Shown piece after piece: positions 1-62,155 of a stretch of DNA of 62,155 bases. The first letter of the stretch is position 1. The number at the start of each line of letters is the position of its first letter. A program made the translations under genes and the position numbers. A model generated the notes under the pieces. The model did no database searches. It saw only the letters and a list, made by a program, of their open reading frames with translations, and was not told the DNA's origin. The stretch is from Woeseiaceae bacterium (GTDB lineage Bacteria > Pseudomonadota > Gammaproteobacteria > Steroidobacterales > Woeseiaceae). The stretch spans positions 1 to 62,155 of the forward strand of contig JBPCXZ010000312.1 in the NCBI GenBank assembly GCA_051008055.1, given 5' to 3'.

Positions 1-31
1 ACGTAATACCGAGCTGTCGAAGATTCAGGAA

Positions 32-616
32 ATGGCAGACCATCTGTTGGCGGAGAATGCACAGGCATCTTTCGCCAGCCTTGCATCATCAATGGCAGTA
101 AACAGCGTATTGCTGATCGGTGATCCCGAAAAGTGGAGCAATCCGCTAGTACGGGTGCATTCGAGTTGTTTGACTGGCGATGTATTCGGGTCGGAACGCT
201 GCGAATGCGGTCCGCAGCTACATTCCGCTGTCGACCTTATCGACGCGGACGAGCAGGGCGGAATCGTCATCTATATGTCCGGCCACGAGGGTCGTGGCAT
301 TGGTCTCTGGGCCAAGGCGGCGACCTATCTCTTACAAGACGGTGGTGAGGATACCTACCAGGCGAATCGTTCACTTGGCCTGCCGGATGACTCGAGAGAC
401 TTCAGCGACGCGGCAACCTTACTAAAGTATTTTCGCGGCGACGGACCGTTCCGGCTGCTGACGAATAATCCGAAAAAAGTAAGCGACCTGCAGGCAGCGG
501 GTTTGCAGAACGTTGAGCCTGTTAAGCACGTCTTCGGCGTGACTGACTCAAACAAACGCTACTTGTCGGCAAAACGCGATTGGGGTCACGATCTCGAGGA
601 CGACGATATCAAATAG
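32..616 (+). CDS. ribA: GTP cyclohydrolase II
   Basis: Complete 194-aa ORF. The Cys cluster VRVHSSCLTGDVFGSERCECGPQL and the LLTNNPKKV motif align along the whole length with E. coli RibA (about 196 aa). Confidence 0.9.
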   Translation: MADHLLAENAQASFASLASSMAVNSVLLIGDPEKWSNPLVRVHSSCLTGDVFGSERCECGPQLHSAVDLIDADEQGGIVIYMSGHEGRGIGLWAKAATYLLQDGGEDTYQANRSLGLPDDSRDFSDAATLLKYFRGDGPFRLLTNNPKKVSDLQAAGLQNVEPVKHVFGVTDSNKRYLSAKRDWGHDLEDDDIK

Positions 617-624
617 GAGTATCT

Positions 625-1992
625 CTAGCCGCGACTCGCCGCCAGATCTTTCTCCATCCTCAGCAAGGTCTCGTTGTCGATCTTGTAGAAGTAGATTGCG
701 GCGACGCCCATTAAGGCAAAGATCGCCGGGTATATCGCGAACATGAAGCGAATGCCGAACATCGCCGATTCACTCTGTACCTCATTAGCGACAAAACCAA
801 ACCATGACAGGATGAGCCCGGCGAGACCCGCGCCTACCGCCAGTCCGAGCTTGTGAGAGAACTGGATGCCCGAAAAAACAAGTCCGGTCGTGCGCCTGCC
901 AGTCTTCCACTCGCCATAGTCCGCGCAGTCTGCATACATCGACCAGACGAGTGCCGGCGTAGGTCCGGCAACGAGGTTGGCGAGGACGTTGAATAACACC
1001 ATCAGACCGTAGGCGTCGGCTGGCAGAATGAAGAAAATGGCCATAAAGACCGCGTTCATAACTGACAGGGTGATCAGCAGACTACGTTTTTCAAATTTCT
1101 CGCTCAAGAATCTGGCGAACACGACACCGACCATCATCGCCGCCAGGCCGGTCGAGATGAAAACCGCGGTCTTGTCGAAAATCAGAAATAGCGGTGTACC
1201 GTCGTCACCGACGAAATACTTGAAGTAGTAAACCTGAGTGCCCTGACGAACCGCAATATTGATCAGTGTGAATATCCCGGTCCAAAACAGGGCCTTCCAC
1301 GGGCCGTTTTGCAGCAAGACCTTCAGATCTTCACGAATGTTCGATTTGCTTGGCTTGGGAATAACGCGCTCTTTCGTCGTTGCAAACGTGATCCAGAAAA
1401 ACACAACCGATACAACGGCGAAGATTGCCATCGTCAACTTAAAGCCCAGCGCTTCATCGCCGCCGCCGAGAATGTTCTTGAATGGTGTTACGAATGTGCC
1501 GATCAACCAGCCAGCTGCAAACGCACAAAAAAAGCGGTAACTCGCAACCTTGGTGCGTTCGATGGATGACGAAGAAATCACGCCCATCAGCGCGGAGTAC
1601 GGTACGTTGATCGCAGTGTATGCCAACATCATCAGTGAATAGGTTACGTAGGCATAAACAAGCTTTCCGGTGTCGGAAAGATCAGGGTTGGCGAACATGG
1701 CGTAGCCGCAGAGCCCGTAGGGAATTGCAGCAAACAACAGATAGGGTCGAAACTTGCCCCAGCGAGTATTCGTCCGGTCGGCAATTAGTCCCATGATTGG
1801 GTCGCTGACGGCGTCGATAATCTTCGTAACCAGGAACATCGTACCGACTGCAGCTGCAGTTATGCCGAATACGTCGGTGTAGTAGTACAGCAGAAAAATG
1901 TTAAAAGTTACGAAGAAAAAATTGGACGCGGCGTCGCCCAGGCCGTAACCCAGCTTCTCCTTGAAATTCAAAGGACCGCTATTGCTTGCCAC
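625..1992 (-). CDS. Glycoside-pentoside-hexuronide (GPH) family cation symporter (MFS superfamily)
   Basis: 455 aa and polytopic. The N-terminal LGYGLGD...DPIMGLIADRT..RWGKFRPY motif is typical of MelB/YicJ-type GPH transporters. The GTG start overlaps the stop of the upstream paralogue by 14 nt. Confidence 0.8.
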   Translation of the reverse strand: MASNSGPLNFKEKLGYGLGDAASNFFFVTFNIFLLYYYTDVFGITAAAVGTMFLVTKIIDAVSDPIMGLIADRTNTRWGKFRPYLLFAAIPYGLCGYAMFANPDLSDTGKLVYAYVTYSLMMLAYTAINVPYSALMGVISSSSIERTKVASYRFFCAFAAGWLIGTFVTPFKNILGGGDEALGFKLTMAIFAVVSVVFFWITFATTKERVIPKPSKSNIREDLKVLLQNGPWKALFWTGIFTLINIAVRQGTQVYYFKYFVGDDGTPLFLIFDKTAVFISTGLAAMMVGVVFARFLSEKFEKRSLLITLSVMNAVFMAIFFILPADAYGLMVLFNVLANLVAGPTPALVWSMYADCADYGEWKTGRRTTGLVFSGIQFSHKLGLAVGAGLAGLILSWFGFVANEVQSESAMFGIRFMFAIYPAIFALMGVAAIYFYKIDNETLLRMEKDLAASRG

Positions 1993-3409
1993 GGCGCTGC
2001 TCTAGCTGCATGCGAACTTCGTGCGCTTTCTCTTCGGTAATCGTGTAAGACGCTACTGCCCAGATCGCAATGGCGGATGCGACGAATGGTATGAATGCAT
2101 CGAAGAAACGCATCATGGTTAGGGTCTGCTCGGCCTGGTTGCCGTTGAGCTCGACATCAAATCCTGTCGCGTTCAGAAGGAATCCGCCGCCGGCTATGGC
2201 GACAGCCTGACCAAGCTTCACGACCCACCAGAATATTGAACCGTACATGCCCTCGCGGCGTTCACTGGTATTGAGTTCGTCCATATCGATCACATCAGCG
2301 ATCATCGATCCCATTAGTGTGAACAAGCCGGCGAGTCCGAATGCCATCAAAGGGGCCGGGAGCAGGATCAACCAGGGGTTGTCCGGCGTGTAGCAGAACC
2401 ACTTGAGTCCGTAGCCAAGCATCGACACGCCAGTGGAAACAAAAAAAGCACGGCGCTTTCCAATCTTGGTGGCCAGCCATGTAACGAATACGACGATCGC
2501 CAGCGCAGAGGTCGCACCTATAGCTCCTGCATGCCCAACCCATTCGGCGCCCTTGGCGGTGTCGCCTTCGAAAACGTAATACATGATGACGTAGGGTTGA
2601 AATGCAGCGACCAGAATGAAACCGTTGAAGACGAGAAAGGTCGCGGCGCAAAGTTTCAGAAACGGTTTGAAACGCAGCGTTGTTGCAAAGCCCTTGCCAA
2701 AATCCTTAATGTTTTCCAGTACGTTTGATTCGCGCGCATCTGCATCATCCGGATTTGCCTTATATCGTTCGCGCAGAAAAATAGCGGGCAGTACGCCGAC
2801 AACTATAACGACCGCGCCTATAGCGAGACCAAGGCCCGCCGCTCCGTCAACAACATCGGTAAACAACGCCTCGCTGTACATGATCGCAAGAAAGTAGGGC
2901 GCAATTATGTATGCGGTCTGGCCGATAAAGTTGCTGGTCCCCATCAAGCGCGTACGTTCGTGATAGTCGGGAGTTAACTCGTAACCGAGTGCGACCCACG
3001 GTGTCGCAAACATCGTATAGGCGAGGTAGAAGATCAGTGATCCGATCAGAAAGAACCAGAAATAATAGTTCTCTGTTTTTCCGTCTGGCAGCTGCCACAA
3101 CAAGGCGAAAACAACGCCCACCAGGATAGCGCCGCAGAAAATATAGGGTCGCCGCCGACCCCAACGCGAGCGTGTATTGTCGGAGATGTAGCCCATTAAT
3201 GGGTCGGTGATTGCGTCTGTCAGGCGGGGCAGCGCGCCAAGCAAACCGACGAGGGCCGGGTTCATGCCCAGGCCAAGATTCAGAACGATAACCATGCTGC
3301 CAATTGAGATCGCCAACAGGTTGTTAACGAATGCGCCAAGGCCATAAATCAGGCGTTGTGGAATCGGTATGCGATCTTCGGGCGCAGTCTCGTAGTGTTC
3401 CATGGCCAA
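1979..3409 (-). CDS. GPH family cation symporter (second paralogue)
   Basis: 476 aa. DPLMGYISDNTRSRWGRRRPY motif and 12-TM-like hydrophobicity. First gene of a two-transporter operon that diverges from the GH3 gene. Confidence 0.8.
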   Translation of the reverse strand: MAMEHYETAPEDRIPIPQRLIYGLGAFVNNLLAISIGSMVIVLNLGLGMNPALVGLLGALPRLTDAITDPLMGYISDNTRSRWGRRRPYIFCGAILVGVVFALLWQLPDGKTENYYFWFFLIGSLIFYLAYTMFATPWVALGYELTPDYHERTRLMGTSNFIGQTAYIIAPYFLAIMYSEALFTDVVDGAAGLGLAIGAVVIVVGVLPAIFLRERYKANPDDADARESNVLENIKDFGKGFATTLRFKPFLKLCAATFLVFNGFILVAAFQPYVIMYYVFEGDTAKGAEWVGHAGAIGATSALAIVVFVTWLATKIGKRRAFFVSTGVSMLGYGLKWFCYTPDNPWLILLPAPLMAFGLAGLFTLMGSMIADVIDMDELNTSERREGMYGSIFWWVVKLGQAVAIAGGGFLLNATGFDVELNGNQAEQTLTMMRFFDAFIPFVASAIAIWAVASYTITEEKAHEVRMQLEQRRGKQ

Positions 3410-3424
3410 AGTATCGTCCGGGAA

Positions 3425-3442
3425 ATTGACAGCGCTGTCAAT
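3425..3442. promoter_or_regulatory. Operator-like perfect 18-bp palindrome ATTGACAGCGCTGTCAAT (type A site)
   Basis: Read directly from the sequence. It lies in the 78-bp divergent gap between the GPH transporter start (3409) and the GH3 start (3488). The same 14-bp core recurs at 10038, 15648 and 15683. Confidence 0.7.
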
Positions 3443-3487
3443 CCTTGCTAATTAAGCGTTTGCTATCAATTGGGGATTGTCAGGCGT

Positions 3488-5746
3488 ATGGGTCGAAGAA
3501 GAGCTTCGTACTGGCTGACATTTGTCTTGCTTATGGGAATGAGTAACCAAGCGGTGTGCGCCGATTCGTCGGTAGAGCGACGCATCGACGATCTGTTGGA
3601 AAAGATGAGCCTTGACGAAAAAGTCGGGCAGATGCGTCAGGCGAATGCCGGCGACGATCCAATAGGCGCTTTGCGTGAGGAGTTGCGCGCCAGTAGAGTT
3701 GGATCGATTCTGAATTCGGTTGATGTTGATGTCGTTAACGAATTGCAGCGCATCGCGATGGAAGAGAGTCGCCTCGGTATTCCGCTTTTGGTTGGCCGCG
3801 ATGTTATCCATGGCTTCAGAACTGTGATGCCGATTCCGCTTGGCCAGGCGGCAACCTGGAATCCGCAGGTGGTGAAGGACGGTGCGCGCGTAGCCGCGAC
3901 AGAGGCTGCGCGACATGGTGTGAACTGGACATTTGCGCCGATGATTGATGTCACACGAGATCCTCGGTGGGGGCGTATTGCCGAAAGTCCCGGAGAAGAC
4001 CCGTATCTGGTCGGCAAGATGGGTGCGGCGATGATTGCCGGATTCCAGGGTGATGACTTGTCGGATCCGACCAGCATCATTGCTTGTGCAAAACACTTTG
4101 CTGGTTACGGCGAGTCGGAGAGTGGGCGTGACTACGCGACCACTAACATTCCCGAGAACGAACTACGCAATGTGCACCTGAGACCCTTCAAGGACGCGGT
4201 TGACGCTGGTGTCGTTACATTCATGGCGTCTTTCGGGGACCTGAACGGTGTCCCAGCATCCGGCAACGAGTTTCTGATGAGCCAGGTGTTGCGAGAGGAA
4301 TGGCAGTTTGACGGTTTTGTTGTCAGTGACTGGGATTCAATTCGGCAGCTCTCGATTCATGGCCTGACCGCCAATGACAGGGAATCAGCGTACGCAGCGG
4401 TAACCGCTGGTCTCGATATGGAAATGGCGGGTGACGCGTACATCAATCACCTCGTCGCGCTGGTTGAGTCTGGTGAAGTAGCAGAATCGACGATCGACAC
4501 GGCTGTACGTAACGTATTGCGTGCCAAATTCGAATTGGGTTTGTTCGAGGACCCATACATTGATCCAGGCAAGTTCCCGGAAACAGCCAATGAGCAAGCA
4601 CTCACCGTCGCCCGGCAGGCGGCGTTGGAAAGCATTGTATTGCTGCAGAACAACAACGCAGCGCTACCATTCGACAAAGATTCACTGCAATCAATTGCTG
4701 TTATCGGCCCGCTGGCTGACGCACCGTATGAGCAACTGGGTACCTGGATTTTTGACGGTGATGCGTCGTTGAGCGTAACCGGTCTTGACGGTATTCGGGA
4801 TCAGCTCAGTGACAATGTAGACATCAAGTACGTGCGTGCATTGGCAACAAGCCGTAGTCGCGAAAAGGAGGGCTTTGCGGAGGCACTACGGGCGGCAAAA
4901 TCTTCAGATGCGGTTGTCTTGTTCCTTGGCGAGGAGTCGATTCTGTCCGGTGAGGCGCATTCTCGTGCGGACATCAATCTGCCAGGCGCTCAGGCTGAAT
5001 TGGTCCGCGAGATTCGAAGCAGCGGCAAACCCGTCGTTGCTGTGATACTCGCTGGTCGCCCGTTGACGTTGACAAACATCGTTGATGAGGTCGATGCGAT
5101 ATTGTACGCGTGGCATCCCGGCACGATGGGCGGCGCAGCTATCGCTGACGTGTTGTTCGGCGAGTACAGCCCGTCGGGCAAACTGCCCGTTTCGTTTCCG
5201 AAAATGGTTGGGCAGGTGCCGATCTACTACGCACAGAAGAACACGGGTAAGCCGCCGACGCCGGATAGCATCGTGCATATCGATGAGATTGATGCGCATG
5301 CGCCTCAGACTTCGCTCGGCATGTCAGCGTTTCATCTCGACGCAGGGTATAAGCCGTTGTGGGAGTTTGGTTTCGGGCTGTCTTATGCCAGCTTTGAGTA
5401 CAGCGATATTGCGGCTGATCGATCGTCGCTTCGCGTAGGCGACAGAATCGTGATTAGTGCGACATTGACGAACACGGGCGCCGTGATAGCGACCGAGGTT
5501 GCGCAATTGTACGTACGCGATCTGGTTGGCAACGTAACTCGGCCGGTGCGAGAACTGAAGGGTTTCCAGCGACTGACTTTGCAGCCAGGCGAAGCGAGCC
5601 GAATCGAGTTTGAGCTGCACTCCGACGACTTGGCGTTTTTTGGCCGCGACAACCGGCTAATTGTCGAGGCGGGCGAGTTCCACGCGTGGATTGGTGGCAG
5701 TTCAGAAGCGTCGTTGCAAACGAGTTTTCATATCGAAGGTGAGTGA
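3488..5746 (+). CDS. bglX: Periplasmic beta-glucosidase, glycoside hydrolase family 3
   Basis: GH3 hallmarks: KHFAGYG, GFVVSDW (nucleophile Asp region) and a C-terminal FGFGLSY. I chose the ATG at 3488 because it gives a signal peptide (MGRRRASYWLTFVLLMGMSNQAVCA). The ORF track starts at a TTG at 3470. Confidence 0.9.
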   Translation: MGRRRASYWLTFVLLMGMSNQAVCADSSVERRIDDLLEKMSLDEKVGQMRQANAGDDPIGALREELRASRVGSILNSVDVDVVNELQRIAMEESRLGIPLLVGRDVIHGFRTVMPIPLGQAATWNPQVVKDGARVAATEAARHGVNWTFAPMIDVTRDPRWGRIAESPGEDPYLVGKMGAAMIAGFQGDDLSDPTSIIACAKHFAGYGESESGRDYATTNIPENELRNVHLRPFKDAVDAGVVTFMASFGDLNGVPASGNEFLMSQVLREEWQFDGFVVSDWDSIRQLSIHGLTANDRESAYAAVTAGLDMEMAGDAYINHLVALVESGEVAESTIDTAVRNVLRAKFELGLFEDPYIDPGKFPETANEQALTVARQAALESIVLLQNNNAALPFDKDSLQSIAVIGPLADAPYEQLGTWIFDGDASLSVTGLDGIRDQLSDNVDIKYVRALATSRSREKEGFAEALRAAKSSDAVVLFLGEESILSGEAHSRADINLPGAQAELVREIRSSGKPVVAVILAGRPLTLTNIVDEVDAILYAWHPGTMGGAAIADVLFGEYSPSGKLPVSFPKMVGQVPIYYAQKNTGKPPTPDSIVHIDEIDAHAPQTSLGMSAFHLDAGYKPLWEFGFGLSYASFEYSDIAADRSSLRVGDRIVISATLTNTGAVIATEVAQLYVRDLVGNVTRPVRELKGFQRLTLQPGEASRIEFELHSDDLAFFGRDNRLIVEAGEFHAWIGGSSEASLQTSFHIEGE

Positions 5747-5753
5747 GCCGATA

Positions 5754-8018
5754 ATGATCAGAACCCTGAAAGGCATGCCAGGCATTCTCGCAGCTATTGG
5801 CCTGGCAGTACTGATCATGGTGACTGGCTGCGCTAGACCTGTTCCTCAACAAGCTGTGAAAGTTGAAATCGTAAAAACGGATTCGGGCTATCAGCTACTG
5901 CGTGCCGGCAAGCCTTACGAGGTTCGAGGTGCGGGCATGGCTGTAGACGACATTGCCAGATTCGCTGCGCATGGTGGCAACTCAATTCGCAACTGGAGTA
6001 CCAGCCCTGAGTATCAGGACACACAGGCATTGTTGGATAACGCCTATGCCAATGGCGTAACCGTGGCATTGTGTCTGTCGTTGGTAGCGGAGCGGCATGG
6101 TTTTGACTACAGCGACCCGGTAGCAGTAGCGGAACAGTTAGCCTGGGTTCGCAAAGAAGTTGAAAAGTATCGCGATCATCCTGCGTTGCTGGCCTGGATC
6201 ATCGGCAACGAGCTGAATCATAGCCATACCAATCCTGCTGTCTTCGATGCCGTAAATGAGGTCGCATTGCTCATCAAGGAGCTGGATCCCAATCACCCGA
6301 CCACAACTACTCTGGCAGAGCCGGATGCTCATCTTCTGAGTGTGGTACTCGAACGGGCGCCGGCACTCGATTTTATCAGTGTTCAAACCTACGGCGCGCT
6401 ATTCGGACTGCCAGCGGTCTTGCAAGAAATAGAATTTGACGCGCCGCTGATGGTGACCGAGTGGGGCACGATCGGGTATTGGGAGATGCAGCAAACGTTC
6501 TGGGGCGCACCGCACGAGATAACCAGCACGAAGAAGGCCGACACGATTCGGCGAGGTCTTCACGAAATAATGCCGCAGCTTGAACCGAACCTTATCGGGT
6601 CTTATGTGTTTCTCTGGGGCCAGAAGCAGGAACGCACTCCCACCTGGTTCGGTCTGTTGACTGTGGACGGTGACGAAACAGAGTCCATCGATATCTTGCA
6701 CAAGGCCTGGACGGGCAGCTGGCCCGGGAATCGCACGCCACAAGTACAGGCAATGTTGTTGGACGGCCAGAACTACGAAGAAGACGTCATGCTTGTGGCC
6801 GGCGTGGAGTATACGGCAGCACTTGAAGCTACTGACCCCGATGGCGACGCACTGCAGTATCGCTGGGAAGTCAAACCCGAGAGTGACGCTCGCCAGGCTG
6901 GCGGCGACCGGGAGTTGCTGATCGAGAATGTTGAAGGTGTTGTTGCAGACAACGGCTCTGCGACAGTTACGATAACGGCGCCGCAGACTGGGAACTATCG
7001 TCTCTTCGCTTACGCGTTCGACGACAAAGGCAAAACCGCCCATGCGAACATACCGTTCAGAGTTGGCAGCGATCTGGCACAAGATGCTGACGCGCTGGTC
7101 GATGGGCAAGTCATGGCCATGTCGTACTCTGGCTACCGCGAGGGACAGCACCCTGACCGTGGCGATGGTGCCAACAATCCGAGCGACGAAGAAGTTCTGG
7201 AAGATCTACAGATACTCGTCGCCAATGACTATGAACTCATTCGACTCTACGACGCTGGCGAGAACTCTCAACAAACCTTGCGGTTGATTCGTGAGCACGA
7301 TCTGCCCATCACGGTGTTGTTAGGCATGTGGCTGCGTGCCGAATTCAGTAACCATGAAGGCTGTCCGTGGTTGGACGAACCGATTCCGGAATCGGAGCTT
7401 GCGGACAACAAAGTTCGCAATGAACTCGAAATTCAAACCGGAATTCAACTCGCAAGACAATACGACGACATCGTAGTCGCCGTAAACGTCGGCAATGAGG
7501 CGCTGGTTGACTGGAATGATCACATGGTCCCCGTCGAAGATGTCATCGCCTATGTGAAGCGCGTTAAGGCAAGCATAGAGCAGCCCGTTACCGTCGCTGA
7601 TAACTACCTGTGGTGGGCCAATGATGGGGCGGAGCTCGTTGCTGCCGTCGACTTTATCGGGCTGCACACGTATCCGGTCTGGGAAGGGAAGACTATTGAC
7701 GAGGCTTTGCCATTTACGCTGCAGAACCTGCAGATGGTTCGCGATCGTTTTCCGGACAAGCCTTACGCGATTCTCGAAGCAGGATGGCCTACCACAGCCA
7801 GTGAATTCGGCGACCTCGCCAACGTCGCGGCGCAGGTACGCTATATCGATGAGCTGAACAGCTGGGCAACCCGAAACAACGTCACCGTTTTTCTATTCGA
7901 GGCTTTTGACGAGCCGTGGAAAGGTGATCCGGGTGATCCCCTCGGCGCCGAAAAACATTGGGGCCTATTCTATGTTGACCGCACCCCAAAGCATTCCGTA
8001 TCAGGCGAGGATGAGTAG
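5754..8018 (+). CDS. Lipoprotein with two clan GH-A glycosidase domains joined by a PKD/Ig-like module (C-terminal domain GH17-like)
   Basis: The internal ATG at 5754 gives a lipobox (LIMVTGC). The N-terminal domain has IIGNELNH (Glu codon 6210-6212) and MVTEWGT. The middle has DPDGDALQYRWEV, which is PKD-like. The C-terminal domain has VNVGNEALV (Glu codon 7497-7499) and ILEAGWPT (Glu codon 7776-7778), the GH17 acid/base and nucleophile patterns. Confidence 0.65.
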   Translation: MIRTLKGMPGILAAIGLAVLIMVTGCARPVPQQAVKVEIVKTDSGYQLLRAGKPYEVRGAGMAVDDIARFAAHGGNSIRNWSTSPEYQDTQALLDNAYANGVTVALCLSLVAERHGFDYSDPVAVAEQLAWVRKEVEKYRDHPALLAWIIGNELNHSHTNPAVFDAVNEVALLIKELDPNHPTTTTLAEPDAHLLSVVLERAPALDFISVQTYGALFGLPAVLQEIEFDAPLMVTEWGTIGYWEMQQTFWGAPHEITSTKKADTIRRGLHEIMPQLEPNLIGSYVFLWGQKQERTPTWFGLLTVDGDETESIDILHKAWTGSWPGNRTPQVQAMLLDGQNYEEDVMLVAGVEYTAALEATDPDGDALQYRWEVKPESDARQAGGDRELLIENVEGVVADNGSATVTITAPQTGNYRLFAYAFDDKGKTAHANIPFRVGSDLAQDADALVDGQVMAMSYSGYREGQHPDRGDGANNPSDEEVLEDLQILVANDYELIRLYDAGENSQQTLRLIREHDLPITVLLGMWLRAEFSNHEGCPWLDEPIPESELADNKVRNELEIQTGIQLARQYDDIVVAVNVGNEALVDWNDHMVPVEDVIAYVKRVKASIEQPVTVADNYLWWANDGAELVAAVDFIGLHTYPVWEGKTIDEALPFTLQNLQMVRDRFPDKPYAILEAGWPTTASEFGDLANVAAQVRYIDELNSWATRNNVTVFLFEAFDEPWKGDPGDPLGAEKHWGLFYVDRTPKHSVSGEDE

Positions 8019-8946
8019 GTTTTCAGCCGTATTGTGCGCCGTCGCGACAACGACAGTGCTCTGTGCCTGTGGCGGCGGTGCTAACGGCAACAATGGCAAT
8101 TCGGTCCCGCCCGTTGTTACGCTTCCGCCCGTGAGCCCTGTCAACACAAATATTGAAGATCCGGAACTGATCCGTGCCGACAATGAGCCCATAGGCGCGA
8201 CCGGCAGGACGCTGGTCTGGAGTGACGAGTTTAATGCGGAAAAGTTGGATCCCGAGAAGTGGTTCTTTGAATCGGGTGACGGCAGCCAATACGGACTCAA
8301 TGGTTGGGGTAACGACGAGTTGCAGTGGTACCTGCCTGACAACGCGCTTCTGCTTGACGGCAAGCTGGTGATTACTGCCCGGTCGGAGGTTAACAACGGC
8401 TATCAATACACCTCTGGGCGAATCATTACGCGTGATCGCTTCGCATTTCGTTACGGTCGCGTGGAAGCTCGCATGCGTCTACCCGGTGGGCAGGGCCTGT
8501 GGCCAGCCTTCTGGTTGTTTCCACAAGACGCTACATACGGCGGTTGGGCGGCATCGGGGGAAATAGATATTGTTGAAGCGGTAAACCTGGGCGCGGCCGG
8601 CGGCAATGATGTGCACGGCACGATTCACTATGGCGGCGAGTGGCCGAATAACACGTACACGGGTAATCGTTATACGGTGCCCAGCAACGCGGTAGAACAG
8701 TTTCATACGTATGCGATCGAATGGGACGCTACTGAAATTCGATGGTATGTAGACGACGTCCTGTATGCCATGCAGAACAACTGGACGTCTACGGGGGGTG
8801 TGTTTCCGGCGCCTTTTGACCAGCAGTTCTATCTACTGCTGAACGTTGCTGTCGGTGGGAACTTTCCCGGCGCGCCGGACGCAACAACGCAGTTTCCAGT
8901 CAGCCTGGAAGTGGATTACGTACGCGTTTACTCCGGCAATCCCTAG
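8011..8946 (+). CDS. GH16 endo-beta-1,3-glucanase (laminarinase) lipoprotein
   Basis: The GH16 catalytic motif EIDIVE lies at 8560-8577. The protein has a beta-jelly-roll-type sequence (WPAFWL, FYLLLNVAVGG). The ATG at 8011 gives the lipobox VLCACGG and overlaps the upstream stop by 8 nt. Confidence 0.85.
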   Translation: MSRFSAVLCAVATTTVLCACGGGANGNNGNSVPPVVTLPPVSPVNTNIEDPELIRADNEPIGATGRTLVWSDEFNAEKLDPEKWFFESGDGSQYGLNGWGNDELQWYLPDNALLLDGKLVITARSEVNNGYQYTSGRIITRDRFAFRYGRVEARMRLPGGQGLWPAFWLFPQDATYGGWAASGEIDIVEAVNLGAAGGNDVHGTIHYGGEWPNNTYTGNRYTVPSNAVEQFHTYAIEWDATEIRWYVDDVLYAMQNNWTSTGGVFPAPFDQQFYLLLNVAVGGNFPGAPDATTQFPVSLEVDYVRVYSGNP

Positions 8947-8960
8947 ATTGGTGAGCCGCG

Positions 8961-9989
8961 CTAGGGCGGTGGGGCAGTCGAATCTCGCAGGCGGATTTGT
9001 GCAGCGACGATATCCGAACCCTCAGGTTCTTTCTTTTTCCTGACTGCCTTGATTAACGTCCGCGCGGCCAGTTCGGTCATCGACGCCAGTGGTTGATTTA
9101 TCGTCGTCAGTGCCGGGTAGATTAACTGCGCGAGTGCGACGTCGTCGCAGCCGGCAACAGACAATTCGTCGGGCACTGAGATATTGAGACGATCGGCGGC
9201 TCTGATAACGCCCGCGGCCATGTCATCATTCGCCGCAAAAATCGCGGTCGGACGTTCTCTCAGTGAGAATAGTTTTTCGGCAGCAGCTTCGCCGGAATCG
9301 ATCAGGTTGTTTCCCTGGCCAACAAGTTCATCAACGAACTCAATCCCGCTCTCAGCCAAACCGTCCTTGTAGCCTAGCAAGCGATGGCCAACCGCTTTAT
9401 GGGTCGGGTCGCCAGCAATAAAGGCGATTCGCTTGTGGCCCAGCGACGCCAGGTATCGGGTCATTTCGGCACTGATCTGTCGATCGTTTGTAGACACGGT
9501 ATATTGCTTGCAACGTGCCTGGCCGGGTGAGATCCGGACAAATGGTGTTTCGGTAGCCTCTATGGTTTTCGCAAGTTTGGTTACGTTGGAGAGCGGCGCC
9601 GCCAAAATCACGCCGTCGGGGCGAACTCGGTCGATGAGTCGTGTCAGCTCCTCATGCGCCTGCTTTTCGCGATAGCGGAGTGGATGTATAAGCAACTCGT
9701 AGCCGACTTCGCGACAAGCCTGCAATGCGCCTTGTTGCATGCGGATAATGAAGCCCGAACTTGGAGTCACGTACAGGCTAGGGTCTTCGTAGACCAGACT
9801 GACTATCTGCGAATGGTAGCTGGCGAGGCTCTGTGCGGAACGATTCGGCTGATAGTTGAGTTCGCGAATGGCGTTTTCGACTCGATCCCGGGTCGCATCA
9901 CGAACGTTAGGTTCCTGATTGACAACCCGTGACACAGTCTTGATTGAAACACCGGCTAATGCCGCGACATCATCAATTGTAGCCTTCAA
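8961..9989 (-). CDS. LacI family transcriptional regulator
   Basis: N-terminal HTH ATIDDVAALAGVSIKTVSRVVN followed by a periplasmic-binding-protein-like sugar-binding core. 342 aa. Confidence 0.9.
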   Translation of the reverse strand: MKATIDDVAALAGVSIKTVSRVVNQEPNVRDATRDRVENAIRELNYQPNRSAQSLASYHSQIVSLVYEDPSLYVTPSSGFIIRMQQGALQACREVGYELLIHPLRYREKQAHEELTRLIDRVRPDGVILAAPLSNVTKLAKTIEATETPFVRISPGQARCKQYTVSTNDRQISAEMTRYLASLGHKRIAFIAGDPTHKAVGHRLLGYKDGLAESGIEFVDELVGQGNNLIDSGEAAAEKLFSLRERPTAIFAANDDMAAGVIRAADRLNISVPDELSVAGCDDVALAQLIYPALTTINQPLASMTELAARTLIKAVRKKKEPEGSDIVAAQIRLRDSTAPPP

Positions 9990-10037
9990 CAGCTCGCCTT
10001 ATGCCTCCCGCAACAACGCACCATTACAGCGAGATCT

Positions 10038-10051
10038 GACAGCGCTGTCAA
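10038..10051. promoter_or_regulatory. Type A operator core TGACAGCGCTGTCA
   Basis: Perfect 14-bp palindrome between the LacI start (9989) and the GH17 stop codon (10048-10050), which it partly overlaps. The position suggests autoregulation of the LacI gene. Confidence 0.6.
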
Positions 10052-10941
10052 ACGTCGAAAAACTTCGGCTTCCCGTTCTGGTCCCACAGACCCCAATATG
10101 CGCCGACATCACCTTCAGCACCAACCTTCCAGTTTTCATCAAACGCCGAGAACCAGAATATCGGCACGTCGTCCTCTTCGGCCCAACGATACGTATCCAC
10201 AAAATATTTCAGCGCGTTTTCAAAGCTGGGTTCAGCGCTGTCTGTTGCGCTGCCAAGATTTGGCCAACCCGTCTCACTGATAATGACAGGTTTGCCATTG
10301 GCACAACGCTCGGCTCGTCGATACATCTCTTTCATGTACAAAATTGCGTATTGGGCTGGGCAGCCCTCCCAGAACGGGTAGCAGTTCGCGAGGATGACAT
10401 CACAGGCCGCGGTAACCTGAGGGTGGTCCTCAAATTCGAAGTAGGCATCGACGTAGCCAACCGGCACGTCGCCTGCCATTGTCTTGGCTCGACCGATGTA
10501 CTCGATCAGCTGCGACTCGGTCAGGTCGCCACGCAATAACACTTCATTGCCTACTGCAACAATGTCTGCGTGACCGGCTGCAATAATCGCGGCGGCGTTC
10601 TCCATTTCTTCTTCATTTTTTTCGAGGTCGTCGCCGAGCCATACGCCGACCATCGAACGCATGCCCATTTCGGCGGCGATACTCGGAATGAGTTCGTTGC
10701 CTTCGGTACACGAGAAAGACCGCACCCAATGAGCATGTGGCTGCACGATTTCCAGTCGTTGACGAACCTGGTCTGCCGCAAGTTGAGTGCCCGGCTCCTG
10801 GCCCTCGACGTACGGACTGAAGCATATCCCGTGAATCTTGTTCTTCAGAGTCTCGGCGAGAATCGATTGAATCGATTCGGTCGAGAGACGTGTCGTATCG
10901 ACGCCGGCCAGGGACAAGCGTCGCTGATAGAGATTGGACAT
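10048..10941 (-). CDS. GH17 family beta-1,3-glucanase/transglycosylase, no signal peptide
   Basis: VAVGNEVLLRG (acid/base Glu) and IISETGWPN (nucleophile Glu) are classic GH17 motifs. The N-terminus MSNLYQRRLSLAGVD is not signal-peptide-like. Confidence 0.8.
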   Translation of the reverse strand: MSNLYQRRLSLAGVDTTRLSTESIQSILAETLKNKIHGICFSPYVEGQEPGTQLAADQVRQRLEIVQPHAHWVRSFSCTEGNELIPSIAAEMGMRSMVGVWLGDDLEKNEEEMENAAAIIAAGHADIVAVGNEVLLRGDLTESQLIEYIGRAKTMAGDVPVGYVDAYFEFEDHPQVTAACDVILANCYPFWEGCPAQYAILYMKEMYRRAERCANGKPVIISETGWPNLGSATDSAEPSFENALKYFVDTYRWAEEDDVPIFWFSAFDENWKVGAEGDVGAYWGLWDQNGKPKFFDV

Positions 10942-10959
10942 TGGGTTACCTTGGTATTT

Positions 10960-13900
10960 CTAGTTGGAAAACAGCATGTTGGCTGGTATGTGTACAGTTA
11001 TCTGGCTAACACCACCGCTGCGCGAAGTAAGCGCGGCGAGGTCGTCCTTACGCAACATAAGGCCGTCGTAAGCAGTATCTATTTTTTCGAATCGACGTAT
11101 CTCGATGCGACCTTCACCGGCATCGTCCAGCCGATAGACGATCGGTACCTGGCACCAGGTGAACGCCAACGCCGCAGCAGGTACTTCAATCTCCCGCCAC
11201 TGAGCTGCGGTATCGGCGAAACGGAATACGGCCGGGCTTTGCAGAAATTCACGCCGACGCAATAAGTACGGTTGAAAATAAGCGGCGCCTTCCTGTACGC
11301 GAATGCCCAGTTCGCCGAATCGAGTGAGAATCTCTTCCTTCACTTGTCCGGTCATGCCGGGCTGGCGCGCGCCGGAGTGTCCCGGCGTATGCGAATAGGG
11401 GTCAGTCGGAAACGCACCATATTCCTCGGGCGTCTTGTTGAAACCCAAGCCACCGCGAACCCTGTAGTAGAGATCGCCAAGGCGTCTGGCATCAGGGGAG
11501 CCGGTCATGATCGCATTGGCGAAGTTCTCCTGAACGGCCAGCAAAAACTTGGCGACCATATGCCAGTAAACGCAGCCAAGACCTTCGAAACCAAACATGC
11601 CACCAGACCGGCCAGTGAAACTACGATGATCGAAGACTCGTTCGTACAACTGCAATAGTGGTTCGCGGCTGACCGCCAGCAATTCGCCATACTCAGAATG
11701 CAGGGTGCTCAGGACGGCATCGAGAGCTTCGACATTGATGCACTCGGCGTGGAATCGATAGTCGCCGTTCGGGTCCCGGCCCAAAATTCTATCGTCGTTG
11801 TTGGCGAGCATCGCTGCCAACAACGGTACTGATTGAACATCGTTTTCAGGCACGATGTTTTTCTGCAAAAAATTCGGCAACGCGCGATCCGGGTACAACA
11901 TGAACGAGTTTTGGTCGTCGCGAAACACAGGGCTGTCAAACAATGATTCAACAACCGAGCACGCTTGCGAAGGAGCCAATGCGCCGGAACTCAGCACACC
12001 GACCTGGCCCTCGAGCATCGGGTATAGCGTTTCAAGATCCAGAGATTGCGGCCCGGCTGCGATTAAGTTGTAGGCCTGATACAAGCCATCGTCGCGCCGG
12101 TTCTTCGCAATGCTGTACTCGATGACAGCCATTGCATCGTCAATCAACTGGTCAATGTCACCTATTGATACTTCTGAGCATTTGTCGCTAAAGCCATTGT
12201 TGTAGACCTGTTCGCGATAGTGTTCATACGCCAGGCCGAGTTCCGCGACGGCAGCGAAGCGCTGCTCGGCGGAAACACTCGCGGTCGCGACGAGTTCTTT
12301 CTGAGCGGCGAAACTGTTTGCTAGTTCTGTCAGCCATTTCGCCACTTCCTCCGAGATTTCGACGTTGCGCGAGTCGCCCGCAAGAAGGTCGCGTAATGAC
12401 GCGGCGTAACGTCGCATGTAACACAAAGTCACCATGGAGACCCCTTGACCTACCAGGGCATTATTCGCGTCGTTCCACTCCGGTCGCTGAGTATTCATCC
12501 AGACTCCGCCGCCGATAACCGTATTACTGAGCTTGGTCAGCAATGTGACCAACAGTTTCTCCAGGAGCGTAACGAGATAGACTTCGTCGTCTTGCGAACG
12601 AACCAGTTTGGCATCAGCGCCATAATTTATTTCATCAGCTTCAATCTGTTCCGCCAGTGCGTGGTCATATTGGACAGTCGATTTCGGATTTGCCCATATG
12701 TCTGCAAACGGACGAATTCGATAGGGAACGTTCGCGTAGCTAAAGATGCGGCGATGCAAGAGTTCGCCCAATTTCTGCGGGTCGAACTGTTGCGACAACT
12801 CCAGAAGTTTCTGCAGATAAATGATCTGGTGATCACCCCAGTAGCCGATGTAGCTCCACGGGTCGTCCTGTTCTTCTACTTCCCAGTCAATGCCGTCCTT
12901 CGTAATACGATAAGGATTGTAGCCGTCGGCCGTCGACGCGTTGACGAATTTCGCGATCGTATTTTCGACAAATGCTGGGTAGCTCAGTAGTAGCGCCTCC
13001 CAGTTCTGAAAGATGTCGCGCCAATTGCCCTCATACGCAAGCAGGCGATTGCCGTTCCTGTCGCGTAAGCGGATTGCAAAATGATTCCATGGACGACTCG
13101 GGTCGCCGTGACGGCGACCGAAACGAATAGGCAGGTATTCCAGGCACAAGCGTTCAAGTTGCCTGTCGCCGGTTTCGCGTACTGCGCTGACAAGATCGCC
13201 ATGCGCTATTACTTCCGGTAATTTCTCCAGGAACTCGTCATTTCGCTCACTCACCGCGGCGTTGAAGTGGCGTACGGTATTGCGAAAATCGGCAGCGGGC
13301 ACATTGTAGTTGTCGTCAAATATGCCACCGCGTAATACATTGAACAGAACGTTGGCGGAGTGATGCGTCGACATTACCTCGTCGGCAACCAGTTGCTGGC
13401 TATCGGCCGCTGCGATCGTTGTAGCCAGTTCATTCGAACCGTCCGCAATCGAGGATTCAATTCGCTTCGCCAAGACCTTTGGTTCCTGCAGCTCGTTGCC
13501 AAGCGCAATAGCATCAGATTGGGACTGCTCGATATCTGCCACGATGGTCCAGCTAGCTGTTGCGCCCGGTGCGATATTCAATTCGGTCGATACGAAGTAC
13601 GCGCCGCGAATACCGCGTCGGTGCGTTTCGCTACTTATTTCGGCGCCTTGACGAAATCGATCAATCTGAGCGAGTGACAAGAGGTGTGTCGGCTCACTTA
13701 GCCCCAGCGAGAATACAGTGTTGGCGCGTAGCGACTCGCACGGCTCCGCGCGGTCAGAAATACCGGAAAACAATGTAAAAATCGCGAGACCGGTTCGTGT
13801 ATCGAGCTCAGTCCACTTGTAGGCATCTACAAGGTTGCTCGTGTTGGTCTGGCTTTGGCGCGGTGTGCCCGCGGGTAATACGTTGCGAATACCGTCAAGC

Positions 13901-14415
13901 ATGTCGATCCGACGCTGTCCCGGACCGAGGTTGGTGAGTTCGCAATTGCGCACGAATCCATACTCTTTGCTGGTCGACCAGGTATAACGAAACAGCAATT
14001 GCAGGTCGTGATTAACTTCTTCAAAGCAAATCTTGTCGCCTAACGAACTCTTGTAGAGATTTCGCGTTACGCTGTAGCGACCAACGTGCTGGCGATTGAA
14101 CGGCTCCCAGACGTGAATTTCTTCGCCTGCACCTACACGAACGATAGTATGACAACCGGTATGCGTGGTGCTTTCATGAATCTTGTCAACGGTTACGTAC
14201 GGAAACAATGCCTGCTCCGGGCGTACTCGGCCTGCGGTCAGACCGCCGGTTGACGATACAAATAGCCAATGATCAGACGACGAGATAACGCTCATGAAGA
14301 ACGACTTCATCCGATCGATATTGCGGATTGAGTAATAGCGTTCGCCGTCAATCGTCAGAAAATCTCCAGTGACTGAATCTTCGGTTTCTCTAGCTTTGTT
14401 GTTTGCTTGAATCAC
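10960..14415 (-). CDS. Large GH94-like glycoside phosphorylase, probably GH149-type beta-1,3-oligoglucan phosphorylase
   Basis: 1151 aa with no signal peptide. It carries an RPEWNDANNAL motif (Asp codon 12469-12471) resembling the GH94/GH149 catalytic xWND, and a C-terminal HTPGHSGARQPGMTGQ. Its size and its placement among GH3/GH16/GH17 genes fit the known bacterial GH149 context. GTG start in a GTGA overlap with the upstream stop. Confidence 0.55.
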   Translation of the reverse strand: MIQANNKARETEDSVTGDFLTIDGERYYSIRNIDRMKSFFMSVISSSDHWLFVSSTGGLTAGRVRPEQALFPYVTVDKIHESTTHTGCHTIVRVGAGEEIHVWEPFNRQHVGRYSVTRNLYKSSLGDKICFEEVNHDLQLLFRYTWSTSKEYGFVRNCELTNLGPGQRRIDMLDGIRNVLPAGTPRQSQTNTSNLVDAYKWTELDTRTGLAIFTLFSGISDRAEPCESLRANTVFSLGLSEPTHLLSLAQIDRFRQGAEISSETHRRGIRGAYFVSTELNIAPGATASWTIVADIEQSQSDAIALGNELQEPKVLAKRIESSIADGSNELATTIAAADSQQLVADEVMSTHHSANVLFNVLRGGIFDDNYNVPAADFRNTVRHFNAAVSERNDEFLEKLPEVIAHGDLVSAVRETGDRQLERLCLEYLPIRFGRRHGDPSRPWNHFAIRLRDRNGNRLLAYEGNWRDIFQNWEALLLSYPAFVENTIAKFVNASTADGYNPYRITKDGIDWEVEEQDDPWSYIGYWGDHQIIYLQKLLELSQQFDPQKLGELLHRRIFSYANVPYRIRPFADIWANPKSTVQYDHALAEQIEADEINYGADAKLVRSQDDEVYLVTLLEKLLVTLLTKLSNTVIGGGVWMNTQRPEWNDANNALVGQGVSMVTLCYMRRYAASLRDLLAGDSRNVEISEEVAKWLTELANSFAAQKELVATASVSAEQRFAAVAELGLAYEHYREQVYNNGFSDKCSEVSIGDIDQLIDDAMAVIEYSIAKNRRDDGLYQAYNLIAAGPQSLDLETLYPMLEGQVGVLSSGALAPSQACSVVESLFDSPVFRDDQNSFMLYPDRALPNFLQKNIVPENDVQSVPLLAAMLANNDDRILGRDPNGDYRFHAECINVEALDAVLSTLHSEYGELLAVSREPLLQLYERVFDHRSFTGRSGGMFGFEGLGCVYWHMVAKFLLAVQENFANAIMTGSPDARRLGDLYYRVRGGLGFNKTPEEYGAFPTDPYSHTPGHSGARQPGMTGQVKEEILTRFGELGIRVQEGAAYFQPYLLRRREFLQSPAVFRFADTAAQWREIEVPAAALAFTWCQVPIVYRLDDAGEGRIEIRRFEKIDTAYDGLMLRKDDLAALTSRSGGVSQITVHIPANMLFSN

Positions 14416-15161
14416 TCTGACGGTTCCCCCGCAAGGATTACAGACCCAAACAGGTCCGCGTCAATCCAGCCTCGATCGGTAGGTCCGGATGGTACAGTTT
14501 CCGACCCGATGAAATTCTCACGCAATTCCGCGCCATCGTTATCGCACCAGGCGAGCATGAGGCCAAGTGTCTTGCCGGCAAACAATTCAACAGGCTGATT
14601 GTCATTGCGATCGTCGACGTAGCTGTCGTCGTAAATGTCGATAGCCAGTTCCCAGACCAGCTTGTCACCGGTGGCTCGCCAATGGCTACGGACGTGGTGA
14701 TTGTAGAGTCGCGGTTCCTGATTAACTCCGATGTCGACAACCTGGTTGTCGAGGGCGACATGGTAGGCGAAAGCATTGTGGTTGTACTGGTGCTCGCCAC
14801 CGGAGTGATCTTCATCGATAAAGACTTCGAGGCAGTCGTCATCCCAGTACTGAGTGAGCGGGTCTCGATGCGCATCGTAGAGAACGTCGTCGACGACCTC
14901 GACCAGGATATAAATGGCGCTGTCTGACCATACGACTTTAAATCGCCCGGAAAAGTCCGAAGCCTCCAGCTCGGGCCCCAACCACACTTCGTCGATTTCG
15001 CGCCATGTTGCTTGGTCCCAAATAGACTCGGACGCGACCCCGTCAATCATTGGAGCAACTGTCGCGTTCGGTGCCCGATACTCGCTGCGACCCGGTAGTT
15101 CAGCGGCAGCGGCGTGGCTAGAGAGCGCGAACGCGAGGGCAAATAGAACTCTCAGTGTCAT
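14412..15161 (-). CDS. Secreted CBM9-like carbohydrate-binding protein (no catalytic domain)
   Basis: Signal peptide MTLRVLFALAFALSSHAAAA. The pattern PMIDGVASESIWDQATW ... WDDDCLEVFIDEDHSG ... LGLMLAWCDNDG is typical of the family-9 carbohydrate-binding-domain-like fold. Confidence 0.6.
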   Translation of the reverse strand: MTLRVLFALAFALSSHAAAAELPGRSEYRAPNATVAPMIDGVASESIWDQATWREIDEVWLGPELEASDFSGRFKVVWSDSAIYILVEVVDDVLYDAHRDPLTQYWDDDCLEVFIDEDHSGGEHQYNHNAFAYHVALDNQVVDIGVNQEPRLYNHHVRSHWRATGDKLVWELAIDIYDDSYVDDRNDNQPVELFAGKTLGLMLAWCDNDGAELRENFIGSETVPSGPTDRGWIDADLFGSVILAGEPSE

Positions 15162-15541
15162 GCGGCAGCTTCCTGGCTAAGTTTCCCCGCTACCCGGACG
15201 GTACGTGCGGCAACTTGCTGTGTGGTTAGCTCGGCGGCGCCGAAAACTCCGTCTCCCCATAGCGCAAGCACCGTGTAATTGATGTCGTCGTCAGGCTCTG
15301 CTCGGTCGAAATTGCCAGCGCAACAGCGTTCAGCGACGGGATCCTGTAGCGAGTTGGTTTTGAATGATACGTAGTCGCGCAAGGGCAGGGCGTCCGCACT
15401 GCCCAGGTAATCGAGCACACCCGAGCGACCGTCTGAAAATGATAATACTTCCAGTGGTTTACCGAGCATGCAGCCTGCAACGCGACCGCGCCATGCGGTA
15501 GTAAATCGGGTCGGATCGATGATCGTCGAGCTGGTTTTCAT
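15158..15541 (-). pseudogene. Truncated ADP-ribosylglycohydrolase-family N-terminal fragment (127 aa)
   Basis: VAGCMLGKPLE and PDDDINYTVLAL resemble the N-terminal metal-site motifs of the ADP-ribosylglycohydrolase family, whose members are normally about 280 aa or longer. The ORF ends in an ATGA overlap with the next gene, and no continuation exists in another frame. Confidence 0.4.
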
Positions 15542-15580
15542 TTGAGAAAATTACCCACTGCTAAAAATGTAATCGTTAAA

Positions 15581-15594
15581 TGTAATCGTTTACA
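15581..15594. promoter_or_regulatory. Type B operator variant TGTAATCGTTTACA
   Basis: One mismatch from the perfect palindrome TGTAAACGTTTACA found at 27295, 30021 and 31109. It is preceded by a partial direct copy, TGTAATCGTTAAA, at 15568-15580. Confidence 0.5.
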
Positions 15595-15647
15595 AAAGAT
15601 TTATTCTGGGCTATGTTGCGTAAGACTTGGCAGCGTCCAATTTTGAT

Positions 15648-15661
15648 TGACAGCGCTGTCA
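15648..15661. promoter_or_regulatory. Type A operator core TGACAGCGCTGTCA
   Basis: Perfect palindrome in the 222-bp divergent region between the phosphorylase operon and the TonB-dependent receptor gene. Confidence 0.65.
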
Positions 15662-15682
15662 GGTTGTTTTATAAACCGATAT

Positions 15683-15696
15683 TGACAGCGCTGTCA
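15683..15696. promoter_or_regulatory. Type A operator core TGACAGCGCTGTCA
   Basis: Second perfect copy, 35 bp (centre to centre) from the copy at 15648. A degenerate third copy, TTGGCAGCGTCCAA, lies at 15628-15641. Confidence 0.65.
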
Positions 15697-15763
15697 AAAC
15701 GCAGCTTAGCTTTAGGCGACAGCTGACGGAAACTTAAAACAGAGTTTGAGCCGGGGGGCTTTC

Positions 15764-18760
15764 ATGCAGAAAACAAATTTTCACCGCACACCTTTAGCCG
15801 TTGGTGTAGCGCTGGCGATTGGGGCGACGGCCTCACCAACACAGGTAGCTGCGCAGACCGAGTCGGATGACGAAACGATCGAAGAAGTCGTCGTTCTAGG
15901 TATTCGCGGCAGTCTTAAAGCGTCCGCCGACATCAAGCGCGCATCTGACGGTGTCGTTGACGCTATCACCGCTGAGGACATCGGTAGCTTCCCGGACACC
16001 AACCTTGCGGAATCCCTGCAACGCATCACCGGTGTATCCATCGACCGTGAGCGCGGCGAAGGATCTCGTGTAACGGTTCGTGGCTTCGGACCTGCCTTCA
16101 ACCTGGTTCTATTGAACGGACGCCAGATGCCTTCAAGTGGCGTCGGCAACGCTTTTGGCAACGGTACGAGTCGTTCCTTCGATTTCGGTAACCTGGCTTC
16201 TGAAGCGGTCACCGGTGTTGAAGTCTACAAAACGGGTCAGGCCGATGTACCGACTGGCGGTATCGGCGCCACCCTGAATATCAAAACAACACGGCCACTG
16301 GACGGCCCTGACGTGACCGCCACGGTTGCGGCCAGCGCCATGTATGACGACTCGCGGGTCGGCAGTTCGGATTACACCCCCGAAATCTCAGGACTGTGGT
16401 CGCAGAAATTCGCTGACGATAAGTTTGGTATCGCGGTTTCTGCGGTTTACCAGGATCGCGAGAGTGGCGCGGCCATTGCCAAGGTGTCTGGCTGGCGCTC
16501 GTTCGATGCGAACGTTGACAACGATTGGAGCAACCCGAATACCCCAACAGCGTGGGGCGGCATCCCACCTGCGGCTGATCCGAATCAGGTCAATCGTCCG
16601 GAATTGCCGGGCATTTACTCGGTACCCCAAACGACCAGCTACGAGCTCAACTCCTACGATCGTTCTCGCACCAACGGTCAGCTGACCTTGCAGTTCCGCC
16701 CGACGGATCGCATTGAAGCGACGCTCGACTATGCGTACGCGGAGCTCGAGATCGAACGTACCTACAACTCCTTCGGCGCTTGGTACAACTTTGGCGCGCA
16801 GGACACTGTATGGACTGACGGCCCGAACGCGACACCGCTGGAGTACGGCGAAACGCTGCTGGCGCAGGACTTCGCTACCAACGCCGGCCGTGACGGCTTT
16901 GTCAACGAGAATAATCTGCTCGGCTTGAACTTGCTGTGGGATGTCACCGACTCACTGACGCTGGAACTCGATTACCACGATTCCTACGCAGAGTCTGGTT
17001 CGAACAACCCGTACGGTATTTCTTCAAACCTGGCTGTGAATGCCTACACGCGTGATCGCACGATCACCTATTTCGGCGATGAGTTACCGGTTCTTGAGCT
17101 GGGTCTGACCTCACCGCTGGATCCGAGCCAGATGGTGGCTGCGGGCAGTGTCTTTGCGAACGAAGAGCAACGCATGGACATTGAGCAGATCAAGTTGGCT
17201 GGTCAATTCCGCTTCGACAGTGGCGTCTTCGAGAGCATAGACTTCGGCGTGCAAATGACGGAAATCGACAATCGCGCGCTAAGCGCCGTAATCCAACGTG
17301 ACGCCTGGTTCGCCAACACCAACCTCGGTGATCTGGCAGATTTGATGATACCGGCGAATCTAGGCAGCGCGTTCGATCAATTCAGTGGCGCGAATGACTC
17401 ACGTCTGCAGGCGGACTTTTTCCGATGGGATATGGTCGATGTTATCGAACGCTTCGAGGCATTGATGGCCTCTGGCGATGCTAATATTTTCACGATTCCG
17501 GATATGGGTCCTTGCGGTACGGGATTGTGTGCATCGGACAACTGGCAGAACGATCGTCGCACCGAGGAAGACACGCTGGCGGTCTATGCGCAGGCGAAGA
17601 TGAATTTTGAAGCCTTCAATAGACCCATAGCCGTTCGACTGGGTGTTCGTTACGAACAAACCGACATCAATTCGCCGGCCGAGACGCAAACCTATACGGC
17701 GTTAAACTGGAACGCACCAAACGAGATTGCGCTAGTACCTGGTGCGGCGGCTGACCTGACGGACTTCGAGGGCGATTACGACGAAGTATTGCCCAACCTC
17801 GATATTGCGATGGACCTGACGGATGAACAGGTGCTGCGGCTGTCCTACAGTAAGACGATGGCGCGGCCGGACTATATATCGATTCAAGGTGGTCTGACGC
17901 TGAACTCGCCGGTTCGGATCGACGGTGGCACGGGCGCCCTGGGTAATCCGGGCCTGTTGCCGTATATCTCGGAAAATATCGACGTGACCTGGGAGTGGTA
18001 TTACGGCGAAGGCAGTTACGTCGCGGTCGGTTACTTCATGAAGGAAGTGGAGAACTTCATCGGCCAGGGCTCGATCACGACCACGCCATACAACATACCG
18101 CATCCAGGCCTCGGACCACTGGCCGATCAGGCGCGTGCAGCGACGGGCGCATCCGACTCGGCGACGATCTATGCCTGGATCCTTGCAAACCTGCCGAACG
18201 AGGAGGGCGTCGACGCTGTTGCCGGCACCATCACTGGTGTGGAAGGGCGTGATCCTTCGGCGCCGTTCGACTTGTCAGTACCGGTTAACCAGGCGACCAA
18301 CGAGCTGGATGGCTGGGAGCTCAATATCCAGCACTACTTCGGTGACTCTGGCTTTGGCACGATCGCGAACTACACGAAAGTTGACAGTGACGACGCAACT
18401 TACGACAACCTGAACCTGGGCCTGCAGTTCCCGCTAGTCGGATTGAGCGATAGCGCGAACCTGGTGGCATTCTGGGAGAACGATCGAATGGGCGTCAGGG
18501 TCGCCTACAACTGGCGTGAGGCGTTTCTCGCTGGTACCGGCCAGGACAACGTGGGCGTAGGACCGCCGACGTACACGGATGACTACGATCAGATTGACCT
18601 TAATGCGAACTTCTGGATTACGGACAATCTGCAGGCGTGGGTCGATATCATCAACGTGACCAATGAGACTGGGTATGTCTACGGACGTAACGAATTGCAG
18701 CCGCTGTTCTCAACCCAGCAAGGTGCACGCTACAACGTTGGTCTGCGCTACAAATTCTAA
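15764..18760 (+). CDS. TonB-dependent outer-membrane receptor (glycan-type TBDR)
   Basis: Signal peptide ending VAAQ. Plug region EEVVVLGIRGSL...DAITAEDIGSFPDTNLAESLQRITGV. The C-terminal beta-barrel ends in the terminal aromatic ...GLRYKF. I preferred the ATG at 15764 over the TTG at 15746. Confidence 0.9.
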   Translation: MQKTNFHRTPLAVGVALAIGATASPTQVAAQTESDDETIEEVVVLGIRGSLKASADIKRASDGVVDAITAEDIGSFPDTNLAESLQRITGVSIDRERGEGSRVTVRGFGPAFNLVLLNGRQMPSSGVGNAFGNGTSRSFDFGNLASEAVTGVEVYKTGQADVPTGGIGATLNIKTTRPLDGPDVTATVAASAMYDDSRVGSSDYTPEISGLWSQKFADDKFGIAVSAVYQDRESGAAIAKVSGWRSFDANVDNDWSNPNTPTAWGGIPPAADPNQVNRPELPGIYSVPQTTSYELNSYDRSRTNGQLTLQFRPTDRIEATLDYAYAELEIERTYNSFGAWYNFGAQDTVWTDGPNATPLEYGETLLAQDFATNAGRDGFVNENNLLGLNLLWDVTDSLTLELDYHDSYAESGSNNPYGISSNLAVNAYTRDRTITYFGDELPVLELGLTSPLDPSQMVAAGSVFANEEQRMDIEQIKLAGQFRFDSGVFESIDFGVQMTEIDNRALSAVIQRDAWFANTNLGDLADLMIPANLGSAFDQFSGANDSRLQADFFRWDMVDVIERFEALMASGDANIFTIPDMGPCGTGLCASDNWQNDRRTEEDTLAVYAQAKMNFEAFNRPIAVRLGVRYEQTDINSPAETQTYTALNWNAPNEIALVPGAAADLTDFEGDYDEVLPNLDIAMDLTDEQVLRLSYSKTMARPDYISIQGGLTLNSPVRIDGGTGALGNPGLLPYISENIDVTWEWYYGEGSYVAVGYFMKEVENFIGQGSITTTPYNIPHPGLGPLADQARAATGASDSATIYAWILANLPNEEGVDAVAGTITGVEGRDPSAPFDLSVPVNQATNELDGWELNIQHYFGDSGFGTIANYTKVDSDDATYDNLNLGLQFPLVGLSDSANLVAFWENDRMGVRVAYNWREAFLAGTGQDNVGVGPPTYTDDYDQIDLNANFWITDNLQAWVDIINVTNETGYVYGRNELQPLFSTQQGARYNVGLRYKF

Positions 18761-18787
18761 AAGCGACCAATATGCAGTACCCAAAGA

Positions 18788-18814
18788 CTGCCCCGATCCG
18801 GGGCAGTTTTTTTT
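18788..18814 (+). terminator. Rho-independent terminator
   Basis: Perfect 8-bp GC-rich stem CTGCCCCG / CGGGGCAG with a 3-nt loop, followed by T8. It starts 28 nt after the TBDR stop. Confidence 0.8.
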
Positions 18815-18890
18815 GGTGGGGTCGCAATTGAATCGCGATTGAATCACCCTGAGGCTTGCTTTACCGTGAGGGTTGCAAAGGCGCTTCGAA

Positions 18891-20453
18891 ATGGCAGAGT
18901 CAAATAGCAGAGTAGTTATCGTAGGCGGCGGTTCGGCCGGCTGGATAACCGCGTGCGTGATTGCGGCCGAGCAACAACACTCAGACGACAGACGGCCTGT
19001 CATCACCGTGATCGAGTCGCCGGATATTCCAATTATTGGCGTCGGTGAAGGTACCTGGCCTTCGATGCGCCTGACACTGCAGAAGATTGGTCTGCGTGAG
19101 GCGGATCTTGTTCGCGAGTGTGGCGCAAGCTACAAGCAAGGTACTCAGTTTGTTGGCTGGGCCGAACCGGGTGCCGAGCAGCAATACGTGCACCCGTTCA
19201 GCTTCCCGCTCGAATACTCCAACCTGAATCTCGCAGGCTTTTGGCTCGAGCATCGCGACAAGGGCCGGTTTGCCGAGATGGTCACGCCTCAGGCACAGAT
19301 CGTTGCAGCTGGCCTTGCGCCCAAGCAGGTAGAGACGCCTGAGTACGCCTTCAATGTGAACTACGGTTATCACCTCGATGCAGGCCGGTTTGCAGAGTTG
19401 TTGCACCGCCACGCCGTAGAGCAACTGGGTGTGCAGTATGTTTCAGCGAACGTTGCTGAGATCACGCAGAACGAGCGCGGCGACATAGCTGAACTCAGCC
19501 TCGATACCGGCGAGACTGTTCAAGGCGACTTGTTTGTCGATTGTACTGGCCAAAAAGCGCTACTTATCGGCGACCAATACGGAGTTGAGCTCGAATCGGT
19601 TACCGATGTCCTGTTTAACGACACGGCTATCGCCGTGCAGGTGCCGCATGCGACGTCCGCAACCCCAATTCCGTCGGCAACGCTGTCGACAGCGACCGAG
19701 GCGGGCTGGATCTGGGACATCGCCTTGCAACAACGCCGTGGCGTTGGGCACGTATTCTCGAGTACGTACCTTGATTCGGAAGCGGCCCTCAAAATCGTTC
19801 AAGACTACGTTGCCCGCACGTCACCAAATGTCGCGGTCGACGATCTGTCCTATCGCGAGATTTCATTTGCGCCGGGCTACCGCAAACAGCTCTGGGTAAA
19901 TAACTGTGTAGCCGTTGGCTTGTCCGGCGGCTTTGTTGAGCCTTTGGAGGCTTCCGCGCTGGCTCTAATTGAACAAGCCGCGTCGATGATCGGCCAGCAA
20001 CTGCCGGCGAACCGGGACCTCATGCCAGTCGTTGCACGCCGCTTCAATGCGCGCATGGCTTATCACTGGGAACGAATTATCGAATTTCTGAAGCTCCACT
20101 ACGTGTTAAGTCGTCGAAGCGATAGCAAGTATTGGGAAGACTGCCGCGACCTGGCAGCCTGCCCGGAAGGACTGCGCGACAAGTTGGCGGTTTGGGAACA
20201 GCAACCACCCTGGCACGATGACTCGCCGCGAGTAGACGAGTTGTTTCCGTCGGCCAGTTACCAGTACGTACTTTACGGCATGGGCTTCGATCCGACGTTT
20301 CCATACTCTCCCGGAATTAATCCGGAACGGGATCAGCGACGCGCTGCGGAGTTGGTCCGGACGAACGCTGAGAAGACTCTGCGAATGATAAACTTGTTGC
20401 CTACCAATCGAGAACTTATTGACGCTGTCATTTCGCGCAGCGAAGCCGCCTAA
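18891..20453 (+). CDS. Flavin-dependent (tryptophan) halogenase-family protein 1
   Basis: N-terminal FAD motif VVIVGGGSAGW, then GVGEGTWP, a lysine in SYKQG, GWIWDIAL (a WxWxIP variant with Pro changed to Ala) and GFVEPLEAS. No signal peptide. Confidence 0.8.
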   Translation: MAESNSRVVIVGGGSAGWITACVIAAEQQHSDDRRPVITVIESPDIPIIGVGEGTWPSMRLTLQKIGLREADLVRECGASYKQGTQFVGWAEPGAEQQYVHPFSFPLEYSNLNLAGFWLEHRDKGRFAEMVTPQAQIVAAGLAPKQVETPEYAFNVNYGYHLDAGRFAELLHRHAVEQLGVQYVSANVAEITQNERGDIAELSLDTGETVQGDLFVDCTGQKALLIGDQYGVELESVTDVLFNDTAIAVQVPHATSATPIPSATLSTATEAGWIWDIALQQRRGVGHVFSSTYLDSEAALKIVQDYVARTSPNVAVDDLSYREISFAPGYRKQLWVNNCVAVGLSGGFVEPLEASALALIEQAASMIGQQLPANRDLMPVVARRFNARMAYHWERIIEFLKLHYVLSRRSDSKYWEDCRDLAACPEGLRDKLAVWEQQPPWHDDSPRVDELFPSASYQYVLYGMGFDPTFPYSPGINPERDQRRAAELVRTNAEKTLRMINLLPTNRELIDAVISRSEAA

Positions 20454-20468
20454 ACAAAGGAAAACAAA

Positions 20469-21182
20469 GTGCCCAACTACGCGCTGGTCAACAAAGACTT
20501 TCACCAGGAAACCCGTATTAAGACCGAACGGAGTGCTGAACTCGGCGACGGTGTGCAGATGGCGATAACGTTTCCCGCCGAGTTTCGGAATGTGCAGTCA
20601 GACTACCCGATCCTTTTCCAAAAAAGCGGCGACGACGACTACATTCCCGTGGCCCTGTTTGGCTTTGAACCCAACGAGAACCTGTTTCTGAACGACGATG
20701 GTTGGAATGCATCGTACATCCCGGCAATGGTTCGCAAGGAGCCGTTTCTGATCGGCTCGCAAGGCGACGGCGACGACGCGAATCGACTGTTGTCACTGGA
20801 CCTGGACCATCCGCGCGTCAATCAGGAGGAGGGTGAGGCGTTGTTTGGTGAACTCGGCGAAATGACGGATTTTCTGGAGTCGCGCGCCGCGATGCTCGAA
20901 ATGATCTATGCCGGCACCCAAGAGAACAAACGACTGGTACAGGCGCTCGTCGACCAGGATCTGATCGAGTCGGTTACATTTGACATTACGTTGAACGACG
21001 GCACGCGCAACAGCTTGTTGGGTTTTCATACGATTAATGAAGAAAAGCTGGCCGATCTCAGCGCGGAAACCCTGCACCTCTTCAATCGCAACGACATGCT
21101 CGTTTCGTTGTTCATGATCATCGCGTCTACCAATAAGATGCAGGGCCTGATCGATCGCAAGAATGCCAGGCTCAATATCTAG
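20469..21182 (+). CDS. SapC family protein (function unknown)
   Basis: 237 aa with a GTG start. The sequence and its position between halogenase-like genes next to a TBDR match the SapC-family pattern recurrently seen in proteobacterial TBDR loci. Confidence 0.6.
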   Translation: MPNYALVNKDFHQETRIKTERSAELGDGVQMAITFPAEFRNVQSDYPILFQKSGDDDYIPVALFGFEPNENLFLNDDGWNASYIPAMVRKEPFLIGSQGDGDDANRLLSLDLDHPRVNQEEGEALFGELGEMTDFLESRAAMLEMIYAGTQENKRLVQALVDQDLIESVTFDITLNDGTRNSLLGFHTINEEKLADLSAETLHLFNRNDMLVSLFMIIASTNKMQGLIDRKNARLNI

Positions 21183-21185
21183 ACG

Positions 21186-22193
21186 ATGATTTCGCCATCA
21201 GAATTGCCAGCCGTTGAAGTTATTGAAGGTTGCAAGCCCGGGGATATACCCGAGACGGTATTTGCATCTGATGTGCCGCTGTTGTTGAAGGGCCTTGTTG
21301 CGGACTGGCCCGCTGTCAAAGAGTGCAATGAGTCACTGCCTGCTGCCGCGCGATACCTAGGCACATTCTGGACCGACGAATCAGTCACGGTCTACGTTAG
21401 CGAAGAAAATGATGGCCGGTTCTTTTATAACGACAAATTCACAGGCTTCAATTTTCGCGCAGGCACGGCACACCTTGGCCAGGTGTTTCAAAAACTCGAC
21501 GAAAACTCGGGCGACGAGGGCATGTCAATCTATGTCGGTTCAACCAACGTGGATCGCTGGTTGCCGGGTTTTCGAGAGCACAACGACATCGCGATGCCGA
21601 GTGAGGGCCTGGTTAGTATCTGGATTGGCAACAAGACCCGGATATCGGCTCACTACGACTTTCCAGACAACATCGCCTGCGTAGTTGCCGGTAAGCGCCG
21701 CTTCACGCTGTTCCCGCCGGACCAACTGGCAAACCTCTATGTCGGACCGGTGGATCGAACCCCGTCCGGACAGGCAATTAGCCTCGTCGACTTTGATAAT
21801 CCTGACCTCGAGCGATTCCCACGATTTGCCGAGGCGCTGGAGCATGGTTTGCGCTGCGACCTGGAGCCAGGCGACGCGATTTTTGTTCCCAGCATGTGGT
21901 GGCATCATGTGCAGTCCTTCTCGGCCTACAACATCTTGATCAACTACTGGTGGACTGCCGCTGCCAAATTGACCAGCAGTCCATCGGCCGCACTCATGCA
22001 TGGAATATTGGCGATTCGGGACCTGCCCGAAAGGCAACGTGTTGCGTGGCAAAATCTGTTTGAACATTACGTATTTTCAGCGGACGAATCAGTGTATGAG
22101 CACATTCCCGAAGCAGGCAGAGGCTGCCTCGAAACGCTGGACGAAAAGACCGCCAAGTCGCTGCATCAAGAGATAGTGCGGCGACTGGGATAA
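21186..22193 (+). CDS. JmjC/cupin_8-type Fe(II)/2-oxoglutarate oxygenase-like protein
   Basis: HxD in ISAHYDFPDN and a distal His in FVPSMWWHHVQS. The double-stranded beta-helix spacing is typical of JmjC-type cupins. Confidence 0.7.
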   Translation: MISPSELPAVEVIEGCKPGDIPETVFASDVPLLLKGLVADWPAVKECNESLPAAARYLGTFWTDESVTVYVSEENDGRFFYNDKFTGFNFRAGTAHLGQVFQKLDENSGDEGMSIYVGSTNVDRWLPGFREHNDIAMPSEGLVSIWIGNKTRISAHYDFPDNIACVVAGKRRFTLFPPDQLANLYVGPVDRTPSGQAISLVDFDNPDLERFPRFAEALEHGLRCDLEPGDAIFVPSMWWHHVQSFSAYNILINYWWTAAAKLTSSPSAALMHGILAIRDLPERQRVAWQNLFEHYVFSADESVYEHIPEAGRGCLETLDEKTAKSLHQEIVRRLG

Positions 22194-22221
22194 TGAGTGG
22201 CGGGACCATAGGAGTAAGACT

Positions 22222-23712
22222 TTGCAAGACAATAAGATTGAAAAAGTAGTTATTGCCGGTGGTGGCACCGCGGGCTGGATGGCCGCGGCGTCTATTTCCA
22301 AGTTAATCGGCAAGAATCTTCAGATTACCCTGATCGAGTCCGATCAGATCGGTACCGTCGGCGTCGGTGAAGCGACGATTCCGACGCTGCTTACACTGCA
22401 CGAGCTGCTCAAGATCGACGAGAAGGACTTTATTTCTAGCGTCGGCGGTACCTTTAAGCTCGGCATTTCGTTCGAGAATTGGTACGACGTCAACAAGGAC
22501 TATATTCATTCCTTTGGCTTTACCGGCAAAGATTGCTGGGCCGCCGGATTCCAGCATTTCTGGCTGAAAGGCAAGGAGCGGGGCATCAGCAAGGAATACG
22601 GTGAGTATTGCAGCGAGTGGGTTGCGGCCAAGCACAATCGCTTTGCGGTGCTGCCCGACAACGCCATCAACTATGCCTATCACATTGACGCATCCGTCTA
22701 CGCCACGTACCTGCGGAAGATCGCCGAGGAATTTGGCGTGACGCGCCAGGAAGGCAAGATTGAGGAAGTCAGGACCGACTCAGAAAGCGGTTTCATTACT
22801 GAGCTTGAGCTGGAGTCGGGCGAGACAATCGAGGGTGACCTGTTTATTGACTGCACCGGTTTTCGCGGTCTGTTGATAGGCCAGACACTCGGTGTCGGTT
22901 ATCACGACTGGAAGCATTGGTTGCCGTGCGACAGCGCCGTGGCCGTGCAAACAGAATCGATGGGTCCACCCATCCCCTACACACGCGCCATCGCCCGTGA
23001 GGCGGGCTGGCAGTGGCGTATCCCACTGCAGCATCGGGTTGGCAACGGTCTCGTGTTCAGTTCCGATCATTGGTCAGATGACGAAGCCATCGACGTCCTC
23101 AAGAACAATATTGAAGGGGAGCCGCTTACCGAGCCACGGGTTCTCAAGTTCAATACCGGCCAGCGCCATAAGCACTGGCACCTCAACTGTGTCTCGATGG
23201 GGCTGTCGTCCGGCTTTATCGAACCACTTGAGTCAACCAGTATTCACCTGATCCAACGCAGCATCATTCGATTGATGCAGCTCTTTCCGTATGCGGGTAT
23301 TCGTCAGCCGGACATCGATGAATTCAATGCGCAGATGGCGGAGGAAATCGAGCATATTCGCGATTTCATCATCCTTCACTACCACGTGACCGAACGCACT
23401 GATACACAGTTCTGGCGGGATTGTCGTTCGATGGATATTCCTGAGTCATTGAAGCACCGGATCGAGTTGTTCAAACAGACCGGCCGGGTCTTCAAAGTGC
23501 CGGGCGAATTGTTCGGTGAAAATTCGTGGATCCAGGTCATGATCGGGCAGGGCCTGGAGCCCGAGCAGTACCATCCGATCGTTAACATGATGAGTGACGA
23601 AGAGCTGGAGCAGTTCCTGACCAACATCAACTCGACCGCGTACCGAATGGTAGGTCAGCTGCCGGAGCACCAGCGCTTTATCGATCATTACTGCAAAGCA
23701 GCCAACGCCTGA
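22222..23712 (+). CDS. Flavin-dependent (tryptophan) halogenase-family protein 2
   Basis: VVIAGGGTAGW, GVGEATIPT, a lysine in TFKLG, canonical GWQWRIPL (WxWxIP) and GFIEPLEST. TTG start. No signal peptide. Confidence 0.8.
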   Translation: MQDNKIEKVVIAGGGTAGWMAAASISKLIGKNLQITLIESDQIGTVGVGEATIPTLLTLHELLKIDEKDFISSVGGTFKLGISFENWYDVNKDYIHSFGFTGKDCWAAGFQHFWLKGKERGISKEYGEYCSEWVAAKHNRFAVLPDNAINYAYHIDASVYATYLRKIAEEFGVTRQEGKIEEVRTDSESGFITELELESGETIEGDLFIDCTGFRGLLIGQTLGVGYHDWKHWLPCDSAVAVQTESMGPPIPYTRAIAREAGWQWRIPLQHRVGNGLVFSSDHWSDDEAIDVLKNNIEGEPLTEPRVLKFNTGQRHKHWHLNCVSMGLSSGFIEPLESTSIHLIQRSIIRLMQLFPYAGIRQPDIDEFNAQMAEEIEHIRDFIILHYHVTERTDTQFWRDCRSMDIPESLKHRIELFKQTGRVFKVPGELFGENSWIQVMIGQGLEPEQYHPIVNMMSDEELEQFLTNINSTAYRMVGQLPEHQRFIDHYCKAANA

Positions 23713-23742
23713 CACGTAAAACGAGTAAACGGGACGCCGAAT

Positions 23743-24450
23743 ATGGATATCGCAGCACTAACTCAGCAATTCGAGCAAGACGGCTACCTCGTTGTTGAGG
23801 ACTTTTTCGATGATGCCCTGATGGATCATCTCGACAAGCAGATTCGAGATTACTACGGCGATAATCCCGATTTCTGGCACAACGACGAGTTTCTGAGCAA
23901 GGCGAAGACCGAAGTTGTTCCGTGGTTTCCGCAGCGCGAGGGCGTCAAGGATTTCGATGTTATTGAGCGTGACGAGCAGCTGTGCGGGTTGACGCAGGCG
24001 ATCCTCGGCGACGACTGGCAGATTCAATATTGCATGGTCATGTTTTCGAAGCAGGGAACATCCGGGCAAGCATGGCACCAGGATTGTCCGCCCGACGACC
24101 CTGCGCGGCACAACATGAATCGGCTCGTCTATACAAGCGACATCACCGATGAAATAGGCGGCCAGACGGTTGTTGTGCCGGGCTCGCACAAACGTGGTTT
24201 GTTGACCGTGGGTGACCCGGTGGGCGAGTTCGATGATCAAGTCGTACTGCGGCCCAGGAAAGGGACGCTTGTGTTATTGCACGGTCATACCTGGCATCGG
24301 GTACTACCGATTAAGGGCCAGTATCGTTTCTCAACAAACTTCCGGTCAGCGCCTAAAGGAACGCCGGATGACATCACCGATGTCTGCGTCTACCGCAATA
24401 TGCGTTACCAATTCTCGACATCCTCAGTCGTGGAAGAGCGCAGCGCCTAG
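23743..24450 (+). CDS. Phytanoyl-CoA dioxygenase (PhyH) family Fe(II)/2-oxoglutarate oxygenase
   Basis: The N-terminal FEQDGYLVVEDFF, the HxD in AWHQDCPP and the distal His in LLHGHTWHRVLP are the PhyH-family facial-triad pattern. Confidence 0.75.
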   Translation: MDIAALTQQFEQDGYLVVEDFFDDALMDHLDKQIRDYYGDNPDFWHNDEFLSKAKTEVVPWFPQREGVKDFDVIERDEQLCGLTQAILGDDWQIQYCMVMFSKQGTSGQAWHQDCPPDDPARHNMNRLVYTSDITDEIGGQTVVVPGSHKRGLLTVGDPVGEFDDQVVLRPRKGTLVLLHGHTWHRVLPIKGQYRFSTNFRSAPKGTPDDITDVCVYRNMRYQFSTSSVVEERSA

Positions 24451-24483
24451 CGCTGCTGCTACGCAGGGCGTCCTGCTACTGCC

Positions 24484-26049
24484 CTAGGCCGGTCTCGTTG
24501 CGAGCTCAGCCTCGAGCTGCTCTAGGGACTTGCCACGGGTTTCAGGCATCAGCTTTGCGAGCAACACAAAACAAATCACCGCGAATATCGCGAATACAAA
24601 GAAGGTGCCCGCGCTGCCCAGGCGCGATAGTTCGTAAGGAAAAATGAACTGTACGAACCAGGATACGCCACTGTTCACGATGCCCATGAACGCCATGCAC
24701 ACGCCGCGAATGCGGTTCGGGAAGATCTCGGAAAACAGGACCCACATGACAGGGCCTAGCGAGAACGCGAATGATGCAACGAAACCGAGAATACCGATCA
24801 GCACGATCGTTGGGTTCATATTCACGGCCACCTGCATCAGGCTCGCCTCATTTTCCTTGAACGCCGCCTCGCCGATAGCGGCGCTTGCCGCTGCCTTAAA
24901 GTCGATATCGTTTTCATATCGTATATCAGCTATCTGCTCGAGGCCCGTCAACTGCTGCTCCGCAACCAGTGCCGGCACGTCTGCAGCCGGTAGCTGGTAG
25001 TAGGCCTTGTGAAAACCATAAGCCGCGATGCTCATACTGATCGCGACGCCCAGCAGCCCTAGCAACATGAGCGGTTTGCGGCCGAGCCGATCGACGAGTG
25101 CCATCGCAACCAATGTGAAGACGACATTGATGAGGCCAACGTAGGTGGCCTGTGCAAACGCCGCGTTAGTGCCGACGCCGCTTTGTTCAAAAATGGTTGG
25201 TGCGTAGAAAAATACGACATTGATGCCGCTACTCTGCTGCGCAATACCGGCGATCAGTCCAACCACGAGGATCATGCGTAACTCCGGTCGGAACATATCC
25301 TTGATCTTCTCGCCAAGTTTCGACGTTGCCTCACGCGAACTTGCTTTAATCGTACTCAACAAATGATCAATGCGATCAGCGGGCGCAATTCGCTCCATGA
25401 TCTCGCGTGCCTCAGTCTCTTTGCCCTGCAGAACCAGGTAGCGCGGGCTCTCCGGCGCCAGCAACATCAGGAAGAAGTAGGCGGCGGCCGGAAACGCCTC
25501 GAGACCGAGCATCCAGCGCCAGGCGTGCTCGTCGAGCCCGATTGATTGGGCGAACTCCGAGCCGGACTGACTCGCGCCGAGGATGTAGTAGTTCGCAAAG
25601 TACGCAGCGGAAAACCCGACGACGATATTTAGCTGGTTGATTGACACCATGCGGCCCCGCAGCCGCGCTGGCGCGAGTTCCGCGATATAGATGGGCGCAA
25701 GCATCAAGGTGCCGAACGCAAGGCCGCCGATGAATCGAGCGAATACAAGTGTTGCCGCATCAGGCGCAAACGCGGAGGCGACGGCCGACACTGTGTACAG
25801 CAGCGCGAGCACCAGCATGACGCGTTTACGACCGACGTAGTCTGCTACCGGGCCTACCGTCAACGCCGCGAGGATGGCGCCGAGACTTGGTGCGCTAACG
25901 ACCAGGCCGATCCACCAATCATTCAGCGCGAACTCGGTCGTCACAAAGCCGACGACACCGGAGATTACGGCGGCATCGAAGCCGAACAAAAAGCCACCCA
26001 ACGAGATAACTGATGCGTAAAAGATGGCCGTGCGATCGGTTTGGCTCAT
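24484..26049 (-). CDS. MFS sugar porter family transporter carrying an extra loop of about 65 aa
   Basis: Sugar-porter signatures GRKRVML, PESPRYL and ETRGKSLEQLE. The ATG at 26049 forms an ATGA overlap with the upstream stop. There is a non-hydrophobic insertion between predicted TM9 and TM10. Confidence 0.8.
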   Translation of the reverse strand: MSQTDRTAIFYASVISLGGFLFGFDAAVISGVVGFVTTEFALNDWWIGLVVSAPSLGAILAALTVGPVADYVGRKRVMLVLALLYTVSAVASAFAPDAATLVFARFIGGLAFGTLMLAPIYIAELAPARLRGRMVSINQLNIVVGFSAAYFANYYILGASQSGSEFAQSIGLDEHAWRWMLGLEAFPAAAYFFLMLLAPESPRYLVLQGKETEAREIMERIAPADRIDHLLSTIKASSREATSKLGEKIKDMFRPELRMILVVGLIAGIAQQSSGINVVFFYAPTIFEQSGVGTNAAFAQATYVGLINVVFTLVAMALVDRLGRKPLMLLGLLGVAISMSIAAYGFHKAYYQLPAADVPALVAEQQLTGLEQIADIRYENDIDFKAAASAAIGEAAFKENEASLMQVAVNMNPTIVLIGILGFVASFAFSLGPVMWVLFSEIFPNRIRGVCMAFMGIVNSGVSWFVQFIFPYELSRLGSAGTFFVFAIFAVICFVLLAKLMPETRGKSLEQLEAELATRPA

Positions 26050-27233
26050 TCGACCGACTTCCACGCAGCTATTGCTGCATTAAATTTGTGCGCGATTTCC
26101 GCATTGGTCTCCAGTCTCGAGTCGCCCCAGAAACCTTCAGGGTAGGGCGGCCCCCACATCTGCTGTGAATCCCAGTCTACGTTGATGTAGGCAAGCGCTT
26201 TAATCACATCGCGATTCTCGTACATCAATGCGAACAGCGGTGCATACCAGTATTCCCAGATCTCTTCGCTCGACTTGTCCTGTTTGCTGCTGCCCGATTC
26301 GCCGTCCCATATTGCAGAATGATGTGCCGTCCAGTTCTCATTCAGATCGAACGCTTGCGGCGAGGCCTCGGCGATCATCACCGGTTTGCCCTTGCTGCGC
26401 GCAAACTCGATCACTTCTTCGCTGAGCTCGCCGGGTGTCATCGGCTCAAAGTTATCGATATCGACGACCGACCGTTCATCCGGGTTCATGAACCAGGAAA
26501 TCGCCATCCAGTCCACGTAGTCATCGCCCGGATACCACTCGGAAACATCCTCGTGGCCCCGATCAATGATCTCATCGACACCGGCTGCGCTCGCTTGCCA
26601 AACGTACTCGAAATTATCGGCTCCGGCTTCGGCCAGGACGTCGACGATGCGTCGATAGGCCTTGATGAATCGCTCGCGGTTTTCGTAGCCATAGTTCCAG
26701 GCACCGTCAAACTCGTAGCCAATTCTCAGATAAATGGTTCCATCGACCATTGAGCCGTACCTGGCAAGTTGCAGAATCTTGTCGTCGTGGTCGCCCGCTA
26801 CCAGTTGGTCGAGCGCGCCAGGGTGGTCGTTTTCCTTGATCGACAGGCCAATCGCGACGCTGTCGACGCCAAACTCTTTAGCCGTCGCGTAGGCACTGAC
26901 CGGTCCCGCGCCCCAAGACAATTCGAAATCAAGCTCGTTGCCGTCAGCATCTATGCCGAGGCCACCAAAGTCGTCTGCCTTGAGCAGATCGTAGAAATCG
27001 AGATAAGCGGTTAACGCGTCAGGATCCGCGCAACAGCCGCTCGCCATGTAGCCGCGAATCGCATCGAGATCCTGGCCAATGATCAGCAACCGCGCATCGT
27101 CCTCCGTTGCTCCAGCATCGGTCGTCGCTGCCTCTGGCTGTGACGATGACGCGTTACAGCCGAATAGCACCAGCAACATTGCGACCGAGGTCATTTCTGC
27201 AGCGGCGCGCGATAGTCTGCTAGAATTCTTCAT
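26046..27233 (-). CDS. Clan GH-A glycoside hydrolase lipoprotein, GH26-like
   Basis: Lipobox LVLFGCN. LRIGYEFDGAWN (acid/base region), WYPGDDYVDWMAISWF and PVMIAEASP (nucleophile region) parallel the GH26 pattern (HExNG / YPGDDYVD / E), but the match is divergent. Confidence 0.5.
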   Translation of the reverse strand: MKNSSRLSRAAAEMTSVAMLLVLFGCNASSSQPEAATTDAGATEDDARLLIIGQDLDAIRGYMASGCCADPDALTAYLDFYDLLKADDFGGLGIDADGNELDFELSWGAGPVSAYATAKEFGVDSVAIGLSIKENDHPGALDQLVAGDHDDKILQLARYGSMVDGTIYLRIGYEFDGAWNYGYENRERFIKAYRRIVDVLAEAGADNFEYVWQASAAGVDEIIDRGHEDVSEWYPGDDYVDWMAISWFMNPDERSVVDIDNFEPMTPGELSEEVIEFARSKGKPVMIAEASPQAFDLNENWTAHHSAIWDGESGSSKQDKSSEEIWEYWYAPLFALMYENRDVIKALAYINVDWDSQQMWGPPYPEGFWGDSRLETNAEIAHKFNAAIAAWKSVE

Positions 27234-27294
27234 TCAGCTTAACCCCCTGAAAGTAATAATATTTTTATCGAAGCCGAAGATCTGAAGTAACCAC

Positions 27295-27308
27295 TGTAAA
27301 CGTTTACA
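27295..27308. promoter_or_regulatory. Type B operator, perfect palindrome TGTAAACGTTTACA
   Basis: Located in the AT-rich 128-bp divergent gap between the GH26-like/MFS operon and the GH43 gene. Confidence 0.65.
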
Positions 27309-27361
27309 AATCTGGGTTCAAGGCGTAACCTTGGTGCCCAGGGAAGCAAGCAAGGCCGACG

Positions 27362-28957
27362 ATGTCGCGAAACAAAATCCGCAATCCAGTGCTTAAGGGA
27401 TTCAATCCGGATCCGTCTGTTTGCCGGGTGGGCGATGACTTCTATGTCGCCGTTTCGACCTTCGAGTGGTACCCGGGCGTGCAGATTTACCATTCGACGG
27501 ATTTAGAAAACTGGCGCCTGGTGGCCCGACCATTGAATCGGGCAAGTCTGTTGGACATGCGCGGTGAGCCAGATTCCTGCGGAGTCTGGGCACCATGCTT
27601 GAGTTATGCAGATGATCGGTTCTGGCTGTGCTATACCGACGTCAATCGTTTCGACGGCAACTTCAAAGATACGCACAATTACCTGACCACCTGCGACACC
27701 ATTGATGGCGATTGGTCGGATCCCATTTATCTGAATTCCAGCGGGTTCGATCCGTCGCTGTTCCATGACGACGATGGCCGCAAGTGGTTCACGAATTGCG
27801 TCTGGGACCACCGCCCGGATCGAAGTTTCTTTTACGGCATTGTGATGCAGGAGTTTGATGCAGGGACGGGTAAGCTGCTCGGTGAACCGGCACACATTTT
27901 TGCCGGCACCAGTATCGATTTCACTGAGGCGCCGCATCACTACAAGCGTGGCGACTATTACTATTTGATCACCGCTGAAGGCGGCACCGGCTACGGCCAT
28001 TGCGTCACGATGGCGCGGTCGAAGGATATCCTGGGGCCGTACGAAGCCGATCCTGAAGGGCCAATCATCACTTCGCGCGACGATCCTTATTGGTCACTGC
28101 AAAAAGCAGGGCACGCGGATTTCGTCGAACTTGATAACGGCGAGGTTTACCTGTTTCACCTTTGTGGCCGGCCGCTACCCGGGACGCGATCGTGCCCGCT
28201 GGGTCGCGAAACGGCCATTCAGAAAATGCAGTGGACTGACGACGGCTGGCTACGACTCGCGAGCGGCGGCCACATGCCAGAAGTTGATGTGGCTGCGCCA
28301 TCGCTACCGGCTGCCGAGCCGCTGCAGGAATTTAGCTACGACGATTTTGCGGGCACGACACTCAATCCTGTTTACCAGTGGTTGCGGACGCCGTTTCCCG
28401 AGTCTTTCTATAGCCTGCAAGATCGCCAGGGATTCTTGCGCCTGTATGGCAAAGAGTCCCCCGGCAGTTTGTTCGAACAGGCTTTGATCGCTAGGCGGCA
28501 AACCGATTTCGAGTTTCAGGCCAGTACGTCGGTTGATTTTCAACCGCAGTCGTTCCAGCAGCTGGCCGGACTCATTTGTTATTACAACTCTCGCAAGTTT
28601 CATTATTTGTATATCTCGACAGATGACGAGGTCGGTCGACATATCGGCATCATGAGCTGCGAAGCGGAGCCGTCGCTGCAACTGACCTATCCAATTCAGG
28701 ATGCGCGGATCCGATTGCCTGCGACAGGGGCGATCGGTTTGCGAGCCAGCGTCGACCATAGCGAACTGAGGTTCTCCTGGTCCGTTGACGGGGAAGCCTG
28801 GAACGAAATCCCGGTGTTGCTGGACCAAAGCCTGTTGTCGGACGAAGCCGGGGTCGCTTTTGGTGAGCAGTTCACGGGCGCTTTTGTCGGCCTGACGTGT
28901 AATGACACGTCGGGCAGGCGCATGCATGCCGACTTTGAGTTTTTCAGTTACGTCTAG
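27362..28957 (+). CDS. xynB: GH43 beta-xylosidase (XynB-type, with C-terminal beta-sandwich)
   Basis: NPVLKGFNPDPSVCRVGDDFYVAVSTFEWYPGVQIYHSTDLENW is the canonical N-terminus of roughly 530-aa GH43 xylosidases. The catalytic Asp, Asp and Glu positions are present. Confidence 0.85.
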   Translation: MSRNKIRNPVLKGFNPDPSVCRVGDDFYVAVSTFEWYPGVQIYHSTDLENWRLVARPLNRASLLDMRGEPDSCGVWAPCLSYADDRFWLCYTDVNRFDGNFKDTHNYLTTCDTIDGDWSDPIYLNSSGFDPSLFHDDDGRKWFTNCVWDHRPDRSFFYGIVMQEFDAGTGKLLGEPAHIFAGTSIDFTEAPHHYKRGDYYYLITAEGGTGYGHCVTMARSKDILGPYEADPEGPIITSRDDPYWSLQKAGHADFVELDNGEVYLFHLCGRPLPGTRSCPLGRETAIQKMQWTDDGWLRLASGGHMPEVDVAAPSLPAAEPLQEFSYDDFAGTTLNPVYQWLRTPFPESFYSLQDRQGFLRLYGKESPGSLFEQALIARRQTDFEFQASTSVDFQPQSFQQLAGLICYYNSRKFHYLYISTDDEVGRHIGIMSCEAEPSLQLTYPIQDARIRLPATGAIGLRASVDHSELRFSWSVDGEAWNEIPVLLDQSLLSDEAGVAFGEQFTGAFVGLTCNDTSGRRMHADFEFFSYV

Positions 28958-29979
28958 CGGGGTTTGGCGACGCTCTGCCGAACAACCAGTTTGTGCGGCA
29001 CGATCAGCGACTCGTTGTTGTCGCTGCTACGGCCTTCCTCGATGCGCCGACACAGCCGGTACATAACACGTTCGCCAATTTCTTCAGCGGGCTGGCTGAT
29101 CGTCGTTAGCGGCGGGTCAGTCACTTCGGCATAGCGGATGTCGTCAAACCCGATCACCGAAACATCGTCCGGCACCCGTAATTCTGCCGCTTTGATCTCG
29201 TGCAGGCAGCCAATCGCCATCTCATCATTGGCGCAAAAGATTGCGGTAGGGCGTTCCGGGTGATTCAGGAGTTCCCGAGTGGCCTGGCGCGCGCCGGCAA
29301 TCGACATCTGACCTGCGGCAACCCAGCCTTCGTGAATCGGCAGGTTCGCCTGCTTCATTGCCGCGCGGTAGCCCAGTTCGCGATCCTTGGTCAGCAAAGA
29401 ATCCGCCTGACCGAAAATCATGCCGACGCGCTGGTGTCCCTGCGTGATCAGAAAGTTGGTTGCGTCTTTGGCAGCAGCGACATTGTCGATATGCACACTG
29501 GGAAGGTCGGCAAGATCCGACGACACTTTCTCGCAGCCTACGACTATGGGCAGCCGCCGCCGACTTTTCGCGGAAAGGATTTCGGTGCCGAATGGCGACA
29601 TCGATGCCAGCAAGATAATCCCGTCAGTCTGTCGTGACACCAGCATCGCGCTAATCTCGTTGGCTGTCATCGTGTTCAACTGCGTCTCTTCAATCAGGAC
29701 GGAATAGCCCTTGGCTTTGGCAGCGGTGCGAATGCCTCGCATAACCGCTGTGAAGAATGGATCGCCGATGGACGGCAATACCACCATGACCAGATTCGTA
29801 CGGCCGCGACGAAAACTCTGCGCAAGCGTGTTTGGCGAATAGCCGGTCTTGACGATCGCGTCCTGAACTTTAAGACGAGTACGCTCGGTGACTTTTTCCG
29901 GATTGTTGACGCAGCGCGACACCGTTGCAATTGAAACGCCGGCGAGCTTCGCGACTTCCTTAATGGATACGTCCTGCAT
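28954..29979 (-). CDS. LacI family transcriptional regulator (xylose/xylan locus)
   Basis: The HTH VSIKEVAKLAGVSIATVSRCVN begins right after the ATG at 29979. The longer 417-aa ORF in the track adds a non-homologous extension that would cover the operator at 30021. Confidence 0.85.
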   Translation of the reverse strand: MQDVSIKEVAKLAGVSIATVSRCVNNPEKVTERTRLKVQDAIVKTGYSPNTLAQSFRRGRTNLVMVVLPSIGDPFFTAVMRGIRTAAKAKGYSVLIEETQLNTMTANEISAMLVSRQTDGIILLASMSPFGTEILSAKSRRRLPIVVGCEKVSSDLADLPSVHIDNVAAAKDATNFLITQGHQRVGMIFGQADSLLTKDRELGYRAAMKQANLPIHEGWVAAGQMSIAGARQATRELLNHPERPTAIFCANDEMAIGCLHEIKAAELRVPDDVSVIGFDDIRYAEVTDPPLTTISQPAEEIGERVMYRLCRRIEEGRSSDNNESLIVPHKLVVRQSVAKPR

Positions 29980-30020
29980 GTTTGTTGGCAAGGTTGTCCG
30001 TATTGAAAAGCGAAAAATAG

Positions 30021-30034
30021 TGTAAACGTTTACA
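30021..30034. promoter_or_regulatory. Type B operator, perfect palindrome TGTAAACGTTTACA
   Basis: Located in the divergent gap between the LacI gene (start 29979) and the aldose epimerase gene (start 30071). Confidence 0.65.
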
Positions 30035-30070
30035 ATTAGCGTAGCAATTGGCACTACTAAGGAAGCATCT

Positions 30071-31042
30071 TTGGCGAGCGAACCACTACAGGAATCTGAG
30101 CTACAAACTACCGTTTTGGAGTCGAGCGCTGGCTTGCGGCTCGAAGTACTGAACCTCGGTGCAGCGGTGCGTGCCTTAACCATTCCGTTAGCTGGGAACC
30201 GGCGCAACGTTGTGCTTGGCTATGCGAACCTGCGCGACTATATCAACGACGAATATTTTGTCGGCGTGACGGTTGGTCCGTTTGCCAACAGGATCGCAGC
30301 GGCGAGTTTCGAACTGGATGGTCGCGAGTTTCTGCTCGACGCCAATGAAACGACAACGTCCCACAGTTTGCACGCGGGGGAGTTGGGCCTGCATCGCAGG
30401 ATTTTCGACGTCGTCGAGTCCGCTGCGGGAGGTTCGGTCTTGTGTCGGTTGCACGTCGCCGACCAGGTAGACGGGTTTCCTGGCAATCGGGTCTTCGAGA
30501 TCAACTACGAGTGGCTCGATGGGTGGAGCCTGGCTATCGATTTCATCGTTTCGACCGATCGCGACACCGTCGTCAACCTGGCAAATCACTGCTATTTCAA
30601 TCTCGGTGGCGACCTCGCAGCGCACCAGCTACGCGTGCTGGCTGACGATTACACGCCGCTGGACACAACCGGAATTCCTACGGGTGACGTCCAGTCGGTC
30701 GCACAAACAAAGTACGACCTACGTGACTGGCGCCGACTCGGGTCCGAATCGTACGACGACAACTACGTTCTGCGCGACGGTCCAGATGAAGGTCGCGTCG
30801 CGGCACAACTACGGTCAGGTCTTGGTGATTTGCAGCTCGATCTGGCGACGACGCAGCCAGGACTCCAGGTGTATACGGGCGACTCGCTAGGGGACCCATT
30901 CGCGGCACGTGCCGGTCTGTGTCTCGAAGCCCAGCGCTTTCCGGATACGCCAAATCAACCCGCATTTGGGTCCGCGCGGCTGGCGGCTGGAGACCGTTAT
31001 CGGCAGCGATCAGTACTAACTTTTTCGTTTTTAAGTGTTTGA
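30071..31042 (+). CDS. galM: Aldose 1-epimerase (mutarotase)
   Basis: GYANLRDY...FVGVTVGPFANRI...HSLHAG...NHCYFNL are galactose-mutarotase family motifs. TTG start, 6 nt after the AAGGAAG ribosome-binding site. Confidence 0.75.
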   Translation: MASEPLQESELQTTVLESSAGLRLEVLNLGAAVRALTIPLAGNRRNVVLGYANLRDYINDEYFVGVTVGPFANRIAAASFELDGREFLLDANETTTSHSLHAGELGLHRRIFDVVESAAGGSVLCRLHVADQVDGFPGNRVFEINYEWLDGWSLAIDFIVSTDRDTVVNLANHCYFNLGGDLAAHQLRVLADDYTPLDTTGIPTGDVQSVAQTKYDLRDWRRLGSESYDDNYVLRDGPDEGRVAAQLRSGLGDLQLDLATTQPGLQVYTGDSLGDPFAARAGLCLEAQRFPDTPNQPAFGSARLAAGDRYRQRSVLTFSFLSV

Positions 31043-31108
31043 AAAATAGCATTTTTCAGAAGGAATCGACGAATTCTGATTGTCTTCCATGAGTAACCAT
31101 GTATAAAA

Positions 31109-31122
31109 TGTAAACGTTTACA
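31109..31122. promoter_or_regulatory. Type B operator, perfect palindrome TGTAAACGTTTACA
   Basis: The site ends 36 nt upstream of the xylB start. Confidence 0.65.
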
Positions 31123-31157
31123 AAACATTCTCTGCAATCACGAATAACAAGAGCAGC

Positions 31158-32642
31158 ATGGCGACAGTTTTAGGAATCGATCTCGGCACGCAAAGCGTCA
31201 AAGTCATTTTTTATGACTACGAGGCACGTGAATCTGTGGCCGTCGAAAGTGCACCATTGGACATCTACCAAACCGATGCCGGCGTCGCCGAGCAACAGGC
31301 GCATTGGTGGACGCACGCGTTGCAACAAGCTTTGCAGCAAGTCGGGAAAGGAGTACGGGCGAGCGTTACAGCGATTGGCGTCTCGGGTCAGCAACACGGC
31401 TTCGTGCCGCTCGACAAGTCTGGCGAAGTGCAAGCACCGGTCAAACTGTGGTGCGACACGTCAACAGGCGCGGAGTGCGCAGCAATCATGGACGCGTTCG
31501 GTGGTGTTGATGCGTGCATTGAGGAAGTTGGTAACGCCATCGTGCCGGGATACACCGCATCGAAGGTGCAATGGTTCAAGAATAATCACCCGACGATGTA
31601 CCAGCAGATGGAGAGCATCATGCTGCCGCATGACTACCTGAATTTTTACCTGACCGGTGAACGCTGCATGGAGGCCGGCGATGCGTCCGGCACGGGATTC
31701 CTGGATGTCCGGTCCCGCAGCTGGTCGGAGAAAATGCTACGCGCAATTGATCCGGACCGCGATCTTGCCGAATGCCTGCCGGAGGTACGCGTTAGCAATG
31801 ACGCGATTGGCACATTGCTGCCATCGGTAGCCGAAGACCTGGGTTTGCCGGCCGGTGTGCCGGTGTCGATTGGGGGTGGCGACAACATGATGGGCGCGAT
31901 CGGTACCGGTAATGTCGTGCCTGGAGTCGTAACCGTTAGCCTCGGTACGTCGGGCACTGTGTTCGCCTATGCCGATTCACCCGTCGTAGATCCCAAGGGC
32001 AATATCGCGGCATTCTGCTCATCAACCGGCGGCTGGTTGCCGTTGTTGTGCACGATGAATTGCACGGTTAGCACCGAACTGATGCGCAACTTGGTCGGCG
32101 CAGACATCGCAAGTTTCGAAGCGCAGGTGCAGGCGGCGCCGCGCGGGTCGAACGGTGTCATGACGGTGCCGTACTTTAACGGCGAGCGCACACCAAATTT
32201 GCCGAACGCACGGGGCGTCGTACTCGGACTGGATAGTCGCAATACAACGCAGCCCAATTTGTTCCGATCGGCGATCGAGGGCGCGACCTATGCGCTGCGG
32301 TTCGGCTACGACGAGATGCACGCGCTCGGTATTACCGCAAACGAAATCGTACTCACCGGCGGCGGCGTCAATAGCGATACCTGGCGCCAGATTGTTGCCG
32401 ATGTCTTCAATACGCCCGTCACGGTGCTCGAAGACAATGAAGGGGCGGCGTTTGGAGCAGCGTTGCAGGCACTGGCGATGCTGCAGAACACCAACGATGA
32501 TCTCGGTGCGTTTGTCGCCGAGCACCTGACGCATGACGAAGCGCGCTGCCGTGACCCGCGACCTTCGGCCGTCAATTTTTACAATGAAACCTACAGCGAG
32601 TATCAGCGCTCGGCAGCAAAAGTCGCCGAGCTCTATAGCTGA
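31158..32642 (+). CDS. xylB: Xylulokinase (FGGY carbohydrate kinase)
   Basis: N-terminal [19 protein letters not shown] and [13 protein letters not shown]. It lies immediately upstream of xylose isomerase. Confidence 0.85.
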
Positions 32643-32679
32643 TATCGATAGCAAATTTGGCAAGTACAGAGGCAGAAGC

Positions 32680-34029
32680 ATGACCCGAACAGTGATTACA
32701 GGCGATACAACGTATTTTCCGGGCGTTGACCAGATTCAGTACGAAGGACCGGAGTCGGACAACCCCATGGCATTCAAAGCCTACGACGCGAGTCGCCTTG
32801 TTGCCGGCAAGACGATGGAAGATCACCTGCGCTATGCGGTCTGCTATTGGCATACCTTCTGCGCCAGCGGCGGTGATCCATTTGGGCCGGGCACGCGCGA
32901 GCACCCATGGGCCGTCGCCGGCGATCCGGTTGCCAACGCCACTGAGAAAATGAACGCGGCGTTTGAGTTTTTTACGAAGCTCAACGTACCGCACTGGTGT
33001 TTTCACGACTTCGACATGGCCTGGGAGGGCGACAGCGTCGCGGCGTCTGAGAAGAATCTGCAGTTGACCGTCGACCTTGCCAAGGAACGCCAGGAAGCGA
33101 GCGGCATGCGACTGTTGTGGGGCACCGCCAACGCGTTTTCCAACCCGCGCTACATGAATGGTGCTGCGACAAACCCGAATTTCGAAGTTGTCGCACGTGC
33201 CGCTGCGCAAGTTAAGGCGGCGATCGATGCTACGACCGAGCTCGGTGGACAAAACTACGTGTTCTGGGGCGGTCGCGAAGGCTATGCATGTCTGCAAAAC
33301 ACCGATACGAAACGCGAGCTGGAACATTTCGCAATGTTCCTCGAAAAAGCACGCGATTACGGTCGGTCGATCGGTTTTGAAGGCACCTTCCTGATCGAGC
33401 CAAAGCCCATGGAGCCGATGAAGCATCAGTATGACTTCGATGCACAAACTGTCGTCGGTTTCCTGCGCCACCATGGCCTGGCCGGCGATTTCAAACTTAA
33501 CATTGAGGCGAATCACGCGACCCTCGCTGGCCACACCTTTGCACACGATCTACAAATGAGTGCCGATGCTGGGCTGCTGGGATCTATCGATGCGAATCGA
33601 GGTGATCCGCAGAACGGCTGGGATACCGACCAGTTCCCCACTGATCTGTACGACTGCGTTCACGGCATGATGATTGTGCTTGCGGCGGGTGGCCTCGGCA
33701 GCGGTGGCTTTAACTTCGACGCCAAGGTTCGACGTGAGTCAACGGATTTGAACGACATGTTCATCGCCCATATTGGCGGCATGGACGCCTTCGCTAGCGG
33801 TCTCGTGATTGCCGACAAGATTCTGCAGGATCCGCGTTCTAGTGAGTTGCGCGCGGGTCGCTACGCAAGCTTTGACAGCGGCGACGGCAAGCGATTCGAG
33901 AATGGTGAGCTCGGTCTCGGTGATCTACGTGATATCGCGGCTGCGCAGGGCGAGCCGGAACAGATAAGCGGCAAGCAGGAGTTGGTCGAGAATCTGATCA
34001 ACGACTACATAATGCGAGGTATTGCTTGA
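32680..34029 (+). CDS. xylA: Xylose isomerase
   Basis: FCFHD-type motif [17 protein letters not shown] and [14 protein letters not shown]. The ATG at 32680 gives about 449 aa, the canonical XylA length. Confidence 0.92.
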
Positions 34030-34046
34030 GAGGAGCCGGTACGCAC

Positions 34047-35459
34047 ATGAACTCGGCGGCCGCAACTGAAAACCACACCGTCTTCGTTGTCTTTGTTAGC
34101 TGCATAGCAACCCTGGGCGGCTTCTTGTTCGGTTTCGATAGTGGTGTCATCAATGGCACCGTCGACGGCCTACAGCTCGCTTTCGAGTCCGACAGCGTTG
34201 GTACCGGCTTCAATGTGGCATCGATGCTGCTCGGCTGTGCGGTCGGCGCCTACTTCGCGGGCAGGCTGGCCGACGCGTATGGGCGGCGCGCGATCATGCG
34301 CGTCGCGGCCGTGTTTTTTATCGTCAGCGCCTGGGGTTCCGGGGTCGCCGGCGGTTCCTTCGAGTTTGTCGTCTATCGAATACTCGGCGGGCTCGCGGTC
34401 GGCGCAGCCAGCATCCTGGCGCCGGCCTACATCAGCGAGGTCGCGCCTGCGCGATATCGCGGTGCGCTGGCGACGGTGCAGCAAATCGCAATCATCAGTG
34501 GCTTGTTTTGCGCATTCCTCAGCAACTACGCGCTCGCGGGCGCCGCGGGATCTTCGGTCACGGAGTTGTGGCTTGGGTTTGAGGCCTGGCGGTGGATGTT
34601 CTGGATCGAGATCTTGCCTGCGACGATATTCCTGCTGGCCCTGTTCCTGATTCCGGAGAGTCCTCGTTACCTGGTCTTGAACCAGCAACGGCAGCAAGCA
34701 ACCGCGGTACTGACACGATTGAGCGGTGCGGCCGAAGCGAAACGCAAAGTCGAAGAGATTGATGCGTCCTTGGCGGCGGATCACCACAAGCCGCAACTTA
34801 AAGATTTGCTGGATCCGCAAACGGGCAAAATTCGCCGCCTGGTCTGGGTCGGCATAGGTCTCGCTACGTTTCAGCAACTGGTCGGTATCAACGTCGTGTT
34901 TTACTACGGCGCTGTACTTTGGCAGTCCGTTGGATTTACCGAGGCCGACGCGCTGCTAATCAATGTCGTCAGTGGTGGACTGAGTATCGCAGCGGTCATC
35001 GTGGCATTGCTGTTAGTGGATCGAATTGGTCGCAAGCCGCTACTGCTGATTGGATCGATCGGTATGGCAGTATCGCTCGCGCTAATGGTCATTGCGTTTG
35101 CGAACGCGAGCACAGCCGCCGACGGTTCACTGCAGCTCGATCAGTTCTTCGGCCCGCTCGCGCTGATCGCAGCGAATGCCTACGTCGTGTTCTTTAACAG
35201 CTCCTGGGGCCCGGTCATGTGGGTCATGCTTGGCGAGATGTTCCCGAATCAAATTCGTGGCACCGGTCTCGCCGTCAGCGGACTGGCGCAATGGAGCTCG
35301 AACTTCGGCATCACGATTACCTTTCCGATACTCCTGGCGTCAGTCGGCCTGGCCGGCGCGTACGGTCTCTATACGATCGCCGCCTTGATCTCAGTATTCT
35401 TCGTCGTGAAGATGGTGCACGAGACGCGCGGCGTCGAGCTGGAAGACATGCAAGGCTAG
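34047..35459 (+). CDS. MFS sugar porter, xylose/glucose:H+ symporter-like
   Basis: GFLFGFDSGVING, GRRAIM, PESPRYL and ETRGVELEDM. ATG at 34047, preceded by GAGAGGAG. Confidence 0.85.
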   Translation: MNSAAATENHTVFVVFVSCIATLGGFLFGFDSGVINGTVDGLQLAFESDSVGTGFNVASMLLGCAVGAYFAGRLADAYGRRAIMRVAAVFFIVSAWGSGVAGGSFEFVVYRILGGLAVGAASILAPAYISEVAPARYRGALATVQQIAIISGLFCAFLSNYALAGAAGSSVTELWLGFEAWRWMFWIEILPATIFLLALFLIPESPRYLVLNQQRQQATAVLTRLSGAAEAKRKVEEIDASLAADHHKPQLKDLLDPQTGKIRRLVWVGIGLATFQQLVGINVVFYYGAVLWQSVGFTEADALLINVVSGGLSIAAVIVALLLVDRIGRKPLLLIGSIGMAVSLALMVIAFANASTAADGSLQLDQFFGPLALIAANAYVVFFNSSWGPVMWVMLGEMFPNQIRGTGLAVSGLAQWSSNFGITITFPILLASVGLAGAYGLYTIAALISVFFVVKMVHETRGVELEDMQG

Positions 35460-35469
35460 CGTTGGGGCC

Positions 35470-36168
35470 TTACTCCTCAATATCAAAGTCGAGAAACAGG
35501 TTGGCCGTCAGCCGGCCCTTGTTCGGATCCAGATTCAAATCTCGTTCCGGTACCACCATCCCTGAATGCAACAGGTTGCCGGGGTAGAGCACGATTCGAT
35601 TCGGCCGATACTCAATCTCGCCGATAAGCTCGAAGTGATCGGTTGACGCATTAATGTAGCCTGGCGGCGGCTCGCCGTGCGAGAGCATGTGTCGTTTGGC
35701 GGCTCCGACGAAAGCCGTATGGCGTTCCGTCGACACACGCTCAAAGCCCGTCGGCCGGTGCCGAAAAAAACCCGTGCCGCAAAATTGGCCGGGGCTTAAG
35801 TAGTGTACGGACGCGAAGTAGTAGTCCCTGGTCGTGTCGAAGTGCGGAATGCGCTGCAGCATCGACAAGGATTCCGGCGGCTGTGCGAGCAAGCTGAAGA
35901 CGTTGTGGTAGAGCTCATAACTTGTGCTTTCCCGTGCGCCGTAGGTGCTGCATATCAATGGTATGAGTCGCTCTAAAGCCGCTTGCGTGTAGCTTTCCGG
36001 CAGCTGGCAGCGCACGCCCGGATAAAACGTTGTGTCGCTTGCGTAATCTTGCTGCCGTGCCGTCTGCAACAAGCCGTCGAGGTCATCGACAAAATTGTCG
36101 ATAACGATAATCGGCGTCTGCTCCGCACCGATCTCAAATATTCGTGTGTCTGAAGCTTGCTCAGGCAT
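35470..36168 (-). CDS. Hypothetical protein, 2OG-Fe(II)-oxygenase/cupin-like (DUF6445-like)
   Basis: 232 aa. It has HxD (IPHFDTT) and a distal His (NLLHSG) with spacing compatible with a double-stranded beta-helix oxygenase. The family assignment comes from memory of motif patterns only. Confidence 0.4.
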   Translation of the reverse strand: MPEQASDTRIFEIGAEQTPIIVIDNFVDDLDGLLQTARQQDYASDTTFYPGVRCQLPESYTQAALERLIPLICSTYGARESTSYELYHNVFSLLAQPPESLSMLQRIPHFDTTRDYYFASVHYLSPGQFCGTGFFRHRPTGFERVSTERHTAFVGAAKRHMLSHGEPPPGYINASTDHFELIGEIEYRPNRIVLYPGNLLHSGMVVPERDLNLDPNKGRLTANLFLDFDIEE

Positions 36169-36177
36169 GACTCTCTG

Positions 36178-37047
36178 TTAAGACATTCTGGTTGCTGCTA
36201 CGCCCAGCATAGCGATTGCGAGGATAACAAACAGTAGTGCGATTGCCCGCCGCATCGTGTGTTGCGGCACGAGGCCTTGCAGGCGTGGCCCAATCTGCCC
36301 GCCGATCAGAACGCCCGGAATGTCCCAAACCAGCAGATCCCAGGGCACGGCATTCCAGCCGCCGCCGCGAATGAGCTGCACGGCGTGACTTGACGACGCG
36401 AACAATACGGTGACCGAAACGATCATCACGGACGTCGCGGCCGCAACGGCAATCGGGATGCGCTTGTGCGTCAATTGCGAAACCGTGACTTCCCCGATTC
36501 CGACTGATACGAGTCCGGTTAGAAAGGCGCCGGCGCTCGTCAGCGCATAGTTACCGGCCCCAAGGCGAGGCGCTTCATAGTGATACTGCTCGCCGCGTGA
36601 ATCGACGATCGTCTTACCGTAGCTGACGCCCAAGGCGGTTTCGGGATCATCCTTACTTCCAGCGCGTTGCCACAGCACCACAGCCAATGCGCAGACCAGA
36701 AGCGAGTAACCGGCAAGCAATACCCAGTCGGGCAGGGTGCTCGCCACCCAGACGCCTAGAATCGAGACGGGTACTGCAATCCGGATAAATCGCCAGGCCA
36801 GTCCGTAGTCGATAAGACCTCGTCGGTAGTAACCGATAAAACCGGACAAGAAACCAAAGGTTTGCGTAATCAATGCGGCTGCGATGGCAGCGAGTGTTGA
36901 TTCGAGTACGTACTCTGGCCCCAGCAGCGGAAACACGAGCACAAAAATTGGCGTGAATAATGCGGCGCCGCCGATGCCACTGAGCATGGCGCAGGTCGCG
37001 ACCATGATCGCGACTGGAAACATGAACCAATAAAGCGTGAAATCCAC
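36178..37047 (-). CDS. TauE/SafE family membrane permease
   Basis: 289 aa, about 8 TM, with a duplicated LSGIGGAALFTPIF-type motif. The GTG start directly abuts the queF TAA stop. Confidence 0.75.
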   Translation of the reverse strand: MDFTLYWFMFPVAIMVATCAMLSGIGGAALFTPIFVLVFPLLGPEYVLESTLAAIAAALITQTFGFLSGFIGYYRRGLIDYGLAWRFIRIAVPVSILGVWVASTLPDWVLLAGYSLLVCALAVVLWQRAGSKDDPETALGVSYGKTIVDSRGEQYHYEAPRLGAGNYALTSAGAFLTGLVSVGIGEVTVSQLTHKRIPIAVAAATSVMIVSVTVLFASSSHAVQLIRGGGWNAVPWDLLVWDIPGVLIGGQIGPRLQGLVPQHTMRRAIALLFVILAIAMLGVAATRMS

Positions 37048-37854
37048 TTACTGTCGGCGCAAGCGCAACCGACTGGGTGGAGCTTCGAAATTCGAGCGAA
37101 ACGGGTTGATGTCGATTCCGCCTCGGCGCTGGTAGCGCGCGTATACCGTCAGCTTTTCCGGGCCGCAGCGCTCGGCGATATCCAAAAACATGCGTTCAAC
37201 ACAAGCCTCGTGAAAGTCGTTGTGTTGGCGAAATGAAACGATGTATCGGAGTAAAGAATCCGGATCTATTTTCGGTCCTTCATAGGTAACCATCACGCTG
37301 CCCAGGTCTGGTTGATCCGTAACCGGACACAAACTACGCAGCACATGTGAATGCAGTGATTCGGCGACACGCCCGTCGCCGCTGTTTAAGAGCGTTGGGT
37401 CGACGTCATAAATGCAGCACTCAGCATCGGTATTGTCGATACAGGTGCCGTCGAATTCAACGATATCGGTGTCATCGCCGCCGGCGTGCAGGCGCAGCTC
37501 AACGACATCGCCTGTACAGTCATTCAGGTCCTTTTCAATCATTTGCCGCAGGCTGACAAGATTATCGACCCGGGTCATTGCATACGATCCCAGGTACAGT
37601 TTCAGCGACTTGGATTCGACCAGAAAGGGTGAGTAGGCCGGGACCAGGATTTCAGCTGAGGCGACCTGCGGGACGCCTGCGGAATTGAGCCAGGTGATCT
37701 CCCAGGCCGTCCAGATATCGCAACCGTTAAACGGGAGTTCATTGCCCAGGCCCAGGACGCCACGGCTATCCGAGCGCGGGATCGCAAATAGCAGGCTCGG
37801 ATCGTATCGATCCGAGTAGTATGTGGCTTTGCCGAGTGGAGTTTCGTTGGTCAT
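37048..37854 (-). CDS. queF: NADPH-dependent 7-cyano-7-deazaguanine (preQ0) reductase, bimodular type
   Basis: 268 aa. The N-terminal LGKATYYSDRYDPSLLFAIPR parallels E. coli QueF ([21 protein letters not shown]). The protein has the catalytic Cys context SLCPVTDQPD and the FRQHNDFHE motif. Confidence 0.88.
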   Translation of the reverse strand: MTNETPLGKATYYSDRYDPSLLFAIPRSDSRGVLGLGNELPFNGCDIWTAWEITWLNSAGVPQVASAEILVPAYSPFLVESKSLKLYLGSYAMTRVDNLVSLRQMIEKDLNDCTGDVVELRLHAGGDDTDIVEFDGTCIDNTDAECCIYDVDPTLLNSGDGRVAESLHSHVLRSLCPVTDQPDLGSVMVTYEGPKIDPDSLLRYIVSFRQHNDFHEACVERMFLDIAERCGPEKLTVYARYQRRGGIDINPFRSNFEAPPSRLRLRRQ

Positions 37855-37926
37855 AGGCAGAGTTTACGAGAATCCTCAGGTACAATACCGGCCTTTTTTG
37901 CCACCCCGGCTCCGACCGGCTGATTC

Positions 37927-38748
37927 ATGTGCCCAGCAGACCAAAACAATAACGAAGAGCGCGGCTATATCATCCCGATAGGCGGCGCCGAAGAAAAGCT
38001 CAACAATCCCGAGATTCTCGATCGATTCATCGAATTATGTGGTGGCGACGAGGCCAGGATCAGTATTATTCCGACCGCATCCGAACTCGAAGACACGGGT
38101 CGAAATTATGAAAAGCTGTTCCGCAAAATCGGCGTAAAACATGCGCAAGTGTTGCCGTTCGAGACTCGCGAGGACTGCGACAACAGCGAGTACCTTGATT
38201 ACATTGAGAAATCGGACGGCATCTTCCTGACCGGCGGCAACCAGCTGCGACTCTCGACCACTCTTGGCGGTACTGCAGTCGCGCAGCTGATCCGCCGCCG
38301 CAATGCGACCGGCATGCACGTTGCCGGCACGTCGGCTGGCGCGGCGTTCGTCCCGGAACACATGATTGCCGGCGGCTACGAAGGTGCGACGCCTAGCCCG
38401 GATCTGGTCACGATGGCGCCTGGGCTGGGCCTGACCAACAAATTCATTATCGACCAGCATTTTCGTCAGCGAGACCGTCTTGGCCGCCTGCTGACCGCTC
38501 TGGCTTACAATCCGTTCGCTGTGGGCATTGGTCTGGACGAGGATACTGCCGCCTTTATCAGCCCGGGAGACGAGTTGGAAGTCGTCGGAAGTGGTGGTAT
38601 TACGGTGATAGATCCCACCGATCTGAGCTATTCTTCTATGGACCAGGCGCGCCGTGGTGAGCCGGTCAGCTTGATTGGGGTCAAGCTGCACATTCTGGTT
38701 GCTGGCGGCCGCTTCGATATTGCGTCGCGAGCGGCTGCGCCTGAATAG
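37927..38748 (+). CDS. cphB: Cyanophycinase (peptidase S51), intracellular type
   Basis: IIPIGGAEEK, FLTGGNQLRL and the catalytic Ser in AGTSAGAA. No signal peptide. Confidence 0.88.
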   Translation: MCPADQNNNEERGYIIPIGGAEEKLNNPEILDRFIELCGGDEARISIIPTASELEDTGRNYEKLFRKIGVKHAQVLPFETREDCDNSEYLDYIEKSDGIFLTGGNQLRLSTTLGGTAVAQLIRRRNATGMHVAGTSAGAAFVPEHMIAGGYEGATPSPDLVTMAPGLGLTNKFIIDQHFRQRDRLGRLLTALAYNPFAVGIGLDEDTAAFISPGDELEVVGSGGITVIDPTDLSYSSMDQARRGEPVSLIGVKLHILVAGGRFDIASRAAAPE

Positions 38749-38799
38749 AAGAGGCAGCACCAGAGTAAGTACAGAATAAAAAGAAAGGCAGGAACAGAA

Positions 38800-41586
38800 A
38801 TGAAGATTGTCAGCACCAACGTCTATGTTGGGCCAAACGTGTACGCGCATTTTCCAGTGGTCCGGCATGTGCTGGATCTTGGAGAACTGGAAAACTGGCC
38901 GACCGGCAAGCTTGGCGAGGACTTCGTGGCGCCATTACTGGACGCCTTGCCGGGCCTGCACGAGCACGGCTGCTCCTATAAAGAACCTGGCGGCTTTGTG
39001 CGCCGCTTGCGCGAAGACGAAGGCACCTGGCTCGGCCATGTCATGGAACACGTAGCCATCGAATTACAAAATGTTGCGGGATCGGCCGTTACATTTGGCC
39101 GAACGCGTTCTATCGAAGGTCAGCCCGGCCACTACAACATGGTCTTTCAGTACAAGGACGTCCCCGTAGGCCGGGAGGCGAGTTCGCTGGCATTGAAGCT
39201 CATCCAGAGTCTGCTACCCAAGAAGCTTCAGTCCGACGATGCGCCCGGTGACGACTGGGATTTTACCGAGGAGCGCGATGACTACATTCGCTACGCGCAA
39301 CGACGTGCATTCGGTCCCAGCACACAATCACTTATTGATGCAGCGGAGGAGCGGGACATTCCCTGGCTGCGCCTAAACGAGTACAGCCTGGTGCAATTTG
39401 GCCACGGCCGTTACCAACATCGAATTCAGGCGACGACCACGGGGCGTACCAGCAATATTGCGGTAGAACTCGCGTCCGACAAGGAAGAGACCAATGGCAT
39501 TCTGCGTGACCTGGGTCTGCCGGTGCCGAACCAACGTCTCGTTCGCCGCCCGCGCGATGCAGTGCGTGCCGCAGAGCGCATCGGCTATCCGGTCGTACTC
39601 AAGCCCTTGTCCGGTAATCACGGTCGCGGTGTTTCGATTAATCTGAAATCGCAATCCGAAGTTGAGACTGCTTTCGAAAAAGCGGCCGAGCACGGACGTA
39701 CCGTTATTGTTGAATCCTTCCTCGAAGGGTTCGATCACCGCTTGTTAGTCGTGAACGGCGAGCTGGTCGCGGCGGCGAAACGTGTGCCGGGTCATGTGGT
39801 AGGTGACGGCAAACACACGATTGAGCAACTTGTGGACATCGTCAACGAGGATCCTCGCCGCGGTGTTGGCCACGAGAAAGTTTTGACGCGGCTGGAGTTT
39901 GATCATCAGGCGGAGCGGCTGCTGGCCAAGCTGGGCTACGACAAGGATACGGTGCCGAAGGAAGACGAAGAGGTCTATCTGCGAACTACCGCGAATCTGT
40001 CGACCGGCGGAACGGCAATTGATGTCACCGACACTATCCATCCGGATAACCGCGAAATGGCGATCCGCGCTATCAAGGCGATCGGGCTGGATATCGGTGG
40101 CGTGGATTTCCTGACTTTCGATATCACCGAGTCGTATCGTGATACCGGCGGTGGTATCTGCGAGGTTAACGCAGGGCCTGGTTTCCGAATGCATGTAGCT
40201 CCCAGCGAAGGCACACCACGTGACGTGTCTGGCCCGGTGATCAACATGCTGTTCCCGCCCGACTCGCCGAGCCGTATTCCGCTCGCCGCTGTAACGGGAA
40301 CCAACGGTAAGACCACGACGTCGCGCATGCTCGCGCACATTCTTAAGATGTCGGGGCTTACGGTGGGTCAGACATCGACGGATGGTGTTTATATTGACGG
40401 CAAGCTGAGCGTGTCGGGTGACATGACCGGCCCCGTATCGGCGCAGATGATCCTGCGCGACCCATCAGTTGACGCCGCGGTGATGGAAGTCGCGCGCGGT
40501 GGCATGCTGCGCAGCGGACTCGGCTTCCAAAAATGCAACGTTGCATGCTGTATCAATGTCTCTGCGGATCATCTTGGACTTCGCGGCATCGACACGTTAG
40601 AGCAGTTAGCCGAAATCAAACGGGTACCTGTGGAAATCGCCGAAGACGCTGCTGTTCTGAACGCCGACGATCCGAACTGCCTGCAAATGGCGGACTACAC
40701 GGATGCGGCGCGACTCTGTTACGTCACGATGAATCCAGCCCATCCCCTGGTGAAGAAACATATCCAGGCAGGGGGCCAGGCATTTGTGCTGGAACAGGGC
40801 ATGAACGGCCACATGATCACGATCTACGACAATGACGGGCACACGCCGCTGGTCTGGACGCACCTGATACCTGCAACCATTGAGGGGCGCGCGATGCACA
40901 ATGTGCAGAACGCCATGTTCGCAGCGGCACTGGCATACAACATGGATATCAGCCTTGAGGACATTCGCCACGGTCTGCGAACCTTCGATTCAACCTTCTT
41001 CCAGGCGCCGGGTCGAACCAATATCTATAACGAGCATCCGTTCAAGGTTATTCTTGATTACGCGCACAATCCTGCTGCCGTCGCAGCTATGTGCGACCTG
41101 GTTGACCGCTTCGAGCCGGAGGGCAAGCGTATCGTCGTGCTGGCAGCGCCTGGAGATCGCCGTGATCAGGATATTCGCGAGATTGCCGGCATCGCGAGTG
41201 GCCACTTTGACCACTTCATATGTCGCCGGGATGACAATACCCGTGGCCGCGGTGATGACGAAGTTGCAGTCATGTTGAAGAACAAGCTGCTGGAAGAGGG
41301 CATTTCGGCCGATCGTATCGAAGTGATACCCGATGAACAGGAGGCAACCAGCCGGGCGCTGGAGATGGCGGAAGCCAACGATTTGGTCCTGGTGCTCGCT
41401 GACAACATCAAGCGCACCTGGAAACAGATCATTTACTTCAATTCCAGCGCGAAAATCGACGAAGCCACCAAGAAAGCGCCAACCGTTGCGGACCTGCCTA
41501 GCCTCGAAGGCTTTGAACTTGATGATCAGCTCGAAATTATCAGCGACGAAAGAGGCGTTCGCATCGCTCGCGAAGAAGGCGACTAG
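38800..41586 (+). CDS. cphA: Cyanophycin synthetase (N, ATP-grasp G and Mur-ligase-like M domains)
   Basis: 928 aa. ATP-grasp region YPVVLKPLSGNHGRGVSINL. M-domain P-loop VTGTNGKTTTSRML. The overall architecture is diagnostic of CphA1. Confidence 0.9.
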   Translation: MKIVSTNVYVGPNVYAHFPVVRHVLDLGELENWPTGKLGEDFVAPLLDALPGLHEHGCSYKEPGGFVRRLREDEGTWLGHVMEHVAIELQNVAGSAVTFGRTRSIEGQPGHYNMVFQYKDVPVGREASSLALKLIQSLLPKKLQSDDAPGDDWDFTEERDDYIRYAQRRAFGPSTQSLIDAAEERDIPWLRLNEYSLVQFGHGRYQHRIQATTTGRTSNIAVELASDKEETNGILRDLGLPVPNQRLVRRPRDAVRAAERIGYPVVLKPLSGNHGRGVSINLKSQSEVETAFEKAAEHGRTVIVESFLEGFDHRLLVVNGELVAAAKRVPGHVVGDGKHTIEQLVDIVNEDPRRGVGHEKVLTRLEFDHQAERLLAKLGYDKDTVPKEDEEVYLRTTANLSTGGTAIDVTDTIHPDNREMAIRAIKAIGLDIGGVDFLTFDITESYRDTGGGICEVNAGPGFRMHVAPSEGTPRDVSGPVINMLFPPDSPSRIPLAAVTGTNGKTTTSRMLAHILKMSGLTVGQTSTDGVYIDGKLSVSGDMTGPVSAQMILRDPSVDAAVMEVARGGMLRSGLGFQKCNVACCINVSADHLGLRGIDTLEQLAEIKRVPVEIAEDAAVLNADDPNCLQMADYTDAARLCYVTMNPAHPLVKKHIQAGGQAFVLEQGMNGHMITIYDNDGHTPLVWTHLIPATIEGRAMHNVQNAMFAAALAYNMDISLEDIRHGLRTFDSTFFQAPGRTNIYNEHPFKVILDYAHNPAAVAAMCDLVDRFEPEGKRIVVLAAPGDRRDQDIREIAGIASGHFDHFICRRDDNTRGRGDDEVAVMLKNKLLEEGISADRIEVIPDEQEATSRALEMAEANDLVLVLADNIKRTWKQIIYFNSSAKIDEATKKAPTVADLPSLEGFELDDQLEIISDERGVRIAREEGD

Positions 41587-43262
41587 TGGAATTTCTGGAC
41601 GCGCGGCGACTGACTGGCCCAAGCCTGCTCGCGGATGTGCCCGGAGCGATTCTCGATGTTGCCTGCGACGCGAAGGAGGCTGAAGCGCTGGTCCCAGTGT
41701 GGACAAAGCATGTTGAACGTATGCTTGAGGATCTTGGCTGGGACGATAGCAACTTAAGCCTGACCTACCTGTCGGCGGGCGTCAGCCTGTTCTTCACGGC
41801 GCCAATCGACGCTTTGTACGCTGCTTCCGAAGTCAACGAATGGGCCTGGGCCGCCAGCGAAGCGGAAATGAACGGCACGCTTGCGCCCGACTACGAAGAG
41901 GCGCTTACTGCCATTCGAGCGGCCATTGCGGAAGAAGCGAATGCAGAGCTGTTGCAGCTGGCAGCCGAAGCGGATGCGAATGACCGTACGTTTCTGTGGG
42001 ATGACGACGAGGCTTCAGTCGGCCTCGGCAAACACTCGAAGACCTGGCCGGTTCGGGAAATACCTGAACTTAGCAAACTGGATTGGTCGCAGTTCGGTGA
42101 CATACCAATCGGACTCGTAACAGGTACGAATGGTAAGACGACGACCGTTCGTCTCGCGACTCACATTATGCGAACTGCAGAACAAAACGTGGGCCTGAGC
42201 TCGACCGACTGGATTGCTGTAAACGACAAGATTCTGGACCGAGGTGACTGGTCCGGACCCGGCGGCGCACGCGCTGTTTTGCGGGAACCGTCAGTTGATG
42301 TTGCCATTCTGGAATCGGCACGCGGTGGCTTGCTGCGTCGTGGTCTGGGCGTTAACGCTGCAGATGTCGCGTTAATCACCAACATCGCTGAAGATCATCT
42401 TGGCGATTTCGGCTCGCAGAATCTCGCAGAGTTAATGGATATCAAATGGATCGTCAGCCGGGCTGTTGTGGGTTGCGGCAAATTGATTCTAAACGCAGAC
42501 GACAAATTGCTCGTCTCGAAGGCGGACAGGTACCCAGGCGACATCATTTGGTTCTCGTTGCATGCAGATAATGAAAGAGTCGAGCAGCACGTCGCTGCGG
42601 GCGGGACTGCTTTCGTACTGGATGAGCCGGACCTGGTGATGCTGGCAGGCGAGTCGCGCGATGTCATTTGCAGTCCATCTGACATAGCCATCACGCTCGA
42701 TGGTGCGGCACGACACAACGTTGCAAATTGCCTGGCGGCCGCTGCGTTAACGATGAGCCTTGGCGCGGACCTGCAGGACGTAAGATCCGGGCTAATGTCG
42801 ATGTCGCAGGACGATAATCCCGGTCGCTGCAATGTCCATGATGTCGATGGCTACAAGGTATTGGTTGACTTTGCGCACAATCCGCATGCGATGCAGGCCT
42901 TGTTCGGCATGGCACAGGCATTGCCCGCCAAGCGTCGTGTGTTGTGCTTTGGTCAGGCCGGGGACCGACCGGACCAGGCGATTCGTGAACTGGCTCGTGA
43001 TGCCTGGGCAATCGGTCTGGACAAAGTCATTGTCTCTGAGCTTGCCGATTACCACCGTGGCCGGGGAGAAGGAGAGGTCTTTGCCATCATCAAGGATGAG
43101 TTGCTTCAGCAGGGAGCCAGTGCTGACCAGGTCGAACACTTCGACGAAGAGACAGAATCATTGGCCGCTGCGATGGAATGGGCCGGTGCCGGCGACCTTG
43201 TGATCATGTTGGCGCTGGGCGGTGCCGCGAAAATTCAGTCGCTGTTGACGCCAGAAACGTAG
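41586..43262 (+). CDS. CphA-like protein lacking the ATP-grasp domain (N-like segment plus Mur-ligase M domain)
   Basis: 558 aa. The GTG start overlaps the cphA TAG stop (TAGTG). P-loop VTGTNGKTTTVRLATHIM. The segment SARGGLLRRGLG parallels VARGGMLRSGLG of cphA. The first roughly 180 aa resemble the CphA N domain (RRLTGPSLLADVPGAILDV versus NVYVGPNVYAHFPVVRHVLDL). No ATP-grasp segment is present. Confidence 0.7.
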   Translation: MEFLDARRLTGPSLLADVPGAILDVACDAKEAEALVPVWTKHVERMLEDLGWDDSNLSLTYLSAGVSLFFTAPIDALYAASEVNEWAWAASEAEMNGTLAPDYEEALTAIRAAIAEEANAELLQLAAEADANDRTFLWDDDEASVGLGKHSKTWPVREIPELSKLDWSQFGDIPIGLVTGTNGKTTTVRLATHIMRTAEQNVGLSSTDWIAVNDKILDRGDWSGPGGARAVLREPSVDVAILESARGGLLRRGLGVNAADVALITNIAEDHLGDFGSQNLAELMDIKWIVSRAVVGCGKLILNADDKLLVSKADRYPGDIIWFSLHADNERVEQHVAAGGTAFVLDEPDLVMLAGESRDVICSPSDIAITLDGAARHNVANCLAAAALTMSLGADLQDVRSGLMSMSQDDNPGRCNVHDVDGYKVLVDFAHNPHAMQALFGMAQALPAKRRVLCFGQAGDRPDQAIRELARDAWAIGLDKVIVSELADYHRGRGEGEVFAIIKDELLQQGASADQVEHFDEETESLAAAMEWAGAGDLVIMLALGGAAKIQSLLTPET

Positions 43263-43278
43263 TCACCCGCAGTCCCGC

Positions 43279-43731
43279 TTACAACAGCGACAGGATGAAA
43301 TCCCAGTGGCGGTCTTCGACCGGCATGATTGACAGCCGATTGCCGCGACGCGTCAGAATCATATCTTCCAATTCAGGGTGTGACTTGATTTCACGTAGCG
43401 AAATGATGCGGTCGAATTTCTTGACGAATTCGACATCGACCAGTATCCAGCGCGGATTTTCTTGCGTACTTTTTGGATCAAAGTAACGCGACGATTCGTC
43501 GAACTGAATTGGATCGGGATACGGCTCACTACAGACCCGGGAAATACCGACGATGCCAGGCTCTTTGCAGTTCGAATAATAAAAAAAGATCTCGTCACCG
43601 ATTCGCATGTCATCGCGCATCATATTGCGTGCCTGGTAGTTGCGAATGCTGTCCCACATCTCGCGACCATCGCGTTGCAGATCGTCGATGCTGTAAACGT
43701 CGGGTTCCGACTTCATTAGCCAGTGATTCAT
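43279..43731 (-). CDS. EVE (PUA-like) domain protein
   Basis: The N-terminus MNHWLMKSEPDVYSIDDL and the length of about 150 aa are characteristic of the EVE domain family. Confidence 0.8.
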   Translation of the reverse strand: MNHWLMKSEPDVYSIDDLQRDGREMWDSIRNYQARNMMRDDMRIGDEIFFYYSNCKEPGIVGISRVCSEPYPDPIQFDESSRYFDPKSTQENPRWILVDVEFVKKFDRIISLREIKSHPELEDMILTRRGNRLSIMPVEDRHWDFILSLL

Positions 43732-43889
43732 GGAGCCAAGTGCCTGATTTCAAAGGGTTGCAGAGTGTAGCATGCAGCACCTGCAGGTGTTGCCAATCGG
43801 CGCTTCGTTGCGGGCAGGGAAAATGCTTGCGGGCTGACGAATGCGCTATGTTAGGATGGCGAAAAATAACAATAAGGGGTCGCAGCCTG

Positions 43890-44564
43890 ATGGCAAACAT
43901 GCTGGCAAATATCTTCGGTTCATCGCCCGTCAAGCCGCTCGAAGAGCACATTGGCCTGGCTTATTCATGTGCAAAGCAACTCAACGAATTTTTCCCCGCG
44001 GCGGTAGCCGGAGACTGGGACAAAGCGCTCAAGTATCGCGGTGAAATTGAACGTCTCGAGCATGAAGCCGACGACCTGAAAAAGGAAATTCGCCTGCGCC
44101 TGCCGAAGAGCCTGTTTATGCCGGTGCCTCGTGAAGACTTGCTCGAACTGCTGTTGGTGCAGGACAAGATCGCGAATCGCACCAAGGATGTGTCAGGCAT
44201 TGTGCTGGGTCGCAAGATGCAGATTCCCTCTTCAATCTCTGCACAGTTTCTTGAATTTGTTGAACGCAACGTTGATGCCGCCAAGCAGGCCCGCAAGAGC
44301 GTGCGCGAACTCGATGAGTTGTTTACGGCAGGTTTTCGTGGTGCTGAAGTCGAGCTTGTATCGGGTCTGATCGAAGAGCTAGACCAAATTGAAACGGACA
44401 CCGACGACAAGCAAGCGGCGCTGCGTGGAGCCTTGTTTGAAATTGAATCAACGCTGAACCCGGTAGATGCGATTTTTATGTACCAGGTCATCGAAACCAC
44501 CGGCGAAATCGCGGATATGGCCGAGCGCGTCGGCCGCCGCCTGGAACTGCTGTTATCTCACTAA
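43890..44564 (+). CDS. PhoU-like DUF47 family phosphate-transport accessory protein
   Basis: Helical 224-aa protein (SPVKPLEEH..., ERLEHEADDLKKEIR) directly upstream of a PiT transporter, the conserved pairing. ATG at 43890, about 10 nt after AAGGGG. The ORF-track version (43473) is an upstream run-on. Confidence 0.75.
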   Translation: MANMLANIFGSSPVKPLEEHIGLAYSCAKQLNEFFPAAVAGDWDKALKYRGEIERLEHEADDLKKEIRLRLPKSLFMPVPREDLLELLLVQDKIANRTKDVSGIVLGRKMQIPSSISAQFLEFVERNVDAAKQARKSVRELDELFTAGFRGAEVELVSGLIEELDQIETDTDDKQAALRGALFEIESTLNPVDAIFMYQVIETTGEIADMAERVGRRLELLLSH

Positions 44565-44611
44565 TATTTTCTGGTTCTCTTTCAGTACCCCGACTTCTTC
44601 GAGGATGATCA

Positions 44612-45871
44612 ATGGAAGCTGAGATTGTTTATATAACCCTGGCCGCGCTGTTCGGTATTTTCATGGCCTGGGGTATCGGTGCCAATGACGTTGCTAATGC
44701 GATGGCTACGTCGGTCGGATCGAAAGCCCTCACCATCAAGCAAGCGATCCTGGTTGCGGCCATATTCGAATTTCTCGGTGCTGTTCTTGCCGGAGGCGAG
44801 GTAACGTCCACCATTCGTAAAGGCATCGTTGATACCGACGGCCTGATGACCATGGACGACGGCGCAAAACTGTTGGTATACGGCATGCTCGCGGCATTGC
44901 TTGCGGCTGGGTCCTGGTTGCTAATCGCGTCGCGCAAGGGTTGGCCAGTGTCGACAACCCACTCGATTGTTGGTGCGATCGTCGGTTTCGCCGCGGTCGG
45001 TATCGGCGTTGACGCTGTGCAGTGGAGCAAAGTCGGCACAATTGTCATGAGTTGGGTGGTTTCGCCGGTGACATCCGGGTTTATCGCTTATCTCATTTAC
45101 CTGACCGTACAAAAGCTGATTCTGCGCCACGAAGATCCACTGGCGATGGCCAAGCGCTATGTGCCGGTCTACATTTTCCTGGCCGCGTTCACGATCACGC
45201 TGGTAACGATCCTCAAAGGCCTGAAACACGTTGGACTAGATATCAGTCTGACAGACAGCTATCTCCTCGCGATCGGCATTGCCGTGGCGATTGCCGTTGT
45301 TGGTGCGTTGTTTATTAACAGAATTCAGCCTGATCCAAAGGCGGAGAAACATCAGCATTTCTATACGGTAGAGCGCGTATTCGGTGTACTTATGATCGTT
45401 ACCGCTTGCGGCATGGCGTTCGCACATGGGTCGAATGACGTTGCCAATGCCATCGGCCCACTAGCGGCTGTCATCAGTGTTGCAACAACCGGCACTATCT
45501 CAGCCAAGGCCGCCGTGCCTGCGTGGGTTTTAATTATCGGCGGTGGGGGCATCGTGGTTGGCCTAGCGACCTTCGGCCGACACGTAATCGCGACCGTTGG
45601 CAAGAAAATCACTCAGCTAACGCCGAGCCGTGGCTTTGCAGCGGAACTGGCGGCCGCGACGACAATTGTTATCGCATCGGGAACCGGTATACCGATTTCC
45701 ACCACGCACACACTGGTGGGTGCGGTGCTGGGTGTTGGTCTGGCACGCGGTATTGAAGCGATTGATCTGCGAGTCGTCGGGCGAATCCTGGTGTCATGGG
45801 TAGTGACGATTCCTGCCGGCGCCTTCCTCTCGATCCTGTTCTTCTTTATATTCAAGTCTGTTCTTCCTTAA
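44612..45871 (+). CDS. pitA: Inorganic phosphate transporter, PiT family
   Basis: Duplicated GANDVANA signature (GANDVANAMATSVG and GSNDVANAIGPL). Polytopic, 419 aa. Confidence 0.9.
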   Translation: MEAEIVYITLAALFGIFMAWGIGANDVANAMATSVGSKALTIKQAILVAAIFEFLGAVLAGGEVTSTIRKGIVDTDGLMTMDDGAKLLVYGMLAALLAAGSWLLIASRKGWPVSTTHSIVGAIVGFAAVGIGVDAVQWSKVGTIVMSWVVSPVTSGFIAYLIYLTVQKLILRHEDPLAMAKRYVPVYIFLAAFTITLVTILKGLKHVGLDISLTDSYLLAIGIAVAIAVVGALFINRIQPDPKAEKHQHFYTVERVFGVLMIVTACGMAFAHGSNDVANAIGPLAAVISVATTGTISAKAAVPAWVLIIGGGGIVVGLATFGRHVIATVGKKITQLTPSRGFAAELAAATTIVIASGTGIPISTTHTLVGAVLGVGLARGIEAIDLRVVGRILVSWVVTIPAGAFLSILFFFIFKSVLP

Positions 45872-45889
45872 TCATTGAGAGTGCTGCTA

Positions 45890-47632
45890 ATGCAGCCACG
45901 CCTGCTGCTGGTCTTCCTGGCTTGCTCACTGTTGCCTGCGACGATGGCGCACGCACAGGCGCTTGCCAGTTATGACCAGATACATCACCCGGTATACAGT
46001 CGAACTGGCATGGTTGCTTCGCAGAATCGCGTGCCCTCGGAAATCGGTGCGCAGATCCTGGCTGACGGTGGTAACGCGATCGATGCGGCGGTTGCAGTCG
46101 GATTTTCACTAGCGGTCACATTGCCGCGCGCCGGCAACATTGCTGGTGGTGGATACATGCTGTATCACGACGCGGAGTCCGGTAAGACAATAGCGATCGA
46201 CTATCGAGAGATGGCGCCACTGGGTGCGACGCGAGATATGTTTCTCGATAGTGAAGGCAACGCCGACCGTTCATTGGCCAAAGATTCCTTGTTGTCGTCG
46301 GGCGTGCCCGGGACTGTCGCCGGTTTTCACCTGGCGCATCAGAAATTCGGTCGTTTGCCCTGGAGCAAAGTGCTGGAACCGGCGATCGCGCTCGCACGCG
46401 ATGGCATAGTCGTTACTCGCGATCTGTCGAATCAGCTGAAATCTGCGCAGCAGCGCAACTGTCGCGATGCGACAACGTGCGCATACCTCTACAAGAAGGA
46501 CGGCGAGCCCTACGAGATGGGCGAGCGGTTAGTTCAATCCGATTTGGCGCATACGCTACAGCTGATCGCCGATGACGGCCCAGATGCATTCTATCGGGGC
46601 AAAATTGCCGAGAAGATCATCGCGAAGATGGAGCGCGGCGGCGGCCTCATCGACAAGGCGTCACTGGCAGCCTACAAGCCGGAAATTCGCGAACCGATTC
46701 GCGGTCACTATCGAGGCTACGAGATCGTTGCTATGCCGCTTACCAGTTCCGGTGGCGTGCACGTCATTCAAATGCTGAATATTTTGCAGCACTTCGATAT
46801 TACTGAAATGGGTGCGGGCAGCGCGGATGCGATCCACGTGCTGGCGGAGGTGATGCGTCTTGCCTACGCCGATCGAAGTGAGCATCTTGCCGACCCGGAC
46901 TTCTACGATGTTCCAGTTGCCTGGCTGACAAGCGAAGAATACGCCAGCGAGCTGGCAGTCGAGGTGGACATGGAAAAAGCTACCGCGTCTGCCCAGGTCT
47001 TGGCGGGTGAGCCCGTTGCTGATGAAAGCAGGGATACCACTCACTTTTCGGTGATGGATGTCGATGGTAATGTTGTGTCGAATACCTACACACTCAATAC
47101 CTCGTACGGCTCCGGTATCGCCGTGGACGGAGCAGGTTTTGTGCTCAATAACGAAATGGATGATTTTGTTTCGAAGCCGGGTGTGCCAAATGTCTACGGA
47201 CTTCTTGGTGGCGAAGCGAATGCTGTCGCTCCAAACAAGCGGCCGTTGAGTTCGATGACGCCGGTCATAGTTTTCGACGCTGGCGAGCCCTGGTTTGCTA
47301 CCGGCAGTCCGGGCGGCGGTTGGATTATTACCGCTGTGCTGCAGATGATAGTCAACGTAATCGACCATGGAATGGGCATTGCCGATGCCTCGGACGCACC
47401 GCGATTGCATCACCAGTGGTACCCAGACCAGCTGTTGCTCGAAGACGGATTCAGCCCGGATACCGTGCGTGAGTTGGAGTCGCGTGGACACGAAATCGCG
47501 CGCAGGCGGTCAATATTCACCAGCTTGCAGACTGTCGCATTCAAGGACGGTTGGTTTCGTGGTGCGTCGGATCCACGTCGCCAGGATTCCGCTGCAGTAG
47601 CGCCACCAGAGCCCGATGCAAATCAAGACTAA
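45890..47632 (+). CDS. ggt: Gamma-glutamyltranspeptidase
   Basis: Signal peptide. The autoprocessing-site Thr lies in ESRDTTHFSVMD, and the protein has GSPGGGWIITAVLQ. The length is typical of Ggt. Confidence 0.88.
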   Translation: MQPRLLLVFLACSLLPATMAHAQALASYDQIHHPVYSRTGMVASQNRVPSEIGAQILADGGNAIDAAVAVGFSLAVTLPRAGNIAGGGYMLYHDAESGKTIAIDYREMAPLGATRDMFLDSEGNADRSLAKDSLLSSGVPGTVAGFHLAHQKFGRLPWSKVLEPAIALARDGIVVTRDLSNQLKSAQQRNCRDATTCAYLYKKDGEPYEMGERLVQSDLAHTLQLIADDGPDAFYRGKIAEKIIAKMERGGGLIDKASLAAYKPEIREPIRGHYRGYEIVAMPLTSSGGVHVIQMLNILQHFDITEMGAGSADAIHVLAEVMRLAYADRSEHLADPDFYDVPVAWLTSEEYASELAVEVDMEKATASAQVLAGEPVADESRDTTHFSVMDVDGNVVSNTYTLNTSYGSGIAVDGAGFVLNNEMDDFVSKPGVPNVYGLLGGEANAVAPNKRPLSSMTPVIVFDAGEPWFATGSPGGGWIITAVLQMIVNVIDHGMGIADASDAPRLHHQWYPDQLLLEDGFSPDTVRELESRGHEIARRRSIFTSLQTVAFKDGWFRGASDPRRQDSAAVAPPEPDANQD

Positions 47633-48914
47633 CGACATCAAATCGCAGATGTCCCTTGCGCAGCGGCGCTATGCCCTGGCGATCCTCGCTATTGTCTACA
47701 TGTTCAATTTCATCGACCGGCAGATCCTTGCGATCCTGCTGCCGTCGATCAAGGCCGAGTTTGCCGTTAGCGACACCGTACTCGGCCTGCTGACTGGTAC
47801 CGCATTCGCACTGTTTTATGTGTCGCTCGGAGTGCCAATCGCGCGTTACGCCGATCGCAGCAACCGGCGAAACCTGATTGCTTTGGCCGTTGCAGTTTGG
47901 AGCGGCATGACGGCGATTTCCGGCGTGGTTGCGAATTTCTGGCAGCTTGCGCTGGCTCGCGTGGGTGTCGGTATTGGCGAGGCCGGTTGCAGCCCGCCTG
48001 CACATTCCATGATTGCAGACATGTACCCGCCAGAGCAGCGTTCGGCTGCAATGGGTGTCTACACGCTGGGCATTTCGGCCGGCGTCATGTTCGCCTACCT
48101 CGCGGGTGGCTGGTTCGTCGAAAATGTTGGCTGGCGACAGACCTTCTTCGCGGTCGGCCTGCCTGGATTGTTGTTAGCCTTAGTTGTGAGATTCACGATT
48201 CAGGAACCGGCGCGTGGCGCGTCAGAACAACGCAGTGACAGTGGCGATCAACCCACGATGGCTGAAGTCTGGACATTCCTGATGCGCAGGCGATCGTTCG
48301 TCTACATGGCAATCGGTTCTGGCCTCAGTTCCTGGGTCGGCTACTCAATTATTTTCAATATGCCGAGTTTTCTGACGCGAAGTTTCGATGTCGGTACTAC
48401 GTCGATCGGGGTATGGCTTGGTCTGATTTACGGAATCGCCGGTGGCATCGGCTTTTTCATGGGCGGCTATATCGTTGATCGAATCGGACGACACAGCCAT
48501 CGCAAGGCACTTGGCTTCCTGGCCGTATCCACGCTGCTCGCGACACTTTTTAATGCTGGCGTATTCCTGTCGAGCAGCATGTTTTGGTGCCTGTTGCTGT
48601 TGATCATCCCTTCGATCATTTCCAACTTCTACCTGGCGCCGGTTCTCGGTCAGACTCAGAGCCTGGTGTCATTGCGCATGCGAGCGGTCGCGTCGTCGCT
48701 GATTTTGCTGATTCTGAATGTGATTGCTCTGTTGATCGGACAGCCATTGACCGGATTCGTGAGCGATGCTCTGGCGGCCACGCAAGGCACCGAGTCGATG
48801 CGCTCTGCATTGCTCCTTGTCAGTGCCGTGGGGCTGCCGATTGCGGCATTGTGTTACTGGGGCGCTGGCAGATCGATCGAGCAGGATCTTGCTCGTGCGC
48901 AGGAAAAAGACTGA
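47616..48914 (+). CDS. MFS transporter (spinster-like subfamily)
   Basis: FNFIDRQILAIL, the motif-A-like DRSNRRNLIA, and 12 TM. The start is uncertain: 47616 overlaps ggt by 17 nt, and an alternative ATG lies at 47649. Confidence 0.7.
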   Translation: MQIKTNDIKSQMSLAQRRYALAILAIVYMFNFIDRQILAILLPSIKAEFAVSDTVLGLLTGTAFALFYVSLGVPIARYADRSNRRNLIALAVAVWSGMTAISGVVANFWQLALARVGVGIGEAGCSPPAHSMIADMYPPEQRSAAMGVYTLGISAGVMFAYLAGGWFVENVGWRQTFFAVGLPGLLLALVVRFTIQEPARGASEQRSDSGDQPTMAEVWTFLMRRRSFVYMAIGSGLSSWVGYSIIFNMPSFLTRSFDVGTTSIGVWLGLIYGIAGGIGFFMGGYIVDRIGRHSHRKALGFLAVSTLLATLFNAGVFLSSSMFWCLLLLIIPSIISNFYLAPVLGQTQSLVSLRMRAVASSLILLILNVIALLIGQPLTGFVSDALAATQGTESMRSALLLVSAVGLPIAALCYWGAGRSIEQDLARAQEKD

Positions 48915-48915
48915 G

Positions 48916-50301
48916 TCAAATCGAGCGCAGATACCACTCGAAATCGAGCGCGCTGACACTGTCGTGAAATTTCTTTTCTTCGGCTCGCCGATTGATCAGG
49001 AATGCTTTGCAAAATCTATCGCCGAGGTATTCCGGCAAAATCTTGCTGCGCGAGAACTTTTGTAGCGACGCGTCCCAGCGATCAGGAATTCGCGTTCTCA
49101 AGTTGATGGTCTGACCTTCTTCAACCATGCGGCCGGGATCGACCTTGTTCTTCAGCCCGTAATGCACACCGGCGACGATTGCCGAGGTCACCAGGTAGGG
49201 ATTCGCGTCGGCGCCGGCGACGCGATGTTCGAATCGCAGGTTCTTCTTGTCGGCCTGCGGAATGCGTACTGACACGACGCGATGATTAACGCCCCAGTTC
49301 GTATCAACCGGTGCGAAATTTTCGGGCAACAAGCGTCGGTACGAATTAGCATTCGGCGAAAAGATGGCAGTTGCTTCCGGCATCGTTTTGAGCAAGCCGC
49401 CTACCGCGTAGCGGAGTCGCGCCGAGAATGGCGGAACGGCAAGATTGTCCTTGTCATGCGAAAAGTAATTCTTACCGTTCTTGTCGACCAGACTCATGTG
49501 AATATGCAGGCCATTGCCTGCATCTTCGGCGAAGGGTTTCGCCATGAAACAGGCGACGAAGCCGTGTCTTAATGCTGCGGCTTTGACGGCGCGCTTCAAC
49601 AGGACTGCATGATCACAGGCCAGCACAGGGTCATCTACATGCATCAGGTTGATTTCAAACTGACCCGCCGCGTACTCGGATATCACCGTGTCAGCAGGAA
49701 TATTTTGTGCGTCGCAATAGTCGTAGACATCGTCCAGAAACGGCTGAACCTCTTGCAGGTCATCAGGATGATAGACCTGTACGCCGGGTTGTGGCCGACC
49801 CAGCCCGGGAACGATCGGCGCCTTCGGCGTCGGCTTGTCCGCTTTGGCATCCAACAGGTAGAACTCCAACTCTGTGGCCATCACCATCTTCAGGCCCATC
49901 TTCTTGAGCGGGGCCATCGATCGTTCGAGGACCGTACGGGAATCAGCAAAGTAGGGCGTACCATCATTCTCATAAATTCTGAACAATGCCTGCGCCATCG
50001 GTCGGTTAGACCAGGGTACCGGAGCGATACTTCCCGCAACGACGGAACTGACCGCATCCGGATCGCCGTCATCGTAGCCAGGCAGGCCTTCGGCCACCTC
50101 GCCCAACACATCCAGCAGGACGGTGCCGCCACAGAAAAAGAATGGCTCAGTGCAGGTTTTCTCAAAGTCCTTGGCACGCACCCGTTTGCCCTTGAGAACG
50201 CCATTGATATCCGGCACCAGCACTTCCATAAACGCAGTGTCGGGAAATTTTTTCAGCAGTCGTCTGAGTTCAGCGCGCCGCGGGTCTGTTTTTTTGGCCA
50301 T
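48916..50301 (-). CDS. Glutamine synthetase family enzyme, gamma-glutamyl-amine (PuuA-like) synthetase
   Basis: 461 aa. GS catalytic-domain motifs: FMAKPF, GNGLHIHMSL, NSYRRL and RFEHRVAGADANPYL. It lacks the adenylylation context of GlnA and lies next to a PuuD-like hydrolase cluster. Confidence 0.7.
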   Translation of the reverse strand: MAKKTDPRRAELRRLLKKFPDTAFMEVLVPDINGVLKGKRVRAKDFEKTCTEPFFFCGGTVLLDVLGEVAEGLPGYDDGDPDAVSSVVAGSIAPVPWSNRPMAQALFRIYENDGTPYFADSRTVLERSMAPLKKMGLKMVMATELEFYLLDAKADKPTPKAPIVPGLGRPQPGVQVYHPDDLQEVQPFLDDVYDYCDAQNIPADTVISEYAAGQFEINLMHVDDPVLACDHAVLLKRAVKAAALRHGFVACFMAKPFAEDAGNGLHIHMSLVDKNGKNYFSHDKDNLAVPPFSARLRYAVGGLLKTMPEATAIFSPNANSYRRLLPENFAPVDTNWGVNHRVVSVRIPQADKKNLRFEHRVAGADANPYLVTSAIVAGVHYGLKNKVDPGRMVEEGQTINLRTRIPDRWDASLQKFSRSKILPEYLGDRFCKAFLINRRAEEKKFHDSVSALDFEWYLRSI

Positions 50302-50392
50302 ATTGCTGCGAGCTTCCCTGATCCTTGGCTTGCCTGCAAGAGTTGATTGATATCATAATATGAACTACTCATTCATAATATGGTGATCGCTC

Positions 50393-51145
50393 ATGGCTAC
50401 TGCAAATCCACCGCAGGGCGCTCAAGCCGCGCTGCGCGCCATTCGGCTTTTGAAGTTATTCACCGCCGCGACTCCGGAATTGAGTCTCACCGAAATTTGC
50501 GAGCACGCCGGCCTCAACAAGACGACGGCGCATAGATTACTGCAAGCATTGTCGAGCGAGGCAATGGTCGAACGCGATGGGACCCACGGCACTTATCGCC
50601 TGGGTGCTGGAATGATGGCTCTGGGCGTGCAGGCATTGTCCAGCAGCGACTTGCGAATACGCGTTCGTCCGATGTTGAAGCGTCTGGCGCGAGACAGCGG
50701 CGAAACAGCAACGCTTGAAGTACCGATCGACAATTCGATGCTGATTCTCGACGAAGTGGCCGGTAGCCATTTTGTTGGTGCGGCCGGCAATGTTGGTACG
50801 CGCTGGCCGCTGCATGCGACGTCGACCGGCAAAGCGCTGGTAGCTTTCGATGAGCAGGTAAGGGCAAGGCTTGCGGATGATCTGCCGTCGCTGACGCCGA
50901 GCACTATCGTTCGCAGGGCTGATCTGGAAAAGCAACTAACGGCTATTCGGCATCGCGGATTCGCCGAATCCGTAGATGAACTGGAGGACGGTTTCTCCGG
51001 TGTCGGTACGGTGATTCGCGGCGGACTGGGCGAGGTCCTGGGCACGTTGTCGATCTGTGGCCCGACGCAGCGCATGGGCGATACGCGGCGCGCAAGATTG
51101 GGCGAAACACTGCGAAATGCGGCCGCGCAGCTGCAGCCCGCCTAG
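50393..51145 (+). CDS. IclR family transcriptional regulator
   Basis: The winged HTH LSLTEICEHAGLNKTTAHRLLQAL is followed by an IclR effector-binding domain. Confidence 0.85.
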   Translation: MATANPPQGAQAALRAIRLLKLFTAATPELSLTEICEHAGLNKTTAHRLLQALSSEAMVERDGTHGTYRLGAGMMALGVQALSSSDLRIRVRPMLKRLARDSGETATLEVPIDNSMLILDEVAGSHFVGAAGNVGTRWPLHATSTGKALVAFDEQVRARLADDLPSLTPSTIVRRADLEKQLTAIRHRGFAESVDELEDGFSGVGTVIRGGLGEVLGTLSICGPTQRMGDTRRARLGETLRNAAAQLQPA

Positions 51146-51261
51146 GGATAAGCTAGGGATTACCGTGATAATATACCGCCAGCCACAGCGTCAGGAAAAA
51201 CAACATTAATACACGCAAGTTTGCTGTTCTGATTCGGGGGATCGCCTGCACAACAATCGCA

Positions 51262-53115
51262 ATGACCACTGCTTTGTGGTCGGCGACGGTGTACGCGATC
51301 GATTTAGAGGTACCGCAGATCGGTCTGACGGAAGTACCGATTGAAATCGTCGTGACCGGGGTGCCGGAAGGCGAACTCGTCACCGTCAATGTCGCTGGCG
51401 AAGACTTCTGGATAAACGCCGACGCCGATGGACGCGCCGTCGTGCCGGAAACAAGTGTTGCAGAAAGTGGTTCGATTCAGATCGTTGCGACGTATGAGGA
51501 GTACACAGCGGACGCGAGTCTGCGTGTACTACCCGGATGGATTTCGCTGATGCCCGCGTTTCTGGCAATCATCACCGCGTTGCTGTTGCGCAATGTTCTG
51601 CCCGCGTTGCTTCTTGGTCTGTGGTTAGGTGCGACCGCATTGCAAGGTTTCTCACTCGGCGGCGCTTTGCAGGGACTGCTGAACGTGTTCTCAGTATTCA
51701 TCGTCAACGCGCTGGCGAATCCGGATCATGCCGCGATTATCGCGTTCAGCATGATGATTGGCGGCATGGTCGGCATCATTACGCGCAACGGCGGCATGAC
51801 CAGCGTTGTGCGAATGGTCGTCAGTCGCGCGAAGACCGCAATCGGGGGGCAGATCTCGATTTGGCTGATGGGCCTGATGATCTTCTTTGACGATTACGCT
51901 AATACGATGCTGGTCGGCAACACCGCCCGACCGATTACGGATCAACTGAAGATATCCAGGGAAAAACTCGCCTACATCGTGGATTCGACGGCCGCGCCGG
52001 TTGTGTGCCTGGCCTTTGTCACGACCTGGATCGGCTATGAAGTCAGCCTGATCGACCAGGCACTGCAGGGAATTGACGGACTTGCTACAGAGGCCGCTTA
52101 TTCGGTTTTCCTGAGCTCGATCCCGTTTAGTTTTTACCCGATTCTGGCCGTGTTCTTTGTCATCGTTGTTGCTTCCTCAGGCCGCGACATGGGTCCGATG
52201 TACAAGGCAGAAGTTCGGGCCAGGCAGGGCGAGGTCGCGCCGCAGGCAGTAGAGGATTTGCCAGCGATGAATGGCGACACGCTGGACGCCAAAGATAATA
52301 TTCCGTTCCGTGCGATGAACGCGTTTATCCCAATCATTGTCATGATTATCGGACTGATTCTGAGTTTGTACATCACCGGCACGTCGAACCTTGGGCCGGG
52401 CGAGCATTCGATTCGCGACATCATTGGTGAGTCCAATGCGTACCTCGCGATGCTCTGGTCATCATTTGCCGGAGCGCTGACGGCCGCAGGCTTGTCTGTC
52501 GGGCAACGAATCCTGAATTCGCATGAAGTGGTCGATGCCTGGTACGGCGGCGCGCGTGCAACCCTGTTCGGCATGATCACTTTGGTACTCGCGTGGTCGA
52601 TGTCAGATATTTCAACTTCACTCAACGCGCAGGGTTACTTGATTTCAGTCCTGGGTGATTCGTTGCCGGCCGCGCTGGTGCCTGCGATCGTATTCGTCCT
52701 TGCGGCGTTGACGGCATTTGCGACGGGCACGAGTTGGGGCACGATGGGCATATTGATGCCTCTGACTATCCCGCTTGCCTGGGCCGTCATGACCGTCAAC
52801 GGTATTGCGGATCCGTCTGGCATGCATATTCTTTATTCTGCCGTGGCCTGTGTACTCGCCGGTGCGGTTTGGGGCGATCATTGTTCGCCCATCTCGGACA
52901 CGACAGTCCTGTCGTCAATCGCAAGTGGCTGCGACCATATCGAACACGTCCGAACACAGATGCCGTACGCGTTGATGGTTGGTAGTGTGGCCATCGCGAT
53001 CGGTACGATTCCTGCCGGGTATGGTTTGTCGCCCTGGATTTCGATTCTCGTTGGCGGTGCCTTGTTGTTCGCAACCTTGCGCTACTTCGGTCGCAAGGCT
53101 GACGACGCGGCATGA
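51262..53115 (+). CDS. NhaC-family membrane transporter with an N-terminal non-membrane domain of about 95 aa
   Basis: The polytopic C-terminal roughly 520 aa has Na+/H+ antiporter NhaC-family features (FFDDYANTMLVG, SPISDTTVLSS). The N-terminal segment is hydrophilic and looks beta-rich. Confidence 0.65.
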   Translation: MTTALWSATVYAIDLEVPQIGLTEVPIEIVVTGVPEGELVTVNVAGEDFWINADADGRAVVPETSVAESGSIQIVATYEEYTADASLRVLPGWISLMPAFLAIITALLLRNVLPALLLGLWLGATALQGFSLGGALQGLLNVFSVFIVNALANPDHAAIIAFSMMIGGMVGIITRNGGMTSVVRMVVSRAKTAIGGQISIWLMGLMIFFDDYANTMLVGNTARPITDQLKISREKLAYIVDSTAAPVVCLAFVTTWIGYEVSLIDQALQGIDGLATEAAYSVFLSSIPFSFYPILAVFFVIVVASSGRDMGPMYKAEVRARQGEVAPQAVEDLPAMNGDTLDAKDNIPFRAMNAFIPIIVMIIGLILSLYITGTSNLGPGEHSIRDIIGESNAYLAMLWSSFAGALTAAGLSVGQRILNSHEVVDAWYGGARATLFGMITLVLAWSMSDISTSLNAQGYLISVLGDSLPAALVPAIVFVLAALTAFATGTSWGTMGILMPLTIPLAWAVMTVNGIADPSGMHILYSAVACVLAGAVWGDHCSPISDTTVLSSIASGCDHIEHVRTQMPYALMVGSVAIAIGTIPAGYGLSPWISILVGGALLFATLRYFGRKADDAA

Positions 53116-53864
53116 GCCACAAGCCGGTGATTGGCGTGCCTGCCGATCGGCGCATGGTCGATCCGCATCCGTTCCACATGGCTGGCGAAAAATACGTGCA
53201 GGCGATCGTCGATGGCTCTGACGGCTTACCGTTCATCATTCCGGCACTGGGCGATCCACTGGACGTAGATGACATTATTGCCCACGTTGACGGCATCCTG
53301 CTGACCGGTAGTCCGTCGAATATCGAGCCGTACCATTACGAGGGCCAGCCAAGTGAACCCGGTACCTGGCACGATCCGCATCGCGATGCGCTGACCTTGC
53401 CATTGGCGAATCGTGCGCTGCAAAAAGGCGTGCCGTTACTTGCCGTTTGCCGCGGCCACCAGGAACTCAATGTCGTTCTCGGTGGCACCTTGCACCAAAA
53501 AGTGCATGAAGTGCCCGGCTATGGGATGCACAAGGAAAATCCGGAAGATCCGCTCGACGTGCAATATGGGCCGTCGCACAACATCAACCTGGTCGAAGGT
53601 GGGTTGCTGCACGGTCTTGCAGGCACGGACAAGGTGATGGTGAATTCGCTGCACGCACAGGGTGTCGCGAAATTGGCAGACGGGGTAAGTATCGAAGCAC
53701 TTGCGGACGACGGTTTGGTTGAAGCTTTTGTCGTGGACAGTGCACCGGGCTTCACATTATCCGTCCAGTGGCACCCGGAATGGCAAGTGCGCTTAGATGA
53801 ATTTTCGACCGCAATTTTCAGGACTTTCGGCGACGCCTGTCGCGATTACGCAAAGCGAAAGTAG
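53112..53864 (+). CDS. puuD: Gamma-glutamyl-gamma-aminobutyrate hydrolase family (peptidase C26, class I amidotransferase-like)
   Basis: The LAVCRGHQELNV nucleophile-Cys motif and the WHPEW His region match PuuD-type hydrolases. ATGA overlap with the upstream gene. Confidence 0.75.
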   Translation: MSHKPVIGVPADRRMVDPHPFHMAGEKYVQAIVDGSDGLPFIIPALGDPLDVDDIIAHVDGILLTGSPSNIEPYHYEGQPSEPGTWHDPHRDALTLPLANRALQKGVPLLAVCRGHQELNVVLGGTLHQKVHEVPGYGMHKENPEDPLDVQYGPSHNINLVEGGLLHGLAGTDKVMVNSLHAQGVAKLADGVSIEALADDGLVEAFVVDSAPGFTLSVQWHPEWQVRLDEFSTAIFRTFGDACRDYAKRK

Positions 53865-53965
53865 GGTGCTCTTAAGCACGGATCGTGTTTCAACATATGG
53901 TTCCGGGGCGACTTACTGGCCTGCGGTTAGCTATTATTAGGAGTTCAAGCACTTGGAGGTGAGCC

Positions 53966-55333
53966 ATGGCAGCTCTCGAGAAACGTTCCGGATCGGATTG
54001 GCAGGAGCTGGATAAAGACCACTATCTGCACCCGTTTACCGACCACAAAGAACTACACGAAAAGAAATCTCGCATTATCACCAAAGCCGATGGGTCGTAT
54101 ATCTACGACTCTGAGGGCAATAAGATCCTTGACGGCATGTCGGGTCTCTGGTGTGTGAATGCCGGCTACGGACGCGATTCGCTGGTTGCAGCAGCTGCTG
54201 AGCAGATGCGCGAGCTGCCTTACTACAACAGTTTTTTTCAGTGCGCTCACCCGCCGTCAATTGAGTTGGCGAAGAAACTGCAGGAAGTAACGCCAGCTCA
54301 TATGAATCGCGTGTTTTTCACTGGCTCGGGTTCGGAGTCTAACGACACGATCGTACGTATGGTCCGACGTTACTGGGACCTGATGGGTCAGCCGGAGAGG
54401 CATACGATCATCAGCCGACAGAACGCCTACCACGGTTCTACCGTGGCCGCGGCCAGTCTGGGCGGCATGAAGCCCATGCACAGCCAGGGTGGTTTGCCGA
54501 TTCCAGGCATTGTGCACGTTGATCAACCCTATTGGTTTGGCAGCGATCACAGTCTGTCACCTGACGAGTTCGGTCTCGCGGCGGCGCGTTCAATTGAAGT
54601 AAAAATCAACGAGCTAGGTGCGGATAAAGTTGCCGCATTCATTGGTGAGCCGATTCAGGGTGCTGGCGGCGTTATCATTCCGCCGGATTCATATTGGCCT
54701 GAAGTGCAAAGGATTTGCGACGAATACGGCATCCTCCTGATTTCTGATGAAGTCATCACCGGGTTCGGCAGGCTTGGCGAATGGTTTGGCGCAGACTACT
54801 TCGGTACACGACCGGACTTTATGCCCTTTGCCAAAGGCGTGACGTCGGGTTACCTGCCTTTGGGTGGTGTAATGATCAGCGATCGGGTTGCAAAGACCCT
54901 GATCGACAAGGGCGGAGAGTTTTATCACGGCTATACCTATTCCGGTCACCCGGCAGCCTGCGCGGTTGCGATCGAGAATATCAATATCCTGCAAAGGGAA
55001 GGCCTGGTCGAACGGGTTAAAAATGACATTGGACCGTACCTGCAGGCCGGCTGGCACAAACTCGGCGAACATCCGCTGGTTGGTGAAACGCGCATGGTTG
55101 GTCTGATGGGCGCTTTGGAAATTGTCAAAGACAAGGACTCTCTTGAGCGCTTTGATGAGGACGATGGCGTCGGCACCATTTGCCGCGATTTCCTCGTCGA
55201 AAATGGACTTGTAATGCGAGCCGTAGGAGACTCAATCGTTACCGCGCCGCCGTTCATTTTGACTCATGCCGAAGCGGATGAGCTGCTGGAGAAAGCCTGG
55301 CGTGCTCTCGACCTGACACAGCAGGCAATTTGA
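53966..55333 (+). CDS. Class III PLP-dependent aminotransferase (amine:pyruvate/2-oxoglutarate type, SpuC-like)
   Basis: GLWCVNAGYGR, ISDEVITGFGRLG and the PLP-binding Lys in the FAKG context (PDFMPFAKGVTSGY). 455 aa. Confidence 0.8.
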   Translation: MAALEKRSGSDWQELDKDHYLHPFTDHKELHEKKSRIITKADGSYIYDSEGNKILDGMSGLWCVNAGYGRDSLVAAAAEQMRELPYYNSFFQCAHPPSIELAKKLQEVTPAHMNRVFFTGSGSESNDTIVRMVRRYWDLMGQPERHTIISRQNAYHGSTVAAASLGGMKPMHSQGGLPIPGIVHVDQPYWFGSDHSLSPDEFGLAAARSIEVKINELGADKVAAFIGEPIQGAGGVIIPPDSYWPEVQRICDEYGILLISDEVITGFGRLGEWFGADYFGTRPDFMPFAKGVTSGYLPLGGVMISDRVAKTLIDKGGEFYHGYTYSGHPAACAVAIENINILQREGLVERVKNDIGPYLQAGWHKLGEHPLVGETRMVGLMGALEIVKDKDSLERFDEDDGVGTICRDFLVENGLVMRAVGDSIVTAPPFILTHAEADELLEKAWRALDLTQQAI

Positions 55334-56283
55334 TGGCTACGCGCAAAGAAAGCAACGACAACGCCATAACGAGAGAGAGCCTCTATGGCACGACGCCGGA
55401 ACCGACGTATTCGGGAATCCTGTCATTCATGCGTCGCAAGTACACGAAAGACCTGAGTGGTGCCGATGTTGCCGTGCTGGGAGTACCGTTCGACACGGCA
55501 ACGACCAATCGTGCCGGCACCCGGCTCGGGCCTCGCGCTATTCGGGCAGCTTCGTCGATCATCGCCTGGGAAAAAATGTACGGCATGGAATTTGATCCGT
55601 TTGACAAACTCGCGGTGGTTGATTGGGGAGATTGCTACTTCGATCACGGCCGACCGCAGGGTGTACCGGATCAGATCGAGCAGTGTGCATATGACATCAT
55701 TAACCAGGGCCCGGGCCTGCTGACTTTGGGCGGCGATCATTTTATTTCCTATCCGCTGATCAAAGCCCATGTCAGAAAACACGGCGGACCTGTGTCGATC
55801 CTGCATTTCGATGCTCATAGCGACACCTGGGCTGATGACGATGGTCGCATTGATCACGGCACCATGTTCTATTTCGCGGCGAAGGAGGGCATCGTAAATC
55901 CGGCGACTTCGGTGCAGATCGGCCTGCGCACGACGAATCCCGACACGCTGGGATTCAATGTGCTTGACGCGCCATGGGTGCATGCGAACGGGATCGAGGC
56001 CACCATTGAAAAGGCGCGAAAAATCGTCGGCGATACGTCCGTTTACCTGACCTTTGATATTGATTGTCTCGATCCGAGTTACGCGCCTGGCACCGGGACG
56101 CCCGTCTGTGGCGGCCTGACGTCACACCAGGCGATTCAGATCCTGCGCGGTATGCAGGGGATCAATATTATTGGCATGGATATGGTGGAAGTCGCGCCGG
56201 CGTACGATGTCGGTGAAATAACGGCCCTGGCCGCGTCGCAGCTCGCGATGGAAATGCTTTACCTGTACGCAAACAAACCATAA
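55333..56283 (+). CDS. Ureohydrolase (agmatinase / guanidino-acid hydrolase family)
   Basis: Mn-binding motifs GGDHFISYP, HFDAHSDT and FDIDCLDP. ATG in a TGATG overlap with the aminotransferase stop. Confidence 0.8.
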   Translation: MATRKESNDNAITRESLYGTTPEPTYSGILSFMRRKYTKDLSGADVAVLGVPFDTATTNRAGTRLGPRAIRAASSIIAWEKMYGMEFDPFDKLAVVDWGDCYFDHGRPQGVPDQIEQCAYDIINQGPGLLTLGGDHFISYPLIKAHVRKHGGPVSILHFDAHSDTWADDDGRIDHGTMFYFAAKEGIVNPATSVQIGLRTTNPDTLGFNVLDAPWVHANGIEATIEKARKIVGDTSVYLTFDIDCLDPSYAPGTGTPVCGGLTSHQAIQILRGMQGINIIGMDMVEVAPAYDVGEITALAASQLAMEMLYLYANKP

Positions 56284-56303
56284 GAAATGCTAAGTTAGCG
56301 CCC

Positions 56304-57116
56304 ATGAATTCAGCAAAGCTCCGGCGCTTCTTCGAGCAACGTCGTGTTCGCGGCGAACCATTGGTGCTGGTGCAGGTAACGGCAACCGAAGGTTCAACGT
56401 ACAGCAAGGCAAACGACCTGATGCTGATCGATCAGCAGGGGGTCGCTTGCGGGATGTTATCTGGGGGTTGTCTGGAGAGCGATCTGGTGGCACGAGCCCA
56501 GGTAGTTCTAGAGTCGGGAAAGTCGCAATCGGTGACCTACAAACTGGCGAGCGATGACGACGATGTCTGGGGCCTCGGAATCGGCTGCGATGGCTCGATG
56601 ACGATTGGCTTGCAGCTTATCGACAAGGACAGCAACTACTCGCCGCTGGAAATACCGCAGCCTGTGGAGTTGTTGGTCTTAGGTGGCGGCCTTGACGCGG
56701 TTCCACTGACGCGTCTCGCTGCTGAGATAGGTTGGCATTGCACTGTCGTCGATCATCGGCCCGCTTATATCGAACGCGGCGATTTTCCTGACGACTGCGA
56801 CAGACATTGCATCGCTGCGGATAGTCTGGCCGAGCACCTGAATATTGAGAGTTTCGATGGTGCAATCGTAATGAGCCATCATCTTGAGAGCGATCGGGAA
56901 TACTTGCGACAGATTGCGAGTGCTGATCTTGACTATGCTGGCTTACTTGGCCCGCCGGCGCGAAAGGATCGGCTGTTATCTGAACTTGGCGACGCCGGAC
57001 AGAACTTGCGCGAACGACTGCACGGTCCGGCCGGCTTGGGATTGGGAGGCCGTGGACCGGAAGTAATCGCGCTGTCGATCATTGCTCAGATTCAACAGGA
57101 ACTGGCGGTGGACTAG
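56304..57116 (+). CDS. XdhC/CoxI family accessory protein
   Basis: The N-terminal XdhC_CoxI pattern (LVLVQVTATEGSTYSKANDLMLI...GMLSGGCLE) is followed by a Rossmann-like domain (LLVLGGGLDAVPL). Confidence 0.75.
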   Translation: MNSAKLRRFFEQRRVRGEPLVLVQVTATEGSTYSKANDLMLIDQQGVACGMLSGGCLESDLVARAQVVLESGKSQSVTYKLASDDDDVWGLGIGCDGSMTIGLQLIDKDSNYSPLEIPQPVELLVLGGGLDAVPLTRLAAEIGWHCTVVDHRPAYIERGDFPDDCDRHCIAADSLAEHLNIESFDGAIVMSHHLESDREYLRQIASADLDYAGLLGPPARKDRLLSELGDAGQNLRERLHGPAGLGLGGRGPEVIALSIIAQIQQELAVD

Positions 57117-57778
57117 CCGCTACCGGCAATGTTGCCCGGCAAAAATACGCGAACGATCATGTCGGCCAATTCGTTGCGCTTTGCGTCGTCGTCAAGATTA
57201 AATCCGCTACTGCCGCGAACCTCGAGGCCAAGCGCTAGCAGGCCGCCCGCGGAGACGCGAATCATGTTGTACAACAAGGCCGGGTTGCCTGGCGGCGAGA
57301 TGCCTAGTTCTTGCAGCTTGGCGAGTTGACCAGCAACCATTTCATAGAGCGGTTTAAGATGTGACTCGACCAGCCAATCGAGCCGGTCACTGGGGTAGCT
57401 CGATTCGAGCAGAATAATCTTGTGCAGAGCTGGTTGCTCGTAAGCGTATTGCACATAGGTTCGAATAAATGCTTCCGCACGGGCTTTCGGATCAATCTCC
57501 GGAACCTCGGCCATCGCCTTAACCAGCGAAATATTAAACTCGCGAAAAATTCGATCGGTTGCCGCACGCCACAACTGATCTTTGTTCTTGAAGTGATACG
57601 TGATCAAGGGATGATGCACGCCGGCACGGTCGGCGATGTCGCGCGTTGATGTACCTTTGAAACCGTTCTCTGAAAACGCGAGAATTGCCGCATCCAGAAG
57701 TTTCTGCTGCGTGATTACACTTCGTTGCTGTTGTTTTCGCGCCGGTCGTTGCTCCGTCGCTGCCTGCTCCGCATCCAC
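57113..57778 (-). CDS. TetR family transcriptional regulator
   Basis: HTH FSENGFKGTSTRDIADRAGVHHPLITYHFKNK. Its stop shares the tetranucleotide CTAG with the convergent XdhC stop. Confidence 0.85.
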   Translation of the reverse strand: MDAEQAATEQRPARKQQQRSVITQQKLLDAAILAFSENGFKGTSTRDIADRAGVHHPLITYHFKNKDQLWRAATDRIFREFNISLVKAMAEVPEIDPKARAEAFIRTYVQYAYEQPALHKIILLESSYPSDRLDWLVESHLKPLYEMVAGQLAKLQELGISPPGNPALLYNMIRVSAGGLLALGLEVRGSSGFNLDDDAKRNELADMIVRVFLPGNIAGSG

Positions 57779-57871
57779 TGGTTTTGTTCCCCGCTCCCTT
57801 TTCGACTGAGTCTAGAGTAGCCGGAACGTCTTAATTTGTCCAGATTGGAAGGTTTTCGACGAAAATCGCGG

Positions 57872-60571
57872 TTACTCTACCGCAAACATCATTCGGACCG
57901 CTGCGCGTTTCGGTATCGCTGCGCCGTTTTCAACGACGGGCTCAAATTCCCACGCTTCAACGGCCTTGACCGCGGCATTGACGAACGTAATACCCGGCTC
58001 GGAGTTGACGACCGAAACCTGTCCTACAGAGCCGTCAATGTCCACTGTAAACTGAAGTTCAACCCAACCACTGACGGCGCGGCGTTGTGCCGCGCGCGGG
58101 TATTTCGGTGCGACATACTTAGTGCGGTTAAGCGAGCTTGCCGCCACCGGTGCTTCCCGGCGCAGTGCAGATTGCTGTTGCTCGACCACTGCCACCTGGC
58201 TACCAGTATTTTGACTGATTGATTCGGCCGGCGCGGCAACTGCGGGCGGCGGCAGGTCAGCGGGAATCTCGGTCTTTTCATCGGCCAGATTATCCGCAGG
58301 CGTTTCTTCAATTGCGTAGGTCTGCGCTTGCTCGGCGGCTGCCCTTTGGGCTGTTGCCTGTTCGGCGGCCAGCGCTTCGGCGGCGCGTCGTTCTGCGTCG
58401 CGTTGACGCTGCGCCCTGTCGCTTCTTGCTGCATTCAAGGCGGCGCTGGCACTCGCGACCTCGTTGCTGCCCGGGTCAAGACGTCGCGCATCTGCGAGCA
58501 GCCGTTCTGCAGCGTCGAATCGACCGGCATCGATCTCAGTGCGTGCATTGAGGACCAGTTTGCTGGCGACGACGATCAGTCCTTGGGCAGCAGCCGTGTT
58601 TTCAGGATCATTGCTAAGAGCCAGCTCATAATAATAACGGGCGTTGTCGTTGGATGGTGTAGTCAGATCACCCGCATCCAGCCGTGCACTAGCTTTGATC
58701 AGCACGTCGTCGACTCGTTGTTCGCTTAGAGCGGCGTTGAGCTCGTCCGAGGCCAACTCAATATCGGTTGTGTCTGCCAACCCCAGAGCTCTTGCGCTAT
58801 TCAGCGCAATCGCAGCATCCTCAAATCGGCTTTCCCGAATTGCGGCGCGCGAGTCGTCAAGGTATTCGCGTAGTTGCATCTGTGCGAGTTGTGCATTCAG
58901 GAATGGCAAACGAGCATTGCCGGGGTCAATCTCTGTGGCTCGCTGCAAGGCCGTCGCGGCAACTGCGGTGTCCCTGGTAAGTAGCGAAGACTCCGCCAGA
59001 CTCAGTGCTTCCTCAACGGTCCCGGTCGCCATGGCAACAGCCCTGTCCTGGGCAGACGCCTCTTGTGTTAAGTCTTGTTCTGTAAGCGTCGTTCTTGTGC
59101 GTTGTGCCGGGTCTGTTGGAGCAGGAGTTTCGGATCCGCCGAATAGCCACCAACCCAACGCTACAACAACGACCAGCGCAGCTGCGCCGATACCCAGGAT
59201 CTTAGGGTTCATGAACATCGAGCCGCCAGAGTCGTCGCTGTCCAGCATCGGATTCGCGATCGGTTGGGCAGTCGGTTTGGCGGTCGGTTCCGCGACATCG
59301 CCGTCATCGCGTGTTGTCACAGATGAAATCTTCTCACCGACTGTTCGAATGATGCCGGTCATCGTCTCTGTAAAGCTGCTGTCGTCGCCGCTGAATGCGT
59401 CGCCAAGCCGGTCGCCATCGAAAGATGCTGTCTCCACGGGTACCGGACGAGGTTCCACAACGATACTGGGCACCGACTGTGAATTCGACGGGTCTGACTT
59501 TGGCGTCGCTTGCGCAGTCAACTTCGATGCAGGTTTAGGTGCAGGTTTTGGCGTACTTGGAGCAGCCGGTCTTGCGGCACGTGCTGGAACGGTTTTCGCT
59601 GCTTTGGCGGATACCTTGGCCGATGAGCCCGTGGTTTTGAACGCCGCGTCGGGCGCTTCAAGATGATGCTTCGTAGACGCTTCGATTGCGAGGCGTGCGC
59701 GGCCGGGTGATACCGGCTTCAGCAGGAATCGGTACACCTTGCCACGATTAATCAGGTCCATCAGCATCTCGCCGTCGTCGCGGCGGCCGGCGATGATGGC
59801 CACGAGGCGTGGCGACTTGGTGCGTAGATGCTGAGTGAGTTTCTCGACATTCTCGCCAACCATCGCTGCATCAACAACGGCGACGCCAACGGCTTGATCG
59901 GCAACCGCTTCGTCGGCTTGCGCAAGCGTACTGGCAGCGACAATGTTGTGCATGCCTCGTGCTGACTCGCGCACTGTAGTCAGGAATTCGTCGTCCTTGG
60001 TCAAAACCAGTACGTCAACGGCGCGCGAACCGACGTTGGCTTCTTCATACTTCTCCGGATCGAGGGCCGGAACCTGACCGGTAACATCGGTGATTATCGA
60101 AGAGCCGTTTTCGGACGTTTCCATCACAATATGTTCGGCTGAGGTATCAACATCTGCAGTGGTGTCATTTGCTGACTCGGTCAACTGCATCAAACGCGCC
60201 TGACGAGTCGCGTCGTCAATCAGGGAGCGCAGTGAGTCCGGCGTTACGCCGCCCCGGACAACCTGAAATACTTCATTCGCACCGACCAATGCTTCGACAC
60301 CTTCGCCATCATTCCCAGCGAGCAGAATGCCGAGTGTTTCGGGCGAACGTCGTTTCGCTTCCCGCAAAGCATCAAGGCCACTCATGCCCGGCAATTCCTG
60401 GGCAGTGACCAAAACGTCAATCGCAGTCTGTCCGAGCGTGTTTAATGCTTCGCTGCCACTGGTCGCACAGTGCACCGTATAGCGGTCGGCAAACCCTGTA
60501 CGCAACTTGTCCAGGGTGTTTCGTTCACTATGCAGTAACAGTATCTGCGTTTTGAATTGTTCCAGCGCCAC
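57872..60571 (-). CDS. Multidomain protein: two receiver-like domains, low-complexity linker, one TM helix, TPR-like repeats and a C-terminal TonB domain
   Basis: REC-like 1 has ILLLHSE...IDVLVTAQELPGMSG, so the acidic pocket and the phospho-acceptor position are substituted. REC-like 2 has VLVLTKDDE...VAVVDAAM...LLKPVSPG. The TM helix is ILGIGAAALVVVVALGWWLF. The C-terminus YPRAAQRRAVSGWVELQFTVDIDGSVGQVSVV...AVEAWEFEP matches TonB_C. Confidence 0.7.
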   Translation of the reverse strand: MALEQFKTQILLLHSERNTLDKLRTGFADRYTVHCATSGSEALNTLGQTAIDVLVTAQELPGMSGLDALREAKRRSPETLGILLAGNDGEGVEALVGANEVFQVVRGGVTPDSLRSLIDDATRQARLMQLTESANDTTADVDTSAEHIVMETSENGSSIITDVTGQVPALDPEKYEEANVGSRAVDVLVLTKDDEFLTTVRESARGMHNIVAASTLAQADEAVADQAVGVAVVDAAMVGENVEKLTQHLRTKSPRLVAIIAGRRDDGEMLMDLINRGKVYRFLLKPVSPGRARLAIEASTKHHLEAPDAAFKTTGSSAKVSAKAAKTVPARAARPAAPSTPKPAPKPASKLTAQATPKSDPSNSQSVPSIVVEPRPVPVETASFDGDRLGDAFSGDDSSFTETMTGIIRTVGEKISSVTTRDDGDVAEPTAKPTAQPIANPMLDSDDSGGSMFMNPKILGIGAAALVVVVALGWWLFGGSETPAPTDPAQRTRTTLTEQDLTQEASAQDRAVAMATGTVEEALSLAESSLLTRDTAVAATALQRATEIDPGNARLPFLNAQLAQMQLREYLDDSRAAIRESRFEDAAIALNSARALGLADTTDIELASDELNAALSEQRVDDVLIKASARLDAGDLTTPSNDNARYYYELALSNDPENTAAAQGLIVVASKLVLNARTEIDAGRFDAAERLLADARRLDPGSNEVASASAALNAARSDRAQRQRDAERRAAEALAAEQATAQRAAAEQAQTYAIEETPADNLADEKTEIPADLPPPAVAAPAESISQNTGSQVAVVEQQQSALRREAPVAASSLNRTKYVAPKYPRAAQRRAVSGWVELQFTVDIDGSVGQVSVVNSEPGITFVNAAVKAVEAWEFEPVVENGAAIPKRAAVRMMFAVE

Positions 60572-60730
60572 TTAAGATTCCTCCGAATCCTTATGTTGAA
60601 TCGCACGCATGATCCTTGCGTCGAGGGAGTATAGCCCTGGGTATTAGGTCAAGTGTCGCTTTACACCGACAGAGTTACGAATCTGTGACACGCCGCACAT
60701 TCGAAGTGCAGGGCCCGTCACAATTGGGCT

Positions 60731-62155
60731 CTAGGTGCGGTTCTGAACTTCTTCGGAGAGGATATTGAGCGCTTCGGAAAGTGGTAAAAACTGCTGCTTT
60801 TTGGATCCGAGTCGGCGCATTGCAACCGTATTTTCGTCGACTTCACGCTGCCCGATAGCGAGCAAAACGGGAACCTTCGCGACGCTATGTTCACGTACCT
60901 TGTAATTGATTTTTTCGTTACGTAGATCGGTTTCTGCACGAAATCCTGCGGCACGGAATTGTTCCGCAACCGATTTGGCGTAGTCGTCCGCGTCAGAGGT
61001 AATCGTTAGTACCTTGATTTGGGTCGGTGCCAGCCACAACGGCAGATTGCCTGCATGGTGCTCGACAAGGATGCCGATGAAGCGCTCCAGCGAACCGAAA
61101 ATGGCCCTGTGAAGCATGACCGGAAGATGTTTTTCGCCGTCCTCACCGATATACGTGGCGCCGAGACGGCCGGGCATATTGAGGTCAACCTGCAAGGTAC
61201 CGCATTGCCAGTCACGACCGATGGCGTCGCGCAAGACGAATTCCAGTTTAGGTCCGTAAAAGGCTCCTTCACCGGGATTGTGTGTGTAATCGAGGCCGGA
61301 AACTTCGAGCGCCTTAAGCAGCGCAGCCTCCGCCTGATCCCAGACCGCATCTTCGCCAACGCGAACTTCCGGCCGATCGGCAAACTTTATGCGCACATCG
61401 TCAAAGCCGAACGCTGCGTAAATTTCCAGCAGTTGACGGCAAACCGCAATCGACTCATCCGTAATCTGCTCGGGTGTAACAAAGATATGAGCATCATCCT
61501 GGGTGAATGCGCGGACGCGCATCATGCCGTGCAATGCGCCGGATGGTTCGTAGCGGTGACACTTGCCAAACTCAGCGAGTCGATAGGGCAGGTCACGATA
61601 ACTGGTGATGCCTTGCTTGAAGACCTGCACATGCCCGGGGCAATTCATCGGTTTGATGGCGTACTTGCGACCGTCGACAGTCTCAGTCGTGTACATATTG
61701 TCGCCGAAGGCGTCCCAGTGTCCGGAAGCTTGCCAGAGAGACTGGTCCATGAGTTCGGGTGTGTTGATCTCCCGATAGCCAGCTATTTTCTGTTGCTCAC
61801 GCATATAGGCGATCAGGCTCTGAAACAGGCTCCAGCCCTTCTCGTGCCAGAAAACCGCACCGGGAGCTTCTTCCTGGAAATGAAACAGGTCCATAATCTT
61901 GCCGAGGCGCCGGTGGTCCCGTTTCTCGGCTTCTTCCAGCATCAGCAGGTATTTGCGCAACTGCTTGTCATTGGCCCACGCAGTGCCGTAGACGCGCTGT
62001 AGCATCTCGTTATTCGAGTCGCCGCGCCAATAGGCGCCAGACACTCGTGTCAGCTTGAATGCTTTGCCAAGTTTGCCGGTTGATGGCAGGTGCGGTCCGC
62101 GACACAGGTCGATGAATTCGCCTTGGCGGTACAGAGTGATTGGTTCTGCGGACGG
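60731..62155 (-). CDS. thrS: Threonyl-tRNA synthetase, 5'-truncated by the window edge
   Basis: The reading frame stays open to position 62155 ([22 protein letters not shown]...[21 protein letters not shown]...RDHRRLGK). It aligns with the catalytic and anticodon-binding domains of E. coli ThrS. The 'M' at 62044 in the ORF track is an internal GTG Val. Confidence 0.92.

Follow-up and report, generated by a model that had tools for sequence, protein, structure and literature searches.

The locus and the parts of the encoded protein

The window (the whole stretch of 62,155 nucleotides that was analysed) carries on its minus strand a gene for a protein of 899 amino acids, located between thrS and a gene for a TetR-family regulator. 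The protein contains, in this order, a first receiver domain (REC1), a linker, a second receiver domain (REC2), a cytoplasmic tether, a transmembrane (TM) helix, a TPR-like domain, a spacer and a TonB C-terminal domain (TonB_C). The features are listed below in the direction of transcription.

60731..62155, minus strand: thrS, upstream neighbour on the same strand, cut by the window end (Pfam; neighbourhood clustering)
57872..60571, minus strand: whole gene, 899 aa plus stop codon (open reading frame list, Pfam, NCBIfam, homologue alignment)
60188..60550, minus strand: REC1 pseudo-receiver, residues 8-128 (Pfam; alignment to HupR and 3jte; AlphaFold2 beta-alpha pattern)
60023..60187, minus strand: inter-receiver linker, residues 129-183, predicted to be disordered (conservation; pLDDT below 50)
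59657..60022, minus strand: REC2, residues 184-305 (structure alignment; hhalign; residue counts)
59207..59656, minus strand: cytoplasmic tether rich in Pro, Ala, Ser and Lys, residues 306-455 (homologue alignment)
59342..59416, minus strand: motif inside the tether, LGDAFxGDDSSFTETMTGI, residues 386-410 (conserved columns)
59138..59206, minus strand: single TM helix, residues 456-478, KILGIGAAALVVVVALGWWLFGG (hydropathy; TM segments of 80 members)
58424..59059, minus strand: TPR-like helical-repeat domain, residues about 505-716 (AlphaFold2; Foldseek; weak Pfam TPR)
58139..58423, minus strand: spacer, a helix rich in Ala, Glu, Gln and Arg running into a disordered Pro/Ala/Gln linker, residues 717-811 (AlphaFold2; homologue lengths)
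57875..58138, minus strand: TonB C-terminal domain, residues 812-899 (Pfam, NCBIfam, PDB sequence search, Foldseek)
57866..57885, minus strand: terminator-like hairpin followed by a short T run (TTTT), overlapping the stop codon (consensus scan only)
57113..57778, minus strand: gene for a TetR-family regulator, downstream neighbour on the same strand (Pfam; neighbourhood clustering)

The long disordered middle of the protein could in principle conceal a junction at which a response regulator gene and a TonB-family gene were fused through a frameshift or an overlooked start; otherwise, nothing was found in favour of such an artefact. The gene starts with a GTG codon that has the sequence GGAGGA 7 nt upstream, and both the Shine-Dalgarno sequence and the promoter at this start are conserved. 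Homologue N-termini are in register with the 899-aa protein from residue 1 onward, and the N-terminus, both RECs, the TM helix and TonB_C are collinear from end to end in the alignment. Full-length homologues with uninterrupted architecture are present in 156 species genomes, and the combination of REC and TonB_C is repeated in nearly all of the 120 best of 978 protein clusters that matched the query at E ≤ 1e-5. The homologue alignment, the 156 genomes and the cluster architectures rule the artefact out, and we regard it as next to impossible; judging from these comparisons, the gene is a single intact reading frame, as the original prediction had assumed.

The only hydrophobic segment of the protein is at about residues 456-478, and the protein is a bitopic inner-membrane protein with its N-terminus in the cytoplasm. 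AlphaFold2 (AF2) modelled residues 1-312 as two receiver folds with a mean pLDDT of 63, i.e., with moderate confidence, and residues 495-899 as a helical-repeat domain and a TonB C-terminal domain with a mean pLDDT of 87.

The receiver (flavodoxin-like beta-alpha) fold of the cytoplasmic half is supported by Pfam (two stretches matching Response_reg, E 1.7e-13), by the AF2 secondary structure and by Foldseek matches to PleD, HupR and 3jte. When REC1 is aligned with HupR and 3jte, H14-S15 replace the Asp-Asp pair, A57 the phospho-accepting Asp, A85 the Thr and G107 the Lys, and these residues are invariant or nearly so (≥90%) in family alignments; on this evidence, REC1 is a fully degenerate receiver. 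The linker that follows bears a near-invariant motif ESANDTxA...EHIVMETSENGSxII, and an EHVVMET motif is also present in P0225, a distant double-REC homologue. In REC2, alignment with 3kcn, 2rjn and HupR places D234 at the phospho-Asp position and K285-P286 at that of the Lys-Pro pair; A261 occupies the Thr position, and the acidic pair is reduced to T/S-x-D193, with one acidic residue. Among 80 members, D234 and P286 are found in all, D193 in 77 and K285 in 74, and the phospho-acceptor Asp, one acidic loop residue and the Lys are kept across two bacterial families. REC2 matches the single REC of Steroidobacteraceae proteins with an hhalign E of 4.9e-42 and, by this measure, is orthologous to it. 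Since REC2 has no Thr/Ser and only one acidic residue, it may escape phosphorylation altogether. No histidine kinase was found by Pfam scan of the ca. 50 open reading frames of the window, and none is conserved beside the orthologues.

The tether that leads from REC2 to the membrane varies in length from 110 to 195 aa among homologues, and the columns L389, F393, D397, E402, T403 and T405 of its motif are invariant or near-invariant.

On the periplasmic side, the TPR-like domain, which includes the unit L..P..DNARYYYELALSNDP.N..A.QGL, was modelled with pLDDT above 90; its Foldseek matches are BamD and TPR proteins, and its Pfam matches (TPR_19, TPR_2 and TPR_14) are all below their cut-offs. 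The same periplasmic repeat is present in 8 to 13 copies in the ectodomains of Ser/Thr kinases with a kinase-TM-repeat order (E 1e-65 to 1e-75). The spacer is 58 to 218 aa long among homologues. The C-terminal domain bears a PKYPRAAQRR...GWV motif and matches Pfam TonB_C at residues 821-896 (E 2.1e-15, 57.4 bits against a cut-off of 24.6) and NCBIfam TIGR01352 tonB_Cterm (46.9 bits against a cut-off of 27.1). A sequence search of the PDB retrieved 6i97_D (E 1.5e-14), onto which Foldseek superimposed the AF2 model with a TM score of 0.91 and an rmsd of 1.0 Å; the closest match in both sequence and fold is FoxA-bound P. aeruginosa TonB1. As judged from sequence and model together, this is a canonical TonB C-terminal domain.

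The original prediction had described a first receiver without the acidic pocket (HS) and phospho-acceptor, a second one that keeps an Asp and a KP motif, and a periplasmic part with TPR-like repeats and a bona fide TonB_C. The alignments agree with the first two descriptions and add A261 and the single acidic D193 to the second, while Pfam, NCBIfam, AF2 and Foldseek concur on the third; domain searches with Pfam and NCBIfam thus support both the receiver and the TonB_C assignments.

The membrane anchor and energy transduction

The TM helix is a plain Ala/Leu/Val/Gly anchor whose sequence is poorly conserved within the family. No conserved His, SHLS face or other polar residue was found in it among 80 family members; a His occurs, unconserved, in 6 of the 80 predicted TM windows, and in two of these six, hydrophobicity peaks outside the TM helix. 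The SHLS-type His motif that the original prediction had linked to ExbBD coupling is therefore lacking. The PKPAPKPASK stretch does precede the single TM helix, as had been stated, and is for this reason cytoplasmic; its proposed likeness to the TonB proline-rich rod does not hold, since it is on the wrong side of the membrane for a TonB-type periplasmic spacer. The actual periplasmic spacer is TPR-like and alpha-helical, with no polyproline rod.

Pfam scan of all ca. 50 open reading frames of the window revealed no ExbB, ExbD, TolQ, TolR or MotA, and phmmer searches with TolQ and TolR against all its six-frame reading frames gave no match. Likewise, exbB or exbD was not found beside the gene in any of ca. 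140 orthologous loci with long flanks that were clustered or read, in agreement with the earlier statement that neither is encoded nearby. A MotA_ExbB gene and a MotB_plug/OmpA gene immediately precede that of the distant homologue P0239 (locus L247), an adjacency seen in no other of 247 loci. The window encodes one TonB-dependent receptor (TBDR), which is 39 kb from the gene and never linked to it. In view of a TM helix devoid of a conserved His or SHLS motif, a cytoplasmic part of 455 aa, a Pro-rich stretch on the cytoplasmic side and the lack of adjoining ExbB/ExbD genes, we conclude that the protein is not a classical TonB. The contrast with ordinary TonB drawn by the original prediction, namely a long cytoplasmic module with two receivers and no adjoining ExbBD, thus stands.

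The protein might still be a genuine alternative TonB that draws on a remote ExbB-ExbD pair or a MotAB-like stator for energy, energises a subset of TonB-dependent transporters and is switched by phosphorylation of its receivers. Its canonical TonB_C has a TonB-box-binding TonB as nearest match, the periplasmic arm is long enough for the outer membrane, REC2 keeps its Asp and Lys, and TBDRs are encoded in the genome, including the one within the window; the genes upstream of the P0239 homologue also fit. However, those genes represent 1 of 247 loci, ExbBD does not adjoin in the examined loci, and neither the variable helix without a His/SHLS face nor the position of the Pro-rich segment, with a TPR-like helical spacer in the periplasm, is in line with such a function, which we consider clearly unlikely.

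Distribution, neighbouring genes and the promoter region

We define the family by a REC with T/S-x-D, an Asp, A-G and YRFL(L/H)KP, one TM helix, L..P..(D)NA..YY repeats and TonB_C; all of these features are found in the 899-aa protein. Profile search retrieved 653 cluster representatives at E ≤ 1e-30, and the core REC-TM-TPR-TonB_C arrangement is present in no fewer than 156 species of Woeseiaceae and 172 of their sister family, Steroidobacteraceae. By these searches, it is an order-level family of Steroidobacterales.

The neighbours of the gene differ by lineage, so that no single partner can be read from context. In Woeseiaceae, thrS is located upstream in 73 of 81 loci, and the TetR gene is located downstream in 73 of 81. 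In Steroidobacteraceae, the gene order is exeA-gspB-X-(pseudoREC-Ser/Thr kinase), where X is the orthologue; exeA (AAA_22 and PG_binding_1), gspB (T2SSB) and X recur on one strand in many loci. A REC-Pkinase gene is present downstream of X in 29 of 59 Steroidobacteraceae loci, and in 12 of those 29 it overlaps the X stop codon by 4 nt, an arrangement by which the orthologue and the pseudoREC-Ser/Thr kinase are predicted to be translationally coupled. No orthologue of this kinase was found near the Woeseiaceae copies, and among the 80 best genome matches of at least 595, none came from a record labelled Woeseiaceae. Other contexts include relA/spoT in a third lineage and, in one case, the motAB-like genes mentioned above.

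Given exeA and gspB as neighbours in Steroidobacteraceae, secretin or peptidoglycan biology is at least as likely as contact with a TonB box. One can thus picture a structural assembly or tether factor, acting, for example, with ExeA-GspB (GspAB), whose TonB_C and TPR-like domains bind the secretin N0 domain, another outer-membrane protein or peptidoglycan, and whose receivers only localise or oligomerise it. A fully degenerate REC1 fits this explanation, as does a variable Ala/Glu-rich helical spacer, which recalls domain II of TolA as it is generally known. The recurrent exeA-gspB-X order also fits, as do an ExeA-like AAA_22 gene within a few kb in ca. 75 loci, mostly from Steroidobacteraceae, and an AAA_22-FHA gene that adjoins the P0239 homologue. 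ExeB is an inner-membrane protein long described as TonB-like that contacts the outer-membrane secretin, whose N0 domain is similar to the signalling domain of TonB-dependent receptors (PMC4098917). However, neither exeA nor gspB was found near the Woeseiaceae copies or in the window, opposite-strand genes separate gspB from X in several Steroidobacteraceae loci, and a passive tether would not be expected to keep the Asp and Lys of REC2 so strictly or to be translationally coupled to a kinase. We regard a purely structural role as possible, if rather doubtful.

The region between thrS and the gene contains four elements that are conserved in Woeseiaceae.

60684..60699, minus strand: CRP-type site TGTGCGGCGTGTCACA (TGTG-N7-TCACA), ca. 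71 nt upstream of the inferred transcription start (sequence match)
60628..60633, minus strand: conserved -10-like hexamer TATACT (five positions invariant and one at ≥90% in 47 sequences)
60591..60601, minus strand: conserved 5'-UTR motif ATTCAACATAA (alignment of intergenic regions)
60579..60584, minus strand: conserved Shine-Dalgarno sequence GGAGGA, 7 nt before GTG (alignment of intergenic regions)

The CRP-type site is the sole match in the window. All 47 intergenic regions in the alignment have its TGTG and TCACA halves unchanged, and 59 of 67 Woeseiaceae loci carry an exact match upstream of the gene (background, 0.0013 per 260 nt). The Woeseiaceae gene is probably under the control of a CRP-family regulator, in which case carbon or energy status would govern production of the protein.

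Possible role and comparison with known systems

We found no experimental study of any REC-TM-TPR-TonB_C family member in the literature. Most likely, the protein is an envelope-spanning signalling or tethering protein of an unstudied kind. In the form that we favour, and to which we give a little under an even chance, it works as a non-energised trans-envelope signalling or tether protein. TonB_C would dock by beta-strand addition on an outer-membrane partner, with the TonB box of a TonB-dependent transporter or a related N0/STN-type secretin domain as candidates, and the TPR-like domain would bind a ligand or protein in the periplasm. Whether the periplasmic arm is occupied or clustered would then be relayed to the cytoplasmic receiver module, which may work by protein-protein contacts, possibly tuned by phosphorylation of D234. 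With a single-pass helix between long disordered tethers, it is hard to see how a signal could be transferred except by clustering. The relay partner in Steroidobacteraceae would most likely be the pseudoREC-Ser/Thr kinase of the same operon; in Woeseiaceae, whose copies have no such kinase gene next to them, its role may fall to the additional REC1-linker module.

A more specific version, which we hold to be improbable, makes the protein the sensor limb of an unrecognised cell-surface signalling system with no ECF sigma/anti-sigma pair: a non-energised TonB_C would read the ligand-induced exposure of a TonB box (or a related strand) on outer-membrane proteins, its occupancy would be signalled through the inner membrane to the receivers, and these would control the pseudoREC-Ser/Thr kinase in Steroidobacteraceae or an intramolecular REC1-REC2 switch in Woeseiaceae. 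The original prediction of a device that couples signals across the envelope in either direction survives in part. The lack of a His/SHLS motif in the TM helix weakens its outward reading, that of TonB-type energy transduction under the control of cytoplasmic phosphorylation, while an inward relay from the envelope with no sigma/anti-sigma pair gains indirect support from the kinase-coupled orthologue and from the repeat shared with kinase ectodomains.

TonB_C is usually read as the sign of an energy transducer for outer-membrane uptake, and databases label the 899-aa protein so. Here, a true TonB_C is joined to signalling receivers and to an anchor incapable of the known mode of coupling to ExbBD, and this combination is kept across an order of abundant sediment and soil bacteria; in Steroidobacteraceae, there are genetic ties between the family and both a Ser/Thr kinase and the ExeA-GspB envelope complex. 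Should TonB_C be a docking or sensing module, the family would represent a new Gram-negative route from outer-membrane events to cytoplasmic signalling and would caution against counting each TonB_C protein as a TonB when uptake capacity is estimated from metagenomes. Should the protein be only a tether, Woeseiaceae would still have in it a family-defining envelope protein, whose promoter is well defined and probably CRP-controlled.

Of the known systems, TonB itself (E. coli TonB, P. aeruginosa TonB1) shares with the 899-aa protein the sequence and fold of the C-terminal domain, including the YP motif, the N-in bitopic topology in the inner membrane and a long periplasmic arm. In contrast, TonB has a short cytoplasmic tail, a His/SHLS motif in its TM helix and a Pro-rich periplasmic rod, whereas our protein has 455 cytoplasmic residues with two receiver folds, no such motif and a TPR-like, alpha-helical arm, and, unlike TonB with ExbB-ExbD, its gene never adjoins exbBD.

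TolA is anchored in the inner membrane and has an Ala/Glu-rich helical spacer (domain II) and a small C-terminal globule of the TonB/TolA fold class; the 899-aa protein is likewise anchored and has an Ala/Glu-rich spacer of variable length. TolA works with TolQR and has a TolA_III domain and no cytoplasmic domain, whereas our protein has TonB_C and cytoplasmic receivers and lacks the S...H TM motif that is seen in TolA of locus L164, which carries a distant family homologue. A phmmer search with TolA gave no match to the 899-aa protein, and no tolQR genes adjoin. GltJ and GltG (AgmX/PglI), which belong to the Myxococcus gliding machinery, sit in the inner membrane and end in a TonB_C-like domain in the periplasm; GltJ also has cytoplasmic regulatory domains. 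The match to NCBIfam NF033768 (AgmX/PglI) is weak (E 2.7e-4) and, with 21 bits, stays well below the cut-off of 40. The cytoplasmic domains are not alike, and there are no AglRQS-type motor genes near our gene; the likeness is one of logic only.

ExeB/GspB, directly after which family orthologues are encoded in many Steroidobacteraceae, has a T2SSB domain (PF16537) and neither a true TonB_C nor a REC; the family orthologue is a separate gene beside gspB, and no Pfam match to T2SSB was found in the 899-aa protein. The FecA-FecR-FecI system is similar in concept, as a relay across the envelope with a TonB-dependent receptor at its start, but the relay protein considered here differs in bearing TonB_C and REC; Pfam scan of the window revealed neither a FecR-type anti-sigma nor an ECF sigma factor.

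PleD, the best Foldseek match to the entire cytoplasmic model, likewise has two CheY-like folds in tandem, of which one looks competent and the other is degenerate. The order is reversed in our protein, where the degenerate receiver comes first and a conserved disordered linker of 55 residues lies between the two, and the output is a membrane anchor instead of the GGDEF domain of PleD. Finally, the transmembrane Ser/Thr kinases P0242, P0251, P0253 and P0265 (named 'PpkA' or 'protein kinase' in their source records) have a kinase instead of REC, far more repeats and no TonB_C, and share with the 899-aa protein both the periplasmic repeat and the topology, in which a cytoplasmic signalling domain is followed by one TM helix and then by the repeats.

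Architecture and topology of X

The gene studied here, X, is one open reading frame (ORF) of 899 codons on the minus strand (window 57872-60571), which starts with GTG and has a GGAGGA sequence 7 nt upstream. The original prediction placed two receivers and a TonB C-terminal domain in its product, and Pfam, NCBIfam, AlphaFold2 and Foldseek all upheld this. In Pfam, TonB_C matches residues 821-896 (E 2.1e-15, well over the curated cut-off) and Response_reg matches two stretches (E 1.7e-13), with TPR matches under their cut-offs; the NCBIfam model of the TonB C-terminal domain, TIGR01352, is likewise over its cut-off. A hydropathy scan revealed a single transmembrane (TM) segment at residues ~456-478. 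Since the receivers are N-terminal and TonB_C is C-terminal to this segment, the topology is N-in.

AlphaFold2 models were built on a 73-sequence alignment. In residues 1-312, a disordered stretch (130-183) lies between two receiver folds of the beta-alpha type (mean pLDDT 63), and residues 495-899 were modelled confidently (mean pLDDT 87) as a nine-helix TPR-like domain followed by a helix of 52 residues, ~40 disordered residues and the TonB C-terminal domain. According to Foldseek, the last of these superimposes on P. aeruginosa TonB1 (6i97_D; TM-score 0.91, rmsd 1.0 A, 31% identity) and also matches E. coli TonB. The helical part is nearest to BamD and generic TPR proteins, and the cytoplasmic half matches PleD, which has tandem receivers, as well as single receivers (e.g., HupR). 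These placements were reproduced when PDB sequences were searched with a profile. Thus, X carries two cytoplasmic receivers, a linker between them, a tether, one TM helix, TPR-like repeats, a spacer and a canonical TonB C-terminal domain.

The first receiver (REC1, residues 8-128) had been described as degenerate, and in the residue-level alignment its signature residues are indeed all gone, with H14-S15 in place of the acidic pair, A57 in place of the phospho-acceptor, A85 in place of Thr and G107 in place of Lys. In the second receiver (REC2, residues 184-305), alignment with HupR, 3kcn and 2rjn puts D234 at the phospho-acceptor position and K285-P286 at the Lys-Pro; D193 sits in a T/S-x-D loop after strand 1, and A261 occupies the Thr position. 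Among 80 sequences from two families, D234 and P286 are present in 80/80, D193 in 77, A261 in 76 and K285 in 74. REC2 thus retains three of the five catalytic-site residues under strong constraint, among them the Asp and the Lys. A c-di-GMP I-site-like RxxD in REC2 (R263-D266) was dropped as a candidate, as it is not conserved in orthologues from Steroidobacteraceae, the sister family of Woeseiaceae.

The 55-residue linker between the receivers contains a motif, ESANDT...EHIVMETSENGS, that is almost invariant though predicted to be disordered. The cytoplasmic tether motif LGDAFxGDDSSFTETMTGI is likewise almost invariant, and both look like docking motifs for partners. The Pro/Ala/Lys-rich stretch before the TM helix, which had been likened to the TonB rod, is present (110 to 195 aa among homologues), but it is cytoplasmic and hence not a periplasmic rod of the TonB type. 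The periplasmic spacer is an Ala/Glu/Gln/Arg-rich helix with a linker and measures 58 to 218 aa among homologues. X and its closest relatives (P0004, P0005 and P0007) lack ~50 residues that make up the first AGQIFNPPGSNAIELY repeat unit of most members (window 58990-59090, residues ~495-525, against columns ~615-670 of alignment A1).

The family profile also matches proteins of 1500-1800 aa (P0242, P0251, P0253 and P0265), in 8 to 13 stretches each. These have an N-terminal protein kinase domain, one TM helix at ~335-380 and then many X-type repeats; one such repeat kinase is from Rhodocyclaceae. The periplasmic repeat of X thus serves elsewhere as a receptor-kinase ectodomain. Proteins of the X type carry the source name 'TonB family protein' or, for some of them in JGI records, 'serine/threonine-protein kinase', the latter because the repeat is common to receptor kinases.

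The TM helix of X (KILGIGAAALVVVVALGWWLFGG) was checked for the SHLS-type His motif of ExbBD-coupled proteins with a negative result: it is without His, and in 80 members it amounts to a membrane anchor of Ala, Leu, Val and Gly, in which no polar position is conserved and a Trp sits close to the periplasmic end. In contrast, the TolA protein from L164, a locus with a distant family homologue, has the expected S...H pattern. The statement that ExbB and ExbD are not encoded near X holds for the whole window, in which no ExbB, ExbD, MotA or TolQR was found by comparing every ORF with Pfam and by phmmer searches of the complete six-frame ORF set with TolQ and TolR as queries. The Pfam comparison of every ORF also gave no histidine kinase, sigma/anti-sigma pair or protein kinase. 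Both the ExbBD-coupling motif and the ExbBD linkage are therefore absent. One could still take X for a true TonB, gated by phosphorylation and served by a stator encoded elsewhere; with a canonical TonB C-terminal domain and a constrained REC2 on one side, and a TM helix and a window that lack the motif and the linkage on the other, we regard this as distinctly improbable.

Distribution and gene neighbourhoods

A word-indexed protein search returned 978 protein clusters that match X at E <= 1e-5, and nearly all of the 120 best have the REC + TonB_C architecture, at 50-83% identity to X. From a first genome scan (one genome per species; 156 loci), 80 loci were kept, almost all labelled Woeseiaceae or unclassified Gammaproteobacteria/Proteobacteria, with one short contig under another genus label. 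Metagenomes from caves and marine sediment contain matches to the window itself. An exhaustive profile search yielded 653 cluster representatives at E <= 1e-30. Besides the double-receiver proteins, they comprise shorter ones (590-710 aa) that combine just one receiver with a single TM helix, X-type repeats and TonB_C; one of these is annotated 'energy transducer TonB [Steroidobacteraceae]'. When the genome scan was performed with a 5-sequence query alignment, 172 loci were retrieved; family labels among the 80 kept are nearly all Steroidobacteraceae (one Nevskiaceae), and the rest are unclassified Gammaproteobacteria/Proteobacteria MAGs.

Profile-profile comparison showed that the single receiver of the Steroidobacteraceae proteins is orthologous to REC2 (E 4.9e-42) and only distantly related to REC1 (hhalign, E 1.2e-7). 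The REC-TM-TPR-TonB_C protein is therefore a core family conserved across the order Steroidobacterales, to which REC1 and the linker were added in the Woeseiaceae form; a distant double-receiver form, P0225, exists too. Derivation of REC1 from the receiver of a neighbouring kinase was rejected, since hhalign gave E 3e-3 for that pair versus 1.2e-7 for the family's own receiver; pairwise BLAST with the kinase receiver was marginal only.

The gene order thrS, X, tetR on one strand is found in 73/81 Woeseiaceae loci; in the window, thrS runs off the contig end. Neither thrS nor tetR was found beside the Steroidobacteraceae orthologues, whose context was defined by neighbour clustering in 59 long loci. 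A REC + Pkinase gene (REC-STK) lies directly downstream of X on the same strand in 29 of these; in 12 loci it has a 4-nt overlap with the X stop codon, and in most others it is 3-11 nt away. Its receiver has Ala at the position of the phospho-Asp. Thus, X is coupled in an operon to a pseudoreceiver-Ser/Thr kinase in the sister family. At one locus (L109:7871-11359), a single 1162-aa ORF runs through the TonB_C protein and on into the REC-kinase; since the topology of such a fusion would make no sense, its probable cause is loss of a stop codon or faulty assembly.

Upstream of X, ~25 of the 59 loci have a gene for GspB (T2SSB) and ~25 have one for an ExeA-like protein (AAA_22 + PG_binding_1), and an ExeA-like gene occurs within a few kb of X in ~75 loci. 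The full recurring order is dinB, exeA, gspB, X and REC-STK on the same strand, accompanied by an oppositely oriented MFS gene; the five-gene cluster is seen in many of the loci L084-L163 (e.g., L123:4070-11362). Such neighbours raise the alternative of a passive role for X, as an assembly or tether factor connected with ExeA-GspB; in its favour, ExeB has been described as TonB-like, and there is a resemblance between the N0 domain of secretins and the signalling domain of TonB-dependent receptors (TBDRs) (PMC4098917). Beside the Woeseiaceae copies of X and in the window, we found no REC-STK, ExeA, GspB, AAA-FHA or MotAB, and we consider the tether role somewhat unlikely. None of the best 80 of at least 595 genome matches to REC-STK comes from a record labelled Woeseiaceae.

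In another lineage, a RelA/SpoT gene overlaps the gene for the double-receiver P0225, the last base of the former being the first base of the latter (L164:7857-12697; same in L165). A TGS domain and a tie to translation/stringent response are common to thrS of Woeseiaceae and relA/spoT, a parallel that may be coincidental. Directly upstream of the gene for the single-receiver P0239 (L247:4139-10009) are genes for MotA_ExbB and MotB_plug/OmpA proteins, and downstream of it are a 90-aa ORF, an opposite-strand 104-aa ORF and then an AAA_22 + FHA protein; related ExeA-like AAA_22 genes do occur near Steroidobacteraceae copies of X. Among the loci searched, L247 is the only one with a motAB-like pair upstream of an X homologue. 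The neighbours of P0221, P0228 and P0257 are unrelated.

The sole TBDR of the window (15746-18760) is 39 kb from X. It belongs to a cluster at 15746-24450 with a tryptophan halogenase, SapC, a Cupin_8 protein, a second tryptophan halogenase and a PhyH protein, and the flanking GH17-like, CBM9, GH43, LacI-type regulator and MFS sugar transporter genes suggest that this is a glycan-utilisation region. Between the GH17-like and CBM9-like genes, a 1151-aa ORF (10960-14415, minus strand) has no Pfam match at E <= 1e-5. At 37927-43262, a cyanophycinase (Peptidase_S51) gene precedes one for cyanophycin synthetase and one for a second paralogue of the Mur-ligase type. At 48916-56283 lies a catabolic set of the putrescine or arginine type (glutamine synthetase-like, IclR, Na+/H+ antiporter family, Peptidase_C26, class-III aminotransferase and arginase-family genes), and most Woeseiaceae show synteny with it on that side of the X locus.

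Conserved elements of the thrS-X spacer

The 159-nt spacer between thrS and X (window 60572-60730; position ~9830-10000 in loci L001-L081) is conserved across Woeseiaceae with proteins that are only ~50% identical. It contains the following elements.

Conserved elements of the thrS-X spacer (window coordinates)
60718-60721: further GTGA, 22 nt upstream of the CRP-type site; invariant
60684-60699: CRP-type core TGTG-N7-TCACA; TGTG and TCACA invariant
60628-60633: TATACT (-10-like); five of six positions invariant, the other near-invariant
60591-60601: ATTCAACATAA (ATTCrACATAA), putative 5' UTR; near-invariant in 47 species
Shine-Dalgarno sequence of X; conserved

In the window, the exact CRP-type pattern has a single match. 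Upstream of X, 59/67 Woeseiaceae loci contain it, where the background in flanking DNA is 0.0013 per 260 nt, and 73/73 Steroidobacteraceae loci lack it. A test for an RNA element came out negative: the spacer has no Rfam match at E <= 1 and RNAalifold gave only 6 pairs, 4 of them never varying, with a covariation term of -0.18, i.e., essentially no covariation. For this reason the conserved elements are read as DNA sites, probably bound by proteins.

A simple promoter scan produced no sigma-70 match upstream of X, and no clear -35 element was found there; it is solely by its conservation that TATACT qualifies as a candidate -10 element. If transcription starts 7 nt after it, the CRP-type site would be centred near -71, which is a classical activating position, and the site may thus activate X from this putative start. 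The ATTCAACATAA motif is not palindromic and shows no Rfam match and no covariation; it could serve to control translation, or the adjacent TetR could use it as an operator.

Proposed role of X and comparison with known proteins

We tentatively propose that X spans the envelope as a docking and signalling protein that is not energised, a reading that we hold to be quite possible, with some room left for explanations beyond it and the two alternatives above. Its TonB_C end would bind an outer-membrane partner, and its receiver module would contact cytoplasmic partners. The combination of receivers with TonB_C and the kinase link would be unexpected to a specialist. Our search of the literature found no characterised protein with this architecture, and databases call X TonB. 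Two tested defining features of TonB are missing from X, and it is a member of none of the TolA, GspB and AgmX/PglI families. X is best filed as an unnamed family of its own within the TonB_C-domain proteins.
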